In this document: positions 1 through 48,895 of the stretch, one piece after another | Position numbering within the stretch: position 1 is the stretch's first letter | Layout: every line of letters starts with the position of its first letter | Assembly: GCA_043816605.1 (NCBI GenBank) | Contig: JBDRHR010000173.1 | Location: 1 to 48,895 of the forward strand | Reading direction: 5' to 3' | DNA length: 48,895 nucleotides | From: Nitrospirota bacterium | GTDB taxonomy: Bacteria > UBA9089 > CG2-30-40-21 > SBAY01 | Translations under genes and position numbers: made by a program | The notes under the pieces: model-generated | Told to the model about the DNA's origin: nothing | The model's input: only the letters and a program-made list of their open reading frames with translations | Databases searched by the model: none

Positions 1-84
1 CACCTTATAAATTTGATAATACTATGACAATTTTAAGTTTCTTTTTATGCATAAAAAGACCTCGGAATTTGGGGCAGATCCCCA

Positions 85-537
85 TCAAAAAATTCGCATT
101 TTTTTGAATGAAAAAGTCCGATTCCCGGTGAACCAGCACAACCAGAATACATCCTCCCAATCTATTGGATATCTTTTTGTTATCTTTCCAAACTTGTCCA
201 AAAATAATAATTCGCATTCTGGAACTTTTCCTATCCCTTCTTCGCCTTTTTTTAATAAGACCACCTTTGGGTAACAGATTGACACAGACTGTTTTTTGCT
301 TTTTGTCATGAATTTACTCAAAGCAGGCATCTCCTTTGCCGTAAATTCTGCCTCTTCAAGGAAAAGAGGACTATATTCTACTTCCTCCTTCAACGCTTTA
401 GTTTTTTCCATTTCAGGATAAGGTCTTTGGTAGACAAGACTGAGTATCTCCTCCTTATCTTGAGCAAAACTAACTAAACTATAATAACCTACACAAACTA
501 AAACAACTACCAACCCTAAAAAAATCCTTTTTCTCAT
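85..537 (-). CDS. hypothetical exported small protein
   Basis: 150-aa ORF with a signal-like N-terminus (MRKRIFLGLVVVLVCVGYYSLVSFA). GGAGG sits about 10 nt upstream of the ATG. No family motif recognised. Confidence 0.5.
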   Translation of the reverse strand: MRKRIFLGLVVVLVCVGYYSLVSFAQDKEEILSLVYQRPYPEMEKTKALKEEVEYSPLFLEEAEFTAKEMPALSKFMTKSKKQSVSICYPKVVLLKKGEEGIGKVPECELLFLDKFGKITKRYPIDWEDVFWLCWFTGNRTFSFKKMRIF

Positions 538-652
538 TTTACATCAACCTCCAAAAGAATAAGGCAATCCTACAGATTTTACCTTAGATTGTCTATGGTT
601 TTTTAATTATAATACACATTTGGCATCCTCTTTTTATATATACCATTTTTTA

Positions 653-681
653 TACATACCATAAAAATGTTAATTTGTCAA
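653..681 (-). promoter_or_regulatory. candidate sigma70 promoter for 85..537
   Basis: Minus strand reads TTGACA, a 17-nt spacer, then TATGTA preceded by TGG (extended -10). Confidence 0.4.
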
Positions 682-775
682 GAGAAATTTTTAAAATTTT
701 ACAAATAGTTAATAATAAAATTAATCATATAGTTACTTCAATTTTAGAGTAAAATCGAGTATAATAAAAGGTGTT

Positions 776-1174
776 ATGGATATTAAAGAACAAATTGGAA
801 CAAAAATTAGGGAATTAAGGAAAAATATAGGACTGACTCAAGAGGAATTAGCAGAAAGGGTAGATTTAGAATCTGGATATATCAGTCAAATTGAACGAGG
901 GTGGAAATATCCTTCTTTAAGAACATTAGTTAAAATTGCTCAGGTATTAGAAGTAAATGTTGATTATTTTGTCAAAACTGATACAGATATTAACCTACAC
1001 CAGGAGATGAAAGCCTTTAGCAAATCAGATTTATTAATTAAAAAATTAGTTTTGCTCCTTAAAGATAAAGACCCGGAGGATATAAAATTTATCATTACTT
1101 TAACTAAGAGATTTTTAGCTCGGGTCTATAAATATTCTGGGGGAAGAAAAGAGGAAAAGAGGGACACTCTTTGA
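776..1174 (+). CDS. XRE-family helix-turn-helix transcriptional regulator
   Basis: N-terminal HTH_3 signature IGTKIRELRKNIGLTQEELAERVDLESGYISQIERG..SLRTLVKIAQVLEV. 132 aa. Confidence 0.85.
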   Translation: MDIKEQIGTKIRELRKNIGLTQEELAERVDLESGYISQIERGWKYPSLRTLVKIAQVLEVNVDYFVKTDTDINLHQEMKAFSKSDLLIKKLVLLLKDKDPEDIKFIITLTKRFLARVYKYSGGRKEEKRDTL

Positions 1175-1221
1175 AAGCATTTATGAAAGGCTAAAGATTG
1201 GATTCCGTCTATGAGTTAGGT

Positions 1222-4200
1222 TTATCTCGTAATAGCCATCTTACTTATCTTTTGCATTGTCTTACCGTTATAACTAACCGTTACCCGATAGAGGTAGATG
1301 CCACTGGCGATATTTTTATCTTCCCACACTACATCGGCTATTCCGGACACAGGATCTACCTCTTCCATTCCCCACTTTTCCCAGATTAATTCACCCACAA
1401 TATTATATACCGTTACCTGCATATCTACGCTAACCCCGTTAAGGAGGTTGGTTTTAGCACAGATAGTCGTTTTCCCGGAATGTGGATTAGGGTAGTTGAA
1501 TATCTCCAGAGACTCTAATGTTTGGGTAATCTCCGGGGAGGCGGGAGGTTTTGGTTTTACTATTGGACCCGACTTCTTTAATGTTGGAGTCCCTATGGCT
1601 AAAACTCCCATTGTATCTTTAGCCTCAAAGTAATATTTGTAATTATCACTTATAACTCCTAATTTTAAAATATAGTAATAAATCTTACCGGTTTTATAAT
1701 CAGTTCCAGATTCAACTACCATTTTGACATTTCCTACCGGGGTTTCATTATCAAGAATATAGATTTTAGGATAATTCGTTCCCGGTGCATCACCATCCTC
1801 ATCTTTATATCGGACTTTGAATGTAAAATATGTTTCATTAACAATCCCTTCCTCAGGGTCTAATCCATCCGTTTGAAAATTAGGACTACCTGCCCACTCC
1901 AATTTTGGGGCATGACTAACCTTTGGACCGGTTTTAAGTACGGTAAAAGGTCCCACTGCCACTGCCCCTTTAATATCTTTAGCATAGAATTTATACTTAT
2001 AAGTACCCGTAGCATTAAGGGTTATGGTTGTGGAGTAGGTAGCTCCTTTATAATGGCTTCCATTGAGATAAGTCATACTATAAGTTCCCAGTCCATAAGG
2101 TTTATTACCCTTAGAAATAACAACGGCTGGATACCCGGACGCCGGTAGATTAACATTCATATCCAAATAGGCTACATGGAAGGTAAAAATTCCAGGGGAT
2201 GCGGCATCAGGATTTACTCCATCGCTATAATATTCCTTCTCTCTAGTGGAAAATAAAAGAGGTGGATAATTTTGTCCCTCTACCTTTGGTCCAAAATGAA
2301 GTGTAGTCGGTTCACCTATTGCCAGCACATTATTACTATTTTTAGCCTCAAAATAATAACTATACGCCTCACTGGCATAAGGAAGGGAAATCTCATGAAA
2401 AGAATAGACCACCCCGGCAGAATAATTGCCTTCAGTTTCCTTTGTGAGGATATATCCAGGATAGATGAGCACACCTCCTATATAGATATAAATTTTTGGA
2501 TACCCGCCTGCCGGTGGAAGATTATTTACATCCGTATAGAGTATTTTATAAGTAAATTTATTCGTTGTTTGACCCGGGTCAGGATTAACCCCATCTGTCC
2601 CAAACCCCTCTTGATTTACCCAGTTTAAGGAAGGGGCATCATTTACCGATGGACCAGGTTTAACTGAGGTAATAACCGCAGACTGATACATATCCTTTGC
2701 CTCAAATTTATAGCTATATGTCCCTTCCGGAAAATTAGTTGAAAAGGTATATAACTTCCCATCGGTATAGGTTCCATCATTTAGGACAACTGGATTCATA
2801 AGAATAGGACTACCATTTGTCAGGGTTCCTCGAGAATAGATATATAATTTAGGGTAGCCTGTATGAGGTGGATGGTTATCTTTATCCACATATTTAATTC
2901 GGTAGGTATAGGTAATCTTTGTTGTCCCGTAATCAGGCTCAATACCATCATTGGTATATCCCAACTCACCTGTCCAGTTCAGGGTAGGTGGATTATTTAC
3001 AGGAGGTCCATCCATAAGTTGAATTTTACCAACCGCATCCATACCAGGCAAATCTTTCGCTATAAATTTATATTTGTAATCAAACCTGCTCTCCGCAAAT
3101 TGGAGCGGGTAATAATATAATTTACCATCTGTGTAAGTAATATCTTCTTCAGATACCTCACCCATGGCATAAGTACCTAAGACGGTCGTCCCTTTATAAA
3201 TAATTACCTTTGGATACCCATTTGCGGGAGAATTGTTATTATTATCAATATAATTTATTTTGTAAGTAAATATGGTTGCTGAATCACCTGAATCAGGATT
3301 GATACCATCGGTCCCAAACCCCGGCTCATTTACCCAGTCCAAAATAGGTGCATCGGTTACTACCGGCTTATTTTTAATGATGGTTGGTGTTCCCATAGCC
3401 TGAAGTTGGTAGCTATCCTTTGCCTCAAAGAAATACGAATAATTCCCAACCGGTAAATTAATTTCATATTTGTATATGCCGGCATTAATCGGGGTCATAC
3501 TAAACGAGCCGACAGGTGTCTGCCCCAGGTAAATATATAGTTTTGGAAAATTTTGAGCCGGCGGGTCATTATCCGCATCCTCGTATTTGACTTGATAGGT
3601 GAATTTAGTCCCTTGAGTCCCAAGTTCAGGGTCTATGCCGTCTTCAATAAATCCGGGGTTGCCACTCCAGGATAATACCGGTGTTCTACTTACATCAGGG
3701 GCATCCTTCTGCAAGGTAGGTGTTCCAGATGCCTTGATGCCATAAACATCCTCTGCCTCAAAGAAATAGGTGTAGTCCTTACCTGTGGCTTGAAATGTTT
3801 GCACAAAATAATAATCCTTACCATCCATACAGTTCTGGTCTGCTTGAGTTACCTCAAACATAGCAAAAGGACTTCCTGAAATTTCGGCACCTGCTTTGAG
3901 AATATGTAACTTTGGGAAACCTTGATATGGCAGGTCATTATTTGCATCAGAGTAGGTAACTTTATAGGTAAATTTAGTCCCCCAGGTGCCAAGTTCCGGG
4001 TGAAGACCATCGGTGCCATAATTTCCCTCCTGCACCCAATTTAATATCGGGGCATCTGTAACCACTGGTGCATTTGGTCTTAAGGTTATCGGTTCTTCCC
4101 CCACGGCAAAAACGCCAATAAAATCCTTTGCCTCAAAGAAATACTCATAATCCTTTCCTGTGGCAATTAGAACACGGGGATATTCATACTCCTTACCATC

Positions 4201-7200
4201 GGCATAGTTTGTATCCGCAGGAAGGGTTTCCAGCATCGGGAAAGGACTACCGTCGAGCTCTTTATTCGCCTTCAAGATATGTACCATAGGATACCCTGCT
4301 GCAGGTGGCTCGGTGTCGGTATAAAGGACTCGATAGACAAAAGAAGTCGTGGCAGACCCTGCCTCGGGGTTAAGTCCATCGGTGATATAACCGGGTTTAT
4401 TTACCCAACTTAACACCGGGGCTAAGGTTACCTTAGGTCCCTCTTTAATAAATGTTGGTGTCCCTGTAGCAGGCATCCCACGATTACTTTCTGCCGCAAA
4501 CCTATAAGTGTAAGTGCCAACTCCGAGGGATATAGAGCAGGAATATAATTTACCGTCCTCATAATTTGTATCCTGTGGATTCTCTTGAGCCATAGTCCAT
4601 GGGCTACCCTGTATTTCAGCCCCAACTTTAAAGATGTGTAGTCGTGGTGAATTTGTGCCCGGCGGGTCATTAGTAGAATTTATATACGAGATGCGATAGA
4701 CAAAACTCGTTCCCTGTGTCCCAAATTCAGGTTCTAACCCATCGCTCATATAACCAGGAGAGTCCTTTGCCCAGCTAAGTATTGGCTCACCGGTTACATT
4801 TGGTCCTGTAATAGCTGTTGTAGGCGTGCCTGCGGCATAAATTCCATAAGCATCCTTTGCCTCGAAATAATAGGAATACTCATTACTTGCGGCTATTAAC
4901 TTCCTGAAGAGTTGATATTCTTTGCCATCCTGATAATTTTTATCGTTCACATTCACCGGTTCAAGCGGGATTGGGCTGTCTTCTGTCTCAACCCCTTTTT
5001 TGAGGATATGTACCCTCGGATACCCTGCTGTAGGTGGGTCATTTTCATCATCCTGATATTTAACCTTATAAGTAAAGATTGTTTCAGCAGCTATACCGGT
5101 TTCCGGGTCTAACCCATCTGATTGAAAACTACCTGTCCCAATCCATTGTAATTGAGGTGGACTCCCAATCCTTGGACCTTGTTTAAAGGAAGTTGGTGCA
5201 GAGGGGAGACAATCCTCCTTTTTTATATCCTTTGCCTCAAACTTATACTTATAAATCCCATACTCTATTAGAGTAATCTTGTAACGATACAATGCCCCAG
5301 TAGAAAAACTACCATATTGCTTTTCCATCGTATAGGTGCCTATAAAACTTGTATCTTTATAAATATGAAGAAGTGGATAACCGAAATAAGGCTCATCACC
5401 ATTCAAATCTTTATAGACGATTAAATAAGTAAATTCTGTTCCTGATGTGCCAGCCTCAGGTTCTAATCCATCAGATATATATCCCGGCTGATTAGCCCAC
5501 ATCAGCATAGGTCTTGAGTTCTGGCCTGTAACCTCAGGTCCTGATTGAATAGCGGTCGGTGTCCCTTTTGCTACTTTACCTTGTCCATTTTTGGCTATAA
5601 AATAATAAGTGTATTTTGTGCTTGCTACAGGTAATCTTGTCGGATTTGTGTAATAGATTACCCCTTTCTGATAATCAGAGCCTGCTACTGGACGCATCAG
5701 AACACCATTTGGGTAGAAAGGAGATATTGCCCCCTCGATTAATATATATAGTTTGGGATAACCGGATGCCGGTGGAGAATTATTAACATCACTATATTTA
5801 ACTTTATAAGTAAAAAAGCCGGAAGTGATACCGATGTCCGGGTCAACCCCATCGTTTAAGTAAGGTTCCTGTCCAATCCATTCTAAAACAGGCTCACCAA
5901 TAAATAATGGTCCTATCTTTTTGGTTATTGGCTCCCCGGTAGCAAAAAAACCGGTTGTGTCCTGAGCGATGAATTGATATGAATAAGTGCCTGGCGAAGG
6001 TAGATATTTAGCCAGTTTATATTGTTTTCCATCGGTATAAGTAATATCCTGTGGATTTACCTCATCCATCTTAAATGGACTACCGGTAATTTTCACATTA
6101 TTAAGAAAAATATCCACCTTAGGAAAACCCTCTAAAGGCGGGTCGTTATCAAAGTCTGTATAATTAATTTTGTAAATAAATTCAGTGCCGATTGTACCCA
6201 GTGAAGGACTCACACCACTATTTGCATAATCTCCTTCCCCTACCCAACTCAAAGTAGGCACACTATTTACCTTGGGACCATCTAATACATTTACATGCTC
6301 TTCTATAGCCTGACTACCCTCGATATCCTCTGCCTCAAATCTATAACTATAACTGCCGGTTTCAACAAACACAATGGATGATTTATATAATTTACCGGTA
6401 ATAAAAGAACCTCCAGGATTAACGAGCGTCATAGCAAAAGGACTACCATTAATGCTACTGCCTGCCTTGAAAATATGTACCTTTGGCGAGCTGGTGCCGG
6501 GTGGGTCGTCATCTATATCCTTATACTTAATTAGAAAGGTAAATTCAGTTCCCGTAGTGCCTACATTTGGTTCAACTCCATCTTCAGTATAACCTGCCGA
6601 ACCTGCCCAGATTAAAACAGGGAAATTATTCACGATAGGTCCTGTCTGCCACTGCGTAGGGGTTCCAATAGCCTGAACACCATAAGTATCCTTTGCCTCA
6701 AATTTATAGGTATAGTTTATACTGTGGGACAGACAGGTAGAAAACTTATATTCTTTACCATCAATATAATTATTATCTTCAGGGGAAGCCTCATCCATCT
6801 TAAACGGGCTTCCTGAAATATTGATGCTATTCCACAGGATATAAACCCTTGGATATAAAGGTCCAGGTGGGTTATTATCCATATCCTTATATTCCACCTT
6901 GTAGGTGAATAGTGTATCCTTGGTGCCTGTGTCTGGTTTAACCCCGCAGGTTTGATATTCCAGTGTCCAGTTTAATATTGGGGCATTACTTACCCTTGGA
7001 CCAGATTGTTCCCACTGAGTAGGTTGACCTGTTGCCTTTGCCGCATAAATATTTTCAGCCTCAAATTTATAGGTATAACTTCCAGAGGGAAGTGAAAAGG
7101 CTATCCGATATATTTTACCATCCGTATAATAATCATCATAAATATCCTCTTCCTGCATCCCAAAGGAAATATAAGGTTGCTGATTTAAAAAGATATTGAC

Positions 7201-10200
7201 CTTTGGTGACCCTGTCCCTGGTGGGAAGTTACCTCGGTCAGTATAGATTATTCTGAATGTGAATTTAGTTCCTGGCGTGCCGACCTCAGGATTTAATCCA
7301 TCCATGATAAATTCATCCACACCTACCCAATATAAAGATGGGATAGAAACAACAGTCGGTCCTGAATGAAAAATAGTCGGACTACCGAAGGCATAAAGAC
7401 CACTTGTATTCTTAGCCTCAAATCGATAGGTGTATGTTCCCGGGAGGTTAAGTGGGTAAAAATACTCATAAACTTTACCATCAACATATTCTTTATCTTG
7501 AGGGTTTGCCTCAATCATCTGGGTATATAATACATCCTGACTGCCTTTCTGGATTTGTAATTTAGGAAATCCTGCAAGGGGGGGGTCGTTATCCTCATCA
7601 AAATAAATTATTCGATAAGTAAAGGTAGTGCCAACAATCCCAATCTCCGGCTCCAACCCATCATCAATAAATCCTTGTTGCCCAAACCACTCTAATTTTG
7701 GACTACCGCTAACCTTTGGTCCTGGCATAAAAGAAGAAGGAGGAAATAACACCTCTTCTCCTTCTTCGTCTTTGACTTTGAATTGGTATTGATACTGGTT
7801 TTTTTCCGGGAGGGAGGTAGAATAGGAATAAAGTGCCCCTTGAAGAAAATTCCCGGAAACAAAATTCATGGTTACGGTAGCCATCAAAACCATATTCTTG
7901 TAAATGTAAACTAATGGATAGTTATTGTCAGGATGGTCACCATTTATATCCTGATAGCGTATTTGATAAATAAATTTAGTTCCTAATGTGCCAACATCAG
8001 GGTCTATACCGTCTGAGATAAAACCTGAATTAGCCGACCAGAATAGTGTTGGTTTAAAATTAGGTCCATCAATTAGAGGTCCATCGTGTTCTAAAGTAGG
8101 TTCACCTATGGCGGTTATTTCTTTGATATTTTTTGCCTCAAAATAATAGGCATAGTGTTTAGAACCTATTGGAAATGTAGTTGGGAAGCTATAAGTAACC
8201 CCTGTCTTATAATCATTACCCTCTTTAATATACATCCATTGACCACCCGGAGATTGAGGTGCACCACCGCGTAGGATATACACCTTTGGATATTGATTTG
8301 CCGGGGGATTACCATCAGGGTCTATATAGAGCACCTTATAGGTAAAAGTAGTGTTCTGGATTGTGCCTGTGCCTGGATTAATCCCGTCATTTGTGTATTC
8401 TTGTGTGCCTGCCCATTTTAATATTGGTGAGCCAATTATTGAAGGTCCATTTTTAAGGAAAGTAGGTGCACCGGTTGCTTTATTATTAGAGGCGTCGTAA
8501 CCCTCGAAAAAGTATGAGTATGTGCCTATCTCTTGAAATGATATTGAATAGGTGAATAATTTCCCATCTTTATAATCGGTATCTTGCGGGTTAACCTCTT
8601 CTAATACAAATGCGCCAATTTCGTTGCCTCCCTTTAAGATATGAACTACGGGATAGTTTGGTAGTGGCGGCTCTCCATCCACATCCGTATAATTAACTCG
8701 ATAGGTAAAGGTTGTTTGAATATCACCTTGTTCAGGTTCAAGCCCGTCATTGACATAACCTTGCTCATAAGTCCAGGTCAGGGTAGGGATACTTCTAACT
8801 ACAGGAGATGAAGATATATTCGTTGGACTACCCATAGCCTTAATCATGAGATAATCATACGCCTCAAATTGATAGGTAAATGAACCTGCCTGGTCGAAAA
8901 TCTTAGTTAGTGTATATCCTTTACCATCATTATAGAGGACATCACCTGGATTTATTGGCTGCATCGGACAAGGGCTACCGGAGATTTCTTTGCCCTCTTT
9001 AAATATATGCACCACAGGATAGTAACTATGAGGAGGGTCGTTGTCAACATCTTTATAGATTATTTTATAAGTAAATGCTGTTAGATTCACGGTTCCTACC
9101 TCTGGCTCTAATCCATCAGATATATACCCCGGCTCATTGAGCCATTCCAGAATAGGGGCATTACTGACTATGGGTCCGGATTTCAAAGAGGTAAAGCACT
9201 GCAAATCTTTTTTATCCCTTGCCTCAAATTTATACTGATAAATACCGGTTGTTTTAACGGTATAAGTTGTACCATAAATAGCCCCTGAGGTAACTGACCC
9301 ATAAAAATAACTCATCGTCTTTGTTCCAATAAACACACCACTTTTATAGACATAGAGTATGGGGTATCCTTCCTTAGGTAGGTCCGCATTCAAATCGGAA
9401 TATTTAATCCGATAATTAAATGCTGTGTCAAAATTACCCGTCTCAGGTTCAAGACCATCTGAGACATACCCTTGATTACCAACCCAGAGGAGTCTTGGCG
9501 GATAGTTTAGACCAGTAACTAAGGGACCTGGTTGACTAATCGTAGGCGTGCCTATGGCAAAAACACTGAGTGTATTTTTAGCCTCAAAATAATAGGAATA
9601 ATAGTCGCTGGCAAAGATAAGGGGTAATTTAGCGACATAAATCATTCCAGTCACATAATCATTTCCACTTTCTTTAGACATTTTTGTCTGACTTACTACC
9701 TCTCCACCTCTGAGCACATACAATTTTGGATAATTTGAATCAGGTGGGATATTATCCTCATCGCTATATCGGACTTTATAAGTAAATATCGTCGTATTAA
9801 TGCCTGTGTTTGGCTCAATTCCCTCAGTTTTATATCCCTCTGCATCTACCCACTTTAACACAGGCGCCTTTGCCACGATAGGTCCTGTTTTAAGTTGAGT
9901 TGGCTCACCGGTTGCTATAAAATCATCTCTATCTTTAGCCTCAAATTGGTAATAGTATTTCCCCGCCATATTTAATGGAATTGAGAAGGTATAAATCTTC
10001 CCATCTATCCAATCAGTATCTTGAAGATTTCCCTCTTCCATAGAAAATGGGCTATTTTGTATCTGGTTAGTGCCTAAGTAAATATATACCCTCGGATACC
10101 CTTGTGCCGGTGGGATATTTTGAGGATGGGTAAAAGTTATTCGATAGGTAAATGTAGCTCCGAGATTACCTGCTTCCAGTTCAAGTCCATCTATTTTATA

Positions 10201-13200
10201 ACCTTGCTCATTAGTCCAGGTTAAAACAGGTATTTTCCCAACCCAGGGTCCAGAAGATGGTGTTGTCGGTGTTCCTTTAGCTTTAACCCCAAGGGTATCT
10301 TCTGCTTCAAAACAGTAGGTGTATGTTCCCGGCAAAGAAAAGGTTTTAAGATATTTGTAGAGTTTACCATCTGTATATTCCGTATCATTAGGGACAACCG
10401 CTTGCATTGGATAGGGACTACCACTTATCTCATTACCTGATTTAAGGATATGCAGTTTGGGGAAACCATTAGCCGGTGGAAAATTAGTCTCATGAAAATA
10501 TGCCACTTTGTAGGTAAATATCGTTTCATCCGAACCACGCTCCGGCTCTAAACCATCCTCAATACATCCTTCTTCGCCTGCCCACTTGAGTATTGGAGGT
10601 GGATGTGGCGTGGTAGTTATGGTAGCAATGGCAAGTACTGACTCATTACCCGCATCATCTATGGTTTTTAAGCCAAGGTAATAAAGGGTGGTTGGTTCTA
10701 ATCCGGTAATGGTAACCTGTCGAAAACTGCCTGCGACCGCAGATATGGGTTCATTATTTATTTGTTTGGCAGTAACCCAGGTATCCTCATTTATTACCCC
10801 CGTAGAATAGCGAATATCATACATCGTTGGCGTGCCTAATCGGTTATCATCACCTGCAGATAGCCAGAATAAAGTAGTTGAAATTGCGGTAGTGTTGGTC
10901 GCGGTCAGGGTCGTCGTTCCAGGTGGGATAATATCACGCGATAACTCCATGTATGGTGCCGGATTCCCATTGCTCGGGTGTATGGTTTGTGTATCTGTGC
11001 CTTCAAGTGCACCCTCGGCAAATAAATAAAGATTATCCTGAGCCGCAGTATAATCATCAAAAAATGATTGCAAATCAGCAGTTCTAAAATTAACCAGATT
11101 ATAAAGCCACTGTCCTTCTGTAACCAGAACTGATGCCCATGAAGAGGTGCCCAAATCACCTTGTTTATCCACATCTTGTAATTGAATATAGACAATTGCC
11201 CCGTCTGCATATTCTAATTTACCTTGTTTATATACCTCTCCCTGAACTAAACGGTTTTCAGGTTTTGGAATAATAGATGCCCCTGTTCTAACCGTATAAT
11301 GAAAGCCAGTATTGGTATCAAGAACACCACCACGGAGAACATCATAGTAATATAAGGTATTTACATTTAATCCGACAATGGTTACATGATGGGTATCGTC
11401 TATATAACCTATTCCCCTGTCGTCAAAGTTAGACTGATTTAAGGAATTAGGATTAGTGCCGTAATTGACCGTGCCTGACTCTTGTTTAGTTGATGTCCAG
11501 GAGATAGTGAACTGGGAGTCGGTGATATTCGTCTCACAATATGAGATACCGCTAACTATGGGTCCTTGTTGAATAACGGTAGCCGTGCCTGAGGCATCGG
11601 TAGCAAAAAATCGGTAAGAATATGTGCCTGGAGTAGAAAGAAATCGGGAAAATTTATATACTGCACCCGTAGCATAAGTCCCTTGGACATACGACATAGA
11701 ATGTGTTCCGACAGACTGCCCATCTTTATAAATAATTACTCCTGGCGAACTTGTCCCGGGTGCATCATTATCTAAATCAATATATTTCACCTTGAAGGTG
11801 AACGCCATATCAATATTACCGGAGTCAGGATAAACACCATCTTTGAGATACTCCCCTTCACCTACCCAGTCGAGGGTAGGGTTATGTTTCATTTCAGGTG
11901 TAGTTGAGCCTTCAACCACCCCGGACAACTCCGACATATTCCACACCTCGTCAATTGTCTTTAATCCAAAATAGTAAGTAGATGCCGGACTTAACCCTTC
12001 AACAGTAAGTTCCTGCCAATTGCCGGCAGATAATGGTACAGGTTCTAATTTAATTTCTTGCGTCATTCCCCAGAGCGTTTCTGTCCAAGAAAACTGGGCA
12101 TATCTAAAGTCATAAATTGAGGCTATGCCAAGATTTTTATCATCTCCAGTTGCTTGCCACTTTAATGTGATTGAACCAACCCCTGCCTTTATTACTTGTA
12201 AGGTAGTAATTGACGCAGGGGCAATTACATCCCGGCAAAGCTCTATGGGTAATGCGGGCGAGTCATTTGCTGTAAGAACTATTTCACTTCCAATTCCTTC
12301 CTCAACACCCTGAACAAATAAATAAAGTTCATCCGTCGTAGAGGAATAGTTAAATTGTGAGGCTAAATCTATGGTTCTAAAATTGACTAAATCCGCCATC
12401 CAGTAACCATTCTCCTGGACTAATGCCGAGGCTGGGGCTGAGGTAAGCAGACTACCCTGTCCATCATTATCCTTTAATTCAAGATAGACAAGGGCATCCT
12501 TCGCCACGGATTGTCCACCTTGTTTGAGTACCGCTCCATAAACTATGTCACTACCGGAGCTAATGAATGACTTGCCTGTCCGGAGGGTATAATGATTGCC
12601 GGAATTATCATCAGTAATCCCACCTGAGACGACATCAAAATAATAGACTGTTTCCGGGCTCAACCCCTTAACCGTTACATGGTGTGTTCTACCGCTAAAT
12701 CCTGCCCCACGGTCATCATCCCATTTCATATTTACTGCTTGTGCGTTTATCCCATATTTCACATAGCCTGTTACCGATGATGAAGTTATCCATGAAACCG
12801 TAAATTGGCTATCTGTTTGATTGGTTACACGCACACCGTTATCTATATCCGCAACTATTGGTCCTTTAGTTAAGGATGTAGGTTCACCTTCTGCCCCCTG
12901 AGTATAGAATTGATAACTATACTCCCCGTTTTCCTGAAAAACCTTTGAGTAGGTATAAATTGCCCCAGTAGTAAAAGAGCCTTTGACATAAGTCGTCGAG
13001 TAAGTTCCAAGAGATGTTGCCCCTTTATAAAGGATGATTTTCGGCTCTCCTTTTGGCGGCGGAAGATTCTGCGGGTGGGTGTACTTGACCATATAGACAA
13101 AGTTAGTGCCTGAGGTGCCCAAGTCTAATCTCAAACTATCTTTGACAAAATTATTCTCACCTGTCCAGGATAACATTGAATTAGGTGCCGGTGAGGTTTT

Positions 13201-14208
13201 AGCAGAAACAACATTGGATAAGTCCGACCAATTACCCGCCTTATCACGGGTTTTAATTGCCAGATAGTAAAGTGTATTGGGTGAAAGCGTTGGGACTTGA
13301 AATTCCTGTTGAGTTCCGGCAAGTAAAGGTGCGGGTTCTCCTTGAACCTGGAAGGCATTCCCAAAATTACCTTCAGTTATTGGTGATAATGACCATCGAA
13401 TATCGTATAAAAATGCCTGTCCCTGATTTCCATCATCGCCTGGTGTAATCCATTTTAAGGTAATTGAATTAGAGGTAACTTGTTTGATTTCAAGGGTATT
13501 AATACTTGAGGGTTTGATATGGTCGGTAGAAAGGATTATATCCGGTGCGGGTGAGTCCTGGTTAGTATCCACGGTTAAGGTAGCAGTCCCATCTTTTGAG
13601 CCCTGGGCAAATAAAACAAGGTTATCTCCACCATTGACAGAATAGTCAAAAAATCCACTCAGGTCGTGCGTCCTCAGGTTAACCAGGTTTTCTGACCAAT
13701 AACCATTAGCGTCAACCAGAACAGACCAAACCGCAGATTCCCCAGGACTACCGTTTGAATCCGCATTACTAAGTTTAAAATAAACAATTGTTCCTGTAGC
13801 AAAAGTTTGGGCATCTGATTTAAATACCTTCCCGTAGGCATAATCAATTCCGGAAGGTTTAATATTTGCTCCAGTCATACACTGATAATACACACCATTA
13901 TTGTTATCAACTATAGCTCCTGAGACTAACTCAAAATAATATAAGGTTTCAGGGCTTAATCCGGTGATATTTACATAATGTGTGTCGTCAACCGTGTTTT
14001 GACCACGCACATCATAAGCGGTTTGCCCTAAGGCAGGGGTTTGTCCATAATGGACCGCACAGGTTTCCTGAACATCTGTTATCCAGGACAGAGTAATCTG
14101 GCTATCCGTAACATTTGTTGTTCGTATCTCCTTAGGAATACTTGCCTCCGTTATGCAGGTTATTCCAAAGGTAATTATAAATATGCCGGCAAAAAAACTT
14201 TTCTTCAT
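1222..14208 (-). CDS. giant secreted modular surface protein (4,328 aa) with FN3-type domains, a ~120-aa repeat array and a T9SS-type C-terminal domain
   Basis: Uninterrupted 12,987-nt ORF. AGGAAG Shine-Dalgarno about 6 nt before the ATG. Signal peptide MKKSFFAGIFIITFGITCITEA. Coherent repeated domain architecture throughout. C-terminus matches the Por secretion tail pattern. Confidence 0.95.
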   Translation of the reverse strand: MKKSFFAGIFIITFGITCITEASIPKEIRTTNVTDSQITLSWITDVQETCAVHYGQTPALGQTAYDVRGQNTVDDTHYVNITGLSPETLYYFELVSGAIVDNNNGVYYQCMTGANIKPSGIDYAYGKVFKSDAQTFATGTIVYFKLSNADSNGSPGESAVWSVLVDANGYWSENLVNLRTHDLSGFFDYSVNGGDNLVLFAQGSKDGTATLTVDTNQDSPAPDIILSTDHIKPSSINTLEIKQVTSNSITLKWITPGDDGNQGQAFLYDIRWSLSPITEGNFGNAFQVQGEPAPLLAGTQQEFQVPTLSPNTLYYLAIKTRDKAGNWSDLSNVVSAKTSPAPNSMLSWTGENNFVKDSLRLDLGTSGTNFVYMVKYTHPQNLPPPKGEPKIILYKGATSLGTYSTTYVKGSFTTGAIYTYSKVFQENGEYSYQFYTQGAEGEPTSLTKGPIVADIDNGVRVTNQTDSQFTVSWITSSSVTGYVKYGINAQAVNMKWDDDRGAGFSGRTHHVTVKGLSPETVYYFDVVSGGITDDNSGNHYTLRTGKSFISSGSDIVYGAVLKQGGQSVAKDALVYLELKDNDGQGSLLTSAPASALVQENGYWMADLVNFRTIDLASQFNYSSTTDELYLFVQGVEEGIGSEIVLTANDSPALPIELCRDVIAPASITTLQVIKAGVGSITLKWQATGDDKNLGIASIYDFRYAQFSWTETLWGMTQEIKLEPVPLSAGNWQELTVEGLSPASTYYFGLKTIDEVWNMSELSGVVEGSTTPEMKHNPTLDWVGEGEYLKDGVYPDSGNIDMAFTFKVKYIDLDNDAPGTSSPGVIIYKDGQSVGTHSMSYVQGTYATGAVYKFSRFLSTPGTYSYRFFATDASGTATVIQQGPIVSGISYCETNITDSQFTISWTSTKQESGTVNYGTNPNSLNQSNFDDRGIGYIDDTHHVTIVGLNVNTLYYYDVLRGGVLDTNTGFHYTVRTGASIIPKPENRLVQGEVYKQGKLEYADGAIVYIQLQDVDKQGDLGTSSWASVLVTEGQWLYNLVNFRTADLQSFFDDYTAAQDNLYLFAEGALEGTDTQTIHPSNGNPAPYMELSRDIIPPGTTTLTATNTTAISTTLFWLSAGDDNRLGTPTMYDIRYSTGVINEDTWVTAKQINNEPISAVAGSFRQVTITGLEPTTLYYLGLKTIDDAGNESVLAIATITTTPHPPPILKWAGEEGCIEDGLEPERGSDETIFTYKVAYFHETNFPPANGFPKLHILKSGNEISGSPYPMQAVVPNDTEYTDGKLYKYLKTFSLPGTYTYCFEAEDTLGVKAKGTPTTPSSGPWVGKIPVLTWTNEQGYKIDGLELEAGNLGATFTYRITFTHPQNIPPAQGYPRVYIYLGTNQIQNSPFSMEEGNLQDTDWIDGKIYTFSIPLNMAGKYYYQFEAKDRDDFIATGEPTQLKTGPIVAKAPVLKWVDAEGYKTEGIEPNTGINTTIFTYKVRYSDEDNIPPDSNYPKLYVLRGGEVVSQTKMSKESGNDYVTGMIYVAKLPLIFASDYYSYYFEAKNTLSVFAIGTPTISQPGPLVTGLNYPPRLLWVGNQGYVSDGLEPETGNFDTAFNYRIKYSDLNADLPKEGYPILYVYKSGVFIGTKTMSYFYGSVTSGAIYGTTYTVKTTGIYQYKFEARDKKDLQCFTSLKSGPIVSNAPILEWLNEPGYISDGLEPEVGTVNLTAFTYKIIYKDVDNDPPHSYYPVVHIFKEGKEISGSPCPMQPINPGDVLYNDGKGYTLTKIFDQAGSFTYQFEAYDYLMIKAMGSPTNISSSPVVRSIPTLTWTYEQGYVNDGLEPEQGDIQTTFTYRVNYTDVDGEPPLPNYPVVHILKGGNEIGAFVLEEVNPQDTDYKDGKLFTYSISFQEIGTYSYFFEGYDASNNKATGAPTFLKNGPSIIGSPILKWAGTQEYTNDGINPGTGTIQNTTFTYKVLYIDPDGNPPANQYPKVYILRGGAPQSPGGQWMYIKEGNDYKTGVTYSFPTTFPIGSKHYAYYFEAKNIKEITAIGEPTLEHDGPLIDGPNFKPTLFWSANSGFISDGIDPDVGTLGTKFIYQIRYQDINGDHPDNNYPLVYIYKNMVLMATVTMNFVSGNFLQGALYSYSTSLPEKNQYQYQFKVKDEEGEEVLFPPSSFMPGPKVSGSPKLEWFGQQGFIDDGLEPEIGIVGTTFTYRIIYFDEDNDPPLAGFPKLQIQKGSQDVLYTQMIEANPQDKEYVDGKVYEYFYPLNLPGTYTYRFEAKNTSGLYAFGSPTIFHSGPTVVSIPSLYWVGVDEFIMDGLNPEVGTPGTKFTFRIIYTDRGNFPPGTGSPKVNIFLNQQPYISFGMQEEDIYDDYYTDGKIYRIAFSLPSGSYTYKFEAENIYAAKATGQPTQWEQSGPRVSNAPILNWTLEYQTCGVKPDTGTKDTLFTYKVEYKDMDNNPPGPLYPRVYILWNSINISGSPFKMDEASPEDNNYIDGKEYKFSTCLSHSINYTYKFEAKDTYGVQAIGTPTQWQTGPIVNNFPVLIWAGSAGYTEDGVEPNVGTTGTEFTFLIKYKDIDDDPPGTSSPKVHIFKAGSSINGSPFAMTLVNPGGSFITGKLYKSSIVFVETGSYSYRFEAEDIEGSQAIEEHVNVLDGPKVNSVPTLSWVGEGDYANSGVSPSLGTIGTEFIYKINYTDFDNDPPLEGFPKVDIFLNNVKITGSPFKMDEVNPQDITYTDGKQYKLAKYLPSPGTYSYQFIAQDTTGFFATGEPITKKIGPLFIGEPVLEWIGQEPYLNDGVDPDIGITSGFFTYKVKYSDVNNSPPASGYPKLYILIEGAISPFYPNGVLMRPVAGSDYQKGVIYYTNPTRLPVASTKYTYYFIAKNGQGKVAKGTPTAIQSGPEVTGQNSRPMLMWANQPGYISDGLEPEAGTSGTEFTYLIVYKDLNGDEPYFGYPLLHIYKDTSFIGTYTMEKQYGSFSTGALYRYKITLIEYGIYKYKFEAKDIKKEDCLPSAPTSFKQGPRIGSPPQLQWIGTGSFQSDGLDPETGIAAETIFTYKVKYQDDENDPPTAGYPRVHILKKGVETEDSPIPLEPVNVNDKNYQDGKEYQLFRKLIAASNEYSYYFEAKDAYGIYAAGTPTTAITGPNVTGEPILSWAKDSPGYMSDGLEPEFGTQGTSFVYRISYINSTNDPPGTNSPRLHIFKVGAEIQGSPWTMAQENPQDTNYEDGKLYSCSISLGVGTYTYRFAAESNRGMPATGTPTFIKEGPKVTLAPVLSWVNKPGYITDGLNPEAGSATTSFVYRVLYTDTEPPAAGYPMVHILKANKELDGSPFPMLETLPADTNYADGKEYEYPRVLIATGKDYEYFFEAKDFIGVFAVGEEPITLRPNAPVVTDAPILNWVQEGNYGTDGLHPELGTWGTKFTYKVTYSDANNDLPYQGFPKLHILKAGAEISGSPFAMFEVTQADQNCMDGKDYYFVQTFQATGKDYTYFFEAEDVYGIKASGTPTLQKDAPDVSRTPVLSWSGNPGFIEDGIDPELGTQGTKFTYQVKYEDADNDPPAQNFPKLYIYLGQTPVGSFSMTPINAGIYKYEINLPVGNYSYFFEAKDSYQLQAMGTPTIIKNKPVVTDAPILDWVNEPGFGTDGINPDSGDSATIFTYKINYIDNNNNSPANGYPKVIIYKGTTVLGTYAMGEVSEEDITYTDGKLYYYPLQFAESRFDYKYKFIAKDLPGMDAVGKIQLMDGPPVNNPPTLNWTGELGYTNDGIEPDYGTTKITYTYRIKYVDKDNHPPHTGYPKLYIYSRGTLTNGSPILMNPVVLNDGTYTDGKLYTFSTNFPEGTYSYKFEAKDMYQSAVITSVKPGPSVNDAPSLNWVNQEGFGTDGVNPDPGQTTNKFTYKILYTDVNNLPPAGGYPKIYIYIGGVLIYPGYILTKETEGNYSAGVVYSFHEISLPYASEAYSYYFEAKNSNNVLAIGEPTTLHFGPKVEGQNYPPLLFSTREKEYYSDGVNPDAASPGIFTFHVAYLDMNVNLPASGYPAVVISKGNKPYGLGTYSMTYLNGSHYKGATYSTTITLNATGTYKYKFYAKDIKGAVAVGPFTVLKTGPKVSHAPKLEWAGSPNFQTDGLDPEEGIVNETYFTFKVRYKDEDGDAPGTNYPKIYILDNETPVGNVKMVVESGTDYKTGKIYYYILKLGVISDNYKYYFEAKDTMGVLAIGTPTLKKSGPIVKPKPPASPEITQTLESLEIFNYPNPHSGKTTICAKTNLLNGVSVDMQVTVYNIVGELIWEKWGMEEVDPVSGIADVVWEDKNIASGIYLYRVTVSYNGKTMQKISKMAITR
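1225..1509 (-). other. T9SS type-A-like C-terminal sorting domain (Por secretion tail / FlgD-Ig-like) of the giant protein
   Basis: The last ~95 aa read ..FNYPNPHSGKTTI..VTVYNIVGELIW..WEDKNIASGIYLYRVTVSYNGKTMQKISKMAITR. This fits the YPNPF..IYN..G..V...SGIY.YR....K..K consensus as remembered for TIGR04183-type tails. Confidence 0.7.
1510..10602 (-). repeat. coding tandem array: 25 diverged copies of a ~120-aa domain
   Basis: Recurrent pattern P.L.W.G..GY..DG..P..G...T.FTY.V.Y.D.D.DPP...YP.V.I......GSP..M......D..Y.DGK.Y......G.Y.Y.FEAKD..G..A.G.PT, counted 25 times from about residue 1203 to about residue 4235. Confidence 0.85.
10603..14118 (-). repeat. coding super-repeats: three ~430-aa units
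   Basis: Units start at about residue 31 (TNVTDSQITLSW), 461 (VTNQTDSQFTVSW) and 892 (ETNITDSQFTISW). Each contains a purple-acid-phosphatase-N/FN3-like module, a beta-sandwich-like module, an FN3 module (..GDD.N.G....YDIRYS..) and one ~120-aa domain. Confidence 0.8.
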
Positions 14209-14220
14209 AAGTTCTTCCTG

Positions 14221-14255
14221 AGTATAATTATCAATTAATAATTGTTAATTATACT
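14221..14255. promoter_or_regulatory. 35-bp near-perfect palindrome (operator or 5'-terminal RNA hairpin) ahead of the giant gene
   Basis: agtataattatcaatt-aat-aattgttaattatact. The 16-nt arms match at 15/16 positions. It lies between the predicted -10 and the Shine-Dalgarno sequence. Confidence 0.5.
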
Positions 14256-14257
14256 TT

Positions 14258-14286
14258 ATTATACCACATTTTTCTCGTTTTGGCAA
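14258..14286 (-). promoter_or_regulatory. sigma70 promoter of the giant gene
   Basis: Minus strand reads TTGCCA, a 17-nt spacer, then TGG-TATAAT (extended -10). Located about 45-50 nt upstream of the ATG. Confidence 0.6.
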
Positions 14287-14491
14287 TAGGAAATATGAAT
14301 CAGCAGTAATCGGCATCAGTTGTCTTCGGAGGAAAATTGCTCCGTAGAAGGTGTATTCTGCTTTAGGAAGGGAAGAATAGGGTTGCATCTTGAGTGTTCT
14401 GGAATAAGATAATTTACAAGCAGGACAACACGCGGAACACCTCCCATGTTTTCCTATGTTTCTTATCAATGTCTGACCTCCAAACAACCTT

Positions 14492-15817
14492 CTATTCCAG
14501 CAGTTCTGCGGCGAGTTCGGCTAAAGGAGACCGCTCACCTTTAACTAATGTTATGTGTCCAAATATCTCTGCACCCTTGAATTTCTCTACCAGATATGTC
14601 AAGCCATTACTACTTGAGTCAAGGTAGGGATTATCAATCTGATAATAATCTCCGGTAATGACTATTTTGGTGCCTGCCCCGGCACGGGTAATGATTGTTT
14701 TCATCTCATGCGGAGTGAGGTTTTGTGCCTCATCAACTATCATAAACTGATTGGGTATAGACCTGCCGCGGATGTATGAAAGTGCCTCTAATTCAATTAT
14801 CCCCTGCTCAATTAGTGATTCTAAACTTAGATTTGAAAATTTATCATCCTGATGAGTTGCAAACAGGAATTCGAGATTATCAGAAATAGGTTGCATTCTC
14901 GGCATCAACTTAGCCTCTATATCCCCGGGTAGAAACCCAATATCTTTGCCTACAGGAATAATTGGTCTGGTGACTAATAGTTTTTGATACTGTTTTTCCT
15001 TGATTACCTTTGTTAGTCCGGCGGCAAGGGCTAAAAGTGTTTTCCCTGTCCCAGCAATCCCAACTAAGGTAACAAGCATTAGCTTTTCATCTAAAAGCAT
15101 ATCCAGAGCAAAATGTTGTTCGCGGTTGAGTGCCTTTATCCCCCATAGATTAGGATGAGAGACTTTTAGAGGTAAAATGGTATTGGTTCGTCGGTTATAT
15201 CGTCCCAATGCAGAGTGAGATGGGTTAAATTTATCAATCAGAGTGATATTTTGATTTGCCTCAAAAGCCCCTTCCTCTTCTACCTTTAGTTGCTTTTCTG
15301 CATAGAATTTTTCTATGGTTTCAGTGTCTGTTTCTAAAACAGCCGTGCCGGTATAAAACCTGTCCATATCAACCTTATGCCGCTCATAATTCTGGGCGGA
15401 TAAACCTAAGGCATCTGCTTTTACCCGCAGGGTAATGTCCTTACTGACAACGATGACAGGATTATCCACTGTCTTTTTGGCTTGCCTCGTTAGGGCTAAA
15501 GCCAAGATTTGATTGTCTATCTTTTGAGGGTCTAATCCTTCCGGAAGGATATCAGTAGAAATATGACGGGATATTTCTACTCGTAATAACCCACCATTTT
15601 CCAATCGGACTCCATCAGACAACGGGGCTTTTTGTCTTAATTCATCTAATGTTCTGGCTACACACCGAGAGTTTCTACCAACCTCATCAACCCGCTTTTT
15701 CTGGTCATCCATTTCCTCTATGACTCCTAAAGGTAAAACGACCTCATTGTCTCCAAAGACAAATAAGGCATTTGGGTCATGAAGCAAAACATTAGTATCA
15801 AGAATAAATGTTTTCAT
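14492..15817 (-). CDS. PhoH2-type protein (N-terminal PIN domain fused to a PhoH-like ATPase)
   Basis: PIN start MKTFILDTNVLLHDPNALF. Walker A GIAGTGKTLLALAAG. Walker B IVDEAQN. AAGGAGG Shine-Dalgarno. Confidence 0.9.
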   Translation of the reverse strand: MKTFILDTNVLLHDPNALFVFGDNEVVLPLGVIEEMDDQKKRVDEVGRNSRCVARTLDELRQKAPLSDGVRLENGGLLRVEISRHISTDILPEGLDPQKIDNQILALALTRQAKKTVDNPVIVVSKDITLRVKADALGLSAQNYERHKVDMDRFYTGTAVLETDTETIEKFYAEKQLKVEEEGAFEANQNITLIDKFNPSHSALGRYNRRTNTILPLKVSHPNLWGIKALNREQHFALDMLLDEKLMLVTLVGIAGTGKTLLALAAGLTKVIKEKQYQKLLVTRPIIPVGKDIGFLPGDIEAKLMPRMQPISDNLEFLFATHQDDKFSNLSLESLIEQGIIELEALSYIRGRSIPNQFMIVDEAQNLTPHEMKTIITRAGAGTKIVITGDYYQIDNPYLDSSSNGLTYLVEKFKGAEIFGHITLVKGERSPLAELAAELLE

Positions 15818-15838
15818 TGTATTTCCTCCTTGTTTAGG

Positions 15839-15879
15839 ATTATAGGTCTTATAAGACTTATATGTCCTATAAGACCTAT
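15839..15879 (-). promoter_or_regulatory. palindromic promoter-like element upstream of the PhoH2 gene
   Basis: Minus strand reads ATAGGTCTTATAGGACATATAAGTCTTATAAGACCTATAAT. TATAAT is 28 nt before the ATG. The arms ataggtcttataag / cttataagacctat are complementary. Confidence 0.5.
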
Positions 15880-15892
15880 TCTTTCCTTCTTT

Positions 15893-17287
15893 TCATCGCG
15901 GTCTCTGTCTGACCCTAATCTGAATAGGGGTAGCACTTAATCCAAGCTCAATTCGAATTCGATTCTGTAAATATTTCATATATGAAGTAGTCATTGCTGC
16001 TGGATGATTAACAAATAAAAGAAATGTCGGCGGTGAAGTTTTAACCTGCGTCGCATAATAAATCTTTAAACCCTTACCTTTTAAATTTGGCGGATTCCTT
16101 TTGGAATAAACTAATTTAATTGCCTCGTTTAAGGTAGAGGTAGAGACCCATTTTTTATGTTCTTTGCTTACTTTCTCTATCAAACTTAGTAATCTGCCGA
16201 GCCCTTCCTTTGTCAAGCATGAGGTAAATATAGTTGGAAAATAGCTGATATAAGGTATTTTGTCTTGAATATAGTCCTTGTATTCATCCATCAATAAGGC
16301 AGGTTTCAACGAGGCAAGCCTCTCTTGGTGTTTTTTAGCGGTGACTAAATCCCATTTATTGACAATGATAATTCCGGCACAACCTGTTTTTTCCATATAT
16401 GCCACAATCTTTTTATCCTGTGTAGAAATCTTTTCTATCGCATCAATGACAAGCAGTACCACAGATGCCCGCTCTATGCTTTTGATAGCCCTGAGAACAC
16501 TATAATATTCTAATGATTCTGTTACCTTGTTTTTCTTACGGATTCCGGCAGTATCAATAAACAGGAATTGCGTACTGCCTTTTTCAAACAAGGTATCTAT
16601 GGCATCCCTTGTTGTTCCGGGGACATCATCTACAATGACGCGTTCTTGTCCTAAAATAGCATTTAAAATAGAGGATTTACCAACATTCGGCTTGCCTACA
16701 ATGGCTACTGGAATAGGTGTAATCTCCTGGGATAATATCCTTTCTTCAGGTTGATAGAGCGAAATCAAGGTTAGTATCTTATCTAACAAAGTATCCACAT
16801 TTAGACCATGTACGGCAGAAATTGGGATAGGCTCTCCCATCCCTAATTTATAAAAATCGGATAACGATGCCTCAACAATACAAGCCTCCTGCCCGGCTAA
16901 ATTATCTGTTTTATTGACCACCAGAAGGGTATTTTTTTGTGCTTTCAATAAAAGCCGGGCTACCTCCCTGTCTTCCCATAAAAGCCCTTGTTTTCCATCA
17001 CATAAAAATATTACTAAATCAGCTTCACTAACAGCAGCTTCTGCCTGTTTTTTTATTAAATCAAGCATCTTTTCTTCTAATGGATAACCTATTCCACCGG
17101 TATCAATAAGTATAAATTTATTCCCTGCCCAGGATACATCTCCATAATTTCTATCACGAGTAACTCCGGGGGTAGCGTCAACAATTGCCTTTCTACTGAG
17201 AGTGAGGCGATTAAAAAGGGTTGACTTACCTACATTTGGTCTTCCTACAATAGCGACTACGGGAAGCTTGCTTTGTTGTTGATCCAT
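15893..17287 (-). CDS. der: ribosome-associated GTPase Der (EngA)
   Basis: Two tandem G domains (GRPNVGKSTLFN and GKPNVGKSSILN, each with DTGG/DTAG and NK.D motifs) plus a KH-like C-terminus. Confidence 0.95.
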   Translation of the reverse strand: MDQQQSKLPVVAIVGRPNVGKSTLFNRLTLSRKAIVDATPGVTRDRNYGDVSWAGNKFILIDTGGIGYPLEEKMLDLIKKQAEAAVSEADLVIFLCDGKQGLLWEDREVARLLLKAQKNTLLVVNKTDNLAGQEACIVEASLSDFYKLGMGEPIPISAVHGLNVDTLLDKILTLISLYQPEERILSQEITPIPVAIVGKPNVGKSSILNAILGQERVIVDDVPGTTRDAIDTLFEKGSTQFLFIDTAGIRKKNKVTESLEYYSVLRAIKSIERASVVLLVIDAIEKISTQDKKIVAYMEKTGCAGIIIVNKWDLVTAKKHQERLASLKPALLMDEYKDYIQDKIPYISYFPTIFTSCLTKEGLGRLLSLIEKVSKEHKKWVSTSTLNEAIKLVYSKRNPPNLKGKGLKIYYATQVKTSPPTFLLFVNHPAAMTTSYMKYLQNRIRIELGLSATPIQIRVRQRPR

Positions 17288-17322
17288 TTCATTCTATCCT
17301 TTTATAGGTCATAGAGGACTTA

Positions 17323-17526
17323 TATAGTGAACGACAGAATAAAGTTACCACAAAAATAATATCAAATATCAAAAAGCAAATATTAAAGATACATATCAAA
17401 ATGTAAAAATTCACCTTCTACACTTAATTTAAACTCATACTTGATTTTTAATTTGTAATTTTGCATTTTAATATTTGATATTTGATTTTCTTGAATTATG
17501 TCTACTTATTTTTGTCGTTCACTATA
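17323..17526. repeat. long (~200 bp) imperfect hairpin repeat
   Basis: Outer 14-bp perfect stem: tatagtgaacgaca (17323-17336) pairs with tgtcgttcactata (17513-17526). The inner arms are built from the word atatcaaatatcaaaa and its complement. Confidence 0.7.
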
Positions 17527-17555
17527 GGTTGTGACCACTACCTATAATCTACTAC

Positions 17556-18431
17556 CTACCGGTACACCTCTGTCCCCTCTGTTTGCGTTAATTCATGGAA
17601 TTGGGCTCTAATTTTCAAAGTAAGTTTTCCTAAATTACCATTGCCAATGCTCCGATTATCAATTTTAGTCACCGGGATTATCTCTGCCCCTGTGCCGGTC
17701 AGGAAGCATTCATCGGCGGTATAAAGGTCAAATCGAGTCATAACAGCTTCTTTTACTTCAACACCTAACTCTTTACCTATCTTCATGACGGTATCTCGTG
17801 TAATTCCCTCTAATACTCCTACCCATAAAGGCGGGGTAAGGAGTGTATTGTTTTTAACAACAAAAATATTATCGCCGGAGCCTTCTGTCACATATCCTTG
17901 CGCATTTAACATAATTGCCTCCAATACACCGGCATTATTAGCCTCAATCTTAGCCATAATACAATTGAGATAATTTAGGGTTTTACTACATGGGCTTAAA
18001 GTATCCTGACTGTTCTTACGGGTAGGCACGGTAACCAATTCTAAACCATTTTCATAATATTCCTTTGGGTAAAGTTCTATTTTATCGACAATGATAATGA
18101 TAGAAGGATTAGGGCATTTTCTTGGGTCTAACCCTAAATCGCCTACCCCTCGTGTTACTATTAACCTGATGTATGCCTCCCTTAATTCATTCGCCTGAAT
18201 AGTCTCACTTACCGCTTTAGTCAATTCTTCTTTAGTTAACGGTAGATTGAGCATAATATATTTAGCCGAGCGGAATAGTCTATCCAGATGCTCGCTTAAT
18301 TTAAATACCCGACCGTTATAAACTCTAATGCCTTCAAAGACCCCATCGCCGTATAATAATCCATGGTCAAAGACCGAAATCTTTGCCTCTTCCTTTTCAT
18401 AAAGTTTGCCATCAATATAAATTAACCCCAT
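17556..18431 (-). CDS. ilvE: branched-chain amino acid aminotransferase (class IV PLP fold)
   Basis: 291 aa. N-terminus reads ..ISVFDHGLLYGDGVFEGIRVYNGRVFKLSEHLDRL. Also SKTLNYLNCIMAKIEA and GAEIIPV motifs. AGGAGG Shine-Dalgarno. Confidence 0.85.
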   Translation of the reverse strand: MGLIYIDGKLYEKEEAKISVFDHGLLYGDGVFEGIRVYNGRVFKLSEHLDRLFRSAKYIMLNLPLTKEELTKAVSETIQANELREAYIRLIVTRGVGDLGLDPRKCPNPSIIIIVDKIELYPKEYYENGLELVTVPTRKNSQDTLSPCSKTLNYLNCIMAKIEANNAGVLEAIMLNAQGYVTEGSGDNIFVVKNNTLLTPPLWVGVLEGITRDTVMKIGKELGVEVKEAVMTRFDLYTADECFLTGTGAEIIPVTKIDNRSIGNGNLGKLTLKIRAQFHELTQTEGTEVYR

Positions 18432-18447
18432 TTTTGTACCTCCTATT

Positions 18448-18539
18448 GGAATTAAAAATTATGAATTATGAATTAAAAATTTAGGAAGAAGCTGCAATCC
18501 GCTTAACTTTTAATTTTTAATTCATAATTTTTAATTTCC
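18448..18539. repeat. word-built hairpin repeat
   Basis: Left arm ggaattaaaaattatgaattatgaattaaaaatt is complementary to right arm acttttaatttttaattcataatttttaatttcc. Confidence 0.7.
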
Positions 18540-18694
18540 TTTTTGCTGATATCTGATTACTGAATGCTTACCTATTGCAAAGTTATTGTATCTCACTAAG
18601 GCTGTTTTGTCAAGGAAAATTTCTTGCTATCCGTAATGCCTCAGTTAAGAGATGGAGAGTCGTCAGATGAGAAAGATAGCGACCGACGCAATTA

Positions 18695-19756
18695 TTACTT
18701 AGGATGCCTTTCGAAGAATTGCCACATCAACTCTGAAGCAAAAATATCCGTATTGAGTTTTCCCACCTGTCTTTCCGGCAATGAGGATTTACCACCCGGC
18801 CAGGTGTGACCACCATCCTCCAATGTCCACAAAATCACCTCAGAACCTTCCTTCCCATGACCATAAATGGTACAGACTGCCTTTCCTATTCGAGATCCTT
18901 TCACAGGTTCTTTGGGACATCCATTATGAGTAACCCAAAACTGGATAGTTTCTGGGACACTTCGGCGTGAAATCTTTTCAAATGCCTTTGGACCAACGCC
19001 ACCATTGAAAACCACATTTGGGTCTGCTTTTCCATGAAAGTGAATAATCGAAACAGGACTATTTGACTTACAGGTAGAAGGTTCTACACCCAAAACTCCA
19101 CTTACAGGTGCAAAAGCAGCAATCCTATCGGAAAGTTCCATAGCCAGTCGATAGCACATAAATGCCCCATTTGAGAAACCAGAAGCATATATCCGTTTTT
19201 TGTCAATATGGAAAAGTGTTTCAAGGTCATCCAACAATGCCTTTGTAAAACCCACATCATCTATATCATTTTCTTTAGCATAACCACAACAAACTCCCGC
19301 ATTATATGTAAGGAGCTTATCCTCAGATTCCCCTGTTCCGGCAGGATAAACAACGATAAACTCATGCGTATCACTAACTGTATCCATTTGTGAATCATTG
19401 CGTTGTTGAGCCGGATTGCCACCTCCGCCATGAAAGACTAAAACAACCGGCGTAGATTTTTCCTTATTATACTTTCGAGGAATGTGCAGGTCATAAAATC
19501 GTTTTCTGCCATCAAATTCTAAATACCTCCGATAATCCCCTCCTCCATATTGAGACTGAGTATAGGAAGAGAATTTTCCCTCAATTAGAGGATAAAAAGG
19601 ACCCTTTGAACTTTTTTCTTCCATCCTTTCTTTCATTCTTTCCTTTATTCTGTCTCTCATATTCCCTCCTTCTGTATATTTTACTGTTAATCCTATCACC
19701 AACAAACACCCAATAGCTATTAATATCTTTTCAAGATACCTTTTCTGTGTAAACAT
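18695..19756 (-). CDS. PHB-depolymerase-family (LpqC/CE1-type) secreted esterase
   Basis: VVLVFHGGGGNP, YNAGVCCGYA, nucleophile elbow GFSNGAFM, and an N-terminal membrane/signal segment. Confidence 0.75.
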   Translation of the reverse strand: MFTQKRYLEKILIAIGCLLVIGLTVKYTEGGNMRDRIKERMKERMEEKSSKGPFYPLIEGKFSSYTQSQYGGGDYRRYLEFDGRKRFYDLHIPRKYNKEKSTPVVLVFHGGGGNPAQQRNDSQMDTVSDTHEFIVVYPAGTGESEDKLLTYNAGVCCGYAKENDIDDVGFTKALLDDLETLFHIDKKRIYASGFSNGAFMCYRLAMELSDRIAAFAPVSGVLGVEPSTCKSNSPVSIIHFHGKADPNVVFNGGVGPKAFEKISRRSVPETIQFWVTHNGCPKEPVKGSRIGKAVCTIYGHGKEGSEVILWTLEDGGHTWPGGKSSLPERQVGKLNTDIFASELMWQFFERHPK

Positions 19757-19829
19757 TTTTATAAACCTCTTTTTTTAATTATTGATACCAAGTTGCAATT
19801 AAAAAATATAATTCGCAGGGTTCACAATT

Positions 19830-19898
19830 GGAGTGATGGAATACTGGAATGATGGAATAATGGGTTTAAACGGTTTTAATTCATTATTTCCTATTTCC
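19830..19898. repeat. word-built hairpin repeat
   Basis: ggagtgatggaatactggaatgatggaataatg lies opposite cattatttcctatttcc. Confidence 0.55.
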
Positions 19899-19914
19899 TA
19901 AATACCGCGAACGC

Positions 19915-20847
19915 TTACTGGGCATCAAACCTAAAGGTAATAGAAAGTCGGTGGGTGTTACCTAATTCATCATAGGGGACAAAGGCATAGTCTATTTGGT
20001 AGTGTTTAATCGTGAAACCAAACCCACCGGTAATTCCGGTACCTAAGTCTTTAAATACCTGTGAATTAAATCCACCTCGCAGGGCGAGCAACTGCTTAAA
20101 CCATAATTCCATGCCAAGATTCATTTTCCAGTCATTATCTGTTGGTTTAGTTAAATCACAGGTGATAGTCAACGGTTGGACTCCAAGTCGATAGGCACTA
20201 CCTAATTTAAGTGTTAATGGTAATTTATCCCCTTCACTTGAAAATTTTATTCTCGGACCTACATTTTGGAGTACCGTAGATAAAGTTAAACCATCAATAG
20301 GAGTTTGATACAATTGTCCTAAGTCAATTGCAAATGAAGATGCCTCCTCGTTCTCTATTTTTTGAACAATACCCTTGATAGTCATTCCAATTGATATAGC
20401 CTCGGTTATAGCTGAGGCATAGGTAAAAGCAAAGGCAGTATCCCGGACTGAGAAATTACCCGTACTTTCGGGTTGTGACTTCACATCACCATCTTTATAC
20501 CCGGGAATATTACCTACCCCTAAATGGATGACACTAAAACCAATTGCCTTTTTCCTTGAGGTAGGCACCCCAAAGCCGAGAAATCCATGCCCCACCCCTT
20601 CAAACCAATCATTGTACATCATGGATATTTCAGGTTTGGTAATCTGGACAAGACCCGCTGGATTCCAGTAGACCGCGGTAATATCATCGGCTAATGCCGA
20701 GAAAGCCTCACCCATAGCTACGGCTTTAGCCCCCACACCTATCTTTAAAAATGGCGCACCGGCAGTTCCAGGAGATGTCTTTGCCCAACAATTACTTACT
20801 ATTGAAAACATCACTAAGCAATTTATTAAAACTAATTTATGCCTCAT
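19915..20847 (-). CDS. PorV/PorQ-family outer-membrane beta-barrel protein
   Basis: Motif GAPFLKIGVGAKAVAMGEAFSALADDITAVYWNPAGL and a beta-barrel-like C-terminus ending ..RLSITFRF. Start placed at the ATG at 20847 (MRHKLVLINCLVMF.. signal peptide with GGGAGA Shine-Dalgarno). The longer ORF start at 20871 lies inside a repeat hairpin. Confidence 0.7.
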   Translation of the reverse strand: MRHKLVLINCLVMFSIVSNCWAKTSPGTAGAPFLKIGVGAKAVAMGEAFSALADDITAVYWNPAGLVQITKPEISMMYNDWFEGVGHGFLGFGVPTSRKKAIGFSVIHLGVGNIPGYKDGDVKSQPESTGNFSVRDTAFAFTYASAITEAISIGMTIKGIVQKIENEEASSFAIDLGQLYQTPIDGLTLSTVLQNVGPRIKFSSEGDKLPLTLKLGSAYRLGVQPLTITCDLTKPTDNDWKMNLGMELWFKQLLALRGGFNSQVFKDLGTGITGGFGFTIKHYQIDYAFVPYDELGNTHRLSITFRFDAQ

Positions 20848-20864
20848 CTCTTTCTCCCTTACCG

Positions 20865-21009
20865 TAAGCATTTAGCTATCAGGTATCATGGTTCGACAGG
20901 ACTTCAGCGTGAGCTCAGTCGAACGCTCACCATGACAAAATGTCACCCTGAGTTTGTCCGAAGGGTGATGGTTTTTGCTGACTGCTGATACCTGATTACT
21001 GACTGCTTA
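20865..21009. repeat. compound hairpin with a GC-richer REP-like core
   Basis: Outer arm taagcatttagctatcaggtatca pairs with tgatacctgattactgactgcttaa. Inner stems are ggttcgac..gtcgaac, catgg..ccatg and tcaccct..agggtga. Confidence 0.65.
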
Positions 21010-21121
21010 ATAATATTATACTCCTTTCTTCTAATCAAGTCAAGTAATTTTTAAGCACACTTAAATTTTTGTGCAAAATATTTCATATTTCCCCAGAATT
21101 GCTGCCTGTTTGAAAAAACTA

Positions 21122-21151
21122 TTGACAAAATGATAAAAAGGGTGCTATAAT
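21122..21151 (+). promoter_or_regulatory. sigma70 promoter of the M16 peptidase gene
   Basis: TTGACA, an 18-nt spacer, then TGC-TATAAT. Confidence 0.6.
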
Positions 21152-21153
21152 TT

Positions 21154-21222
21154 GAAGGCTGAAAGATATGAAGGCTGGAGACTGTTTTACCCTACAGCCT
21201 AACAGCCTTCAGCCTAATAGCC
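21154..21222. repeat. word-built hairpin (aggctg / cagcct words) in the M16 5' leader
   Basis: gaaggctgaaagatatgaaggctggag lies opposite cctacagcctaacagccttcagcctaatagcct. The right arm recurs at 28144..28176. Confidence 0.6.
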
Positions 21223-21247
21223 TATCCACGAAAGGAGATTTTGAAAA

Positions 21248-23848
21248 ATGAGATATTTTTTTATTGGACTATGGTTGCTCGTTTCAACTGTGATCAGAAT
21301 TGATTTAAGTTTTGCGTCTTTAATTCAAACTACATTGGATAACGGTATGCGGGTGGTCATTATGGAAAACCATGCCTCACCAGTAGCTACCTTGCGGGTC
21401 TATGTCAATACCGGTAGTATCTGTGAGCAGGAATATTCAGGTACCGGCATATCCCATTATTGTGAGCATGTCATCAGCGGCGGGTCAACAAAAAACCGCC
21501 CTGAAGATGAGATTGAAAAGATTATTCAATCAATAGGTGGTGCTTCAAATGCCTACACCTCCTCTGACCATACCTGTTACTATATCGCTACCTCAAACCT
21601 ATATTTTGACACGGTCATAGACCTTTTATCTGATGGGATTAAGAATTGTAGCTTTGAGCCAAAGGAGGTTGAGCGGGAAAAAGGGGTTATTTTAAAGGAA
21701 ATAAATATGATTGATGATGACCCGGCTCGAAGGGTAAACAAAATCTATAATGAAACCATGTTTCTCAAACATCCCGAACATTTCCCTATAATTGGTTATG
21801 CAGACCTGTTTAAAAATCTAACCTGCGATGACCTCATAAAATATTACCGGAGAATGTATGTCCCTCAGAACATGATTGTTGTCGCGGTAGGGGATTTTGA
21901 TTCAAAAGAGGTATTAGCCAAGTTCGAGCAGGCATTTGCGGATTTTAAGGGTAATCCCACCCCTTCTGTCTATATCGAGCCTGACCCAAAACAGATGGGC
22001 ACAAGGAAGGTAGAGCAAGAGATGGATGTTAATCTTACTTATTTACTCATGGGATTTCGTATTGTTCCCATTACCCATCCGGATATGTATCCACTTGATG
22101 TCCTTGCCTGTGCCTTGAGTCGGGGTGAGAGTTCAAGGTTATACAGGGAAATAAAGGATAAAAGGCAACTCGTCCATTCAATCTCCGCATCATCTTACAC
22201 TCCTCGATATGACGCCGCAGATTTTACCATTGAGGCAACCTTAGATTACCCAAATATTCATCAGGCAGAAGCGGCAATATTGGAAGAGATTTATAGGTTG
22301 AAAAAAGAATTTGTCAGCGATGAGGAGATTAAAAAGGCTAAAACCCAGATAGTAAGTGAGCAGGTCTTTGCCAACCAGACGGTTGAAAGTCAGGCAGATG
22401 TAATTGGAAGGGATGTGGTTCATACCGGTAATCCCTTGTTTCACGAGCGTTATGTTGAGAATATAAAGAAGGTGACCAAGGAAGACATTCAGCGGGTGAT
22501 AAATACATATTTTTATGATGATGCCCTGACCGTAGCTGTAATAAAACCTAAAGGGGCAAAATTAGAAGGGACTGAGACGGCAAAAAAAGAAATTGAGACA
22601 GGGAAGGTAGAAAAAATCGTTTTGGATAATGGGATGACACTCCTGTTAAAACGAAATGAGAGTGTGCCTTTGGTTTATATGGGGGCATATTTTAAAGGTG
22701 GACTACGGTATGAGAATGAGCAGAATAATGGGGTATTTAATTTTATGGCACGGATGTTCCTTAAAGGGACAAAGGCTCGAACCGCCGAGCAAATCGCCAA
22801 GGAAATAGATTCTATTGGAGGAGGTATTAGTGCCGCAAGTTCTGAGGATTACTTTTCTTGTAGCGTTGAGGTTCTGAAAGAAGATATTACTACCGGCATA
22901 GACCTACTCTGCGATGTGCTGATGAATCCTGTGTTTGATGAAGGTGAGTTAGAAAAGGAGAGAAAGGCAATCTTAGCCGATATTGACAGTTTAGATGATA
23001 ATTGGAAGTCGCAATCAGAGGTTTTCTTCCGCAAAACCTTTTACCAAAAAAGTCCCTACCGCTTTATTTCACTTGGCACAAAAGAAGGTATCACTAACCT
23101 GAAAAGGCAGGATTTGGTTGATGCACATAAAAAATATTGTGTGCCTAATAATATGATTCTGGCGGTCTTTGGCGATATTGACCCTCAAACAATCAAGGAA
23201 TTAATAACAGCAAAATTTAAGGAGTTTAAGCCTGTTGAACTTGCTTTTTCTGAGGTGTCGCAAGAATCACTTCTTCTCTTAAATCGTGAGGCAGTCCAAT
23301 ACACAGATAGAAAGCAATCAGTAATATTTATGGGTTACCCCGGAATGAAGGTTGGTGATAAAGATTGGCATACCATGCGGATTATTGATGCCATTACCTC
23401 CGGAATTGGTTATCCTGGTGGCTGGCTGCATAACACCTTGCGAGGCAATCAGTTGGTTTATTTTGTTCATGCCTGGAATGATGTTAAGCAGGACACTGGT
23501 TACTACGCCATTCAAGCCGCAACAACGGAGGAAAATTTAGATAAGGCATTAGCCATTATCCGCGAAAAACAGGAGTTAATCAAGAATCAGGAGGTTTCTG
23601 ATGAGGAATTAGACCGGGCAAAAAAAGCCTGTATAGTTATGGAGAGCCTGTATTTAAAGCAGACAAATTCCTCTCAAGGTGCTCTTGCCGCCCAATACGA
23701 ACTCTATACCTTAGGATATGATTGGCGGGATAACTTGCTCGAAAAGATAAATGCCGTAACTAAGGAAGATATAAAACGGGTCGCAAATCAATATTTCAAC
23801 AATTATGTCCTGACCATCACACAGCCAAACACGGTAGAGAAAAAATAG
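21248..23848 (+). CDS. secreted M16 (pitrilysin) family zinc peptidase, two fused M16 units
   Basis: Inverted zinc motif HYCEH (HxxEH) in the first unit. A second, non-catalytic M16-like half starts at about residue 450. Signal peptide present. AAGGAG Shine-Dalgarno. Confidence 0.9.
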   Translation: MRYFFIGLWLLVSTVIRIDLSFASLIQTTLDNGMRVVIMENHASPVATLRVYVNTGSICEQEYSGTGISHYCEHVISGGSTKNRPEDEIEKIIQSIGGASNAYTSSDHTCYYIATSNLYFDTVIDLLSDGIKNCSFEPKEVEREKGVILKEINMIDDDPARRVNKIYNETMFLKHPEHFPIIGYADLFKNLTCDDLIKYYRRMYVPQNMIVVAVGDFDSKEVLAKFEQAFADFKGNPTPSVYIEPDPKQMGTRKVEQEMDVNLTYLLMGFRIVPITHPDMYPLDVLACALSRGESSRLYREIKDKRQLVHSISASSYTPRYDAADFTIEATLDYPNIHQAEAAILEEIYRLKKEFVSDEEIKKAKTQIVSEQVFANQTVESQADVIGRDVVHTGNPLFHERYVENIKKVTKEDIQRVINTYFYDDALTVAVIKPKGAKLEGTETAKKEIETGKVEKIVLDNGMTLLLKRNESVPLVYMGAYFKGGLRYENEQNNGVFNFMARMFLKGTKARTAEQIAKEIDSIGGGISAASSEDYFSCSVEVLKEDITTGIDLLCDVLMNPVFDEGELEKERKAILADIDSLDDNWKSQSEVFFRKTFYQKSPYRFISLGTKEGITNLKRQDLVDAHKKYCVPNNMILAVFGDIDPQTIKELITAKFKEFKPVELAFSEVSQESLLLLNREAVQYTDRKQSVIFMGYPGMKVGDKDWHTMRIIDAITSGIGYPGGWLHNTLRGNQLVYFVHAWNDVKQDTGYYAIQAATTEENLDKALAIIREKQELIKNQEVSDEELDRAKKACIVMESLYLKQTNSSQGALAAQYELYTLGYDWRDNLLEKINAVTKEDIKRVANQYFNNYVLTITQPNTVEKK

Positions 23849-23880
23849 TGCAAATCTTCAGTGTCGGTTAAAAATTTTAC

Positions 23881-23909
23881 TTGACTTTTAGAATACACTA
23901 AATTATAAT
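23881..23909 (+). promoter_or_regulatory. sigma70 promoter of the HTH/PIN operon
   Basis: TTGACT, a 17-nt spacer, then TATAAT. Followed by two gagataat direct repeats exactly 10 bp apart (23911, 23921). Confidence 0.6.
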
Positions 23910-23939
23910 AGAGATAATTTGAGATAATGAAGGTATAAG

Positions 23940-24227
23940 ATGGCATTAGATGTAATTGATGTAAGAAATGTGGCTAACATACTAAATGTAAGCTCTATCA
24001 CAATTTACCGATTGGCAAAGAGAGGGAAAATACCAGCCAGAAAGGTAGGGAGGTGTTGGAGGTTTAATAGAGACACTATTGCCGCCTGGTTGGCTGGAAA
24101 TACATGGGAAGAACAGTTGGATGCCTTTTTAACAAAAATATGGGCAATGACCGAAAATATCCCCTCTGAAAAGGTCGAAGAAGAGGTTGAATTGGCTATT
24201 AAAGAAGTACGAGCACTGAAAAAATGA
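23940..24227 (+). CDS. excisionase/MerR-type HTH DNA-binding protein (putative antitoxin)
   Basis: VANILNVSSITIYRLAKRGKIPARKVGRCWRFNRDTIAAWL. Its stop overlaps the start of the PIN gene (ATGA). Confidence 0.7.
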   Translation: MALDVIDVRNVANILNVSSITIYRLAKRGKIPARKVGRCWRFNRDTIAAWLAGNTWEEQLDAFLTKIWAMTENIPSEKVEEEVELAIKEVRALKK

Positions 24228-24643
24228 TAAAAACGGTTATTGATACTAATATCTTTGTTTCTTCTGTGATTAAAAAGAAAGGCACATCTTCATTTTTAAT
24301 AGAGAGATGGAAAAAGAAAGAATTTATCCTGTTTGTCTCTGAATCCATCATTAAAGAGATTTTAGAAGTTTTATCTCGACCAAGAATCAGAGCTATCTCC
24401 AAGATGACTAAAGAGGAGATAAAGAAGTTTGGACTTTTTCTTTATGAGGGTTCAAGATTAGTGGAGCCAAAAATATCTTTGACAGTTTGTCAAGACTTAG
24501 ATGATAACAAATTTTTGGAGTGTGCTATTGAAGCAGGAGTTGACTATATCGTATCTGGGGACAAACATTTGCTTAATTTAGGAGAATATGAGGGAATTAA
24601 AATATTGACTCCAAAGAAGTTCCGGGAGGCATTGGAAGGATAA
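24224..24643 (+). CDS. PIN-domain toxin component (TIGR00305-like)
   Basis: VIDTNIFVSSV.., ..DDNKFLECAIEAGVDYIVSGDKHLL. 4-bp overlap with the upstream HTH gene. Confidence 0.8.
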   Translation: MIKTVIDTNIFVSSVIKKKGTSSFLIERWKKKEFILFVSESIIKEILEVLSRPRIRAISKMTKEEIKKFGLFLYEGSRLVEPKISLTVCQDLDDNKFLECAIEAGVDYIVSGDKHLLNLGEYEGIKILTPKKFREALEG

Positions 24644-24704
24644 AATTATTCGGTGGTAGCAGTGGTAGCAATAGAAAATAATAGAGTTAAGGGCTATATC
24701 AAAA

Positions 24705-26060
24705 TTATAGCACATTCGCTTTAACAAATATCCCTGCCGGTAATTTAATTCCCCTTTCTTCAAACACAGGATAAAATTTAGGCTTAATACCGGTAGGTTT
24801 TAATTCACCTATTACCTTACCTTTTTCATCTATTGTTTTTTGTTCAAAGCAAAATACATCCTGAAGCACAACTATCTCCCTTTCCATCCCCTGCACCTCA
24901 GTGATATTAACTATCCTTCGGCTACCATCTTGAAGTCTTTGTTGGTGGACAATTAAGTTAATCGCTGAGGCAATTTGTTCCCGAATAGCCTTGATGGGCA
25001 AGTCCATACCCGCCATCAGGGTCATTGTTTCTATACGAGCCAATGTATCCCTGGGCGAATTAGAATGAACCGTAGTCAGTGAGCCATCATGTCCTGTATT
25101 CATTGCCTGTAACATATCTAATGCCTCACCACCCCGAACCTCACCCACAATAATTCTATCCGGACGCATCCTGAGTGCATTACGAACCAAATCTCGTGTG
25201 GTTATTTCACCTTTGCCTTCAATATTAGGTGGTCTTGTTTCCAGAGTAATGACATGCTCTTGTTGAAGTTGTACCTCTGCCGTATCCTCAATCGTAACAA
25301 TTCTTTCATTATGGGAGATAAACGAGGATAAAACATTTAAAGTCGTTGTTTTACCCGAACCTGTTCCCCCGGAAACAATAATATTCAACCTTGCCCCGAC
25401 ACATGCCTTTAAAAACTCAGCCATATTAGGGGTTAATGTCCCAAATCTAATCAGGTCATCTGTCCCTAATCTCTCTTTGAAAAATTTACGGATAGTCAAG
25501 GCAGGTCCTTTTAAAGATAAAGGAGGGATAATCACATTAACCCTTGAGCCATCTTTAAGTCGGGCATCAACATAAGGCACTGATTCATCTACCCGTCTGC
25601 CGATAGGTGAGACAATTCGGTCAATTATATGAAGAAGATGGGCAGTATCATTAAAGGTAACATTTGTGCGTTCGATTTTCCCCTGTCGTTCTACATAAAT
25701 TTGGTGAGGGCCATTGACCATAATTTCAGAAACAGATGGGTCTTTTAGCAAAGGCTCAATAGGTCCTAAACCTAATACCTCATCCAATATCTCCTCCAAT
25801 AGTCGGTCATGTTCTCCCCGAGTCAGGGTAATTTGCTCTTGAGAAGAAATAAATAAAATATATTCCTCTACCTGTTCCTTTAAAATGTCCTTTTTTATAT
25901 TCCCCTCTTTGTCTTCTAATGCCTTTGAATCAAGCTCACTTACCAATTTATCATGGACTTTTTGCTTTAAATGCTGGAGATGTCCGGTAAGTGTTTTTGC
26001 TGCCGGTCGCTCTCCGGTAGCAAACTGTTTTGCTTCCTCTAATCGCTCTAATAAAGACAT
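24705..26060 (-). CDS. cpaF: CpaF/TadA-family type II/IV secretion ATPase
   Basis: Walker [15 protein letters not shown], Asp/His boxes ([23 protein letters not shown]) and a CpaF-like N-terminal domain. Confidence 0.9.
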
Positions 26061-26086
26061 AAAATCACCTCTTATTTGTAAATGTT

Positions 26087-26127
26087 CAGATTATAGGACT
26101 TATAAGACTCATAAGTTCTATAATCTG
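26087..26127 (-). promoter_or_regulatory. palindromic promoter-like element upstream of cpaF
   Basis: Minus strand reads CAGATTATAGAACTTATGAGTCTTATAAGTCCTATAATCTG. It shares AGTCTTATAAG(A/T)CCTATAATC with 15839..15879. Confidence 0.5.
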
Positions 26128-26207
26128 ATACCCAAAAGCCTACTTTATATTACTATACTACAATTTTCTAATAAAGTCAAATCAAAAATTAAAAAATGTG
26201 TAATGGG

Positions 26208-26322
26208 TCAGAAGGTGTGAAAAAATCGATTTTTCAACGATATTTAAAAAATTTCTGCCTGCAAATACTGAACTTACAAACTTTATTTTACCCTAATTTC
26301 AATTTTTCACACCTTCTCAGAC
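26208..26322. repeat. hairpin with a 15-bp perfect stem and a ~77-nt loop
   Basis: agaaggtgtgaaaaa (26211-26225) pairs with tttttcacaccttct (26303-26317). Confidence 0.6.
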
Positions 26323-26349
26323 ATTGGTGGATTAATTCATTCTGTAAAT

Positions 26350-26407
26350 AGTAATCGAATTAATCGAATTAAACGAAAGGCAATTAAATTCGTTTAATTC
26401 GATTACT
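26350..26407. repeat. word-built hairpin
   Basis: agtaatcgaattaatcgaattaaacgaa lies opposite ttcgtttaattcgattact. Confidence 0.65.
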
Positions 26408-26430
26408 ACATATCCTTTAAATAATAAAAT

Positions 26431-26463
26431 TCCCCACGCATAACTGACCGATTACCAAAATTG
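26431..26463. repeat. 33-nt dispersed repeat (inverted copy of 48569..48601)
   Basis: The reverse complement, caattttggtaatcggtcagttatgcgtgggga, differs from caattctcgtaatcggtcaattacgcgtgggga at 4 of 33 positions by eye. Confidence 0.6.
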
Positions 26464-26616
26464 ACATTATATTCATACATCCAGGATTCAAAATATCTTT
26501 AACCTTTTGTATTTGGTGGGTTGGGAAGAGTTTCTTAGTTAATCTTTGTGCCTTTGTGTCTTGGTGGTAAAAAGAATTATGTTTTTCAGATGGCTAAAGT
26601 GTTACCCTTCATTTGT

Positions 26617-28035
26617 CTATTTCGGTCGTAACTGAGGAAATAACACTACCTCCCGAATAGAGGTAGAATTAGTCAACGCCATCACCAATCTGTCTATTCC
26701 TATCCCTAAACCACCACAAGGCGGCAACCCATATTCTAACGCCTCAATATAATCCTCATCTATAACGAGGCAAGCCTCTTTGTCTGGGTTTTGCTCGTAG
26801 AATCGTTTTTTTTGTTCAATAGGGTCATTTAGCTCGGAGTAGGCATTGCCAAGTTCCTGTCCACCAATAAAAAACTCAAACCGTTCGACTAATTCCGGGT
26901 TATCTTGTTTTTGCCTGGCTAACGGTGAAAGCACCGTTGGGTAATCTATCATAAAGGTTGGCTGGATTAAATTTGGCTCAACTTGCTTATCTAAAATCTC
27001 ATTCAATATTTCGCTTACGGATTTTTCTTTATCATCAATTATCTTCCGGACATCCTCCAATTTGGTTACTTCAACACCGGTATATTTTGAAATTGCCTCA
27101 TAAACCGTAATCCTTTGCCATGGGGGAGTAAAGTCTATTTCTTTATCCTGATAGGTGAACTTCAGACTACCAAATAGGTTTTGCACAACAGACGCCAGAA
27201 GCTCTTCGGTCAGCCGCATCATATCTGTATAATCTGCATAAGCCTGATAAACCTCTAACATCGTAAATTCGGGATTATGACGGGTGGAGATACCCTCATT
27301 TCTAAAATTGCGGTTTAGTTCATAAACACGCTCTAATCCCCCGACGACGAGCCTTTTAAGGTAAAGTTCCGGGGCAATTCGCAGGTAAAGGTCAATCCCA
27401 AGGGCATTATGGTGGGTAATAAAAGGTTTGGCAATGGCACCACCCGCAATAGATTGCATCATTGGGGTTTCTACCTCTAAAAAATCCTGCTTATCAAGGA
27501 ATTCCTTTAGTAACTTAATAATTTTACTACGGGTAATGAATAAATTTTTAACCTCATCATTGACCAACAAATCCACATATCTTTGTCGATACCGTAATTC
27601 AGTATCCTTTAATCCATACCATTCCTTGGGCAAAGGTCTTAATGATTTAGATAAAAGGGTGAACCCTTCAACTAAGATTGTTATTTCACCCATGTGGGTT
27701 TTAAATACCTTACCCTGGACACCGATAAAATCGCCCATATCAAGCTCTTTAAACAGGCTAAAACCATCATCTCCCAGAATGTCCTTTCTGGCATATATTT
27801 GAATCTTACCTTTTCTGTCTTTAATAGTGGCAAAAATACTCTTACCATGTTCTCGAATAGCCATCAATCTGCCGGCACTGCTTACCTTTTCTTCACTATT
27901 TTCTTTGAATCCATCAATAATTTGCCGGCTTGTATGGGTTACCTCATATTTTTGTCCAAAAGGCAAAATCCCCTTGTTTTTCCAAAACTCTATTTTTTGT
28001 CGTCTAATTTCAAGTAATTCACTGATTTCTTCCAT
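26617..28035 (-). CDS. lysS: lysine--tRNA ligase (class II)
   Basis: 472 aa with an OB-fold N-terminal domain, class II motifs (..[20 protein letters not shown].., ..[12 protein letters not shown]..) and C-terminus LFPQLRP. Confidence 0.95.
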
Positions 28036-28052
28036 TTTTTAAACATCCTTTT

Positions 28053-28176
28053 GTGGGTTGTTTAGGCTGTAGGCTGTAGGAGGAAAGATGTAGAAGGAAA
28101 TTATAGTATGTCGTAAAAACTTGCACACAAATTCCCTTTTTGTAACCTACAGCCTAACTGCCTACAGCCTATCCAC
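28053..28176. repeat. word-built hairpin (aggctgt / acagcct words)
   Basis: gtgggttgtttaggctgtaggctgtagg lies opposite aacctacagcctaactgcctacagcctatccac. The right arm overlaps the last codons of 28169..28558. Confidence 0.65.
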
Positions 28177-28558
28177 CTAATTTTACCAAAGCATGAGGAA
28201 AATTTGGACTATCTGGATTAACTATAATTTTTCTATGTGAAGGGGATATAATCAAATCCATATCCTCCATTGGAACCGCACCAAGGAGTACTTCATCACC
28301 AAGGACTAATGCCCCAACAAAGCAATTTCTGTTTTCAAAGAGTATCTCGATGGGACCAACATAAGGAACCATTTGTTTTCGGCTATCGGCTGTCGTTACT
28401 TCACGCTGATTATTAGTTTCCAATTTAAGTTGAAGAGCAATATGCTTCGGTATACAAAGAGTCAAAGCTCCCGTATCAACCATTGCCTTCACTGTGATAA
28501 GTTTGAGCTCGGGTAGACGAGGATTTTTTAGATTTATTTCTGCATGTATATAACCCAT
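28169..28558 (-). CDS. retropepsin-like (clan AA) aspartic protease
   Basis: 129 aa with active-site-type motif AMVDTGALTLCIP. AGAGGTG Shine-Dalgarno. Confidence 0.7.
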   Translation of the reverse strand: MGYIHAEINLKNPRLPELKLITVKAMVDTGALTLCIPKHIALQLKLETNNQREVTTADSRKQMVPYVGPIEILFENRNCFVGALVLGDEVLLGAVPMEDMDLIISPSHRKIIVNPDSPNFPHALVKLGG

Positions 28559-28815
28559 GATAATTCACCTCTTTTTTACTTTTTTTATATTCTTTGAGGC
28601 AGTAGCGAAATAGCACATTTCAAGAGGAAAAACCTATCCTGTAAGATAAAAATAGGATTTGGGTAATTTTGGGCAAGCCCCCTTTTTTTCAAAAGAGGAC
28701 TTGCCCCTTCTTCAACTTACCTTATCCTGTCTGGATGAAATGGGAGTAGAGAAATTTGAGGGTTAAACCTTCAAATTCCCAATTCCTCCCTGTTTTCTCC
28801 TAAAAAGAGAAAAAA

Positions 28816-29268
28816 TTACTTTCGTCCTGCAGATACAAGGTCTCCTTCAGTTTCTTCACCTTTAGCTGGGCTGAGTGGTGGTGGTGTTGTCCATGTCCAA
28901 ATTGAGGTACCTTGATTTGAACTGTCAAACCAACGCCAATTTCCTGTTCCACAAAGAGTGGTTGAATTAAGCGTTGCCTGATGCATCACAGCATAGGCAA
29001 TAGGAGAGGCTTGGAGTAATTGAACGCTAACGGTTATAGTTCCTCCTGATAGAGGCACAATAGCCGTCCCACTTACAGGACCAGACGGACCCTTTCCATT
29101 CAATGTGTACATCTGAGCTCCTCCATAAACTCCGGCAGGTGTTGCTGCTACCTTTATGTACCACCCGTTGATGTTCCAGCAGAGATTATCGAACGCCCAT
29201 GCAGATATAGGTGTTACTATCACTGAAAGGACAAACATTGTTACTAAAAGGTTTCTTAGTTTTTTCAT
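28816..29268 (-). CDS. hypothetical secreted protein
   Basis: 150 aa. Signal peptide MKKLRNLLVTMFVLSVIVTPISAWA. AGGAGGTG Shine-Dalgarno. No family recognised. Confidence 0.6.
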   Translation of the reverse strand: MKKLRNLLVTMFVLSVIVTPISAWAFDNLCWNINGWYIKVAATPAGVYGGAQMYTLNGKGPSGPVSGTAIVPLSGGTITVSVQLLQASPIAYAVMHQATLNSTTLCGTGNWRWFDSSNQGTSIWTWTTPPPLSPAKGEETEGDLVSAGRK

Positions 29269-29300
29269 CTTTTTTCACCTCCTTTCATTTATAAAATTTA

Positions 29301-29339
29301 GGTGTAATTATCTTTGTTTTAAATAAAACTAATTACACC
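29301..29339 (-). terminator. candidate intrinsic terminator after the C11 peptidase gene
   Basis: 10-bp stem ggtgtaatta/taattacacc, followed on the minus strand by an A/T-rich tail ending in TTTT. Confidence 0.45.
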
Positions 29340-29432
29340 ATTCTCTTGTAGCTTTTTCTATCCTTGCCTTTTTTAAATCACAGACACGGATATCTCGACC
29401 TTGGCTACATTAAAAACCGCAATAATCATAAC

Positions 29433-30938
29433 TTATTTAGTATGTACATCATACGCATTTAAAAACTCATTCCATTGAGTATCGACAGCAAAGTTAGTAT
29501 TGGCATAGTCAGGAGAAGAACCGGTTGTTGGAAAATATATGGAAATCCCATGGGCCCCTGGATGTCCTGAATAATGAGCCTCGGCAATTACATCATTATT
29601 AATAGCATTGCCAAGGGCAAGAACCGCAGATTTAACTACCGGACTTGTAACTCTATTGTAAATTTCCTCGCCAAAATCATACAGGTCAGGATAACCCACA
29701 TCCTCTGTTGCTAATCGTGCCGCTTTAATATTAGCCCATTCTCCACAGGCTATCATAGCCATAGCAAAATTACTTACGGCGGTAGCTAAATTATCAAGGG
29801 CTAAGGTAGTATTTACCGCAGAGAATGTTACAAACGGCTCCACCCCAAGATAAGAATCAATGTAATGTTTAACCGTAATTGAGCCTAAAAAGGTAGCGTC
29901 CATACCTGGATTATTCACTAAATCTGTTAGAATCGTATCATAAGGCCAACCATCCCATGGTTCTACTTCTTGAGATGCCGCCAGTACCTCTGACGAAGCC
30001 TTTGTTTCATAAGCCACCTCAATCATCCCCATCAAGCAGGCATCATAACCTAAAAGATTCATCATCTTTCCGGACAAGGCAGTTTCTACCTCATCATAGT
30101 GTAAATAACTGTTATTTGTTACATCTATGCAGACAGTTTTTATAGCCTGTTCCTGCCCTAATTTTTTAAGTATGCCGCCTCCGTGATTCCAAAGGACTAA
30201 GGCATATTTATTCGCCGGATAATTTATCATTGCCCATTCAACAAAATCCTTTAAGGTTTGGTCATCTCCCATATCTGCCTCACCTATATCCGCTAAGGCA
30301 TTTGCCGGTGTAGGTGTCATATCCTGTTGAATATGAAATCTCTTGGTAGAAGTCCAATTCCCATACTGAGAATCATATCCTGGAATGCGGTCAAATTGAA
30401 CGACTATATTTACATTATCGCTTGAGCCAACCTGCGCCATTTCAAGGAAATCTTCAATCCCTGCATCCTCTAAGTCATTATCAGCCGCAATATAAACTAA
30501 ATATGTCCATTCTTTCTTAGCCATAGTACCAAAGGTAAAGGGTACAAAATCCTCACTTAAATTATCCCCGGTAATATTATTTAATAATCTTGCTCCCAGC
30601 TTGTAATTACCCTGTGGTTCAACTCCCCCAAATGTGTACTGGAATATATTTCCTTGAAAGTTAAAATTTGCGGGTAATTGAAACGCCGGTAGATTATAAA
30701 TTGAAATTAACCCACCGGGTGCAGGACATTCTACCCAATTCTTTATATCCACAACCTGAGTTTGGTTGGTGTTATTCCAAAGATGGACACCTTCTATTAA
30801 GGTATCCCCTATGTTATAACTTGCCTGATTAGTAGATATATCTATATGAGCAGGAGGTATAGACGCATTAACCCTTGATACTGCCATAAACCACCCTAAA
30901 GCTACTACCCCTAAAATAACACTTACTTTTTTAAACAT
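29433..30938 (-). CDS. secreted clostripain-family (C11, clan CD) cysteine peptidase
   Basis: EWTYLVYIAADNDLE block. Catalytic His context LVLWNHGGG. Catalytic Cys context LGYDACLMGM. Signal peptide present. Confidence 0.8.
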   Translation of the reverse strand: MFKKVSVILGVVALGWFMAVSRVNASIPPAHIDISTNQASYNIGDTLIEGVHLWNNTNQTQVVDIKNWVECPAPGGLISIYNLPAFQLPANFNFQGNIFQYTFGGVEPQGNYKLGARLLNNITGDNLSEDFVPFTFGTMAKKEWTYLVYIAADNDLEDAGIEDFLEMAQVGSSDNVNIVVQFDRIPGYDSQYGNWTSTKRFHIQQDMTPTPANALADIGEADMGDDQTLKDFVEWAMINYPANKYALVLWNHGGGILKKLGQEQAIKTVCIDVTNNSYLHYDEVETALSGKMMNLLGYDACLMGMIEVAYETKASSEVLAASQEVEPWDGWPYDTILTDLVNNPGMDATFLGSITVKHYIDSYLGVEPFVTFSAVNTTLALDNLATAVSNFAMAMIACGEWANIKAARLATEDVGYPDLYDFGEEIYNRVTSPVVKSAVLALGNAINNDVIAEAHYSGHPGAHGISIYFPTTGSSPDYANTNFAVDTQWNEFLNAYDVHTK

Positions 30939-30961
30939 TTTTTACCACACTCCTTTTTAAA

Positions 30962-31190
30962 TTTTTAGCAGCGAATAAATTCTCTTTTCTGATTTTGTGA
31001 GACACTTCTGAGATTTTCTCTCTTGCCCACTTTCACCTTATATTCTAAGCAGGTAATATGCTTACCTGATTTTAAAAGTTTTTAGTAGGAGAATAAATTT
31101 TCTCCTCTAATTTTGTGAGACACACCTGAGATTTTCTCCCGTGCCCACTTTTACCCTATATCTTAGCAGGTAATACACTTACCTGATTTT
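30962..31190. repeat. tandem direct repeat, 2 copies x 117 bp
   Basis: Copy 1 spans 30962..31078 and copy 2 spans 31079..31190. Landmarks tttttag, ttttgtgagacac, gagattttctc, gcccactt and gcaggtaatannnnttacctgatttt recur at an exact 117-bp offset. Roughly four-fifths identical by eye. Confidence 0.8.
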
Positions 31191-32760
31191 AATGTTTAAA
31201 ATGCCTAATCCCTGTGAAAATCATCGTCATAGCGTATTCATCAGCAGCATTGATTACTTCATCGTCTCTAATAGAGCCGCCGGGTTGAATTACTGCCCTG
31301 ACTCCGACTTTATCCGCCAGGTCAATTCCATCTCTAAATGGGAAGAAGGCGTCTGAAGCCATTATTGTACCAAAGGCATTAGCTCCTGCTCCTGCCTTAT
31401 TAATAGCAATCTTAACTGAATCCACCCGTGAGGTTTGCCCGGCACCAATACTAATAGTTCTGTTTTCTTTTGCCAGAACAATGGCATTAGATTTGACATG
31501 TTTTGCTACCTTCCACCCAAAAAGCATTGCCTTCATCTCCTGTGGAGAAGGTTGTCTTTTAGTAACTATCTTGAGGTTTTGAGGGGTAATCTTTTGGACA
31601 TCACTATCCTGGACAAGTAATCCACCACCTCCTACGGTTCTTAGAGCAACTTGTTGCGTTGCAAGTGGTGTCTGAGCAGTTGGTGAATAATTTTGCCAGG
31701 CAGCTACTTCCAAAAGTCTCAAGTCTTTTTTTGTTTTAAGAATTTCAAGTGCCTCCTGACTAAACCCGGGGGCAATAATAGCCTCAATGAATGTCTTGAC
31801 TATTTCTTCTGCCGTAGATTTTTCTACCTGCTGATTAAAACCGATTATCCCTCCAAAGGCAGAGGTAGGGTCTGTTTCATAAGCAAGTTTATAGGCAGTC
31901 AATTGATTTTCTCCAGTAGCTACTCCACAAGGATTGTTATGTTTAATGATGGCACAGGCGGAATCCTCCTCAAATTCCCTTGCCAAGGCTAAAGCAGCAT
32001 CAAGGTCTAAGATATTATTGTAAGAAAGTTCTTTGCCGTGTAATTGTTTTGCATTACCAATCCCGGGGACAGTAACTTGAGTGTCCTTATAAAAGCCTGC
32101 CTGTTGATGAGGATTTTCCCCATATCGTAATGAGAATATCTTTTCATAATTTAAATTTAAATTTGCGGGAAAAGGGTCTTTTTCTAAATATTGATGGATA
32201 ATAGAGTCATATTGAGCCGTATGGGCAAACACCTCACAGGCTAATTTATAACTAAATTCTACGGATAAACAGCCGTCATTTTTCTTAAGTTCCATAAGTA
32301 GTTCTTCATATCTTGCAGGGGAAACTACCACGCCGACATATTTATAATTTTTAGCCGCGGCACGAAGCATGGTAGGACCACCTATGTCAATATTTTCAAT
32401 TGCCTCCTCCAGCGTAACATCAGGTTTAGCAATAGTTTTTGCAAAAGGATAAAGATTAATAATGACGAGGTCAATGGGTTCAATCTTATGAACTTCCAGT
32501 TGTTGGAGATGTTCCGGAATCCGTTGGGCTAAAATTCCAGCTAAAATGTTCGGATGAAGTGTTTTTACCCTTCCATCCAACATCTCCGGGAAGTTAGTTA
32601 CCTCAGATACGGGAATAACCGATATGCCGGCTTCTTTCAAGGCATTAGCCGTCCCTCCCGTAGAAATAATCTCTACCCCCATCTGGTCTAAATAATTAGC
32701 CAGATTAAGTAATCCTTGTTTATCTGCTACGCTTATTAGAGCCCGTTTAATCTTAATCAT
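31189..32760 (-). CDS. purH: bifunctional AICAR transformylase / IMP cyclohydrolase
   Basis: 523 aa with an MGS-like N-terminus (KRALISVADKQGL..GGTA), AICARFT motifs (LRYGENPHQ, KHNNPCG) and C-terminus FTGIRHFKH. Confidence 0.95.
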   Translation of the reverse strand: MIKIKRALISVADKQGLLNLANYLDQMGVEIISTGGTANALKEAGISVIPVSEVTNFPEMLDGRVKTLHPNILAGILAQRIPEHLQQLEVHKIEPIDLVIINLYPFAKTIAKPDVTLEEAIENIDIGGPTMLRAAAKNYKYVGVVVSPARYEELLMELKKNDGCLSVEFSYKLACEVFAHTAQYDSIIHQYLEKDPFPANLNLNYEKIFSLRYGENPHQQAGFYKDTQVTVPGIGNAKQLHGKELSYNNILDLDAALALAREFEEDSACAIIKHNNPCGVATGENQLTAYKLAYETDPTSAFGGIIGFNQQVEKSTAEEIVKTFIEAIIAPGFSQEALEILKTKKDLRLLEVAAWQNYSPTAQTPLATQQVALRTVGGGGLLVQDSDVQKITPQNLKIVTKRQPSPQEMKAMLFGWKVAKHVKSNAIVLAKENRTISIGAGQTSRVDSVKIAINKAGAGANAFGTIMASDAFFPFRDGIDLADKVGVRAVIQPGGSIRDDEVINAADEYAMTMIFTGIRHFKH

Positions 32761-33134
32761 TTATTTTTAACCTCCATGGTCTTTAACCGAACAGCCGGTA
32801 GACGTTTTAATCGTTGATTTTGCGGGTCAACCTCAATCCCAACAGACTCAAGGGCGATTACACCCAGGATAGGTTCCACATCATCTTTGCCAAAGATTAT
32901 GGTTGCACCAATTATCTCGCCCATAAATTCTATTTGGACAGCAGCAATATCCATCCTTATCTCTGTTCCATCAGCTAATTCATAGGTGCGTTTTCCACTG
33001 GGTTCAATCCCAATCTCTCGCAAATACCTCCCTGGAGCCATACAGTCAATAGAACCGGTATCCACAAGAAATAATCCTTCCCAACGTTTTTCTGGATATC
33101 TTAGATTGACTACTTCAGCCGTTACATGTGTCAT
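32757..33134 (-). CDS. retropepsin-like (clan AA) aspartic protease, translationally coupled to purH
   Basis: Motif FLVDTGSIDCMAP. Its stop overlaps the purH ATG by 4 bp. Start set at the ATG at 33134 (MTHVTAEVVNLRYP) because it aligns with the paralog start MGYIHAEINLKNP. The ORF track's 33155 start is a TTG with no Shine-Dalgarno. Confidence 0.65.
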   Translation of the reverse strand: MTHVTAEVVNLRYPEKRWEGLFLVDTGSIDCMAPGRYLREIGIEPSGKRTYELADGTEIRMDIAAVQIEFMGEIIGATIIFGKDDVEPILGVIALESVGIEVDPQNQRLKRLPAVRLKTMEVKNK

Positions 33135-33162
33135 TCCCGTCGCTATCACCTCCAATGGAATT

Positions 33163-33232
33163 CAGGTAATCGGTTGTCAGGTAAGGAAAATGCAATAATC
33201 GGTTCTTACCAATTACCGAATCACCAATTACC
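33163..33232. repeat. imperfect hairpin built from the ggtaatcgg / ccgattacc word family
   Basis: caggtaatcggttgtcaggtaagg lies opposite cttaccaattaccgaatcaccaattacc. The same word occurs at 26445 and 48408. Confidence 0.4.
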
Positions 33233-33277
33233 ATTTACCTTGCACTTCATTTGGGTAAATAGTTACAAAATAAAAGC

Positions 33278-33353
33278 TGGCGTCCCCAGGGGGATTCGAA
33301 CCCCCGCTGCCACCGTGAAAGGGTGGTGACCTGGGCCACTAGTCGATGGGGAC
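33278..33353 (-). tRNA. tRNA-Glu (UUC)
   Basis: 76 nt. Acceptor stem GTCCCCA/TGGGGAC. T arm GGGGG-TTCGAAT-CCCCC. Anticodon stem CCACC/GGTGG with loop CTTTCAC. Encoded CCA end. Confidence 0.9.
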
Positions 33354-33458
33354 TCGCCGTAAATTATAATATACCATAAATATTAAAAAATTGCAACTAA
33401 AATTTTATAATTAGATGGAAACAGAAAGTAATTTTCTCACTTCCCATTTACTTTTTAC

Positions 33459-33487
33459 TTGACTTTTTTAAAACATTGTATTACTAT
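33459..33487 (+). promoter_or_regulatory. candidate sigma70 promoter of nikR
   Basis: TTGACT, a 17-nt spacer, then TACTAT. Confidence 0.45.
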
Positions 33488-33490
33488 TAT

Positions 33491-33546
33491 AAAAGTTAAA
33501 AGTTAAAAGTTAAAAGTTGAAAGTTGAAAGTTGAAAGTTAAGAATT
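33491..33546 (+). repeat. 8-bp microsatellite (AAAGTTRA) x about 7 in the nikR leader
   Basis: aaaagttaaaagttaaaagttaaaagttgaaagttgaaagttgaaagttaag. An exact 32-nt stretch recurs at 35226..35257. Confidence 0.85.
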
Positions 33547-33600
33547 GAGGGTTGAGAGTTGAGAGTGAAGAATTTCCCCTTAACCCTAATCCCTTAACCC
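33547..33600. repeat. word-built imperfect hairpin
   Basis: gagggttgagagttgagagtg lies opposite ccttaaccctaatcccttaacccc. Pairing needs G-U pairs. Confidence 0.45.
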
Positions 33601-33638
33601 CTACTTCCATAACGCTTACTTAAATAGAGGTGATTTAA

Positions 33639-34055
33639 ATGGCTGAGTTAGTTCGGTTTGGGGTATCACTTGATAAAAAATTACTTGAATGGTTTGATAA
33701 ACTTATCCATTCACAGAATTACTCTAACCGTTCAGAGGCTATTCGTGATTTGATTCGGGAAAACTTAGTTAAAGAGGAATGGGTAAAAGGAGAAGAGGTT
33801 GCCGGCGTAATTACATTAGTCTATGACCATCATCAAAGAGAACTCGTAAATATGCTCACCGATATTCAACATGATTTCTACCAGCTAATTATTTCTACCC
33901 AACATATCCATCTTGACCATGATAATTGTTTGGAGGTAGTAGTAGTGAAAGGAAAACCCAAAGAGGTTGAAAAGCTGGCTCATCAAATGAAATCGACAAG
34001 AGGGGTAAAATATGGTACCTTGAGTATGGCTACTACGGGTAAGGGGTTGGTGTAG
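33639..34055 (+). CDS. nikR: nickel-responsive regulator NikR
   Basis: Ribbon-helix-helix N-terminus (VRFGVSLDKKLLEWFD..NRSEAIRDLIRE). C-terminal metal-site block HHQRE..QHIHLDHDNCLEVVVVKG. Confidence 0.85.
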   Translation: MAELVRFGVSLDKKLLEWFDKLIHSQNYSNRSEAIRDLIRENLVKEEWVKGEEVAGVITLVYDHHQRELVNMLTDIQHDFYQLIISTQHIHLDHDNCLEVVVVKGKPKEVEKLAHQMKSTRGVKYGTLSMATTGKGLV

Positions 34056-34092
34056 GCAATCATTCAGGTCACTGCAAAACAGATAATAAAAA

Positions 34093-34215
34093 ATTGTAAA
34101 ATGGGTATTGTAAAATGAAAAATGTAAAATGAGAGAATGAGAGGGTATAGATGAAAGCTGATGGTATTACTGAACTAACTTTTAAATTTTTCATTATCCA
34201 TTTTACAGTTTACAG
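34093..34215. repeat. word-built hairpin (tgtaaaatg words)
   Basis: attgtaaaatgggtattgtaaaatgaaaaatgtaaaatg lies opposite tttttcattatccattttacagtttacag. Confidence 0.65.
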
Positions 34216-34251
34216 TTATTCACACTACAAAGTTTTTGACTGACTAAATGA

Positions 34252-34968
34252 TTATAAAAGATAATCCTTCCTAACCCGTTTCAGGGCATTAAAGATACTT
34301 GCTTTAGTATGAGGATCGCATTCTTTTTCAAGCATTGTTAGTAAGTTTTTCATAAATTTTCTTTTCCCACCCTGGTATGGGCAATCAAAATATAATACGG
34401 GTAAATTATACCCATTTGCAAATTTTTCAAGGTCTTTTTCCTCTATATACATCAAAGGTCTTATAATCCAGGTTCTTCCACCAAAAAATTTCTCCACAGG
34501 TGTCATAGTGCCAATTTCACTATGAAATATAAGATTCAGAAAGAAGGTCTCAAGTATGTCATCCTTATGATGGGCAACGGCTATTTTATTAGCACCAATC
34601 TCTGTCGCTAAATCAAAAAGTATTCTTTTACGGCTAAAGGCACAATAAAAACACTTTATTTTATCATTGCCTTGTAATAAATTTAAAGGCTTAATGTGAT
34701 ATTCATAGTTGTTTTCTTTAAAATACCGCTCTAATCTCTCTACATCTATATTTTGGAAGTCTGTTTTAATATGAACAGGGATAATCTCAAACTTAATCGG
34801 TGCATATCGTTGCCTGTCTCTCAATAATTCAAGTAAAGTCAGGCTATCTTTACCACCAGAGACAGCAACGATAATCCTATCCCCATCCTGAATCATATCA
34901 TAATCTTTAATCGCCTTGCCTGCTTTTTTAGAAAGTAAAAATTTAATTTCTAAACTCTTTTTCCCCAA
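34252..34968 (-). CDS. ttcA: TtcA-like PP-loop tRNA thiolation ATPase
   Basis: PP-loop VAVSGGKDSLTLL and Cys pairs (CFYCAFSRKR, FDCPYQGG). TTG start with AAGGAG 8-9 nt upstream. Confidence 0.75.
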   Translation of the reverse strand: MGKKSLEIKFLLSKKAGKAIKDYDMIQDGDRIIVAVSGGKDSLTLLELLRDRQRYAPIKFEIIPVHIKTDFQNIDVERLERYFKENNYEYHIKPLNLLQGNDKIKCFYCAFSRKRILFDLATEIGANKIAVAHHKDDILETFFLNLIFHSEIGTMTPVEKFFGGRTWIIRPLMYIEEKDLEKFANGYNLPVLYFDCPYQGGKRKFMKNLLTMLEKECDPHTKASIFNALKRVRKDYLL

Positions 34969-35125
34969 AAAAAATCTCCTTTTACCTTTGATTTCCTATG
35001 ATTTCTTCCGGGTAGATTGTCGTAGCAGAATTTGCTCTGCCATTTCCACTCAAGCAAAGCAACCTTTCAAACAAAAGTGAACTATCCCGAGTTTATTGTT
35101 CCCATTACTCCATCAAGAAAATATT

Positions 35126-35218
35126 TGGCGGAGAGGCTGGGATTTGAACCCAGGGTAGAGTTATACACCCCACAACTGCTTAGCAGGCAGCCCCGATCGA
35201 CCACTCTGGCACCTCTCC
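35126..35218 (-). tRNA. tRNA-Ser (GCU)
   Basis: 93 nt. Acceptor stem GGAGAGG/CCTCTCC. Long variable arm. T loop TTCAAAT. Anticodon loop CTGCTAA. Encoded CCA end. Confidence 0.9.
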
Positions 35219-35225
35219 GAATATT

Positions 35226-35300
35226 AAGTTAAAAGTTAAAAGTTGAAAGTTGAAAGTGAGAAGTAAAATTTCTTCACTTTCTACTTTCCACTTTTAACTT
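35226..35300. repeat. word-built hairpin between the two tRNA-Ser genes
   Basis: aagttaaaagttaaaagttgaaagttgaaagtgagaagt lies opposite cttcactttctactttccacttttaactt. Confidence 0.7.
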
Positions 35301-35304
35301 ATTC

Positions 35305-35394
35305 TGGCGGCGGGAGTAGGATTTGAACCCACGAACGAGTTACCCCGTTAACGGTTTTCAAGACCGCCGCAATCGTCCACTCTGCCATCCCGCC
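35305..35394 (-). tRNA. tRNA-Ser (UGA)
   Basis: 90 nt. Acceptor stem GGCGGGA/TCCCGCC. Long variable arm. T loop TTCAAAT. Anticodon loop CTTGAAA. Encoded CCA end. Confidence 0.9.
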
Positions 35395-35406
35395 TATAGA
35401 TTCATT

Positions 35407-35501
35407 CACCATAGAGACACGGAGAAACAGAGAAGAAAGATAAGTTAAAGATTTTAAAATTTAATATTTCTGTTTTCCTCCGTGTCTCTGTGCCTCCGTG
35501 G
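35407..35501. repeat. word-built hairpin (gagacacggag words)
   Basis: caccatagagacacggagaaacagag lies opposite ctgttttcctccgtgtctctgtgcctccgtgg. Confidence 0.7.
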
Positions 35502-35511
35502 TTAATTCTAC

Positions 35512-36495
35512 CTAAAATTTCGCTGTGCAGGAAAGGAAATGAGTTCCCACTCCAGAACCATCTAATAAGGCATAATCTATATCATATTGGACACCAGGGA
35601 AAAGTTTTTTTAACTCTACTTCCCTAATTCCAAATCCTATGGTATGATAGTCTTTACTTAAAAGTCCAGCCCTAACCGCCATATTATCCGTACACCAGCG
35701 TTCAAAACCCACCTTAACCTTACTTTGTCCCTTACCTATCTTTGTAGTATATACATCCTCCAATTTATAGTTATAACACTCTATGGCAAAGATAGTCTTT
35801 TCATCCGGTCTCCAGGCAACGCCTGGTGTAATAATTTTTTCCCATACAAATTCACAAATAGGAGAATCTTCCCCGTATTTTACAACCGTCTCATTAAAAT
35901 TCTGGATTATAAGTCCGAGGGAAACCTCATTATTAATATGATACAAAATGCCTACATCATACTCTATAAAATTCGCCGTATACCCTGTTGATTCACATTC
36001 AGACCATTTAAAAGCCGTCTCTGTTCCTTTCAAAAGGGATGAACTTCTATTTCGCAGATTAACGCCTAAAGCCAGATTTTTAAACTGTCCTCCTCCATAA
36101 CCTCCCATAGCCAATCCAACCCATTCATCATCAATGGCATAAGGAGCAAAGTTATCTGTTTTCTTTTCCACCCATTGAAAGGCATTTTTAAAGTGAACAT
36201 AATTTACCCCTATTCCTCCAGAATCGCCTATTTTAGTTCCAGCCGCAAGCCACTCTTGATACTCCATAATATCCCGATTATTCATTGTCCGCATAATGGT
36301 AACCTCTGACTCTTTCATATTCCCTAATCCCGCAGGATTCCAATAGCAAGCATCAATTCCTTCAGCTACGGAAACGAATGCTCCACCCATGCCTAAAGCC
36401 CTGGCACCTACCCCTGGACCAAAGTAACTAAACCCCACTCTTTGCTCGAGTATTACTAAAGCAATTCCTATTACCAATATTATAAGTTTTTTCAT
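35512..36495 (-). CDS. PorV/PorQ-family outer-membrane beta-barrel protein (paralog A)
   Basis: GVGARALGMGGAFVSVAEGIDACYWNPAGLGNM. C-terminus ..HFLSCTAKF. Start placed at MKKLIILV (36495), which has GGGGGA 5 nt upstream. Confidence 0.7.
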   Translation of the reverse strand: MKKLIILVIGIALVILEQRVGFSYFGPGVGARALGMGGAFVSVAEGIDACYWNPAGLGNMKESEVTIMRTMNNRDIMEYQEWLAAGTKIGDSGGIGVNYVHFKNAFQWVEKKTDNFAPYAIDDEWVGLAMGGYGGGQFKNLALGVNLRNRSSSLLKGTETAFKWSECESTGYTANFIEYDVGILYHINNEVSLGLIIQNFNETVVKYGEDSPICEFVWEKIITPGVAWRPDEKTIFAIECYNYKLEDVYTTKIGKGQSKVKVGFERWCTDNMAVRAGLLSKDYHTIGFGIREVELKKLFPGVQYDIDYALLDGSGVGTHFLSCTAKF

Positions 36496-36573
36496 ATCAT
36501 CCCCCATCAAGTAATTGTCATCTAATTGTTATATGAAGTTTTACAACATTTTTTCTTTTGTTAGCCGTGTTTT

Positions 36574-36849
36574 TTAAGCAGTCATCAGTTCTACTATAGG
36601 TTTAACTAATCTGGACTTTCTTGCTGGAGCAAGCCTTTTTACCCTCACAAACACCATTGGTTGATTTTTCTCTCTCCTTGCTCTTGCCATTTTAAGATTT
36701 TCTTCTGCCAATTTCTGGTCATACTCAGGCAGAATTACAATTATTGCCTCTTTAGGTATACACTTCGTAACTTCAGGATGTTCCAAAATATACCTGCTAA
36801 ATTCTGTCGTCAATACTAAATTTTTCTCAAACAATTCCTTTTTATTCAT
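36574..36849 (-). CDS. small uncharacterised protein (91 aa), downstream member of an overlapping pair
   Basis: Its ATG overlaps the stop of 36846..37160 (ATGA). From memory the sequence (..EHPEVTKCIPKEAIIVILPEYDQKLAEENLKMARARREKNQPMVFVRV..) resembles DUF5647-type proteins. Unverified. Confidence 0.6.
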   Translation of the reverse strand: MNKKELFEKNLVLTTEFSRYILEHPEVTKCIPKEAIIVILPEYDQKLAEENLKMARARREKNQPMVFVRVKRLAPARKSRLVKPIVELMTA

Positions 36850-37160
36850 TTTTCCATCTCTTTTTCATATCTTTCACGATACCACTCCCAGTTTGACTTA
36901 ATGTCATACTGGGCAAAATTTAATACCTCATTGTAGTCCCCATAAAGGAAGGGCACCTTTTCTACTGCTCCATCAGGATGTATTCTGTCCAGATGGGCAA
37001 ACCCATGGGCAGTATCATACCTCATAACAGGATGCCATTTACCATGGATGAAAACTTCATATTGAACAACAAACTCTATTACCTTCCCCTTAACGCTGAA
37101 GTGATAATGTCTAATTCTATCATCAGAAGTTAAATATACTAAAAAATTTGATTCACCCAC
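36846..37160 (-). CDS. small uncharacterised protein (104 aa), upstream member of an overlapping pair
   Basis: His-rich core HGKWHPVMRYDTAHGFAHLDRIHPDG. 4-bp overlap with the downstream gene. Confidence 0.6.
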   Translation of the reverse strand: MGESNFLVYLTSDDRIRHYHFSVKGKVIEFVVQYEVFIHGKWHPVMRYDTAHGFAHLDRIHPDGAVEKVPFLYGDYNEVLNFAQYDIKSNWEWYRERYEKEMEK

Positions 37161-37227
37161 TTCTTTGCTTTTGCCTCAATTTTACCCTAATATACACTTA
37201 TTTTTACCAAGGGTTCTATTCTCCCCT

Positions 37228-38226
37228 TTAAAATTTAGCACCGAAAGAAAGTAAATGTGTCCCCGCCCCATCATCCAACAACCCATAGTCTAATTGAAAT
37301 TCTACTTTAGAGGGTTGCTCGCTCATACCGGAGATTTCTACTTTTGTAAATTGTGGACTCCCTTTTAGCCCAAAACCAATTGTATGAAAGCCTTGTCCAT
37401 AAAGCCCGGCTCTGATTGCAAATACAGGGGTTACCCATCGCTCAAAGCCTATACGAACTCCACTTTGCCCTTCCACATCATCATCGTATATATTATCTAA
37501 GGTAGCATCATACAAATCAACCGCAAAAATAGTCTTATCATCCGGCTTCCAGGCTACCCCTGGTCTAAAATTACGAACATATTTATATTTTTGCTTTAGT
37601 GGTGAATTGGAAAAGTCTATTTCGGGTTTATTCACATCCTGAATCAAAATTCCTATGGTAAAGTGTTCATCGAAATTGTGCAAAATGCCAATATCGTATC
37701 CAACCGCATCTGTTTCGTATCCTGCCTTTTTAAAATCAGCACCACCGCCAAAAGTCGAAGCGCCTGTGCCTGAAGCAGTCATAAGGGAATAAGTGATATT
37801 ACGAACATTAACTCCAAAGGCGGTATTTTTAAATATCCCTTGTCCATAGCCACCAATAGAGAGTACTTTCCAATCACTATCAAACACATAATTTCGACCG
37901 GTAGTGAGTTCTGTTTCATAGGTCCAATCTATTGAATGAACATAACTTCCACCAAGCCCACTATTTTCACCCACCTCAACTGCCCCGGCTAACCATTCCT
38001 GATAGTTAAACACATCCCGGTTATTCATCGTTCGCATACCAGTCAACTCTACACCCTTAATATTCCCCATCCCCGCAGGATTCCAATAACAGGAATGGAC
38101 ATCATCGGCTACGGCGACAAATGCCCCGCCCATAGACAGAGGTCGGGCACCCAAACAGGCATAACTTGTGCTTGCAAACAAAAGGATTATATTAAATCCT
38201 ATGCCTAAAATAATTATTCTTTTCAT
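37228..38226 (-). CDS. PorV/PorQ-family outer-membrane beta-barrel protein (paralog B)
   Basis: LGARPLSMGGAFVAVADDVHSCYWNPAGMGNI. C-terminus ..HLLSFGAKF. Collinear with paralog A along its whole length. AGGGGGT Shine-Dalgarno. Confidence 0.7.
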   Translation of the reverse strand: MKRIIILGIGFNIILLFASTSYACLGARPLSMGGAFVAVADDVHSCYWNPAGMGNIKGVELTGMRTMNNRDVFNYQEWLAGAVEVGENSGLGGSYVHSIDWTYETELTTGRNYVFDSDWKVLSIGGYGQGIFKNTAFGVNVRNITYSLMTASGTGASTFGGGADFKKAGYETDAVGYDIGILHNFDEHFTIGILIQDVNKPEIDFSNSPLKQKYKYVRNFRPGVAWKPDDKTIFAVDLYDATLDNIYDDDVEGQSGVRIGFERWVTPVFAIRAGLYGQGFHTIGFGLKGSPQFTKVEISGMSEQPSKVEFQLDYGLLDDGAGTHLLSFGAKF

Positions 38227-38244
38227 TCTTTACCCCCTTTTTAA

Positions 38245-38353
38245 GGAAAATTCGAAATCCGAATATCGAAATCCGAAATAATTTTTTCTCTTGTTTCGAA
38301 TTTTGTATTTTCTCTCATTGTTTCGTATTTCGTATTTCGTGTTTCGGATTTTC
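38245..38353. repeat. word-built hairpin (cgaaatccgaaat words)
   Basis: ggaaaattcgaaatccgaatatcgaaatccgaaat lies opposite gtttcgtatttcgtatttcgtgtttcggattttcc. The right arm encodes the last ~13 aa of 38315..38794. Confidence 0.65.
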
Positions 38354-38794
38354 CTTTTTTAATACCGCATCATAAATAAATACTATTCCTACCCCAATCA
38401 CCAAACTGGTTATTAACCCACCTATTCCCCACAATACAATTAAAATCCAGTCTATCATCCCGGTCATACAGGCTATAAGCAGGCTTGGCCATTCACTAAT
38501 AATCCAGATAACAAATCCATATCCAAGTCCTTTTTTTAATCCCTTCCCCGGCAAGGAATTAACTAACAACCCATAAAGCAGACCAAAAAGTATGCCTACA
38601 ATTAAATCTGTAATTCCTGTTTGAACTAACCATCGCGTTGGGTTTCCATCTAATTGATGTCCAGATGAAGAAGGGAGAATATAATAATCTTTAAACATCT
38701 TATATTTTAATAAATTTAAGATTACCCTTACTATGCCTGCAAAAAATCCTGCGATTAAACCCTTTTTTAATCTCAAGTTTTCACCTCCAAACAT
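38315..38794 (-). CDS. multi-pass membrane protein of unknown function
   Basis: Several hydrophobic segments (LIAGFFAGIVRVIL, DLIVGILFGLLYGLLV, FVIWIISEWPSLLIACM, LIVLWGIGGLITSLVIGVGIVFIY). Start moved to the internal ATG at 38794 because the first 17 codons of the track ORF are repeat-word sequence (ccacaaagtcacgaagacacaaag). Confidence 0.55.
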   Translation of the reverse strand: MFGGENLRLKKGLIAGFFAGIVRVILNLLKYKMFKDYYILPSSSGHQLDGNPTRWLVQTGITDLIVGILFGLLYGLLVNSLPGKGLKKGLGYGFVIWIISEWPSLLIACMTGMIDWILIVLWGIGGLITSLVIGVGIVFIYDAVLKKENPKHEIRNTKQ

Positions 38795-38927
38795 AAAATA
38801 GCTATGCCACAAAGTCACGAAGACACAAAGTATCACAAAGGTCAATTTAAACTATATGGTTATATTACCTGGAATTCACCCTTTAGGGTTTCACCCGTTG
38901 CAATGAAAGGCTAAAGTCTAAACTCCA

Positions 38928-39953
38928 TTATTTAAACAGCGTCTGAGCTAATTTACACCATTGCTCAGAGACCATTTTAAGCTGGGCAGTTGCCTCTTTT
39001 AAAGAAGCACCTTCTACCTCATTTCCCTTCAAACAAGCCATTTGCCCGAATTCCCGGTTGGCAATTAACTCTACCGCCTTTATTCCTACCCTGATACCTA
39101 AGATGCGGTCAAAAACCGTTGGTGCTCCTCCTCGTTGAATGTGTCCAATTACGGCGGCTCTTGTCTCAATCCCGGTTCTTTTATTAATCTCATCGGCTAA
39201 TTTTTCTCCTACCCCTTTTTCTTTGAGAATCACATGACCAAAGGCATCCTTTTCCTGCTCTTCTTCGCTTATCCCGGGTAGTTCCACCGCCTCAGAGGTA
39301 ACGATTAATCCATAAAGTTTTCCTCGCTGGCGTGATTTTTTTAAATGCTCGCACATCTTATCTAAATCAACCGTAATCTCTGGAATCAATATCCAGTCGG
39401 CCCCACCGGCAATACCGGTGAATAATGACACCCAACCTGCATACCTGCCCATTACCTCTAAAATCATGATTCTTCTGTGGGACTTAGCCGTATCTCGCAG
39501 TCGCTCTAAAGCATCAACCGCTACAGTCACCGCACTATCAAAACCAAAGGTATAATCAGTACACGAGAGGTCATTATCCATAGTCTTTGGGACTCCAACG
39601 ATTTTTACCCCTAATTGATAAAATTTCTCTGCCACCCCAAGGGTATCCTCACCACCAATGGCAATAATGGCATCTAACCCTAATTTTTTAATATTCTCTA
39701 ATACCTTTTCCTTATCCCCTTCTTTTTTAAATGGATTAGTTCTTGAAGTTCCAAGTATAGTTCCACCTTGTGAAATTATTTCCTCTACATCTTTCAAACC
39801 AAGCGGTTGTATCTCTCCGTTGACCAATCCTTTCCAGCCATCTTGAATTCCAACAACCTCATAGCCAAAATCCATTGCCCGCAAAACTATCCCTCTAATT
39901 GCCGGATTAAGTCCAGGACAATCTCCACCACCGGTCAAAACACCAATCTTCAT
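38928..39953 (-). CDS. 6-phosphofructokinase (PfkA family; phosphoryl donor unresolved)
   Basis: KIGVLTGGGDCPGLNPAIRG, IGGEDTLG, PKTMDNDL, MGRYAGW. Start set at the ATG at 39953, which has GGGGGG 5 nt upstream. The 39971 ATG has no Shine-Dalgarno. Confidence 0.9.
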   Translation of the reverse strand: MKIGVLTGGGDCPGLNPAIRGIVLRAMDFGYEVVGIQDGWKGLVNGEIQPLGLKDVEEIISQGGTILGTSRTNPFKKEGDKEKVLENIKKLGLDAIIAIGGEDTLGVAEKFYQLGVKIVGVPKTMDNDLSCTDYTFGFDSAVTVAVDALERLRDTAKSHRRIMILEVMGRYAGWVSLFTGIAGGADWILIPEITVDLDKMCEHLKKSRQRGKLYGLIVTSEAVELPGISEEEQEKDAFGHVILKEKGVGEKLADEINKRTGIETRAAVIGHIQRGGAPTVFDRILGIRVGIKAVELIANREFGQMACLKGNEVEGASLKEATAQLKMVSEQWCKLAQTLFK

Positions 39954-40075
39954 CGTTACCCCCCTTTTCATTTAATTACTATGTATATTATACGGCAAAA
40001 GGTATGTTTCTGTCAAGGAAAATTTTACCACGAATGACACGAATTTTACGAATGCACACAAATTATTAAAATAAA

Positions 40076-40104
40076 TTGACAACTCGTCTATAAAACCGTA
40101 TAAT
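40076..40104 (+). promoter_or_regulatory. consensus sigma70 promoter abutting the LptD-like start codon
   Basis: TTGACA, a 17-nt spacer, then TATAAT. Only 7 nt separate the -10 from the ATG at 40112, and there is no Shine-Dalgarno. Confidence 0.6.
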
Positions 40105-40111
40105 AACTGTT

Positions 40112-42106
40112 ATGAAAAGATTATTTCTGTTCTTTAATTTATTAATAATACCCGGCGTAAGTTTATCTGCTCAAGAAGAGGTAATCCTTGAACATGCAGA
40201 GCATGCAGAATATCTAAAAATAGCCGGTGAAGAAATCGTTACCCTTTGGGGTGAAGTGAAATTAAATTCCGGCAAGATGCGGTTAGAGGCAGATTGGATC
40301 CAATTAAATCTAACCCGGAATGAACTTTTAGCCAGAGGTAATGGGGGGCTATTCCCCTCCTGGGAGGGGTCAGGAGTAGGTTTGGTAAATGAGCAAGGCA
40401 CTAAAATTGAAAGTAAGGAAGTCCAATACAATTTGGAAACAAAACAGGGAAAAATGTTAGCCCCAAATATTTTTGTCCAACCTTATTATTGTAAGGGGAA
40501 GGAGGCTTTGTTTGAGCCTGGAACTATTACCTTTACAGATGCTTCGTTCAGTACATGCAATTTGCCAAAACCACATTATTGTCTAACTACCCCTAAAATT
40601 ATAGTCTGCCCGAATGATAAGATAATGGCAAAGAATCTCACTTTTAGGGTTGGGAAAATCCCATTATTTTATATACCTTCGCTCTCAAGGTCTTTGAAAG
40701 AAAAAAAAGCCAAGGTGATTGTCCAACCAGGTAAAAGTAAGGTAAAAGGAAATTCTTTAGGCATTATTTATGAATATCCCTTTACCCCAGAGTCTATCGG
40801 CTCATTACATCTGAATTTCCTTGAAAAACAAGGATTTGGGCAGGGAATAGAACATAGGTATAGGAAAGATAGTATTTCACAAGGGAATTCTTATTTTTAT
40901 TATATTAATGAGCGTAAAAAACGCGATGATGTTAAGGGGACAAAGCGGTGGGAACTGGAGACGAAACAGCTCCAAAAATTTAAAGATATAACCGGGATTT
41001 TACATCTCCAACTTTTAAGTGATAACAATGTTACCCGTGACTACCTTCGGGAAGAAAGATGTGGGGCAGGAACCTTGGAATTAAAAAATTATCTTGCCCT
41101 GACTAAAACCTATCTAAATCATACAATTAGATTAGTAGGGGAAAGAATAGACCTTTGGGATAATGTGTCGCAAGATTTTAAAAAAGAAACTACCCTTTTG
41201 CCTGAATTAACCCTCCAAACTACAACCCACCCCTCCCAGAAGGGGACTAAGTCAACCCCAAAAAATAACATTTACTCGAATTTAAATATTAAGGTGGCAA
41301 ATCAATTTGGCTCTAACACCAATACACATTATCTTAAGGGAGATGTTGGGATTAATTTTTTAACAAAGGCAAAATTTTTGTCAGACAAGATAGTTTTCTC
41401 ACCTAAAGCCGGGCTTTCAGGAGTATTTAAAGAAAAAGAAAAACCGACCGTCGCACTAAATACGAGTTTAAATCTAAAGAATAGAATTGGTAAATACTTA
41501 GAAATCAACCTGAATCATAATTTTAAAAAAAAGTTTAAGACCGACGAATACTATGGAATAGAGACAAACGCACTTACCTCCAATCTTTATCTGTGGATGA
41601 ACAGGAGGATGCGAGGAGAGATTACCACAGGGATTGACCTTTGCCGGCAAAAATACAAAACCCTGAAAATTAACCGCGAAAGACTTCTTCCATTAGTAGG
41701 TGAATTAAACCTATCCTTATCGGATAAATTAACTACCTCCTTAAGGACTACCTATAGCTTCAAATACTCTGAAATAGAAGAGGTAGAAACTTACTTTGAT
41801 TTAAAGAAAGATAAATGGCAATATGGGGGAAGTGGACTTTATCGGAGGGCATTTACCGACAAAGAGGTAACACCTCTGGTAGAGGTAGCACCTATGGCAA
41901 AGGATATTTTGGATGTTTCTAATTATATTGCCTATCCCATTTCACCTAAAACTTATCTTCGAGTTTCGGTGTATTATGATGTCCAGAATCACCGAATAAA
42001 AGAAAGCGGTTTAACGATTGAACAAGACCTCCATTGTTGGAATTCAAAACTTTCTATTCGCCATGGTAAAGATACCGAAATCTGGATTAATCTTAATATA
42101 AAATAA
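40112..42106 (+). CDS. LptD/OstA-like outer-membrane protein
   Basis: Signal peptide. OstA-N-like segment (..LWGEVKLNSGKMRLEADWIQLNLTRNELLARGN). Long Y/N/K-rich beta-strand-like C-terminal region typical of a large barrel. Confidence 0.6.
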   Translation: MKRLFLFFNLLIIPGVSLSAQEEVILEHAEHAEYLKIAGEEIVTLWGEVKLNSGKMRLEADWIQLNLTRNELLARGNGGLFPSWEGSGVGLVNEQGTKIESKEVQYNLETKQGKMLAPNIFVQPYYCKGKEALFEPGTITFTDASFSTCNLPKPHYCLTTPKIIVCPNDKIMAKNLTFRVGKIPLFYIPSLSRSLKEKKAKVIVQPGKSKVKGNSLGIIYEYPFTPESIGSLHLNFLEKQGFGQGIEHRYRKDSISQGNSYFYYINERKKRDDVKGTKRWELETKQLQKFKDITGILHLQLLSDNNVTRDYLREERCGAGTLELKNYLALTKTYLNHTIRLVGERIDLWDNVSQDFKKETTLLPELTLQTTTHPSQKGTKSTPKNNIYSNLNIKVANQFGSNTNTHYLKGDVGINFLTKAKFLSDKIVFSPKAGLSGVFKEKEKPTVALNTSLNLKNRIGKYLEINLNHNFKKKFKTDEYYGIETNALTSNLYLWMNRRMRGEITTGIDLCRQKYKTLKINRERLLPLVGELNLSLSDKLTTSLRTTYSFKYSEIEEVETYFDLKKDKWQYGGSGLYRRAFTDKEVTPLVEVAPMAKDILDVSNYIAYPISPKTYLRVSVYYDVQNHRIKESGLTIEQDLHCWNSKLSIRHGKDTEIWINLNIK

Positions 42107-42117
42107 AGATAACTATT

Positions 42118-42303
42118 CAGCCACGAAGACACTAAGACACAAAGGAATAATTATGGATGCAGATACTCAATCACGAAACCCCTGAAGAACGAAAGTTAAG
42201 AAAACTAAATATTTTTTCAGAATTTCATCTGCCAGAGGTGCTACCTCCTTTCGGGATTTCGTGTTTCTATCTTAGTCTTAGTGTCTTGGTGACTTAGTGG
42301 CTG
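42118..42303. repeat. 186-bp nested hairpin (ccacgaagacac words)
   Basis: Outer arm cagccacgaagacactaagacacaaagg lies opposite cttagtcttagtgtcttggtgacttagtggctg. Inner arm atcacgaaacccctgaag lies opposite ctcctttcgggatttcgtg. Confidence 0.7.
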
Positions 42304-42376
42304 TGTAGTTACAAATAAAGTAATTACAGATTGAGCACTTTTTATGCCGGAACGCAAAATTTTTTAAAAATATTTC

Positions 42377-42405
42377 TTGACAAATTAGAGTTTATATGCT
42401 ATTAT
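42377..42405 (+). promoter_or_regulatory. sigma70 promoter of the cold-shock gene
   Basis: TTGACA, a 17-nt spacer, then TATTAT. Predicts a ~270-nt 5' leader. Confidence 0.55.
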
Positions 42406-42682
42406 TTATAAGTATAATAATAGGGTGTAAATAATCCGCTTTATAAGAATGAAAACTGCCTCTTTTGTTTAAAGTAAGTATCCTTCCTGGACCTTCTTTT
42501 CAAAGAGTTTCCATTTCATATAAATGGTTTAGATATAATCCTATTTAAAAATCGTAAGTGTTCAGGTATCGTGCTTGCAGTAGCTCGTTTTATGAGGATA
42601 ATTTCATAAATACAGTTACTACAAATAATACGAACTAGTGAATACTTACAAAAAAATCTAACAAGGAGGTTTTAAGTTAGAT

Positions 42683-42877
42683 ATGGCAAAAGGAACAGTC
42701 AAGTTTTTTGACAAAAGTAAAGGTTTTGGGTTTATAAAGCCGGATGATAGCGACAAAGATTGCTATGTGAACGAAATGGATGTGCAGGGAAAAGAGCTAA
42801 ATGATGGTGATGTGGTAGAATTTGATGTGGAAGCAGGTAAAAGAGGTCCAAGAGCAAAGAATGTTAAAAAAGCGTAA
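42683..42877 (+). CDS. cold-shock protein (CspA family)
   Basis: 64 aa. GTVKFFDKSKGFGFI contains RNP1 (KGFGFI). Cold-shock-domain length. Confidence 0.95.
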   Translation: MAKGTVKFFDKSKGFGFIKPDDSDKDCYVNEMDVQGKELNDGDVVEFDVEAGKRGPRAKNVKKA

Positions 42878-42915
42878 GTTGAACCGGTAATAGTTAGAAA
42901 GAGGAATCGTGTGAA

Positions 42916-42947
42916 GTCGCTCCCCGTGCGGGAGCGTGGATTGAAAT
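42916..42947 (+). CRISPR. solitary type I-C-like CRISPR repeat (single copy, no array or cas genes in the window)
   Basis: GTCGCTCCCCGTGCGGGAGCGTGGATTGAAAT is 32 nt with an internal palindrome (GCTCCC..GGGAGC) and the GCGTGGATTGAAAT 3' end characteristic of type I-C repeats. No second copy was found by eye. Confidence 0.5.
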
Positions 42948-42983
42948 AAACAAACGAAGAATGACAGCTAAGATTTGAGGATG

Positions 42984-43021
42984 AAGGAGTAAGATTTATG
43001 TAAAATATTTCTTTACTCCTT
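42984..43021 (+). terminator. candidate intrinsic terminator downstream of csp
   Basis: 9-bp stem aaggagtaa/ttactcctt followed by a T-rich tail (ttggctttatt). Confidence 0.45.
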
Positions 43022-43029
43022 TGGCTTTA

Positions 43030-44271
43030 TTAAAATAATTTTTTAATTAATGAATATTCCCCCTCAAGAACATTATCCCAATCAAACTGAACACTATACT
43101 TTTTTGCATTTGATGAAAAATACTCATATTGAGCCTTATCAGTGAATAATGAACACACAGCCTCAATAAATGCCTCCTTTGTAAATTCAATAGCTTTGCC
43201 ACATTTATATTCTATAATAATATCTTCTGTTTCACTACCTTTTGTACCAATTACTACTAAGCCAGCCGAGATATATTCTACAACCTTAAGTGGAAAGGCA
43301 TATTGCCTCAAAGCCACAGGTTGGAAAAAGGCTAAACCTATATCTGCCTCCCGAAGATATTCCGGTAGCTCGGCATACTTCTTTATTCCAACAAAGACAA
43401 CATTCTTTTCAAGAGCAAGGTCAACGGTCATTTTTTTTAATCCTTCACCGTAACTAAAAGGAGCCGACTCTCCTACAATCAGAAGTCTTATATCAGGAAT
43501 TTTCCTTTTAATATCCTGTAGTCCGAAAATTACTAAATCTAATCCACTCCAATAGGTTACATTACCAGTATAAATTAATGTCGGTGGGTGTTCAATCTTT
43601 TTCTGGGCAGGTTTAAATAATGAATGACTAACCCCATTAGGAACAATAAATACCTCTTTTGAGGTCTGAATTCTCCGTAATTGAGCTAACTTTTTACTAA
43701 CACAGATGATTAAATCCGCCTTGGTTAAAAGATATTTATCTATCAACGAGGTGTAAGCCTTTCGGAATTTTGTCAATACAGGAAGATAATCTATATTATC
43801 ATAAACTATAAATTTTACCTTACCCAATTTTTTCAATAAAAAGGCAATAACCCCCTCCCATGGATTTTGATAGATACAAACATCAAATTTGGTTTTAATC
43901 TTAAAAGGAACGGTTAGACACAGAGAAACGACAAGAAGGACATCTTTGATGAAGGTAAAAAAGCAGAATATCTTTTTAAAAAATGATTTAATGCTATTTG
44001 CCTTTTGTCCAGAATTATAGCCTGTAAAACTTCCGACAAGTCCCATGCTGTAATTTAATAGCGGGTCTATTTCGATAAATCGGATATTCTTTTCCTGGAA
44101 TATTGATGTTTGCAGAAGAAAAAGATTTTTAAAAGAAGAAGTAGTATTTCTTTTTCTATAAACTACGGTTACATCTTCAAACCTCTGAGCTAAAAATCTA
44201 ATTAGATGTTGCACCCTGTCATTAGGTGCCTTTTTATAATCTATCTCGGTAATTATTAATAGGCTTTTCAT
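43030..44271 (-). CDS. glycosyltransferase family 4 (GT-B fold)
   Basis: C-terminal GT4 pattern ..YLREADIGLAFF..PLKVVEYISAGLVVIGTKGSETEDII. Confidence 0.8.
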   Translation of the reverse strand: MKSLLIITEIDYKKAPNDRVQHLIRFLAQRFEDVTVVYRKRNTTSSFKNLFLLQTSIFQEKNIRFIEIDPLLNYSMGLVGSFTGYNSGQKANSIKSFFKKIFCFFTFIKDVLLVVSLCLTVPFKIKTKFDVCIYQNPWEGVIAFLLKKLGKVKFIVYDNIDYLPVLTKFRKAYTSLIDKYLLTKADLIICVSKKLAQLRRIQTSKEVFIVPNGVSHSLFKPAQKKIEHPPTLIYTGNVTYWSGLDLVIFGLQDIKRKIPDIRLLIVGESAPFSYGEGLKKMTVDLALEKNVVFVGIKKYAELPEYLREADIGLAFFQPVALRQYAFPLKVVEYISAGLVVIGTKGSETEDIIIEYKCGKAIEFTKEAFIEAVCSLFTDKAQYEYFSSNAKKYSVQFDWDNVLEGEYSLIKKLF

Positions 44272-44292
44272 CTTTTTCCTGTTCTCACTTTC

Positions 44293-45051
44293 TCACCTGC
44301 TTCTTTTCATTAAATTTATGTAATCTTTCACCGACAAATCCAGAAAGGCTTCTACATAAGTTCTACCCTGTAAATTAGTCGCCGACCGATATTTATTAAG
44401 AGCTAAGGTAGTATTAAGATAGTCCACCTGTTTAATTTGGGTTTGGTATTGTTTAAGTGCCTCCTCCTTTTTGGAGAGGACATCACCAATATCCACAACA
44501 ATATTAGGGATTAGTGGTGTCCAAAGTTCGTAGGCACAGATATTGAAATTCAGTGGAATATGTTGACACAGATCTAAAAATATTCTGTTTAATTCAAAAT
44601 GGTCAATATGATTATCCAGAAACCAGGGTAAATAAACTAAATCAGGCTTTATCTGATTAAATATCCCGGCTAATCTATGGAGCAAATCCTTGTTTGATTT
44701 TAGTTTTGTTTCAGGCTGGTCCAAAAATATTAAGTTCTCAATGCCTAAAATCTTAGTCGCAGAAATTGCCTCCTGTTTCCTTATCTGCTCTAATAAGTCC
44801 TTATCCTCAAAGGATGGGTCTCCTTCCCTGCCATCAGTTAAATAGACAATGGTTACCTTATCCCCGGCAAGGATATGTTTATGCAGTGTGCCGCTGCAAC
44901 CGATGACATCATCATCAAAATGAGGGGATAATACCAGAATGTTATCTCCCGTGGGTTTATCGACAAGTTTTGGACAAAAAATCAGGTTTTTAGGTCTTGA
45001 AAAGGTTTTTAGGTAATCTTTTATTTGTTTAGAAAGTATCCTGTTTAACAT
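44293..45051 (-). CDS. PIG-L/LmbE-family N-acetylglucosaminyl deacetylase
   Basis: ILVLSPHFDDDVIGCSGTL..VTIVYLTDG..HIDH motifs. Confidence 0.85.
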   Translation of the reverse strand: MLNRILSKQIKDYLKTFSRPKNLIFCPKLVDKPTGDNILVLSPHFDDDVIGCSGTLHKHILAGDKVTIVYLTDGREGDPSFEDKDLLEQIRKQEAISATKILGIENLIFLDQPETKLKSNKDLLHRLAGIFNQIKPDLVYLPWFLDNHIDHFELNRIFLDLCQHIPLNFNICAYELWTPLIPNIVVDIGDVLSKKEEALKQYQTQIKQVDYLNTTLALNKYRSATNLQGRTYVEAFLDLSVKDYINLMKRSR

Positions 45052-45080
45052 CGTTAAATACCTTGAGGTCTGATAGATTA

Positions 45081-45180
45081 GTTTGTAAAGTTATAAAGTA
45101 GAAAGTTTATAAAGTTATAAAGTTATAAAGTAGAAAGTAAAAACTTTACAAACTTTATACTTTATAACTTTATAAACTTT
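45081..45180. repeat. word-built hairpin (tataaagtt words)
   Basis: gtttgtaaagttataaagtagaaagtttataaagttataaagttataaagtagaaagt lies opposite actttacaaactttatactttataactttataaacttt. Confidence 0.7.
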
Positions 45181-45192
45181 TCCTACTCAAAC

Positions 45193-45226
45193 AAAAGAAG
45201 CGGATTTAAATATATCCGCTTCTTTT
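45193..45226 (-). terminator. intrinsic terminator after the M6 protease gene
   Basis: 13-bp stem aaaagaagcggat/atccgcttctttt. On the minus strand it is followed by TTTTGTTTG. Confidence 0.7.
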
Positions 45227-45272
45227 GATATTAGCTCACATTCCAAAATTACCTGCTCAAATTCACACTACT

Positions 45273-47030
45273 CTATGGCACTTTGACTACAACATGGTCA
45301 TAATACAAACTGCCAAAATCGAGCACACCATTCATAACCATATCTACGCCAAAGTAGAAGGTGTAAGTCCCCGAAGGTAGTGATGTGTTCAAGGTGTTAA
45401 ATGGGCTCAGGTTAAATAAATGTCCTTGATAACTAACATTGGAACCTGACACCCAGTTGTTTCCACTTACATTATACCGATACAAACCAAAAGGTGTATC
45501 GGCGACATGCCACCAATCTGCATTTTGACCTGCATAACCCCATGGATCAAGTTTAATGGTAATTGATACTGACCCTGGTGTAGTTATTGTTCCATCAGAG
45601 CCATTTGCCTTGATATCAGGTAAAGGTAACGCTACCCCCACTTGAATATTGGCTGTCATTGTCGCAGCTGAAGGGCTGATATTTGTTACTCCTACACCGG
45701 TAGGTCCGGTAAGATAGGCATCAGAGTTTGGGGTAGTGGTACCGGTAAAGGCTTTATTATTGGTTGAGCCTGGAAATGGGTCACCGGTATCACCACTATT
45801 AGTGTTATGTTCAAGTTGCCACAGCCCATCGGCCGGTTCTACGGCTACCTTATAATGGTTAGCCGGAGGAAGTCCCGGATACCACTGATTATCATTATTT
45901 GGCATATTATCATCGACATGCCAGAGCATCAGACCGGCACCTGGTAATGACACATCAAAGCCTGCCTTTTGCCGATTTTCTGCCAGAAAATATTCGTTTA
46001 CCGGCAAACCATTTGTCCAAAGTTTATAGATAACCTTGTTTGCCTCTACATTAGGGAATGAGACATTATTCTGATTTATTGTGGGGACAACAGGTGTTAC
46101 CCAACCTAAGGCAATCTTTGACCAGGCATCCGGATGGACAGGTTTTGTGCCACCACCACCCCAGCTACCACCTGCCATAAGACTCCAATAGCCAACTCCT
46201 TTAGAATCGTAGCCATAGTCATATAAATCCGGCAGACCGAAGACATGACCCAATTCGTGTGAAAATACACCAATCTTCCCATCCTCCGGCTCCATAGAAT
46301 AACCAGAGACATGTACTCCATCAACAGTCATTACAGAATGTGTCTGCCATGCATGCGACCAGATATCGTTTACACTACCTGTTACTTCAGCCCCGGGTCC
46401 GGCATGGACAATGAACAAGGCATCTACATAGGTATCTCCATCATTGTCATAATTAGCGAAATCAACATAAGGATTAGCTAAGTTCACTGTATCTTCGGTC
46501 AATCGTTGAGCATTATGAGGGTAAGAGCCAAAACCATAGTTACCATTAGTATAGTAGCTATAAAGTTGCGGTGCTCTCCCCCAGCCGACTACCGAGCCTT
46601 GAACATCCAATTGACTGTAGGAGACTTCTTTATAATAGTCCCGCATACTGCCGGTCGGATATGTGGCTAAAGAGAATAGAAGATTCGTGTACTGATATTG
46701 GGCAGTAGTGGCTACCTTATCCGAGAAATCCACCAGCAGGACAATTGCTTTTCTCACTCCTGTTACCGGTGCTTTAGCAGGTTCAGGCGTATCTAATCCT
46801 GCAGGTCTTTCCGGAAATTCGCGAATAAACTTTTCCCATTTTCCTTCTCGCTTAAGTTTCTCCTCAAGGTCAGGATGTGGCGGCATTGTACAGAAAGATT
46901 GGATAAACACTGGTGGTTGATTTTGTGAGATTATCAGCAGGTCGGCATCATAAGTTACGGCTATTGACTGTAGTGGTATCAGTATCCACCCCAACATTAA
47001 AATCATACAGTTTAAACATCTTTTTACCAT
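45273..47030 (-). CDS. secreted M6-family (immune inhibitor A-like) metalloprotease
   Basis: Zinc motif HELGHVFGLPDLYD. Signal peptide. C-terminal beta-sandwich-like extension. GGAGG Shine-Dalgarno. Confidence 0.85.
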   Translation of the reverse strand: MVKRCLNCMILMLGWILIPLQSIAVTYDADLLIISQNQPPVFIQSFCTMPPHPDLEEKLKREGKWEKFIREFPERPAGLDTPEPAKAPVTGVRKAIVLLVDFSDKVATTAQYQYTNLLFSLATYPTGSMRDYYKEVSYSQLDVQGSVVGWGRAPQLYSYYTNGNYGFGSYPHNAQRLTEDTVNLANPYVDFANYDNDGDTYVDALFIVHAGPGAEVTGSVNDIWSHAWQTHSVMTVDGVHVSGYSMEPEDGKIGVFSHELGHVFGLPDLYDYGYDSKGVGYWSLMAGGSWGGGGTKPVHPDAWSKIALGWVTPVVPTINQNNVSFPNVEANKVIYKLWTNGLPVNEYFLAENRQKAGFDVSLPGAGLMLWHVDDNMPNNDNQWYPGLPPANHYKVAVEPADGLWQLEHNTNSGDTGDPFPGSTNNKAFTGTTTPNSDAYLTGPTGVGVTNISPSAATMTANIQVGVALPLPDIKANGSDGTITTPGSVSITIKLDPWGYAGQNADWWHVADTPFGLYRYNVSGNNWVSGSNVSYQGHLFNLSPFNTLNTSLPSGTYTFYFGVDMVMNGVLDFGSLYYDHVVVKVP

Positions 47031-47148
47031 TTTATTTGTTACCTCCTCTTTAAATTACTGACTGAACTAACTCATAGAAATTTGCCTTTTGGGCATTTCC
47101 ATTTTTTCAGTCATTACAAAGAAATTATATTACAAATTTGAATTTTTG

Positions 47149-48354
47149 TCAAGAACTATTTTTAGCCTCGTTAACTAACTTATTAAATATTTCAAGATAT
47201 TCTTGTAGAAACCGTTGTTGATTAAATTGTAATTCAACTCTTTTTCTTCCAGACAAGCCCATATTTTCAGCCTTTTCTTTATTCGTCAATAGTTCTAATA
47301 TCTTTTCACTTAATTCTTCGGCATTTCCAGGGGTAAACAAAAGCCCTGTTTCCCCATCAGATACCAATTCCGGGATACCACCAATTCTACCGGCAATTAC
47401 CGGCTTAGTATAACCCATTGCCTCGTAAATACTTAATGGGCTATTTTCAAGCACAACAGACGGTAAGACAATCATATTAGCCCATGAGTAAAATTCTCCT
47501 ATCCTCTGATGTGGTATTCTACCGTAAAAGTGAACATTTCCCTCTAAATGGAGCGACTGACATTCATCTTCTAATTTCACTCTCTCCGGCCCATCTCCGA
47601 CTATCCCCAATTCTGCCGTTGGAATGACCTCTGCCACCCGACAGAATGCCTTTAATAATACATCCACCCCTTTACTGCGGTAAAGGTCGCCAATGAAAAG
47701 GACTTTATTTTGTTGGTTATCCGATGGAATTACCTGGTGTTTTGAATAATCTATGCCAAAGGGGATAAATAATGCCTTTAATCCATAATTTTTCAGGGCA
47801 TCACGCATAAACATACTTGGCGTAATAAATAGGGTTACTGCCTTTTTTAGCAAGTATTTATTAATTTTCTTGGGGATAAATTGCCGTATAAAGGCTGACC
47901 AGGATAGACAACCTTCAAAATAACACCATCTTCCAAATCCATTATGGTCGCATGGAGTTTCTCCTTTCTTTTTTATCCCGCCGGCAATAGGGCAAAGCAA
48001 TCGATAATCATGAACGGTCTGAATAACAGGGGCTTTATTCCAACAGGCTAATAAAATTGTATTGGTAAAGATATAATTATGGTGAAGATGAATAATATCC
48101 GGCTTTACCTCTTTTATCCATCTCCTCAGGGCAATAAACAGCGGCAGGTTAAAATAATTATACTTGATATGCCTGATAAACTTTATTCCTCTTGAGTAAT
48201 GATAGCAATAGCAAGTTTTTTTATCCTCTTCAGCAGCATAGGTAAAGACAAATGTTTTAATACCTTCTTTCCCTAATAACTCAGATAGTTTTCCCCGATA
48301 TATATTAGTTCCCCCACCAATACTACAAAAATCATGGATTACCAGAATAGTCAT
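47149..48354 (-). CDS. glycosyltransferase family 4
   Basis: GT4 C-terminal pattern ..SPLSIYEAMGYTKPVIAGRIGGIPELVSDGETGLLF. Confidence 0.85.
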   Translation of the reverse strand: MTILVIHDFCSIGGGTNIYRGKLSELLGKEGIKTFVFTYAAEEDKKTCYCYHYSRGIKFIRHIKYNYFNLPLFIALRRWIKEVKPDIIHLHHNYIFTNTILLACWNKAPVIQTVHDYRLLCPIAGGIKKKGETPCDHNGFGRWCYFEGCLSWSAFIRQFIPKKINKYLLKKAVTLFITPSMFMRDALKNYGLKALFIPFGIDYSKHQVIPSDNQQNKVLFIGDLYRSKGVDVLLKAFCRVAEVIPTAELGIVGDGPERVKLEDECQSLHLEGNVHFYGRIPHQRIGEFYSWANMIVLPSVVLENSPLSIYEAMGYTKPVIAGRIGGIPELVSDGETGLLFTPGNAEELSEKILELLTNKEKAENMGLSGRKRVELQFNQQRFLQEYLEIFNKLVNEAKNSS

Positions 48355-48360
48355 ATCTAT

Positions 48361-48389
48361 ATTATAACTTACAATTCCCGCTATGTCAA
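48361..48389 (-). promoter_or_regulatory. perfect consensus sigma70 promoter abutting the GT4 start codon
   Basis: Minus strand reads TTGACA, a 17-nt spacer, then TATAAT, then 6 nt (atagat) and the ATG at 48354. No Shine-Dalgarno. Confidence 0.6.
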
Positions 48390-48400
48390 TTTAAAATCAG

Positions 48401-48601
48401 CAATTCTCGTAATCGGTCAGTCTTCGGGGGGAATATGGAAAAATGTATCAACAGGATTCAAGGGGTTGAGGGGTTGAGGGGGCAAGTGGAATAAGGAAAA
48501 ACAAACACTCGAACCCTTGAACCCTCGAATCCTGGACCCCTTCCTCCCCCTGATAACTGACCCATTACCAATTCTCGTAATCGGTCAATTACGCGTGGGG
48601 A
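48401..48601. repeat. compound repeat: 19-nt direct repeats flanking a nested hairpin
   Basis: caattctcgtaatcggtca occurs at 48401 and 48569. Stem gtaatcggtcagt (48408) pairs with actgacccattac (48555). The inner hairpin caggattcaaggggttgaggggttgaggg (48452..) pairs with cactcgaacccttgaaccctcgaatcctg (..48535). Confidence 0.65.
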
Positions 48602-48895
48602 ACAATTTGCTTAGCCACCATAATAAAAATCTTTTTAGGTAATTCCTCCGTTATTGGTGGAAAATCGGACACCCAAAATGTGTAAGATACTAATAATTTA
48701 ATGATTATAATGCTTTATATGATTTTTCAAAAGATTAATCATCCTAAATCCTTTAACGGAGCTTCCTCCTATCCGCGTACATAAAACACCCTTTAACTAT
48801 TTGAAAACACAAAAGATATGAAGAATTGGCAGATTTTTTTTACTAACTACAATTGCTTGGGCAGGGTTATGTTGAGTGCCTGAAGAATCTTTGTC

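Follow-up and report, generated by a model that had tools for sequence, protein, structure and literature searches.

Giant RTX adhesins of the LapA, SiiE and MpIBP type are proteins of hundreds of kDa in which long runs of Ig-like domains project a binding region. They leave the cell by a type I secretion system (T1SS), with an RTX signal at the C-terminus, and an N-terminal retention module holds them. In periscope proteins, the arrays are made of near-identical DNA repeats, which readily expand and contract. Periscope proteins are surface proteins whose length depends on a tandem domain array, with a copy number that differs among relatives (PMC9704523). Fibrillar adhesins (FA-like proteins of Monzon et al., PMC8286594) are very long extracellular single chains with a tandem Ig-like stalk and a differentiated region opposite the anchor end, and Por_Secre_tail is among the anchor domains that define them (PMC8286594). 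Type A cargo proteins of the T9SS, such as gingipains and A-LPS-anchored proteins, have an N-terminal Sec signal and a TIGR04183/PF18962 domain at the extreme C-terminus (PMC9143113, PMC5445135), and cargo with the type A C-terminal domain is covalently anchored to anionic LPS (PMC9143113). The T9SS is described as restricted to Bacteroidota and the FCB group (PMC5445135, PMC12398890), and our literature search on the T9SS in Desantisbacteria found nothing relevant.

Here we compare with these systems a giant protein encoded in a 48.9-kb stretch of DNA, analysed as a whole and hereafter called the window. The protein is of a familiar kind, but the widespread module of which it is built has no family name. 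With fibrillar adhesins it has in common the very long, predicted extracellular chain, the tandem Ig-like stalk, the differentiated region opposite the anchor end and the PF18962 anchor listed in PMC8286594; no known adhesive domain was recognised in it, Pfam and NCBIfam giving just fn3 and Pur_ac_phosph_N besides the sorting tail. It differs from them in that its stalk module lies outside the known stalk families and its host outside Bacteroidota. In the same way, it resembles the type A cargo by its N-terminal Sec signal, its C-terminal domain and a PorV-family outer-membrane protein encoded nearby, whereas the sorting-domain scores are barely above the cut-offs and the lineage is outside the characterised T9SS hosts. 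As in periscope proteins, a tandem array would set the length of a surface protein and copy number differs among relatives, but the repeats are 26-53% identical at the protein level, share no exact DNA stretch longer than 23 nt and are individually conserved by position between lineages. Since a Sec signal is followed here by a T9SS-type C-terminal sorting domain, the polarity would be opposite to that of RTX adhesins.

Results

The gene and its upstream region

The complete CDS extends over positions 1222..14208 (-) of the window. It is a single uninterrupted ORF of 4,328 aa plus stop, starts with an ATG and is by a wide margin the largest ORF of the window. This gene, which an earlier note on this DNA had described as intact, is real and codes for a 4,328-residue, predicted secreted protein composed almost entirely of small beta-sandwich modules. 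The mature protein has a mass of ~475 kDa and a pI of 4.7 and is rich in Tyr, Gly and Thr. Pfam and NCBIfam scans revealed no enzyme family or catalytic domain, in line with the earlier remark that no catalytic motif was visible.

The gene had also been credited with its own promoter and Shine-Dalgarno sequence. A Shine-Dalgarno-like AGGAAG (14214..14219, -) was read 5 nt 5' of the ATG, and a candidate sigma-70-type promoter, TTGCCA-17 nt-TATAAT with a TG extension (14258..14286, -), showed 11/12 matches to the consensus and was the top-scoring site in the scanned region. Because the scan overall was at chance level, with 44 sites found vs 43 expected, this match proves nothing by itself. We found also that the block CATATTTCCyATTGCyAAAACrAGAAAAATGTGGTATAAT is present 5' of the L001 ortholog, despite differing upstream genes. 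This conservation suggests a promoter role for the TTGCCA/TATAAT block and upholds the earlier claim; the gene would be transcribed alone from it. No Rfam element was found near the gene.

The super-repeats and the tandem array

Three super-repeats lie at the N-terminal side of the protein, all with the layout M1-M2-M3-R: super-repeat 1 at aa 23-452 (aa 24-452 at 12853..14139, -), which comprises M1, M2, M3 and R1, super-repeat 2 at aa 453-885 (11554..12852, -) and super-repeat 3 at aa 886-1323 (10240..11553, -). They correspond to the three ~430-aa super-repeats noticed before and are 40-43% identical to one another. M1 is FN3-like (Pur_ac_phosph_N), M2 is a beta-sandwich without family and M3 is an fn3 domain. 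The whole-protein Pfam scan gave 101.8 bits for Pur_ac_phosph_N (cut-off 30) and 73 bits for fn3 (cut-off 25), and modules scanned singly gave 30.8 bits for M1a (Pur_ac_phosph_N) and 34.3 bits for M3a (fn3). The AF2 model of M1-M3 (pLDDT 92.4) exhibited three tandem FN3/Ig-like sandwiches. For M2, the PDB offered no relative by sequence and a profile comparison no similarity to R, and the Foldseek search with the M1-M3 model returned generic triple-FN3 chains only, with low TM scores, and gave therefore no specific lead on M2. The M1-M2 cassette was found in small secreted proteins as well, some of them with dockerin repeats.

The R module was counted with a home-made HMM, which detected 27 copies at 107-146 bits per copy. 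One copy ends each super-repeat, and 25 of them (R3-R27, aa 1205-4217; 1558..10596, -), ~119 aa each as defined by HMM, alignment and clustering, follow one another in an unbroken tandem array, R3 being both the closing module of super-repeat 3 and the opening unit of the array. The count of 25 tandem ~120-aa domains made from the letters was thus exact, and R makes up ~70% of the 475-kDa protein. The tandem modules are separated by linkers of 3 aa, and their subtypes follow the order A2-BC-A2-BC-A5-BC-A7-BC-B. Four B-to-C linkers are longer, with 6 aa of the form (T/D/E)G(L/P/Q)N(Y/F/S)(P/K/R) (9499..9516, 8053-8070, 5512-5529 and 2263-2280, -), and may act as hinges in a rod.

The R module is predicted to fold as an Ig-like sandwich (AF2, pLDDT 96.3). 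Over the 27 copies, conservation falls mostly on Pro, Gly and aromatic positions, as is typical of a fold core. At the protein level the copies have a mean identity of 39% and a maximum of 53%. At the DNA level they are diverged, as had been observed by eye: Tandem Repeats Finder (TRF) detected no array and the longest exact repeat inside the gene is 23 nt, so that short reads can resolve this region.

Neither Pfam nor NCBIfam has a model for the R module. An exhaustive profile search showed nonetheless that the family comprises 3,183 clusters at 50% identity and that a single protein may have as many as ~50 copies; a word-indexed search with two of the repeats retrieved just 4 proteins and underestimates the family in comparison. 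Among 32 family members, R co-occurs with CarboxypepD_reg, FlgD_ig, SdrD_B, Filamin, Kelch and BNR domains and with no enzymes. No further ORF with R modules was found in the 48.9-kb window.

The only solved structural relative of R is the stretch of residues 822-915 of 6FHJ, the Paenibacillus GH9 xanthanase PspXan9. The match is significant by sequence profile (E = 2e-10) and by Foldseek (E = 7e-6, TM 0.72, rmsd 1.9 A, 28% identity), and the motifs YxDG+xY and GPxV are common to both. In the 6FHJ chain of 1,009 residues, R corresponds to the penultimate, accessory module, ahead of the C-terminal one. The identity of this module was deduced from two later papers together with a primer sequence, and by its position in the chain it is probably the 'beta3' module in the nomenclature of PMC11002231. 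The published 'CBM84' construct begins at DGRVYT (PMC10049358); because this start falls inside the R-matched module, the boundaries between R and CBM84 are ambiguous. PspXan9 has a single accessory copy adjoining the catalytic and CBM84 modules, whereas the giant protein has 27 copies and no enzyme.

Orthologs and selection

Orthologs were sought by scanning a genome collection with the N-terminal 452 aa as a query. In two independently assembled orthologs the gene is likewise one collinear ORF, rather than several separate genes; they share 77% aa identity with the protein of the window, and the comparison gave a dN/dS of ~0.25. Besides the window, three assemblies spanning two related MAG lineages have this collinear architecture. 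Repeats at the same position in orthologs are 66-85% identical, vs 26-53% for paralogs, and purifying selection is uniform along the entire rod. The sole indel of at least 4 aa is the pair R13+R14 (aa 2409-2649; 6262..6984, -), which is missing from both orthologs, so that the copy number, which the earlier note had proposed to compare, is 27 here and 25 in the orthologs. The two extra modules are in frame, their linkers are of the usual kind and neither duplicates a neighbour; since their best paralog is <50% identical to them, they are no recent duplication. Given this positional conservation, with one clean two-module indel as the sole difference, the array is old and maintained, as was first supposed.

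Conservation is highest in the distal super-repeat 1, with 83-91% identity and a dN/dS of 0.10-0.24 against the ortholog. Within it, M1a is 91% identical (dN/dS 0.11) and R1 is 85% identical (dN/dS 0.10).

Predicted export signals

A Sec signal peptide was read by eye at aa 1-22 (14143..14208, -), with a predicted cleavage at TEA|S and the sequence MKKSFFAGIFIITFGITCITEA|S. Its n-h-c layout and an xEA|SIPKE cleavage site are shared by the orthologs, which supports the signal peptide of the earlier note. A reading of its Cys residue as a lipoprotein box was rejected because this Cys is absent from the orthologs.

At the other end, aa 4218-4328 (1225..1557, -) form a candidate T9SS type A sorting domain with the motifs YPNP...GIYLYRV...K..K. 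Scanned alone, this region scored 28.0 bits with Pfam Por_Secre_tail (PF18962; cut-off 27) and 32.6 bits with TIGR04183 (cut-off 23), the matches ending 4-7 residues short of the stop; in the whole-protein scan the score was 21.5 bits only. The likeness to a Por secretion tail that had been noticed is thereby borne out in the single-domain scan. The domain is kept in the ortholog, and a similar one was found in 53 of 154 relatives.

We looked also for a corresponding export machinery in the window. The gene at 19915..20871 (-), outside the operon of the giant gene, codes for a PorV/PorQ-family outer-membrane protein (NF033709, 207 bits vs a cut-off of 90) and is a candidate export component, its product scoring under the equivalog cut-offs of both PorV and PorQ. 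Two weaker paralogs of this family (55 bits) and an LptD-like gene were also found; the PorV/PorQ-family and LptD-like genes indicate that the host has an outer membrane. The core T9SS genes SprA/Sov, PorK-N and PorU are not present in the 48.9-kb window, nor is a second cargo ORF with a T9SS-type sorting domain. The relatives of the host's Der GTPase carry no label beyond 'bacterium' and are at most 54% identical outside a small clade, the nearest named taxa being <50% identical.

Discussion

The earlier note had proposed an adhesin, an S-layer-like fibre or a scaffold. From the architecture of the protein and its conservation we can narrow this choice, and we infer that it is probably a giant, non-enzymatic, fibrillar adhesin-like surface protein, exported by Sec and a T9SS and anchored by its C-terminus. 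The protein would leave the cytoplasm through Sec by means of its cleavable signal peptide, and a type IX-like system would then recognise the type A sorting domain and bring it across the outer membrane, with the PorV-family protein as shuttle, so that it would be retained on the cell surface through its C-terminus. The 25 Ig-like R modules with their 3-residue linkers might form a stiff rod, in which the four longer B-to-C linkers are possible hinges, and a length of ~0.15 micrometres may be estimated from 36 sandwiches of ~4 nm. This rod would hold out the three head cassettes (FN3-like, unassigned sandwich, FN3 and R); the outermost of these is the most constrained and probably acts as the tip that binds the ligand. 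As ligand, a polymer of the environment, a particle or the surface of another cell is probable.

The R modules may instead do more than serve as an inert stalk: in a multivalent polysaccharide-binding scaffold, released or loosely attached, R or M1-M2 would be carbohydrate-binding modules that collect or organise extracellular polymer. The sole solved relative of R adjoins the xanthan-binding CBM84 of a GH9 xanthanase, and in a Cohnella xanthanase the removal of an extra N-terminal beta2-beta3 module pair decreased the activity 17-fold (PMC11002231), an observation that bears on R if R is indeed beta3. The presence of M1-M2 in small secreted proteins, some with dockerin repeats, and the Tyr/Gly/Thr-rich composition are also consistent with a scaffold. 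However, xanthan binding was apparently shown for a module other than the R-matched one, binding in the Cohnella enzyme followed the C-terminal CBM (PMC11002231), the conserved residues of R are mostly of the Pro, Gly and aromatic, fold-core type, and the Pfam scan found no CBM family, so that we regard a scaffold as rather unlikely. Somewhat more doubtful still is a structural coat or spacer, S-layer-like or a sheath fibre, which would serve the spacing or architecture of the cell envelope with no specific target. The very large size, the acidic pI, the length fixed between lineages bar the one indel and the uniform purifying selection over the whole rod would all suit it, but Pfam and NCBIfam found no S-layer homology or lattice-forming domain, and the more conserved and differentiated distal head suggests a specific function of the tip.

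As a giant, repetitive and predicted T9SS cargo, the protein is reminiscent of SprB (PMC9143113), a gliding-motility adhesin that the T9SS/Gld motor moves over the cell surface. SprB-type proteins have, however, type B C-terminal domains and PorP-like partners (PMC9143113), whereas here the type A model passes, CHU_C reaches 20.8 bits vs a cut-off of 27, NCBIfam reports no type B model and no gld or sprF-like gene adjoins the giant gene; a role of this kind is very improbable. We give even less credit to an assembly artefact, by chimeric or collapsed repeats, or to a decaying gene or pseudogene that is still open. Long repeat arrays are well known to be prone to misassembly and the window copy is two modules longer than two orthologs, but the exact repeats are short, the further assemblies from two MAG lineages have the same architecture, the extra modules are regular in frame and linkers without being neighbour copies, and a dN/dS of 0.25 argues against decay.

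Beyond the fibrillar adhesin-like protein itself, we put forward tentatively, as a possibility that is by no means the likelier outcome, that R and M1-M2 are two undescribed and widespread extracellular families of uncultured bacteria, that a conserved 'punctuated rod', where each run of A modules ends in a B-C pair and its hinge-like linker, holds a likewise conserved binding tip at a fixed reach of ~0.15 micrometres, and that T9SS-like export extends beyond the phyla in which the T9SS has been studied.

What makes this locus interesting is mainly its module family, as yet without a name, and the way in which the stalk is punctuated. Genes for giant surface proteins rank with the most poorly annotated of metagenomes, and R is without a model although it forms >3,000 clusters at 50% identity and has one crystal structure, which has been overlooked; with a name for the R family and for the M1-M2 cassette, thousands of giant proteins now called 'hypothetical' would be annotated. 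With 25 diverged repeats conserved one-to-one between lineages, the array illustrates cleanly a stalk of fixed length, unlike the variable 'periscope' arrays. The current understanding is not overturned and the value of these results is incremental; if the export route is confirmed, they would add evidence for T9SS-type sorting in a candidate lineage. One relative with the same M1, M2 and R modules is named 'T9SS type A sorting domain-containing protein' at NCBI.

Gene structure, candidate promoter and N-terminus

The giant ORF (1222..14208, minus strand) runs uninterrupted from an ATG start through 4,328 codons. AGGAAG, a Shine-Dalgarno-like sequence, lies 5 nt upstream of the ATG. The N-terminus, MKKSFFAGIFIITFGITCITEA|S, has by eye the layout of a signal peptide, which the orthologs share; a lipoprotein box at the signal-peptide Cys was rejected, since the orthologs lack this Cys. 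The mature protein (~475 kDa, pI 4.7) has a high content of Gly, Thr, Tyr and Pro.

The 283 nt upstream of the ORF hold the top sigma-70-type site among the 14 kb scanned, TTGCCA-17-TATAAT (14286..14258, minus strand), which fits the consensus at 11 of 12 positions and carries a TG extension. The whole scan was at chance level (44 sites found, 43 expected), so that agreement with the consensus says little by itself. A 40-nt block (CATATTTCCyATTGCyAAAACrAGAAAAATGTGGTATAAT) is, however, common to the window and the ortholog locus SBAY01000257.1, upstream of the gene in both, and its retention despite other neighbours and a synonymous divergence of ~0.57 between the two genes favours a real promoter. 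The intact gene, near-consensus promoter, Shine-Dalgarno sequence and signal peptide of the earlier note were thus all recovered.

The leader before the ATG of the JASEHU010000002.1 ortholog (1-102) carries ~9 copies of the 7-nt TAGAAGT and then GGAGGAA repeats up to the start codon. These repeats sit at the contig end; in the same place SBAY01000257.1 has just two AGAAGTA units, and the window lacks them. They are either a variable simple-sequence tract or a contig-end artefact.

Domain architecture

An HMM built from the protein's own repeats detected 27 copies of R, a ~119-aa module (107-146 bits each), with copies 1 and 2 at aa 344-452 and 777-885 and 25 head-to-tail copies at aa 1205-4217, all coded on the minus strand. 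Three super-repeats (aa 23-452, 453-885 and 886-1323, same strand; 40-43% mutual identity) fill the first 1,323 residues. Each consists of an FN3-like M1 (Pfam Pur_ac_phosph_N), an M2 of ~115 aa that matches no family, an M3 (Pfam fn3) and one R. The C-terminal 111 residues, scanned alone, scored 28.0 bits with Por_Secre_tail (cut-off 27) and 32.6 bits with TIGR04183 (cut-off 23), and contain the pattern YPNP...GIYLYRV...K..K, usual for such sorting domains. No enzyme family was found in the protein by Pfam and NCBIfam scans.

Clustering separated three R subtypes: C (R6, R10, R17, R26), B (R5, R9, R16, R25, R27) and A (every other array module), in the array order A2-BC-A2-BC-A5-BC-A7-BC-B. 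The R-R linkers have 3 residues throughout the array, save at the four B-to-C junctions, where 6 residues of consensus (T/D/E)G(L/P/Q)N(Y/F/S)(P/K/R) may serve as hinges.

Age and integrity of the repeat array

The R copies are 26-53% identical to one another (mean 39%), with no excess between neighbours (adjacent copies 39.0%, distant copies 39.3%). TRF detected no tandem array in the DNA of the gene, in which the longest exact repeat is 23 nt. The window protein and its SBAY01000257.1 ortholog are 77% identical over 4,085 positions (global alignment, dN/dS 0.25), and the latter is 83% identical to the JASEHU010000002.1 ortholog (dN/dS 0.23). Each R copy is 66-85% identical to its positional partner in the ortholog versus 26-53% to any other copy, which argues that the array is older than the divergence of these lineages and that its positions evolve independently. 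The sole indel of at least 4 aa, window aa 2409-2649, corresponds exactly to R13 and R14 with their linkers and is absent in both orthologs; a recent duplication was rejected because R13 and R14 are each <50% identical to every other copy. P0005 (4,089 aa), an ortholog and the best match of the exhaustive R profile search, is coded by a single ORF both on its NCBI MAG contig and in a Logan assembly made independently, and the JASEHU010000002.1 frame is open through all 3,787 codons covered.

The earlier note had described three ~430-aa super-repeats, 25 tandem ~120-aa domains (to which two separate copies are now added), a Por-secretion-tail-like C-terminus and no catalytic motif, with repeats diverged at the DNA level in an old, maintained array. 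This description and its cautious interpretation are supported overall; the orthologs compared are not split into several genes, and copy number varies between orthologs by R13 and R14 only.

Fold and relatives of the modules

R has no Pfam match, even at E = 10. AlphaFold2, given the 27 copies as alignment, predicted an Ig-like sandwich (mean pLDDT 96.3). The one PDB sequence matched by the R profile was the GH9 xanthanase of Paenibacillus (6FHJ/6FHN), at residues 822-915 (E = 2e-10). Foldseek independently put this xanthanase at the top (E = 7e-6, TM 0.72, rmsd 1.9 A), its other matches being generic Ig-like folds at E >= 3e-3. The matched segment ends 94 residues before the C-terminus and would therefore be the penultimate module. 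The Cohnella xanthanase is ordered Ig-like, GH9, beta1, beta2, beta3, and its modules match the Paenibacillus enzyme except the C-terminal one, which is CBM84 in Paenibacillus (PMC11002231); from this order we infer that the R-matched module is beta3. The 'PspCBM84' fusion construct begins at DGRVYT, mid-way in the R-homologous beta-sandwich (PMC10049358, primer sequences), and takes in ~40 residues of this preceding module, so the published CBM84/beta3 boundaries are ambiguous. In the Cohnella homolog, activity fell 17-fold when the additional beta2-beta3 pair at the N-terminus was deleted, while xanthan binding followed the C-terminal CBM (PMC11002231); a beta3-type module thus has an accessory role, which may or may not be binding.

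The M1-M3 model comprises three sandwiches in tandem (pLDDT 92.4) and retrieved triple-FN3 chains with Foldseek. For M2, searches gave neither sequence relatives in the PDB nor a profile match to R.

The R profile retrieved 3,183 representative proteins (50% clustering) at E <= 1e-3, 1,825 at 1e-10 and 708 at 1e-30, with up to ~50 copies per protein (P0006, 6,784 aa). The Pfam families that accompany R in 32 scanned members are without exception non-catalytic modules for binding or structure: CarboxypepD_reg (14), FlgD_ig (12), SdrD_B (10), Filamin (8), Kelch (3), SBBP (3) and BNR_4 (2). A similar C-terminal sorting domain occurs in 53 of 154 relatives. The source records leave R-family proteins almost entirely without names; one relative (M1, M2, Big_5, R) is recorded as 'T9SS type A sorting domain-containing protein [Candidatus Desantisbacteria bacterium]'. 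M1-M2 pairs also make up small secreted proteins, some of which carry dockerin repeats. The main interest lies in R and M2, unnamed yet widespread, and in the conserved punctuated stalk.

Genomic context and candidate export genes

The window is ordinary chromosome, with Der, class IV aminotransferase, PurH, PFK, an aminoacyl-tRNA synthetase, tRNAs and glycosyltransferases. Among relatives of Der, three entries share 80-83% identity with it, a second 'bacterium' group 64-68%, and anything beyond <=54%; 'Nitrospira sp.' on one ortholog MAG is the label of the record itself. The giant gene is flanked by PIN-PhoH upstream and, downstream, by an XRE-family HTH regulator (776-1174, plus strand) converging on its 3' end, with 47 nt and no visible terminator-like hairpin between the stop codons. 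The SBAY01000257.1 ortholog is instead flanked by L35/L20 and RecQ, the XRE regulator not being conserved there; since neighbours change between lineages, the gene stands alone.

The window encodes an LptD-like protein and, within 49 kb, three PorV-like genes: a PorV/PorQ-family protein (19915-20871, minus strand; NF033709 207 bits, cut-off 90; reaching neither the PorV nor the PorQ equivalog cut-off) and two weak paralogs (35512-36510 and 37228-38226, minus strand; ~55 bits). Both paralogs start with the PorV/PorQ-typical GxGGAFVxVADDxxxxYWNPAG, and one also matches TraF_2. Together these indicate a host with an outer membrane. No further T9SS parts or other cargo with such a sorting domain were found in the window. 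An M6 (InhA-like) metalloprotease (45273-47030, minus strand) and a C11 (clostripain-like) peptidase (29433-30938, minus strand) have signal-peptide-like N-termini without a T9SS-type sorting domain; some proteins predicted to be exported thus do not use the giant protein's sorting signal.

Probable role at the cell surface

The protein is best read as a surface protein of the fibrillar adhesin-like kind. It would be exported by Sec, cross the outer membrane by a T9SS-like route reading the type A sorting domain, and be anchored at the surface by its C-terminus; type A cargo in Bacteroidota is joined to anionic LPS (PMC9143113). The sorting domain and the N-terminal signal, read by eye, qualify it as putative type A cargo. 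The R array would form the stalk and the three N-terminal cassettes a distal head, giving a predicted rod of ~0.15 micrometres (36 sandwiches at ~4 nm). This polarity is supported by the outermost super-repeat being the most constrained part: M1 of super-repeat 1 is 91% identical to the ortholog (dN/dS 0.11) and R1 85% (dN/dS 0.10), versus 71-79% and 0.18-0.30 for the rest. The data show gene structure, folds, the match of the sorting domain and selection; how the protein is exported and anchored, the geometry of the rod and its binding are deduced. Stalk, anchor and extracellular location agree with fibrillar adhesin-like proteins as defined (PMC8286594), but the lack of a recognised adhesive domain keeps it from being a demonstrable member; it would work like one. 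Diverged repeats, each conserved by position, set it apart from periscope proteins.

Among the alternatives, a polysaccharide-binding scaffold carries most weight, given the xanthanase link of R and the dockerin link of M1-M2, followed by a structural coat or spacer. A gliding adhesin of the SprB type is disfavoured, as the type B domain model fails on the C-terminus. Least weight falls to an assembly artefact, against which stand the short exact repeats without a TRF array, the ortholog frames in other assemblies and the dN/dS of 0.25.

Two observations concern more distant relatives. Six M1-M2 proteins (P0156, P0160, P0163, P0164, P0165 and P0170) have a common C-terminal tail, Y-LP(L/F/V)-(V/I/T)-x-(K/Q/D/E), suggestive of a so far undescribed signal for sorting or anchoring; dockerin-like DxDGDG...VDIM repeats occur in P0159, P0160 and P0168. 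On NJBF01000094.1, binned as archaeal (Candidatus Heimdallarchaeota archaeon B3_Heim), a 373-aa ORF (3968-5089, plus strand) is 36% identical to window residues 307-452, R1 included, which suggests a mis-binned bacterial contig or module transfer.

What the first reader, a model, noticed from the sequence alone, without database searches (positions are those of the whole stretch)
1510..10602. Unclassified ~120-aa domain in a punctuated higher-order array
The domain consensus is P.L.W.G..GY..DG..P..G...T.FTY.V.Y.D.D.DPP...YP.V.I...GSP..M....D..Y.DGK.Y....G.Y.Y.FEAKD..G..A.G.PT. I cannot assign it to a domain family I know; it is not PKD, FN3, cadherin or BIg by motif. The 25 copies fall into three sequence classes. 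Class S is the standard form with ..GSP..M...D..Y.DGK.Y. Class C has Y.LRGG/..G.DY..G..Y and ..YYFEAKN. Class D has ..G.Y.M.Y..G....GA.Y. The order reads S S C D / S S C D / S x5 C D / S x7 C D / C. A C-D pair therefore punctuates the array four times. The single ~120-aa domains inside super-repeats 1 and 2 are class D. This points to block duplication of multi-domain units followed by S-type expansion. The invariant D.D(N/G)DPP and DGK motifs could be metal- or glycan-binding sites.
Basis: seen in the sequence. Interest (0 to 1): 0.62.

Follow-up and report, generated by a model that had tools for sequence, protein, structure and literature searches.

The report
Unnamed Ig-like repeats in giant surface protein
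The 27 repeats are real copies of a widespread beta-sandwich domain that the Pfam and NCBIfam copies searched here do not name but that has one solved relative (a non-catalytic module of a Paenibacillus xanthan-degrading enzyme); they form the long stalk of a 4,328-residue secreted surface protein of an uncultivated biofilm bacterium, which is tidy and useful for domain curation but not extraordinary.

Summary
One intact ORF (window 1222-14208, minus strand, 4,328 aa) holds 27 copies of a ~120-aa domain: 25 in tandem (residues 1205-4218, nt 1555-10596) and one in each of the first two N-terminal super-repeats. The class order S S C D / S S C D / Sx5 C D / Sx7 C D / C is exactly as reported.

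No model in the Pfam or NCBIfam copies searched matches any copy. The domain does have a solved relative, residues 822-916 of the GH9 xanthanase PspXan9 (PDB 6FHJ). I showed this is the uncharacterised penultimate 'beta3' module, not the xanthan-binding CBM84 that follows it. The family is large, with 3,286 clusters at 50% identity.

In trees, class C and the four array D copies form supported clades, while S is the unresolved remainder and resembles the xanthanase domain. The array is old and fixed. Orthologues in all five other genomes of the family keep the same order, and all 27 positions are monophyletic. There is no DNA-level repeat. The supposedly invariant motifs are not invariant.

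Best reading: the protein is a cargo of the type IX secretion system (T9SS), and this Ig-like array is an extended stalk carrying an FN3-rich N-terminal head. Calcium or glycan binding is untested. Interest is modest.

The parts
1222..14208 (-). Gene for the 4,328-aa giant secreted protein (P0001)
   Evidence: Single open frame with an ATG start. Orthologues of 4,093-4,386 aa occur in all five other genomes of the same family.
14143..14208 (-). N-terminal signal peptide (residues 1-22, MKKSFFAGIFIITFGITCITEA)
   Evidence: Read directly from the translation. This is an inference from the hydrophobic core and the small residues before the cut site; no signal-peptide predictor was available.
10597..14142 (-). 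N-terminal 'head': three super-repeats of a purple-acid-phosphatase-N-like FN3, an unassigned ~100-aa beta segment and an fn3. The first two also carry a class-D copy.
   Evidence: Pfam Pur_ac_phosph_N (E=3e-29) and fn3 (E=2e-20).
12844..13179 (-). Copy N1 (class D), residues 344-455
   Evidence: Profile hit E=6e-33. Classed D by HMM. Forms a clade with N2 (SH-aLRT 93).
11545..11880 (-). Copy N2 (class D), residues 777-888
   Evidence: Profile hit E=3e-36. Classed D.
1555..10596 (-). Tandem array of 25 domains R01-R25 (residues 1205-4218)
   Evidence: AlphaFold2 model of R01 has pLDDT 96.9 and is a seven-strand beta-sandwich.
9865..10596 (-). R01-R02, class S (block 1)
9157..9864 (-). R03-R04, first C-D pair
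   Evidence: AlphaFold2 model of this pair has pLDDT 91.4 and pTM 0.79.
8428..9156 (-). R05-R06, class S (block 2)
   Evidence: R01/R05 and R02/R06 are reciprocal best matches.
7702..8427 (-). R07-R08, second C-D pair
5893..7701 (-). R09-R13, five class-S copies (block 3). R11-R12 are absent from the orthologues of one genus.
5158..5892 (-). R14-R15, third C-D pair
2635..5157 (-). R16-R22, seven class-S copies (block 4). R16 is sister to class C, and R20 has an 8-residue loop deletion.
1909..2634 (-). R23-R24, fourth C-D pair
1555..1908 (-). R25, terminal class-C copy
1246..1494 (-). C-terminal T9SS sorting domain (Por_Secre_tail), residues 4239-4321
   Evidence: Pfam PF18962: E=3e-4 on the protein and 26.7-28.2 bits in the genome search. 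NCBIfam match to the C-terminal tail of a T9SS-dependent protein, E=4e-9. Three of the four orthologue proteins retrieved have PF18962 on record.

Best explanation
The region encodes the stalk of a giant cell-surface protein exported by the type IX secretion system (T9SS). The protein has a Sec signal peptide and an N-terminal 'head' of three FN3-rich super-repeats. Then come 25 tandem ~120-aa beta-sandwich (Ig-like) domains and a C-terminal T9SS sorting domain. The repeat domain belongs to a large family that the Pfam and NCBIfam copies searched here do not name. Its only solved member is the penultimate non-catalytic 'beta3' module of the Paenibacillus GH9 xanthanase PspXan9.

Shown here: the copies, their fold, their homology to 6FHJ 822-916, the three sequence forms, their order, and the age of the array. 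Class S is the canonical form of the family and keeps the long loop (SP..M...D..Y.DGK) also seen in the xanthanase module. Classes C and D are derived forms in which this loop is modelled as a longer beta-hairpin. C and D were duplicated together as a two-domain unit. Every one of the 27 positions has been kept as a distinct orthologous domain across four genera.

Inferred, not shown: the N- and C-termini of each domain lie at opposite poles, so the array forms an extended fibre. At roughly 4 nm per domain it would be of the order of 100 nm long. It would be tethered at its C-terminal end to the outer membrane after T9SS export, and it would hold the N-terminal head away from the cell, as in other giant adhesins of biofilm bacteria. 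The acid-rich B-C loop (Y.D.DNDPP), the D..Y.DG loop and FEAKD probably lie at the same pole of the domain and may bind Ca2+ to stiffen it. This last point is speculation.
For: - ORF and architecture.
- Twenty-seven copies at E=1e-33 to 1e-46.
- No Pfam or NCBIfam model on any copy. The family on record, PF23376, is Fn3_VIN3.
- Fold: AlphaFold2 pLDDT 96.9 for R01 and 91.4 with pTM 0.79 for the C-D pair.
- Homology to 6FHJ 822-916: profile E=3e-11 with motif-by-motif alignment. Foldseek E=1e-6, TM 0.71, rmsd 2.0 A, 28% identity.
- That module is beta3, not CBM84. The ~135 aa that follow it in a near-orthologue (P0153) hit 7EHG MiXBM (E=1e-34), 6FHJ 917-976 and xanthan lyase 6F2P 766-899 (E=9e-30). 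The 822-916 fragment and the repeat profile hit neither 7EHG nor 6F2P. The module order Ig-GH9-beta1-beta2-beta3-CBM84 comes from PMC11002231.
- Family size: 3,286 clusters at E<=1e-3 and 743 at E<=1e-30. Many members carry FlgD_ig or Por_Secre_tail C-terminal domains.
- Age of the array: the same class string in the orthologues. The best match is always the same position, at 55-85% identity, against 26-52% between positions. All 27 positions are monophyletic in a 158-domain tree. Position-specific motif variants are conserved. No DNA tandem repeat.
- T9SS context: a PorV-like gene in the window, an SprA-like 1,993-aa frame, and 12 frames with Por_Secre_tail in the genome.
- Habitat: biofilm and groundwater metagenomes.
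Against: - No experiment bears on this protein.
- The Por_Secre_tail score sits at Pfam's threshold (21.5-28.2 bits). The SprA match is partial and below the family cut-off.
- Anchoring, fibre length and adhesion are inferred by analogy.
- pTM 0.79 for one C-D pair was not compared with an S-S pair, and no coordinates or PAE were available. Rigidity and the position of the acidic loops are therefore deduced from strand topology only.
- The acidic loop is degenerate in several copies, which weakens the idea of a uniform Ca2+ site.
- InterPro member databases other than Pfam and NCBIfam (Gene3D, CDD, PANTHER) could not be searched. PF28387, a newer Pfam family on record for one distant homologue (P0162), could not be inspected. 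It is not on record for this protein or its orthologues.
Confidence: 0.72

Rival explanations
1. The repeats are themselves the ligand-binding units. In this reading the array is a multivalent lectin or carbohydrate-binding array that binds exopolysaccharide of the biofilm matrix, with the S-class loop (SP..M...D..Y.DGK) as the sugar or Ca2+-sugar site.
For: The only solved relative sits in a polysaccharide-degrading enzyme next to a true CBM. The S-class loop is conserved from Paenibacillus to this organism. The organism comes from biofilm metagenomes. Deleting the extra N-terminal beta2+beta3 modules of CspXan9 lowered activity about 17-fold (PMC11002231).
Against: CspXan9 variants that keep beta1-beta3 but lack CBM66 showed no binding to lyase-treated xanthan in affinity gels (PMC11002231). 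The repeat profile does not match CBM84 modules. Ten of the 27 copies (classes C and D, except R25) lack the full DGK motif. No Pfam CBM model matches beyond a single chance-level hit (CBM_20, E=0.17, one copy).
Confidence: 0.18
2. The protein is released rather than anchored. It would act as a matrix scaffold or sheath component of the biofilm, like RbmA-type scaffolds, with the array providing length and self-association.
For: T9SS cargo can be released as well as anchored (established knowledge of the T9SS). The tandem model resembles RbmA, SiiE and titin-type tandem pairs, but only weakly. Biofilm source.
Against: There is no evidence of self-association. The Foldseek similarities are generic (TM 0.25-0.36). 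Whether the tail is of the anchoring type A class could not be tested here, so the tail neither supports nor excludes release.
Confidence: 0.08
3. The array is an assembly artefact or a decaying gene, for example collapsed or chimeric repeats in a metagenome-assembled genome.
For: The genome is a 250-contig MAG, and repeat-rich genes are prone to misassembly.
Against: The copies share only 26-52% protein identity and there is no DNA tandem repeat, so there is nothing to collapse. The frame is intact over 13 kb. Five independent MAGs carry the same order of domains.
Confidence: 0.01

Closest known systems
Penultimate all-beta module ('beta3') of GH9 endo-xanthanases: PspXan9 of Paenibacillus sp. 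62047 (PDB 6FHJ/6FHN, chain residues 822-916) and CspXan9 of Cohnella sp. (PMC11002231)
   Same: It is a homologous domain. Profile E=3e-11, with the same motifs aligned (G..G..T.FTY...YTD.NN.P; D..Y.DG..Y; G.Y.F...D; GP.V). Foldseek E=1e-6, TM 0.71, rmsd 2.0 A over 107 columns, 28% identity. Class S keeps the same long loop.
   Different: In the xanthanases it is one copy (two in CspXan9) inside a secreted Gram-positive glycoside hydrolase. Here there are 27 copies and no catalytic domain, in a T9SS cargo protein. The function of beta3 is unknown, and no xanthan binding was seen without the CBM.
CBM84 xanthan-binding modules (PspXan9 C-terminus, MiXBM 7EHG, xanthan lyase 6F2P)
   Same: It lies immediately next to the homologous module in PspXan9, and both are all-beta.
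   Different: It is a different family. The CBM84 segment (6FHJ 917 onwards) hits 7EHG and 6F2P at E=1e-34 and 9e-30. Neither the repeat profile nor the 822-916 fragment hits them.
Giant tandem Ig-like repeat adhesins (Salmonella SiiE BIg array, RTX adhesins such as MpIBP and LapA, Flavobacterium SprB as a T9SS example)
   Same: These are very long secreted proteins made of dozens of beta-sandwich domains forming an extended stalk with a distinct end region. The tandem C-D model retrieves SiiE, titin and SYG-2 pairs. SprB is also T9SS cargo (established knowledge).
   Different: The domain family differs: no Big, cadherin or PKD Pfam match. SiiE and the RTX adhesins use type I secretion and proven inter-domain Ca2+ sites. 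No conserved acidic residue is seen in the linkers here.
Cadherin DxNDNxPxF calcium motif
   Same: There is a superficial likeness to Y.D.DNDPP (and to DANNQAPF in 6FHJ).
   Different: The motif sits in the B-C loop in the middle of the domain, not in the inter-domain linker. There is no Cadherin Pfam match at E<=10. The likeness is recalled from memory and is only a lead.

Membership tests
Xanthanase beta3-like beta-sandwich family (no name in the Pfam and NCBIfam copies searched) | Significant sequence similarity to 6FHJ residues 822-916 | tested here: met
   hmmsearch of the 27-copy profile against PDB: E=3.1e-11, 46.8 bits, profile positions 13-120.
Xanthanase beta3-like beta-sandwich family (no name in the Pfam and NCBIfam copies searched) | Same fold as the solved module | tested here: met
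   The AlphaFold2 model (pLDDT 96.9) has 6FHJ as best PDB hit: E=9.9e-7, TM 0.71, rmsd 2.0 A. The next hits are generic Ig-like folds at E>=9e-4.
CBM84 | Sequence similarity to established CBM84 modules (7EHG MiXBM, 6F2P 766-899, PspXan9 C-terminus) | tested here: not met
   CBM84 was located as the segment after residue 916 of 6FHJ. The repeat profile and the 822-916 fragment do not hit 7EHG or 6F2P at E<=10.
CBM84 | Demonstrated binding to xanthan | not testable with these tools
   This needs binding assays. In the literature, xanthanase variants that keep beta1-beta3 but lack the CBM did not bind (PMC11002231).
PKD / fn3 / Cadherin / Big_x (named Ig-like repeat families) | Match to the Pfam model at or near the gathering threshold | tested here: not met
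   Each of the 27 copies was scanned alone at E<=10. There were no hits to these families, and the best hit of any kind was DUF5013 at E=0.002 in one copy. fn3 hits lie only in the N-terminal head.
T9SS cargo protein | C-terminal Por_Secre_tail sorting domain | tested here: met
   PF18962: E=3e-4 and 26.7 bits, or 28.2 with neighbours, against a cut-off of 27. NCBIfam tail match E=4e-9. On record for three of the four orthologue proteins retrieved. The score is marginal.
T9SS cargo protein | T9SS machinery in the same genome | tested here: inconclusive
   A PorV-like protein in the window (E=1.8e-7). An SprA-like 1,993-aa frame, E=7e-33 but below the family cut-off. Twelve frames with the sorting tail. 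PorU and PorK/L/M/N were not searched, and the genome is 94% complete.
T9SS cargo protein | N-terminal Sec signal peptide | tested here: inconclusive
   A typical hydrophobic N-terminus was read from the translation. No predictor was available.
Ca2+-stiffened adhesin repeats (SiiE/BIg, cadherin type) | Conserved acidic Ca2+ ligands at domain junctions | tested here: inconclusive
   Acidic loops are common but not invariant. No conserved acidic residue lies in the linkers. No coordinates or ion modelling were available.

The most novel reading that the evidence does not exclude
The co-duplicated C-D pair may be a rigid two-domain 'node' placed at four conserved positions in the stalk. It could be a docking site for partner proteins or a hinge or ruler element that sets the reach of the fibre. 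In addition, the canonical S form of this unnamed family may carry a so far undescribed intradomain Ca2+ or glycan site, formed by the Y.D.DNDPP and D..Y.DGK loops and shared with the xanthanase beta3 module.
Probability: 0.12. Interest if true: 0.55.

Novelty: new member of a known kind. Interest (0 to 1): 0.3.

Why it matters
The practical value is curation. A domain family with more than 3,000 clusters at 50% identity has a solved structure but no model in the Pfam or NCBIfam copies searched. It is present in Bacillota glycoside hydrolases, in Caldithrix abyssi, in Candidatus Manganitrophus and in many uncultivated bacteria. Unchecked earlier notes of this scan also report it in an Asgard archaeon. 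These 27 diverged copies and their orthologues make a good seed alignment. The locus is also a clean example of a repeat array that is frozen rather than dynamic: each of 27 positions has kept its own identity across four genera. This argues that position along such stalks matters. It also clarifies that the xanthanase relative is the uncharacterised beta3 module and not CBM84, so a carbohydrate-binding role should not be assumed by transfer.

Tried and rejected
1. CBM84 identity. I rejected this after retrieving a near-orthologue of PspXan9 and showing that CBM84 is the next module along.
2. An existing Pfam family. PF23376, on record for the protein, turned out to be Fn3_VIN3, a faint FN3 hit. 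PF28387, on record for one distant homologue, is absent from the local library and could not be inspected.
3. An 'S-C-D-C plus sorting tail' cassette shared with a paralogous giant beta-propeller protein. Rejected: in that protein the block lies at residues 686-1170, far from its tail.
4. Recent expansion or concerted evolution of the array. Rejected by positional orthology and the absence of DNA repeats.
5. Naming the organism. A genome-contig scan with the giant protein found nothing. A scan with LysRS gave only 49-56% identity to many phyla. NCBI labels the orthologues simply 'bacterium'.
7. The Moroz et al. 2018 paper on 6FHJ is not held, so the Ca2+ sites of that structure could not be read.
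8. Foldseek of the two-domain model gave only generic tandem Ig/FN3 pairs.


Full report
**What is there**

The finding lies inside one uninterrupted ORF on the minus strand, window 1222..14208, which encodes 4,328 residues.
- The translation begins with a typical signal peptide.
- Next come three super-repeats of about 430 aa. Each holds a purple-acid-phosphatase-N-like FN3, an unassigned beta segment and an fn3 (Pfam).
- Residues 1205-4218 are a head-to-tail array of 25 units of 111-127 aa.
- The protein ends in a Por_Secre_tail sorting domain at residues 4239-4321.
- Two further copies of the unit sit at the ends of super-repeats 1 and 2.

A profile built from the copies finds all 27 at E = 6e-33 to 4e-46. 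TRF finds no nucleotide-level tandem repeat in the gene, and the copies share only 26-52% protein identity. This is an old, diverged array, not a recent or misassembled one.

**Classes and order**

In a maximum-likelihood tree of the 27 copies:
- class C is a clade (99/95);
- the D copies group together with R20 (89/91);
- S is the unresolved rest.

Single clades for D and for S are not rejected (AU p = 0.29 and 0.22).

With the orthologous domains of five related genomes added (158 domains):
- the three labels need only the minimum of two changes on the tree;
- the four array C copies form a clade (SH-aLRT 90), joined by R25 (79) and then by R16 (85);
- the four array D copies form a clade (97);
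- the two N-terminal D copies form their own clade (93).

R01/R05 and R02/R06 are reciprocal best matches, which fits duplication of an S-S-C-D block. Relationships among the other S copies are not resolved.

S has SP..M......D..Y.DGK.Y. C has YIL.GG, G.DY.TG, YYFEAKN and a three-residue C-terminal extension. D has GT..M, a three-residue deletion and G....GA.Y.

The motifs called invariant are not. Only six columns are invariant. DGK is specific to class S. The acidic loop Y.D.DNDPP is altered in several copies.

**The array is frozen**

All five other genomes of the same family (four genera in total) carry an orthologue of 4,093-4,386 aa.
- Their class strings are identical, apart from the absence of two S domains (positions 13-14) in one genus. 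In another genus the R16 position scores as C.
- Every orthologous domain finds its best match at the same position of the window protein, at 55-85% identity.
- All 27 positions are monophyletic.
- Position-specific oddities are conserved across genera. Examples are the H..N variant of the acidic loop at positions 1, 3 and 4, the two-residue deletion at position 20, the Cys at position 21 and the eight-residue deletion at position 22.

The duplications therefore predate the family, and each position is under its own purifying selection. The 'S-type expansion' is ancient history, not an ongoing process.

**What the domain is**

No Pfam-A or NCBIfam model matches the repeats. This holds for the whole protein and for each copy scanned alone at E<=10.

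The precomputed list from a newer Pfam release names only FN3-type families for this protein. PF23376 in that list is Fn3_VIN3.

The domain is not an orphan, however. The 27-copy profile hits chain residues 822-916 of PDB 6FHJ/6FHN at E=3e-11, with all the signature motifs aligned. These entries are the GH9 endo-xanthanase PspXan9 of Paenibacillus sp. 62047.

An AlphaFold2 model of R01 has pLDDT 96.9 and is a seven-strand beta-sandwich. Its best PDB match is 6FHJ, with E=1e-6, TM 0.71, rmsd 2.0 A and 28% identity. Everything else is generic Ig-like similarity.

A model of the C-D pair R03-R04 has pLDDT 91.4 and pTM 0.79. Both variant classes adopt the same sandwich, and the region corresponding to the S-class loop is modelled as a longer beta-hairpin. 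Foldseek with the pair returns only generic tandem Ig/FN3 pairs such as SYG-2, SiiE and titin.

**Which xanthanase module**

This matters because PspXan9 carries the xanthan-binding CBM84.
- PMC11002231 gives the architecture as Ig-like, GH9, beta1, beta2, beta3, CBM84.
- I retrieved a near-orthologue (P0153, 93% identical over the fragment).
- The ~135 residues that follow the matched domain hit MiXBM 7EHG (E=1e-34), 6FHJ 917-976 and xanthan lyase 6F2P 766-899 (E=9e-30). That segment is CBM84.
- The 822-916 fragment and the repeat profile hit neither 7EHG nor 6F2P.

The relative is therefore the penultimate beta3 module, whose function is unknown. In the Cohnella enzyme, variants that keep beta1-beta3 but lack the CBM did not bind lyase-treated xanthan. 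Removing the extra N-terminal beta2-beta3 pair did lower activity about 17-fold (PMC11002231). A carbohydrate-binding role cannot be transferred to the repeats.

**How widespread it is**

An exhaustive HMM search of 1.84 billion cluster representatives finds 3,286 proteins at E<=1e-3 and 743 at E<=1e-30. Many have 5-50 copies.
- Most copies in those proteins are of the S type. C-like and D-like forms occur in a minority.
- Partner domains include FlgD_ig and Por_Secre_tail C-terminal domains, BNR/propeller and RCC1 domains.
- Named organisms among the homologues include Caldithrix abyssi, Candidatus Manganitrophus and Paenibacillus species.
- Among the window's relatives, 16 of 31 genomes have the domain.
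- Earlier notes of this scan report the same family and the same closest structure in other lineages. These are leads that agree with my own tests, not independent evidence.

**Context and likely role**

- The neighbouring genes are housekeeping genes, plus a PorV-like barrel.
- The genome is a 2.6-Mb MAG, 94% complete. It has an SprA-like frame and 12 frames with T9SS tails.
- The sequence occurs in biofilm and groundwater metagenomes.
- The organism could not be named. LysRS is at most 56% identical to anything retrieved, and NCBI calls the orthologues' source 'bacterium'.

From the strand order of the model, each domain's N- and C-termini lie at opposite poles. The array should therefore be an extended fibre. 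I infer a T9SS-exported, C-terminally tethered stalk of the order of 100 nm that presents the FN3-rich head, in the manner of giant adhesins. By the same topological reasoning, the acidic B-C loop, the D..Y.DG loop and FEAKD should cluster at the N-terminal pole. A Ca2+ site there is possible but untested, and the loop is degenerate in several copies.

**Verdict**

It overstates the invariance of the motifs, and it misses that a solved relative exists and that the array is ancient. This is a new member of a known kind: a giant tandem Ig-like surface protein built from a widespread domain that the Pfam and NCBIfam copies searched here do not name. It is useful as a seed for domain curation and as an example of a positionally frozen repeat array, but it would not surprise a specialist.

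Noticed in passing
PMC10049358 primers compared with 6FHJ chain residues 875-1009: The forward primer for the 'PspCBM84' construct of Ni et al. 2023 encodes ...GGGGGS-DGRVYT. That sequence lies inside the beta3 module (6FHJ 875-881), not at the start of CBM84 (917). The reverse primer ends at ...ALGN, which is 38 residues before the native C-terminus as seen in P0153. The construct therefore seems to hold half of beta3 plus a truncated CBM84.
   Followed up: partly
PDB 6FHJ chain, residues 976 onwards: The deposited sequence of the CBM84 region turns to unknown residues (X) at residue 976, where the printed alignment ends. The chain (1,009 residues) is about 42 residues shorter at the C-terminus than the mature length deduced from the near-orthologue P0153.
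   Followed up: no
window 13500-13870 and the equivalent segments of super-repeats 2 and 3 (protein residues ~115-235, ~545-665, ~975-1095): The ~100-120-aa segment between the Pur_ac_phosph_N-like FN3 and the fn3 of each super-repeat (G.V.K......A...VY..L.D.D..G........SVLV...G.W..NLVN.RT.DL...F.Y) has no Pfam hit at E<=10. It looks like another unnamed beta module.
   Followed up: no
L021/L022 (G003:C35, G005:C24); P0057, P0166: A second giant T9SS-type protein of related genomes (4,177-4,334 aa, annotated '6-bladed beta-propeller') carries a single S-C-D-C block at residues 686-1170. Its domains best match window positions 8, 25, 26 and 27 at 50-68% identity. The C-D unit is therefore shared between two different giant proteins.
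   Followed up: partly
own genome G000:C177:6879-7262 (-), C102:22876-23142 (+), C37:5292-5675 (-): There are further copies of the domain outside the window. One strong copy (E=2e-34) lies in an 832-aa frame. Weak copies lie in a 145-aa frame and in a 2,729-aa frame that also ends in a Por_Secre_tail.
   Followed up: no
P0162 (844 aa, Deltaproteobacteria bacterium RIFOXYD12_FULL_50_9): This protein has four copies of the domain (64-72 bits each). Its only Pfam family on record is PF28387.1, which is absent from the local Pfam copy. It is not on record for the window protein or its orthologues, so it probably covers another part of P0162. This could not be checked.
   Followed up: partly
window 19915-20871 (-): A PorV-like outer-membrane barrel (Pfam PorV, E=1.8e-7) lies 6 kb upstream of the giant gene, among housekeeping genes (PhoH2, Der, a class IV aminotransferase).
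   Followed up: no

Follow-up and report, generated by a model that had tools for sequence, protein, structure and literature searches.

This locus raises the question of whether a giant protein that carries a type IX secretion system (T9SS) tail, in a host outside Bacteroidota, is the cargo of such a system and, if so, of what kind of system. The window, by which we mean the whole 48,895-nucleotide stretch of DNA analysed, encodes the putative cargo on its minus strand (1222..14208) as an uninterrupted open reading frame of 4328 aa. The repeat protein starts with a predicted Sec signal peptide, MKKSFFAGIFIITFGITCITEA (14143..14208, minus strand; judged by eye from the translation), has three FN3/PurAcPhosph_N-type modules in its N-terminal part and continues with about 27 copies of an unclassified domain of ~115 aa; the Pfam families matched are fn3, Pur_ac_phosph_N and Por_Secre_tail. 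The preliminary description had read its end as a Por secretion tail, a reading that hinged on the profile for such tails recognizing it, and TIGR04183 (Por_Secre_tail) does so. Over the 159 C-terminal residues the score is 31.4 bits, covering profile positions 2-71 of 72, against a curated NCBIfam cut-off of 23 bits. A whole-genome scan places the same tail at 1240..1494 on the minus strand with 31.6 bits, and PF18962 reaches 26.7 bits, marginally under its Pfam gathering cut-off of 27. This C-terminal sorting domain (CTD) spans residues ~4239-4323 of 4328 (the last ~85 residues), and its ending is typical (...ASGIYLYRV...KMAITR). AlphaFold models the final 100 aa (pLDDT 94.2) as a beta-sandwich of seven strands, for which Foldseek returned only generic Ig-like folds from the PDB, with no T9SS CTD structure among the top matches; the fold is consistent with a sorting domain and does not discriminate. 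On these profile matches we take the tail to be a genuine T9SS sorting domain of type A, with a predicted role in export. An ortholog in a related MAG, 61% identical and 4089 aa long, also carries a CTD.

One could instead regard the tail as a structural Ig-like domain of the FlgD_ig type and the barrels encoded nearby as FadL-type small-molecule channels, with no CTD-directed export at all. Pfam FlgD_ig does match several of the genome's tails, and the Ig-like Foldseek matches point the same way. Against this, the tails invariably lie at the very C-terminal end of proteins with a signal peptide. The genome-wide search for TIGR04183-type tails, which had been suggested as a check, found about 26 CTD proteins with the genome's own CTD profile, each tail ending 0-10 residues from the C-terminus, and the tails of 18 proteins exceed the curated T9SS cut-off. 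Among window ORFs, the genome's own profile matches the giant protein only. Indeed, the C11, M16, M6 and esterase proteins of the window have N-terminal hydrophobic leaders and no tail, as the preliminary description had said of these secreted hydrolases.

The window also encodes three barrels that had been introduced as PorV/PorQ-like, all on the minus strand, and the label fits them unequally. Barrel 1 (19915..20871) scores 207.1 bits on NF033709, above the PorV_fam cut-off of 90 bits, and meets the threshold of the PorV/PorQ family. It does not reach the cut-offs of the PorQ model NF033711 (138 bits, cut-off 220) or the PorV model NF033710 (91 bits, cut-off 250), and by these scores we class it as neither a PorV nor a PorQ equivalog. 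In the PDB it is related only to PorV of F. johnsoniae (6H3I_F, E 8e-10), and no exact-sequence match was found in public assemblies. Barrels 2 (35512..36510) and 3 (37228..38226) score 55.0 and 54.5 bits, below the family cut-off. They are tandem paralogs, 41% identical, whose counterparts in relatives are likewise neighbouring genes, and both align with barrel 1 over the full length at 24-26% identity (E 6e-13 for barrel 2 and 1e-15 for barrel 3); their alignment with the genome's true FadL is limited to the N-terminal 35-65 residues. In the particular case of barrel 3, Pfam TraF_2 scores 31.9 bits, and Foldseek with the AlphaFold model (pLDDT 89.5) tied FadL 2r89 and PorV 8gl6_F, the best TM-score among the top-ranked matches being 0.61 for PorV 6h3i_F. 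We therefore file barrels 2 and 3, on alignment and profile scores, as distant relatives with a FadL/PorV fold rather than as PorV/PorQ members; they form a separate, distant subfamily.

The signature G.(R/K)..(A/G)MG.AF.A.ADD....YWNPAG, which had been taken as diagnostic of PorV/PorQ, loses that value. It is not PorV-specific because a genuine FadL/Toluene_X protein, encoded on contig C61, carries the same motif; it marks the N-terminus of the FadL superfamily. FadL/TodX channels for hydrophobic substrates share with the window barrels the 14-strand fold and the N-terminal G.R...G.A..A.DD....NPAG motif, and both this motif and the fold of barrel 3, which fits FadL as well as PorV, would suit the reading as small-molecule channels. 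A true FadL is, however, ~430 aa long and scores on Toluene_X (147.7 bits for the C61 protein), whereas the barrels of the window, at ~320-330 aa, reach 14-21 bits with that profile and 55-207 bits with PorV_fam. As to the possibility that the barrels belong to an unrelated outer-membrane protein family such as FadL/OmpP1, barrel 1 is a PorV_fam protein, and barrels 2 and 3 are sub-threshold yet full-length homologs of it.

Beyond the window, the genome has about 15 PorV-family barrels, 12 of which exceed the NF033709 cut-off, and a CTD cargo gene immediately precedes 7 of the 15 genes (binomial P about 1e-10). The paired cargoes are FG-GAP, DUF11, Big_13 and fn3 surface proteins, not PorU. 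The same pairing occurs in Elusimicrobiota, Aerophobetes, Zixibacteria, Sumerlaeota and Saganbacteria. In a cross-phylum sample of 83 barrel genes on 80 loci from other phyla, a non-PorU CTD cargo lies just upstream in 30 cases (median gap 23.5 bp), PorU is upstream in 23, and a cargo lies just downstream in 4. The porU-porV operon itself follows this cargo-then-barrel arrangement. In the PorV/PorQ-family phylogeny that had been proposed as a check, the PorU-linked barrels form one clade of 31 tips (SH-aLRT 99) that contains no paralog of this genome; all of its barrels fall outside this canonical clade, with barrel 1 as the sister of a cargo-linked barrel. Barrel expansion is phylum-wide: all 21 sampled genomes have matches (range 2-36), with 8-36 in 20 of them and 2 in the least complete.

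This gene order bears on the idea, put forward earlier, that PorV-like paralogs are specialized for different cargo, which appears to be so given that 7 of the 15 stand directly behind CTD cargo genes; the cargo-linked barrels presumably act as cognate carriers or anchors. It also counts against the structural-domain explanation, since genes for tailed proteins neighbour PorV-family barrel genes far more often than chance would give, and 24 of 25 genomes with such barrels have SprA-like ORFs as well. We consider that explanation improbable, and continue with the tail as a sorting domain. Small ORFs between some cargo and barrel genes (C116, C74, C146 and L066) were considered as a third component and rejected: they belong to a ~30-copy MNT-type nucleotidyltransferase family (GSYAKG...SDIDL) and are toxin-antitoxin-like insertions, unrelated to secretion.

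The giant protein itself is an 'orphan' among the CTD proteins. No barrel gene adjoins its gene, either in the window or beside the 61%-identical ortholog, where recQ comes next and no barrel occurs anywhere on the contig. For the 150-aa ORF that follows the giant gene (85..537), neither a family match nor a paralog was found, and a search at k = 21-55 for contig ends overlapping the left end of the window contig, where a barrel gene might have been cut off, found none. The giant gene shows no linkage to any of the three window barrels, and no cargo gene adjoins barrel 1, which is a plausible but unproven candidate for the carrier of the giant protein.

Does the genome encode a machine that could use these tails? 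In agreement with the preliminary description, profile searches found no PorK/L/M/N, SprA or PorU within the window, and this absence is an effect of the window only. Contig C85 carries a divergent SprA/Sov-like ORF of 1988 aa (TIGR04189 166.8 bits, E 4e-49), which falls under the curated cut-off of 200 bits and whose sole PDB relative is SprA 6H3I_A (E 1.5e-14); these matches make it a SprA homolog below the equivalog threshold. Contig C98 encodes an 817-aa protein in which Peptidase_C25 (200.7 bits) occurs together with a C25 propeptide and a CTD. With this SprA-like gene, the C25 gene and CTD proteins found genome-wide, the concern that the genome might lack any T9SS machinery does not appear to apply. 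The C98 protein scores 83 bits on the PorU model, under the cut-off of 420 (genomes with a canonical PorU score above 750 bits), and phmmer found no PDB relative. It is PorU-related and conserved in relatives, its CTD is of the retained type, and its ortholog in a sister MAG (64% identical) is followed after 38 bp by a PorV-family gene. Alternatively, it could be a secreted gingipain-like protease.

A different candidate for the part of PorU had been the C11 (clostripain-family) peptidase of the window (29433..30938, minus strand; PF03415 147.5 bits), which would replace PorU as the sortase that cleaves the CTD. The enzyme belongs to the clan-CD cysteine peptidases and has a predicted signal peptide, and canonical PorU is not present in the genome. 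PorU, however, retains a CTD to sit on PorV (PMC5562754), whereas the C11 peptidase has none. No linkage to any T9SS-like gene was found: it adjoins no barrel, CTD gene or SprA. Moreover, the genome has two C25 peptidases, of which the CTD-bearing one on C98 is that preceding a PorV-family gene in the sister genome. We rejected the C11 peptidase as a PorU replacement, a role that now looks very improbable, and did not retain it in the proposed system.

The motor and ring are another matter. In this genome, profile search found no GldM, jackhmmer started from the Vicingus operon found no GldL, GldM or GldN, and no true GldK/PorK was detected, as the GldK-model matches are FGE-sulfatase domains in 905-993-aa NTPase-type proteins or in a 247-aa protein. 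In a control over 25 genomes, GldM and GldK matched in one Flavobacteriales genome only, so the detectors are weak and the absence of a motor cannot be concluded from them. One explanation is accordingly that a complete canonical T9SS, including PorK/L/M/N, is present and was missed in an incomplete MAG or in genes that are too divergent. The assembly is fragmented (250 contigs, 93.6% complete), and TIGR03517, PF12081 and TIGR03525 were positive only in the single Flavobacteriales control. The detectors for GldL/M/N/K are narrow, because they missed genomes of Ignavibacteria, Rhodothermales, KSB1 and Zixibacteria that have canonical SprA and PorU. On the other hand, four independent searches for motor and ring genes came back empty here, and none of the SprA, PorU-like and PorV-like proteins is close to its canonical clade, a pattern which suggests that the whole system differs. 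A complete canonical system is thus unlikely, though it deserves more weight than the other two alternatives.

As a whole, the observations are probably best explained by the giant protein being a type-A CTD cargo of a divergent type IX-like system; our verdict is that it is an ordinary cargo of a little-described T9SS variant. Following the Bacteroidota model, it would cross the inner membrane via Sec, and its CTD would be recognized at the divergent SprA/Sov-like outer-membrane translocon encoded on C85. There, a 14-strand barrel of the PorV/PorQ family may take up the CTD (in the published model substrates bind carrier loops inside SprA; PMC10994853), carry the protein from the translocon to the outside and probably retain it on the cell surface. 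The expanded barrel family, with nearly half of its genes behind a CTD cargo gene of their own, would supply the cognate carriers or anchors. In Bacteroidota an energy chain (GldK/L/M/N) is needed for the release of the carrier-substrate complex (PMC10994853); GldL/M/N and a true GldK were not found, and therefore the proposed pathway is without a known power source.

A broader and more tentative hypothesis is that type IX-like transport has a minimal form, used throughout the phylum and probably also in Elusimicrobiota, Aerophobetes and further groups that do not belong to FCB. Its parts would be a divergent SprA translocon and, for each cargo, a PorV-type barrel of its own as carrier or anchor, without the PorLM motor, the PorKN ring or canonical PorU/A-LPS attachment. 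This is possible, yet we would not bet on it. If true, the translocon-carrier pair would be the ancestral core, the motor and hub a Bacteroidota-side addition, and carrier release would be powered otherwise. The placement of the host outside Bacteroidota, as had been proposed, is upheld by Der, whose homologs above 60% identity all come from NCBI-unclassified 'bacterium' MAGs, with Firmicutes next best at ~49%. Close homologs of Der and of the barrels are labelled 'bacterium', with one 'Candidatus Desantisbacteria' (47-68% identity). Published reviews present the T9SS as a machine of Bacteroidota or the FCB group that depends on a PorLM/PorKN energy chain (PMC11205867, PMC10994853). In the literature on T9SS or PorV in Elusimicrobia, Poribacteria and Zixibacteria, and on PorV-like paralogs beside type-A cargo, we found no paper describing this arrangement, the nearest published statement being a review hypothesis that cognate PorV-like barrels protect CTDs (PMC10202324). 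Here, a cargo tag, a carrier family and a translocon homolog occur together in a deep lineage, with a massive expansion of carriers beside individual cargoes and no detectable motor. If upheld, this would be a natural system for asking what the minimal part set of type IX transport is, and how carrier-cargo specificity is encoded. For annotation, the giant protein can be named a T9SS-type surface cargo and barrel 1 a PorV/PorQ-family protein; the names PorV or TraF are unsuitable for barrels 2 and 3, and the N-terminal 'YWNPAG' motif is unusable for calling PorV.

The closest known relative is the Bacteroidota T9SS (F. johnsoniae and P. gingivalis; PDB 6H3I and 8GL6), which shares type-A CTDs that terminate Sec-exported surface proteins, a SprA homolog, FadL-type barrels of the PorV/PorQ family and a C25 peptidase with its own CTD. 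In contrast, the SprA-like protein here reaches just 167 bits (cut-off 200), canonical PorU is lacking, as are barrels of the PorU-linked PorV clade, weak detectors found no GldL/M/N and no true PorK, and 15 barrels stand in place of PorV plus PorQ, in a host that is not Bacteroidota and not evidently of the FCB group. A second parallel is the attachment complex of P. gingivalis, where PorU and PorZ are held on the surface via PorV and PorQ (PMC5562754). In the PorQ-PorZ and PorV-PorU pairs, the CTD protein retains its tail and is attached to the surface by a PorV/PorQ-family barrel dedicated to it, and the porU-porV gene order, CTD protein then barrel, is that of the cargo-barrel pairs described here. 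The partners differ, being adhesin-like cargoes (FG-GAP, DUF11, Big_13, fn3) and not machinery components, and binding in these pairs is suggested by gene order only. Lastly, type-B cargo relies on cognate PorP/SprF barrels for anchoring (PMC9143113). Those systems use the PorP/SprF family (TIGR03519) and type-B tails, whereas the PorV/PorQ family and type-A-scoring tails are used here, some of which also touch the CHU_C type-B profile. Like the arrangement reported here, SprB-SprF and PorP-like pairs place many paralogous FadL-family barrels beside specific, often giant, repetitive surface proteins, and in both cases the barrel is proposed to be carrier and anchor in one.

The preliminary description had proposed a type IX secretion system (T9SS) sorting tail on the giant protein, a 4328-aa repeat protein and presumed cargo encoded on the minus strand at 1222..14208. 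This observation is confirmed by the score, C-terminal position and modeled fold of the tail. In a whole-genome scan, TIGR04183 placed the C-terminal sorting domain (CTD) at 1240..1494 (minus strand); on the C-terminal 159 residues it scored 31.4 bits (curated cut-off 23), matching nearly the full profile and ending 5 residues ahead of the stop. The second CTD model, PF18962, fell marginally below its gathering score (26.7 versus 27 bits). AlphaFold, supplied with 45 tails from other loci, predicted seven strands in the final 100 residues (pLDDT 94.2), and Foldseek returned only generic Ig-like sandwiches for this model, a consistent result without discriminating power. Upstream of the tail are a hydrophobic, signal-type N-terminus, three N-terminal FN3/PurAcPhosph_N-type modules and a long run of ~115-aa repeats of an unclassified type. 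A collinear ortholog of 4089 aa with 61% identity and a CTD is found in a related MAG (G009, contig C55, 1047-13316), which makes the giant protein a conserved family rather than an artefact of assembly. The type-B profile CHU_C (PF13585, cut-off 27) reaches 30 bits on the tail of a cargo on contig C67 and 19-20 bits on those of the giant protein and a contig C98 protein; CTDs of this lineage are intermediate between type-A and type-B profiles.

The remaining window genes encode PhoH-PIN, Der, a class IV aminotransferase, a PHA-depolymerase-type esterase, a fused M16 pair, a TadA/VirB11-type ATPase, an aminoacyl-tRNA synthetase, a C11 peptidase, PurH, NikR, a PP-loop ATPase, PFK, an LptD-like protein, glycosyltransferases and an M6 peptidase. 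T9SS core genes are absent from this set and no product carries a CTD, in agreement with the earlier remark that the M16, C11, M6 and esterase hydrolases lack such a tail. The gene directly downstream of the first PorV/PorQ-like barrel (18695..19756) encodes an extracellular type-1 short-chain-length PHA depolymerase catalytic domain (165.9 bits, NCBIfam cut-off 150) behind an N-terminal membrane or signal segment, without a CTD. The 866-aa M16 protein (21248..23848) fuses a YfmH-like to a YfmF-like half; NCBIfam ties this pair to EF-P 5-aminopentanol modification, so the fusion is perhaps no secreted hydrolase of the kind first meant.

The absence of core T9SS genes holds for the window but not for the organism, whose T9SS-like system is located elsewhere in the MAG to which the window belongs as contig C173 (2.62 Mb, 250 contigs, 37.6% GC, 93.6% complete). 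Contig C85 carries a SprA/Sov homolog of 1988 aa (TIGR04189 166.8 bits, E 4e-49, below the cut-off of 200) whose only PDB relative is SprA. Contig C98 encodes an 817-aa protein comprising a C25 propeptide, a Peptidase_C25 domain (200.7 bits) and its own CTD, scoring 83 bits on the PorU model (cut-off 420); a second C25 peptidase, on contig C140, has no CTD. The suggestion that the C11 peptidase replaces the PorU sortase is rejected, because it is a normal signal-peptide C11 enzyme without a CTD, is unlinked to any T9SS-like gene, and a C25+CTD candidate is available. Profile searches did not find GldM, and GldK models matched only FGE-sulfatase domains within larger unrelated proteins; jackhmmer from the Vicingus operon K, L, M and N proteins recovered no GldL, GldM or GldN. 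The GldM/GldK models are narrow detectors, responding in just 1 of 25 genomes and missing Ignavibacteria, Rhodothermales, KSB1 and Zixibacteria genomes with canonical SprA and PorU.

Three PorV/PorQ-like barrels had been described in the window, of which only the first stands as such. Barrel 1 (19915..20871) scores 207 bits on the family model NF033709 (cut-off 90), below both equivalog cut-offs (PorV 91 versus 250, PorQ 138 versus 220), and its only PDB relative is F. johnsoniae PorV; by sequence it is a clear PorV/PorQ-family protein. Barrels 2 (35512..36510) and 3 (37228..38226) are tandem paralogs with 41% identity and fall under the cut-off at 55 bits each. They align with barrel 1 over their full length (E 6e-13 and 1e-15), and with the genome's true FadL (contig C61, Toluene_X 147.7 bits) over only the N-terminal 35-65 residues. 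For the barrel 3 model (pLDDT 89.5), FadL and PorV structures tie on E-value, with the highest TM-score among top-ranked hits being 0.61 for PorV 6H3I_F. Orthologs in relatives are neighboring genes labeled ‘TraF’ or ‘hypothetical’. We assign barrels 2 and 3 to a distant subfamily within the PorV/FadL superfamily, not to PorV/PorQ. The signature used to recognize all three is not PorV/PorQ-specific but a superfamily motif, since the true FadL also bears it, as CVRPLTMGGAFVGLADDWSAVIWNPAGL. Within 35512..38226, a DUF7718 gene and a small overlapping ORF separate the tandem barrels; the consecutive locus tags of the two genes in relatives indicate that this cassette is an insertion.

The genome holds about 26 ORFs with the same tail as the giant protein (18 above the TIGR04183 cut-off) and 12 barrels above the NF033709 cut-off, or 15 counting barrels 2 and 3 and one on contig C243 and leaving out the true FadL. 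Seven of the 15 have a CTD gene ≤1 kb upstream on the same strand (C67, C52, C250 twice, C30, C74, C116; binomial ~1e-10 for about 26 CTD genes in a total of about 2400). These upstream neighbors encode surface proteins of FG-GAP, DUF11, Big_13 and fn3 type, none being PorU, and this genetic coupling supports the idea that PorV-like paralogs may be specialized by cargo. A family of MNT-type nucleotidyltransferase ORFs (GSYAKG...SDIDL motif, ~105-140 aa) numbers about 30 copies in the 2.6 Mb, for example C243:14539-14856 and C116:8462-8884, with another at L066:1893-2210 outside this genome. Several copies are inserted between CTD cargo and barrel genes, and the family resembles a HEPN/MNT toxin-antitoxin-type element that is proliferating. 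Two barrels carry C-terminal additions, TPR repeats (C162:286-2454, 722 aa in total) or an SH3_3 domain (C92:8465-9706, 413 aa), and since open frames of 440-720 aa surround the barrel match in many relatives, barrel fusions appear to be widespread in this phylum. One PorV-family gene (C30:7449-8373), immediately following an fn3+CTD cargo gene, is broken into two overlapping ORFs (216 and 115 aa), through either misassembly or a frameshift that would make it a pseudogene.

A barrel-alignment scan of species-representative genomes yielded 80 loci from Poribacteria, Elusimicrobiota, Aerophobetes, Desantisbacteria, Zixibacteria, FCPU426, Sumerlaeota, Saganbacteria, KSB1, Marinimicrobia, Ignavibacteria, Bacteroidota and many unclassified MAGs. 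Among their 83 barrel genes, 23 follow a PorU-like gene (the classic porU-porV operon), 30 lie behind other CTD cargo at a median gap of 23.5 bp, four lie ahead of CTD cargo and 26 have neither neighbor. PorU-linked barrels form one clade in a maximum-likelihood tree (31 tips, SH-aLRT 99), which includes none of this genome's paralogs.

For the giant protein itself, no partner barrel can be named. Its gene is followed 3′ by a convergent HTH gene, an orphan 150-aa ORF and the contig end. Barrel 1 lies 5.7 kb upstream, and their shared window is no evidence for partnership, because four housekeeping genes intervene, the ortholog has no barrel on its contig (recQ comes next), and the closest relative of barrel 1 elsewhere sits behind a different CTD cargo (locus L066). 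The window finding is real yet largely explained as a type-A CTD cargo plus a barrel of the PorV/PorQ family, both already recognized by curated models.

The analysis shows which parts are present and how they are coupled genetically. In Bacteroidota, substrates attach to PorV loops within SprA and exit with the carrier (PMC10994853), PorV retains PorU and PorQ retains PorZ (PMC5562754), and cognate PorP/SprF barrels anchor type-B cargo (PMC9143113). By this analogy, we infer that CTD proteins would exit through the SprA-like pore bound to PorV-family barrels, with neighbor-encoded barrels possibly serving as their cognate carriers or anchors. The hypothesis that cognate PorV-like barrels shield the CTD from cleavage was already put forward in a review (PMC10202324). 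For lineages beyond the FCB group, our literature search found no paper on type-A cargo paired with PorV-family genes or on such a system.

The point of interest is at the lineage level, a big expansion of carrier barrels genetically paired with individual cargoes. As had been proposed, the organism clearly lies outside Bacteroidota: every Der homolog with more than 60% identity comes from an NCBI-unclassified ‘bacterium’ MAG, with Firmicutes next at ~49%, and flanking proteins share 57-68% identity with a Candidatus Desantisbacteria-labeled MAG. PorV-family matches occur in 21 of 21 sampled genomes of the phylum (12 genera), at 2-36 per genome. Canonical SprA (>680 bits) and PorU (>750 bits) occur together in Bacteroidota, Rhodothermota, Ignavibacteria, KSB1 and Zixibacteria; Marinimicrobia combine canonical SprA with an only intermediate PorU (~300 bits), and PorU is likewise only intermediate in Poribacteria (~300 bits). 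This genome and its kin are limited to a divergent SprA-like ORF (~2000 aa; 166.8 bits here) and a short C25+CTD protein (83 bits on the PorU model here). The lineage-level system is a divergent, possibly motor-less T9SS variant. While no barrel follows the C25+CTD gene here, its 64% identical ortholog in the sister MAG G001 is separated by 38 bp from a downstream PorV-family gene, in a small-scale version of the porU-porV arrangement.
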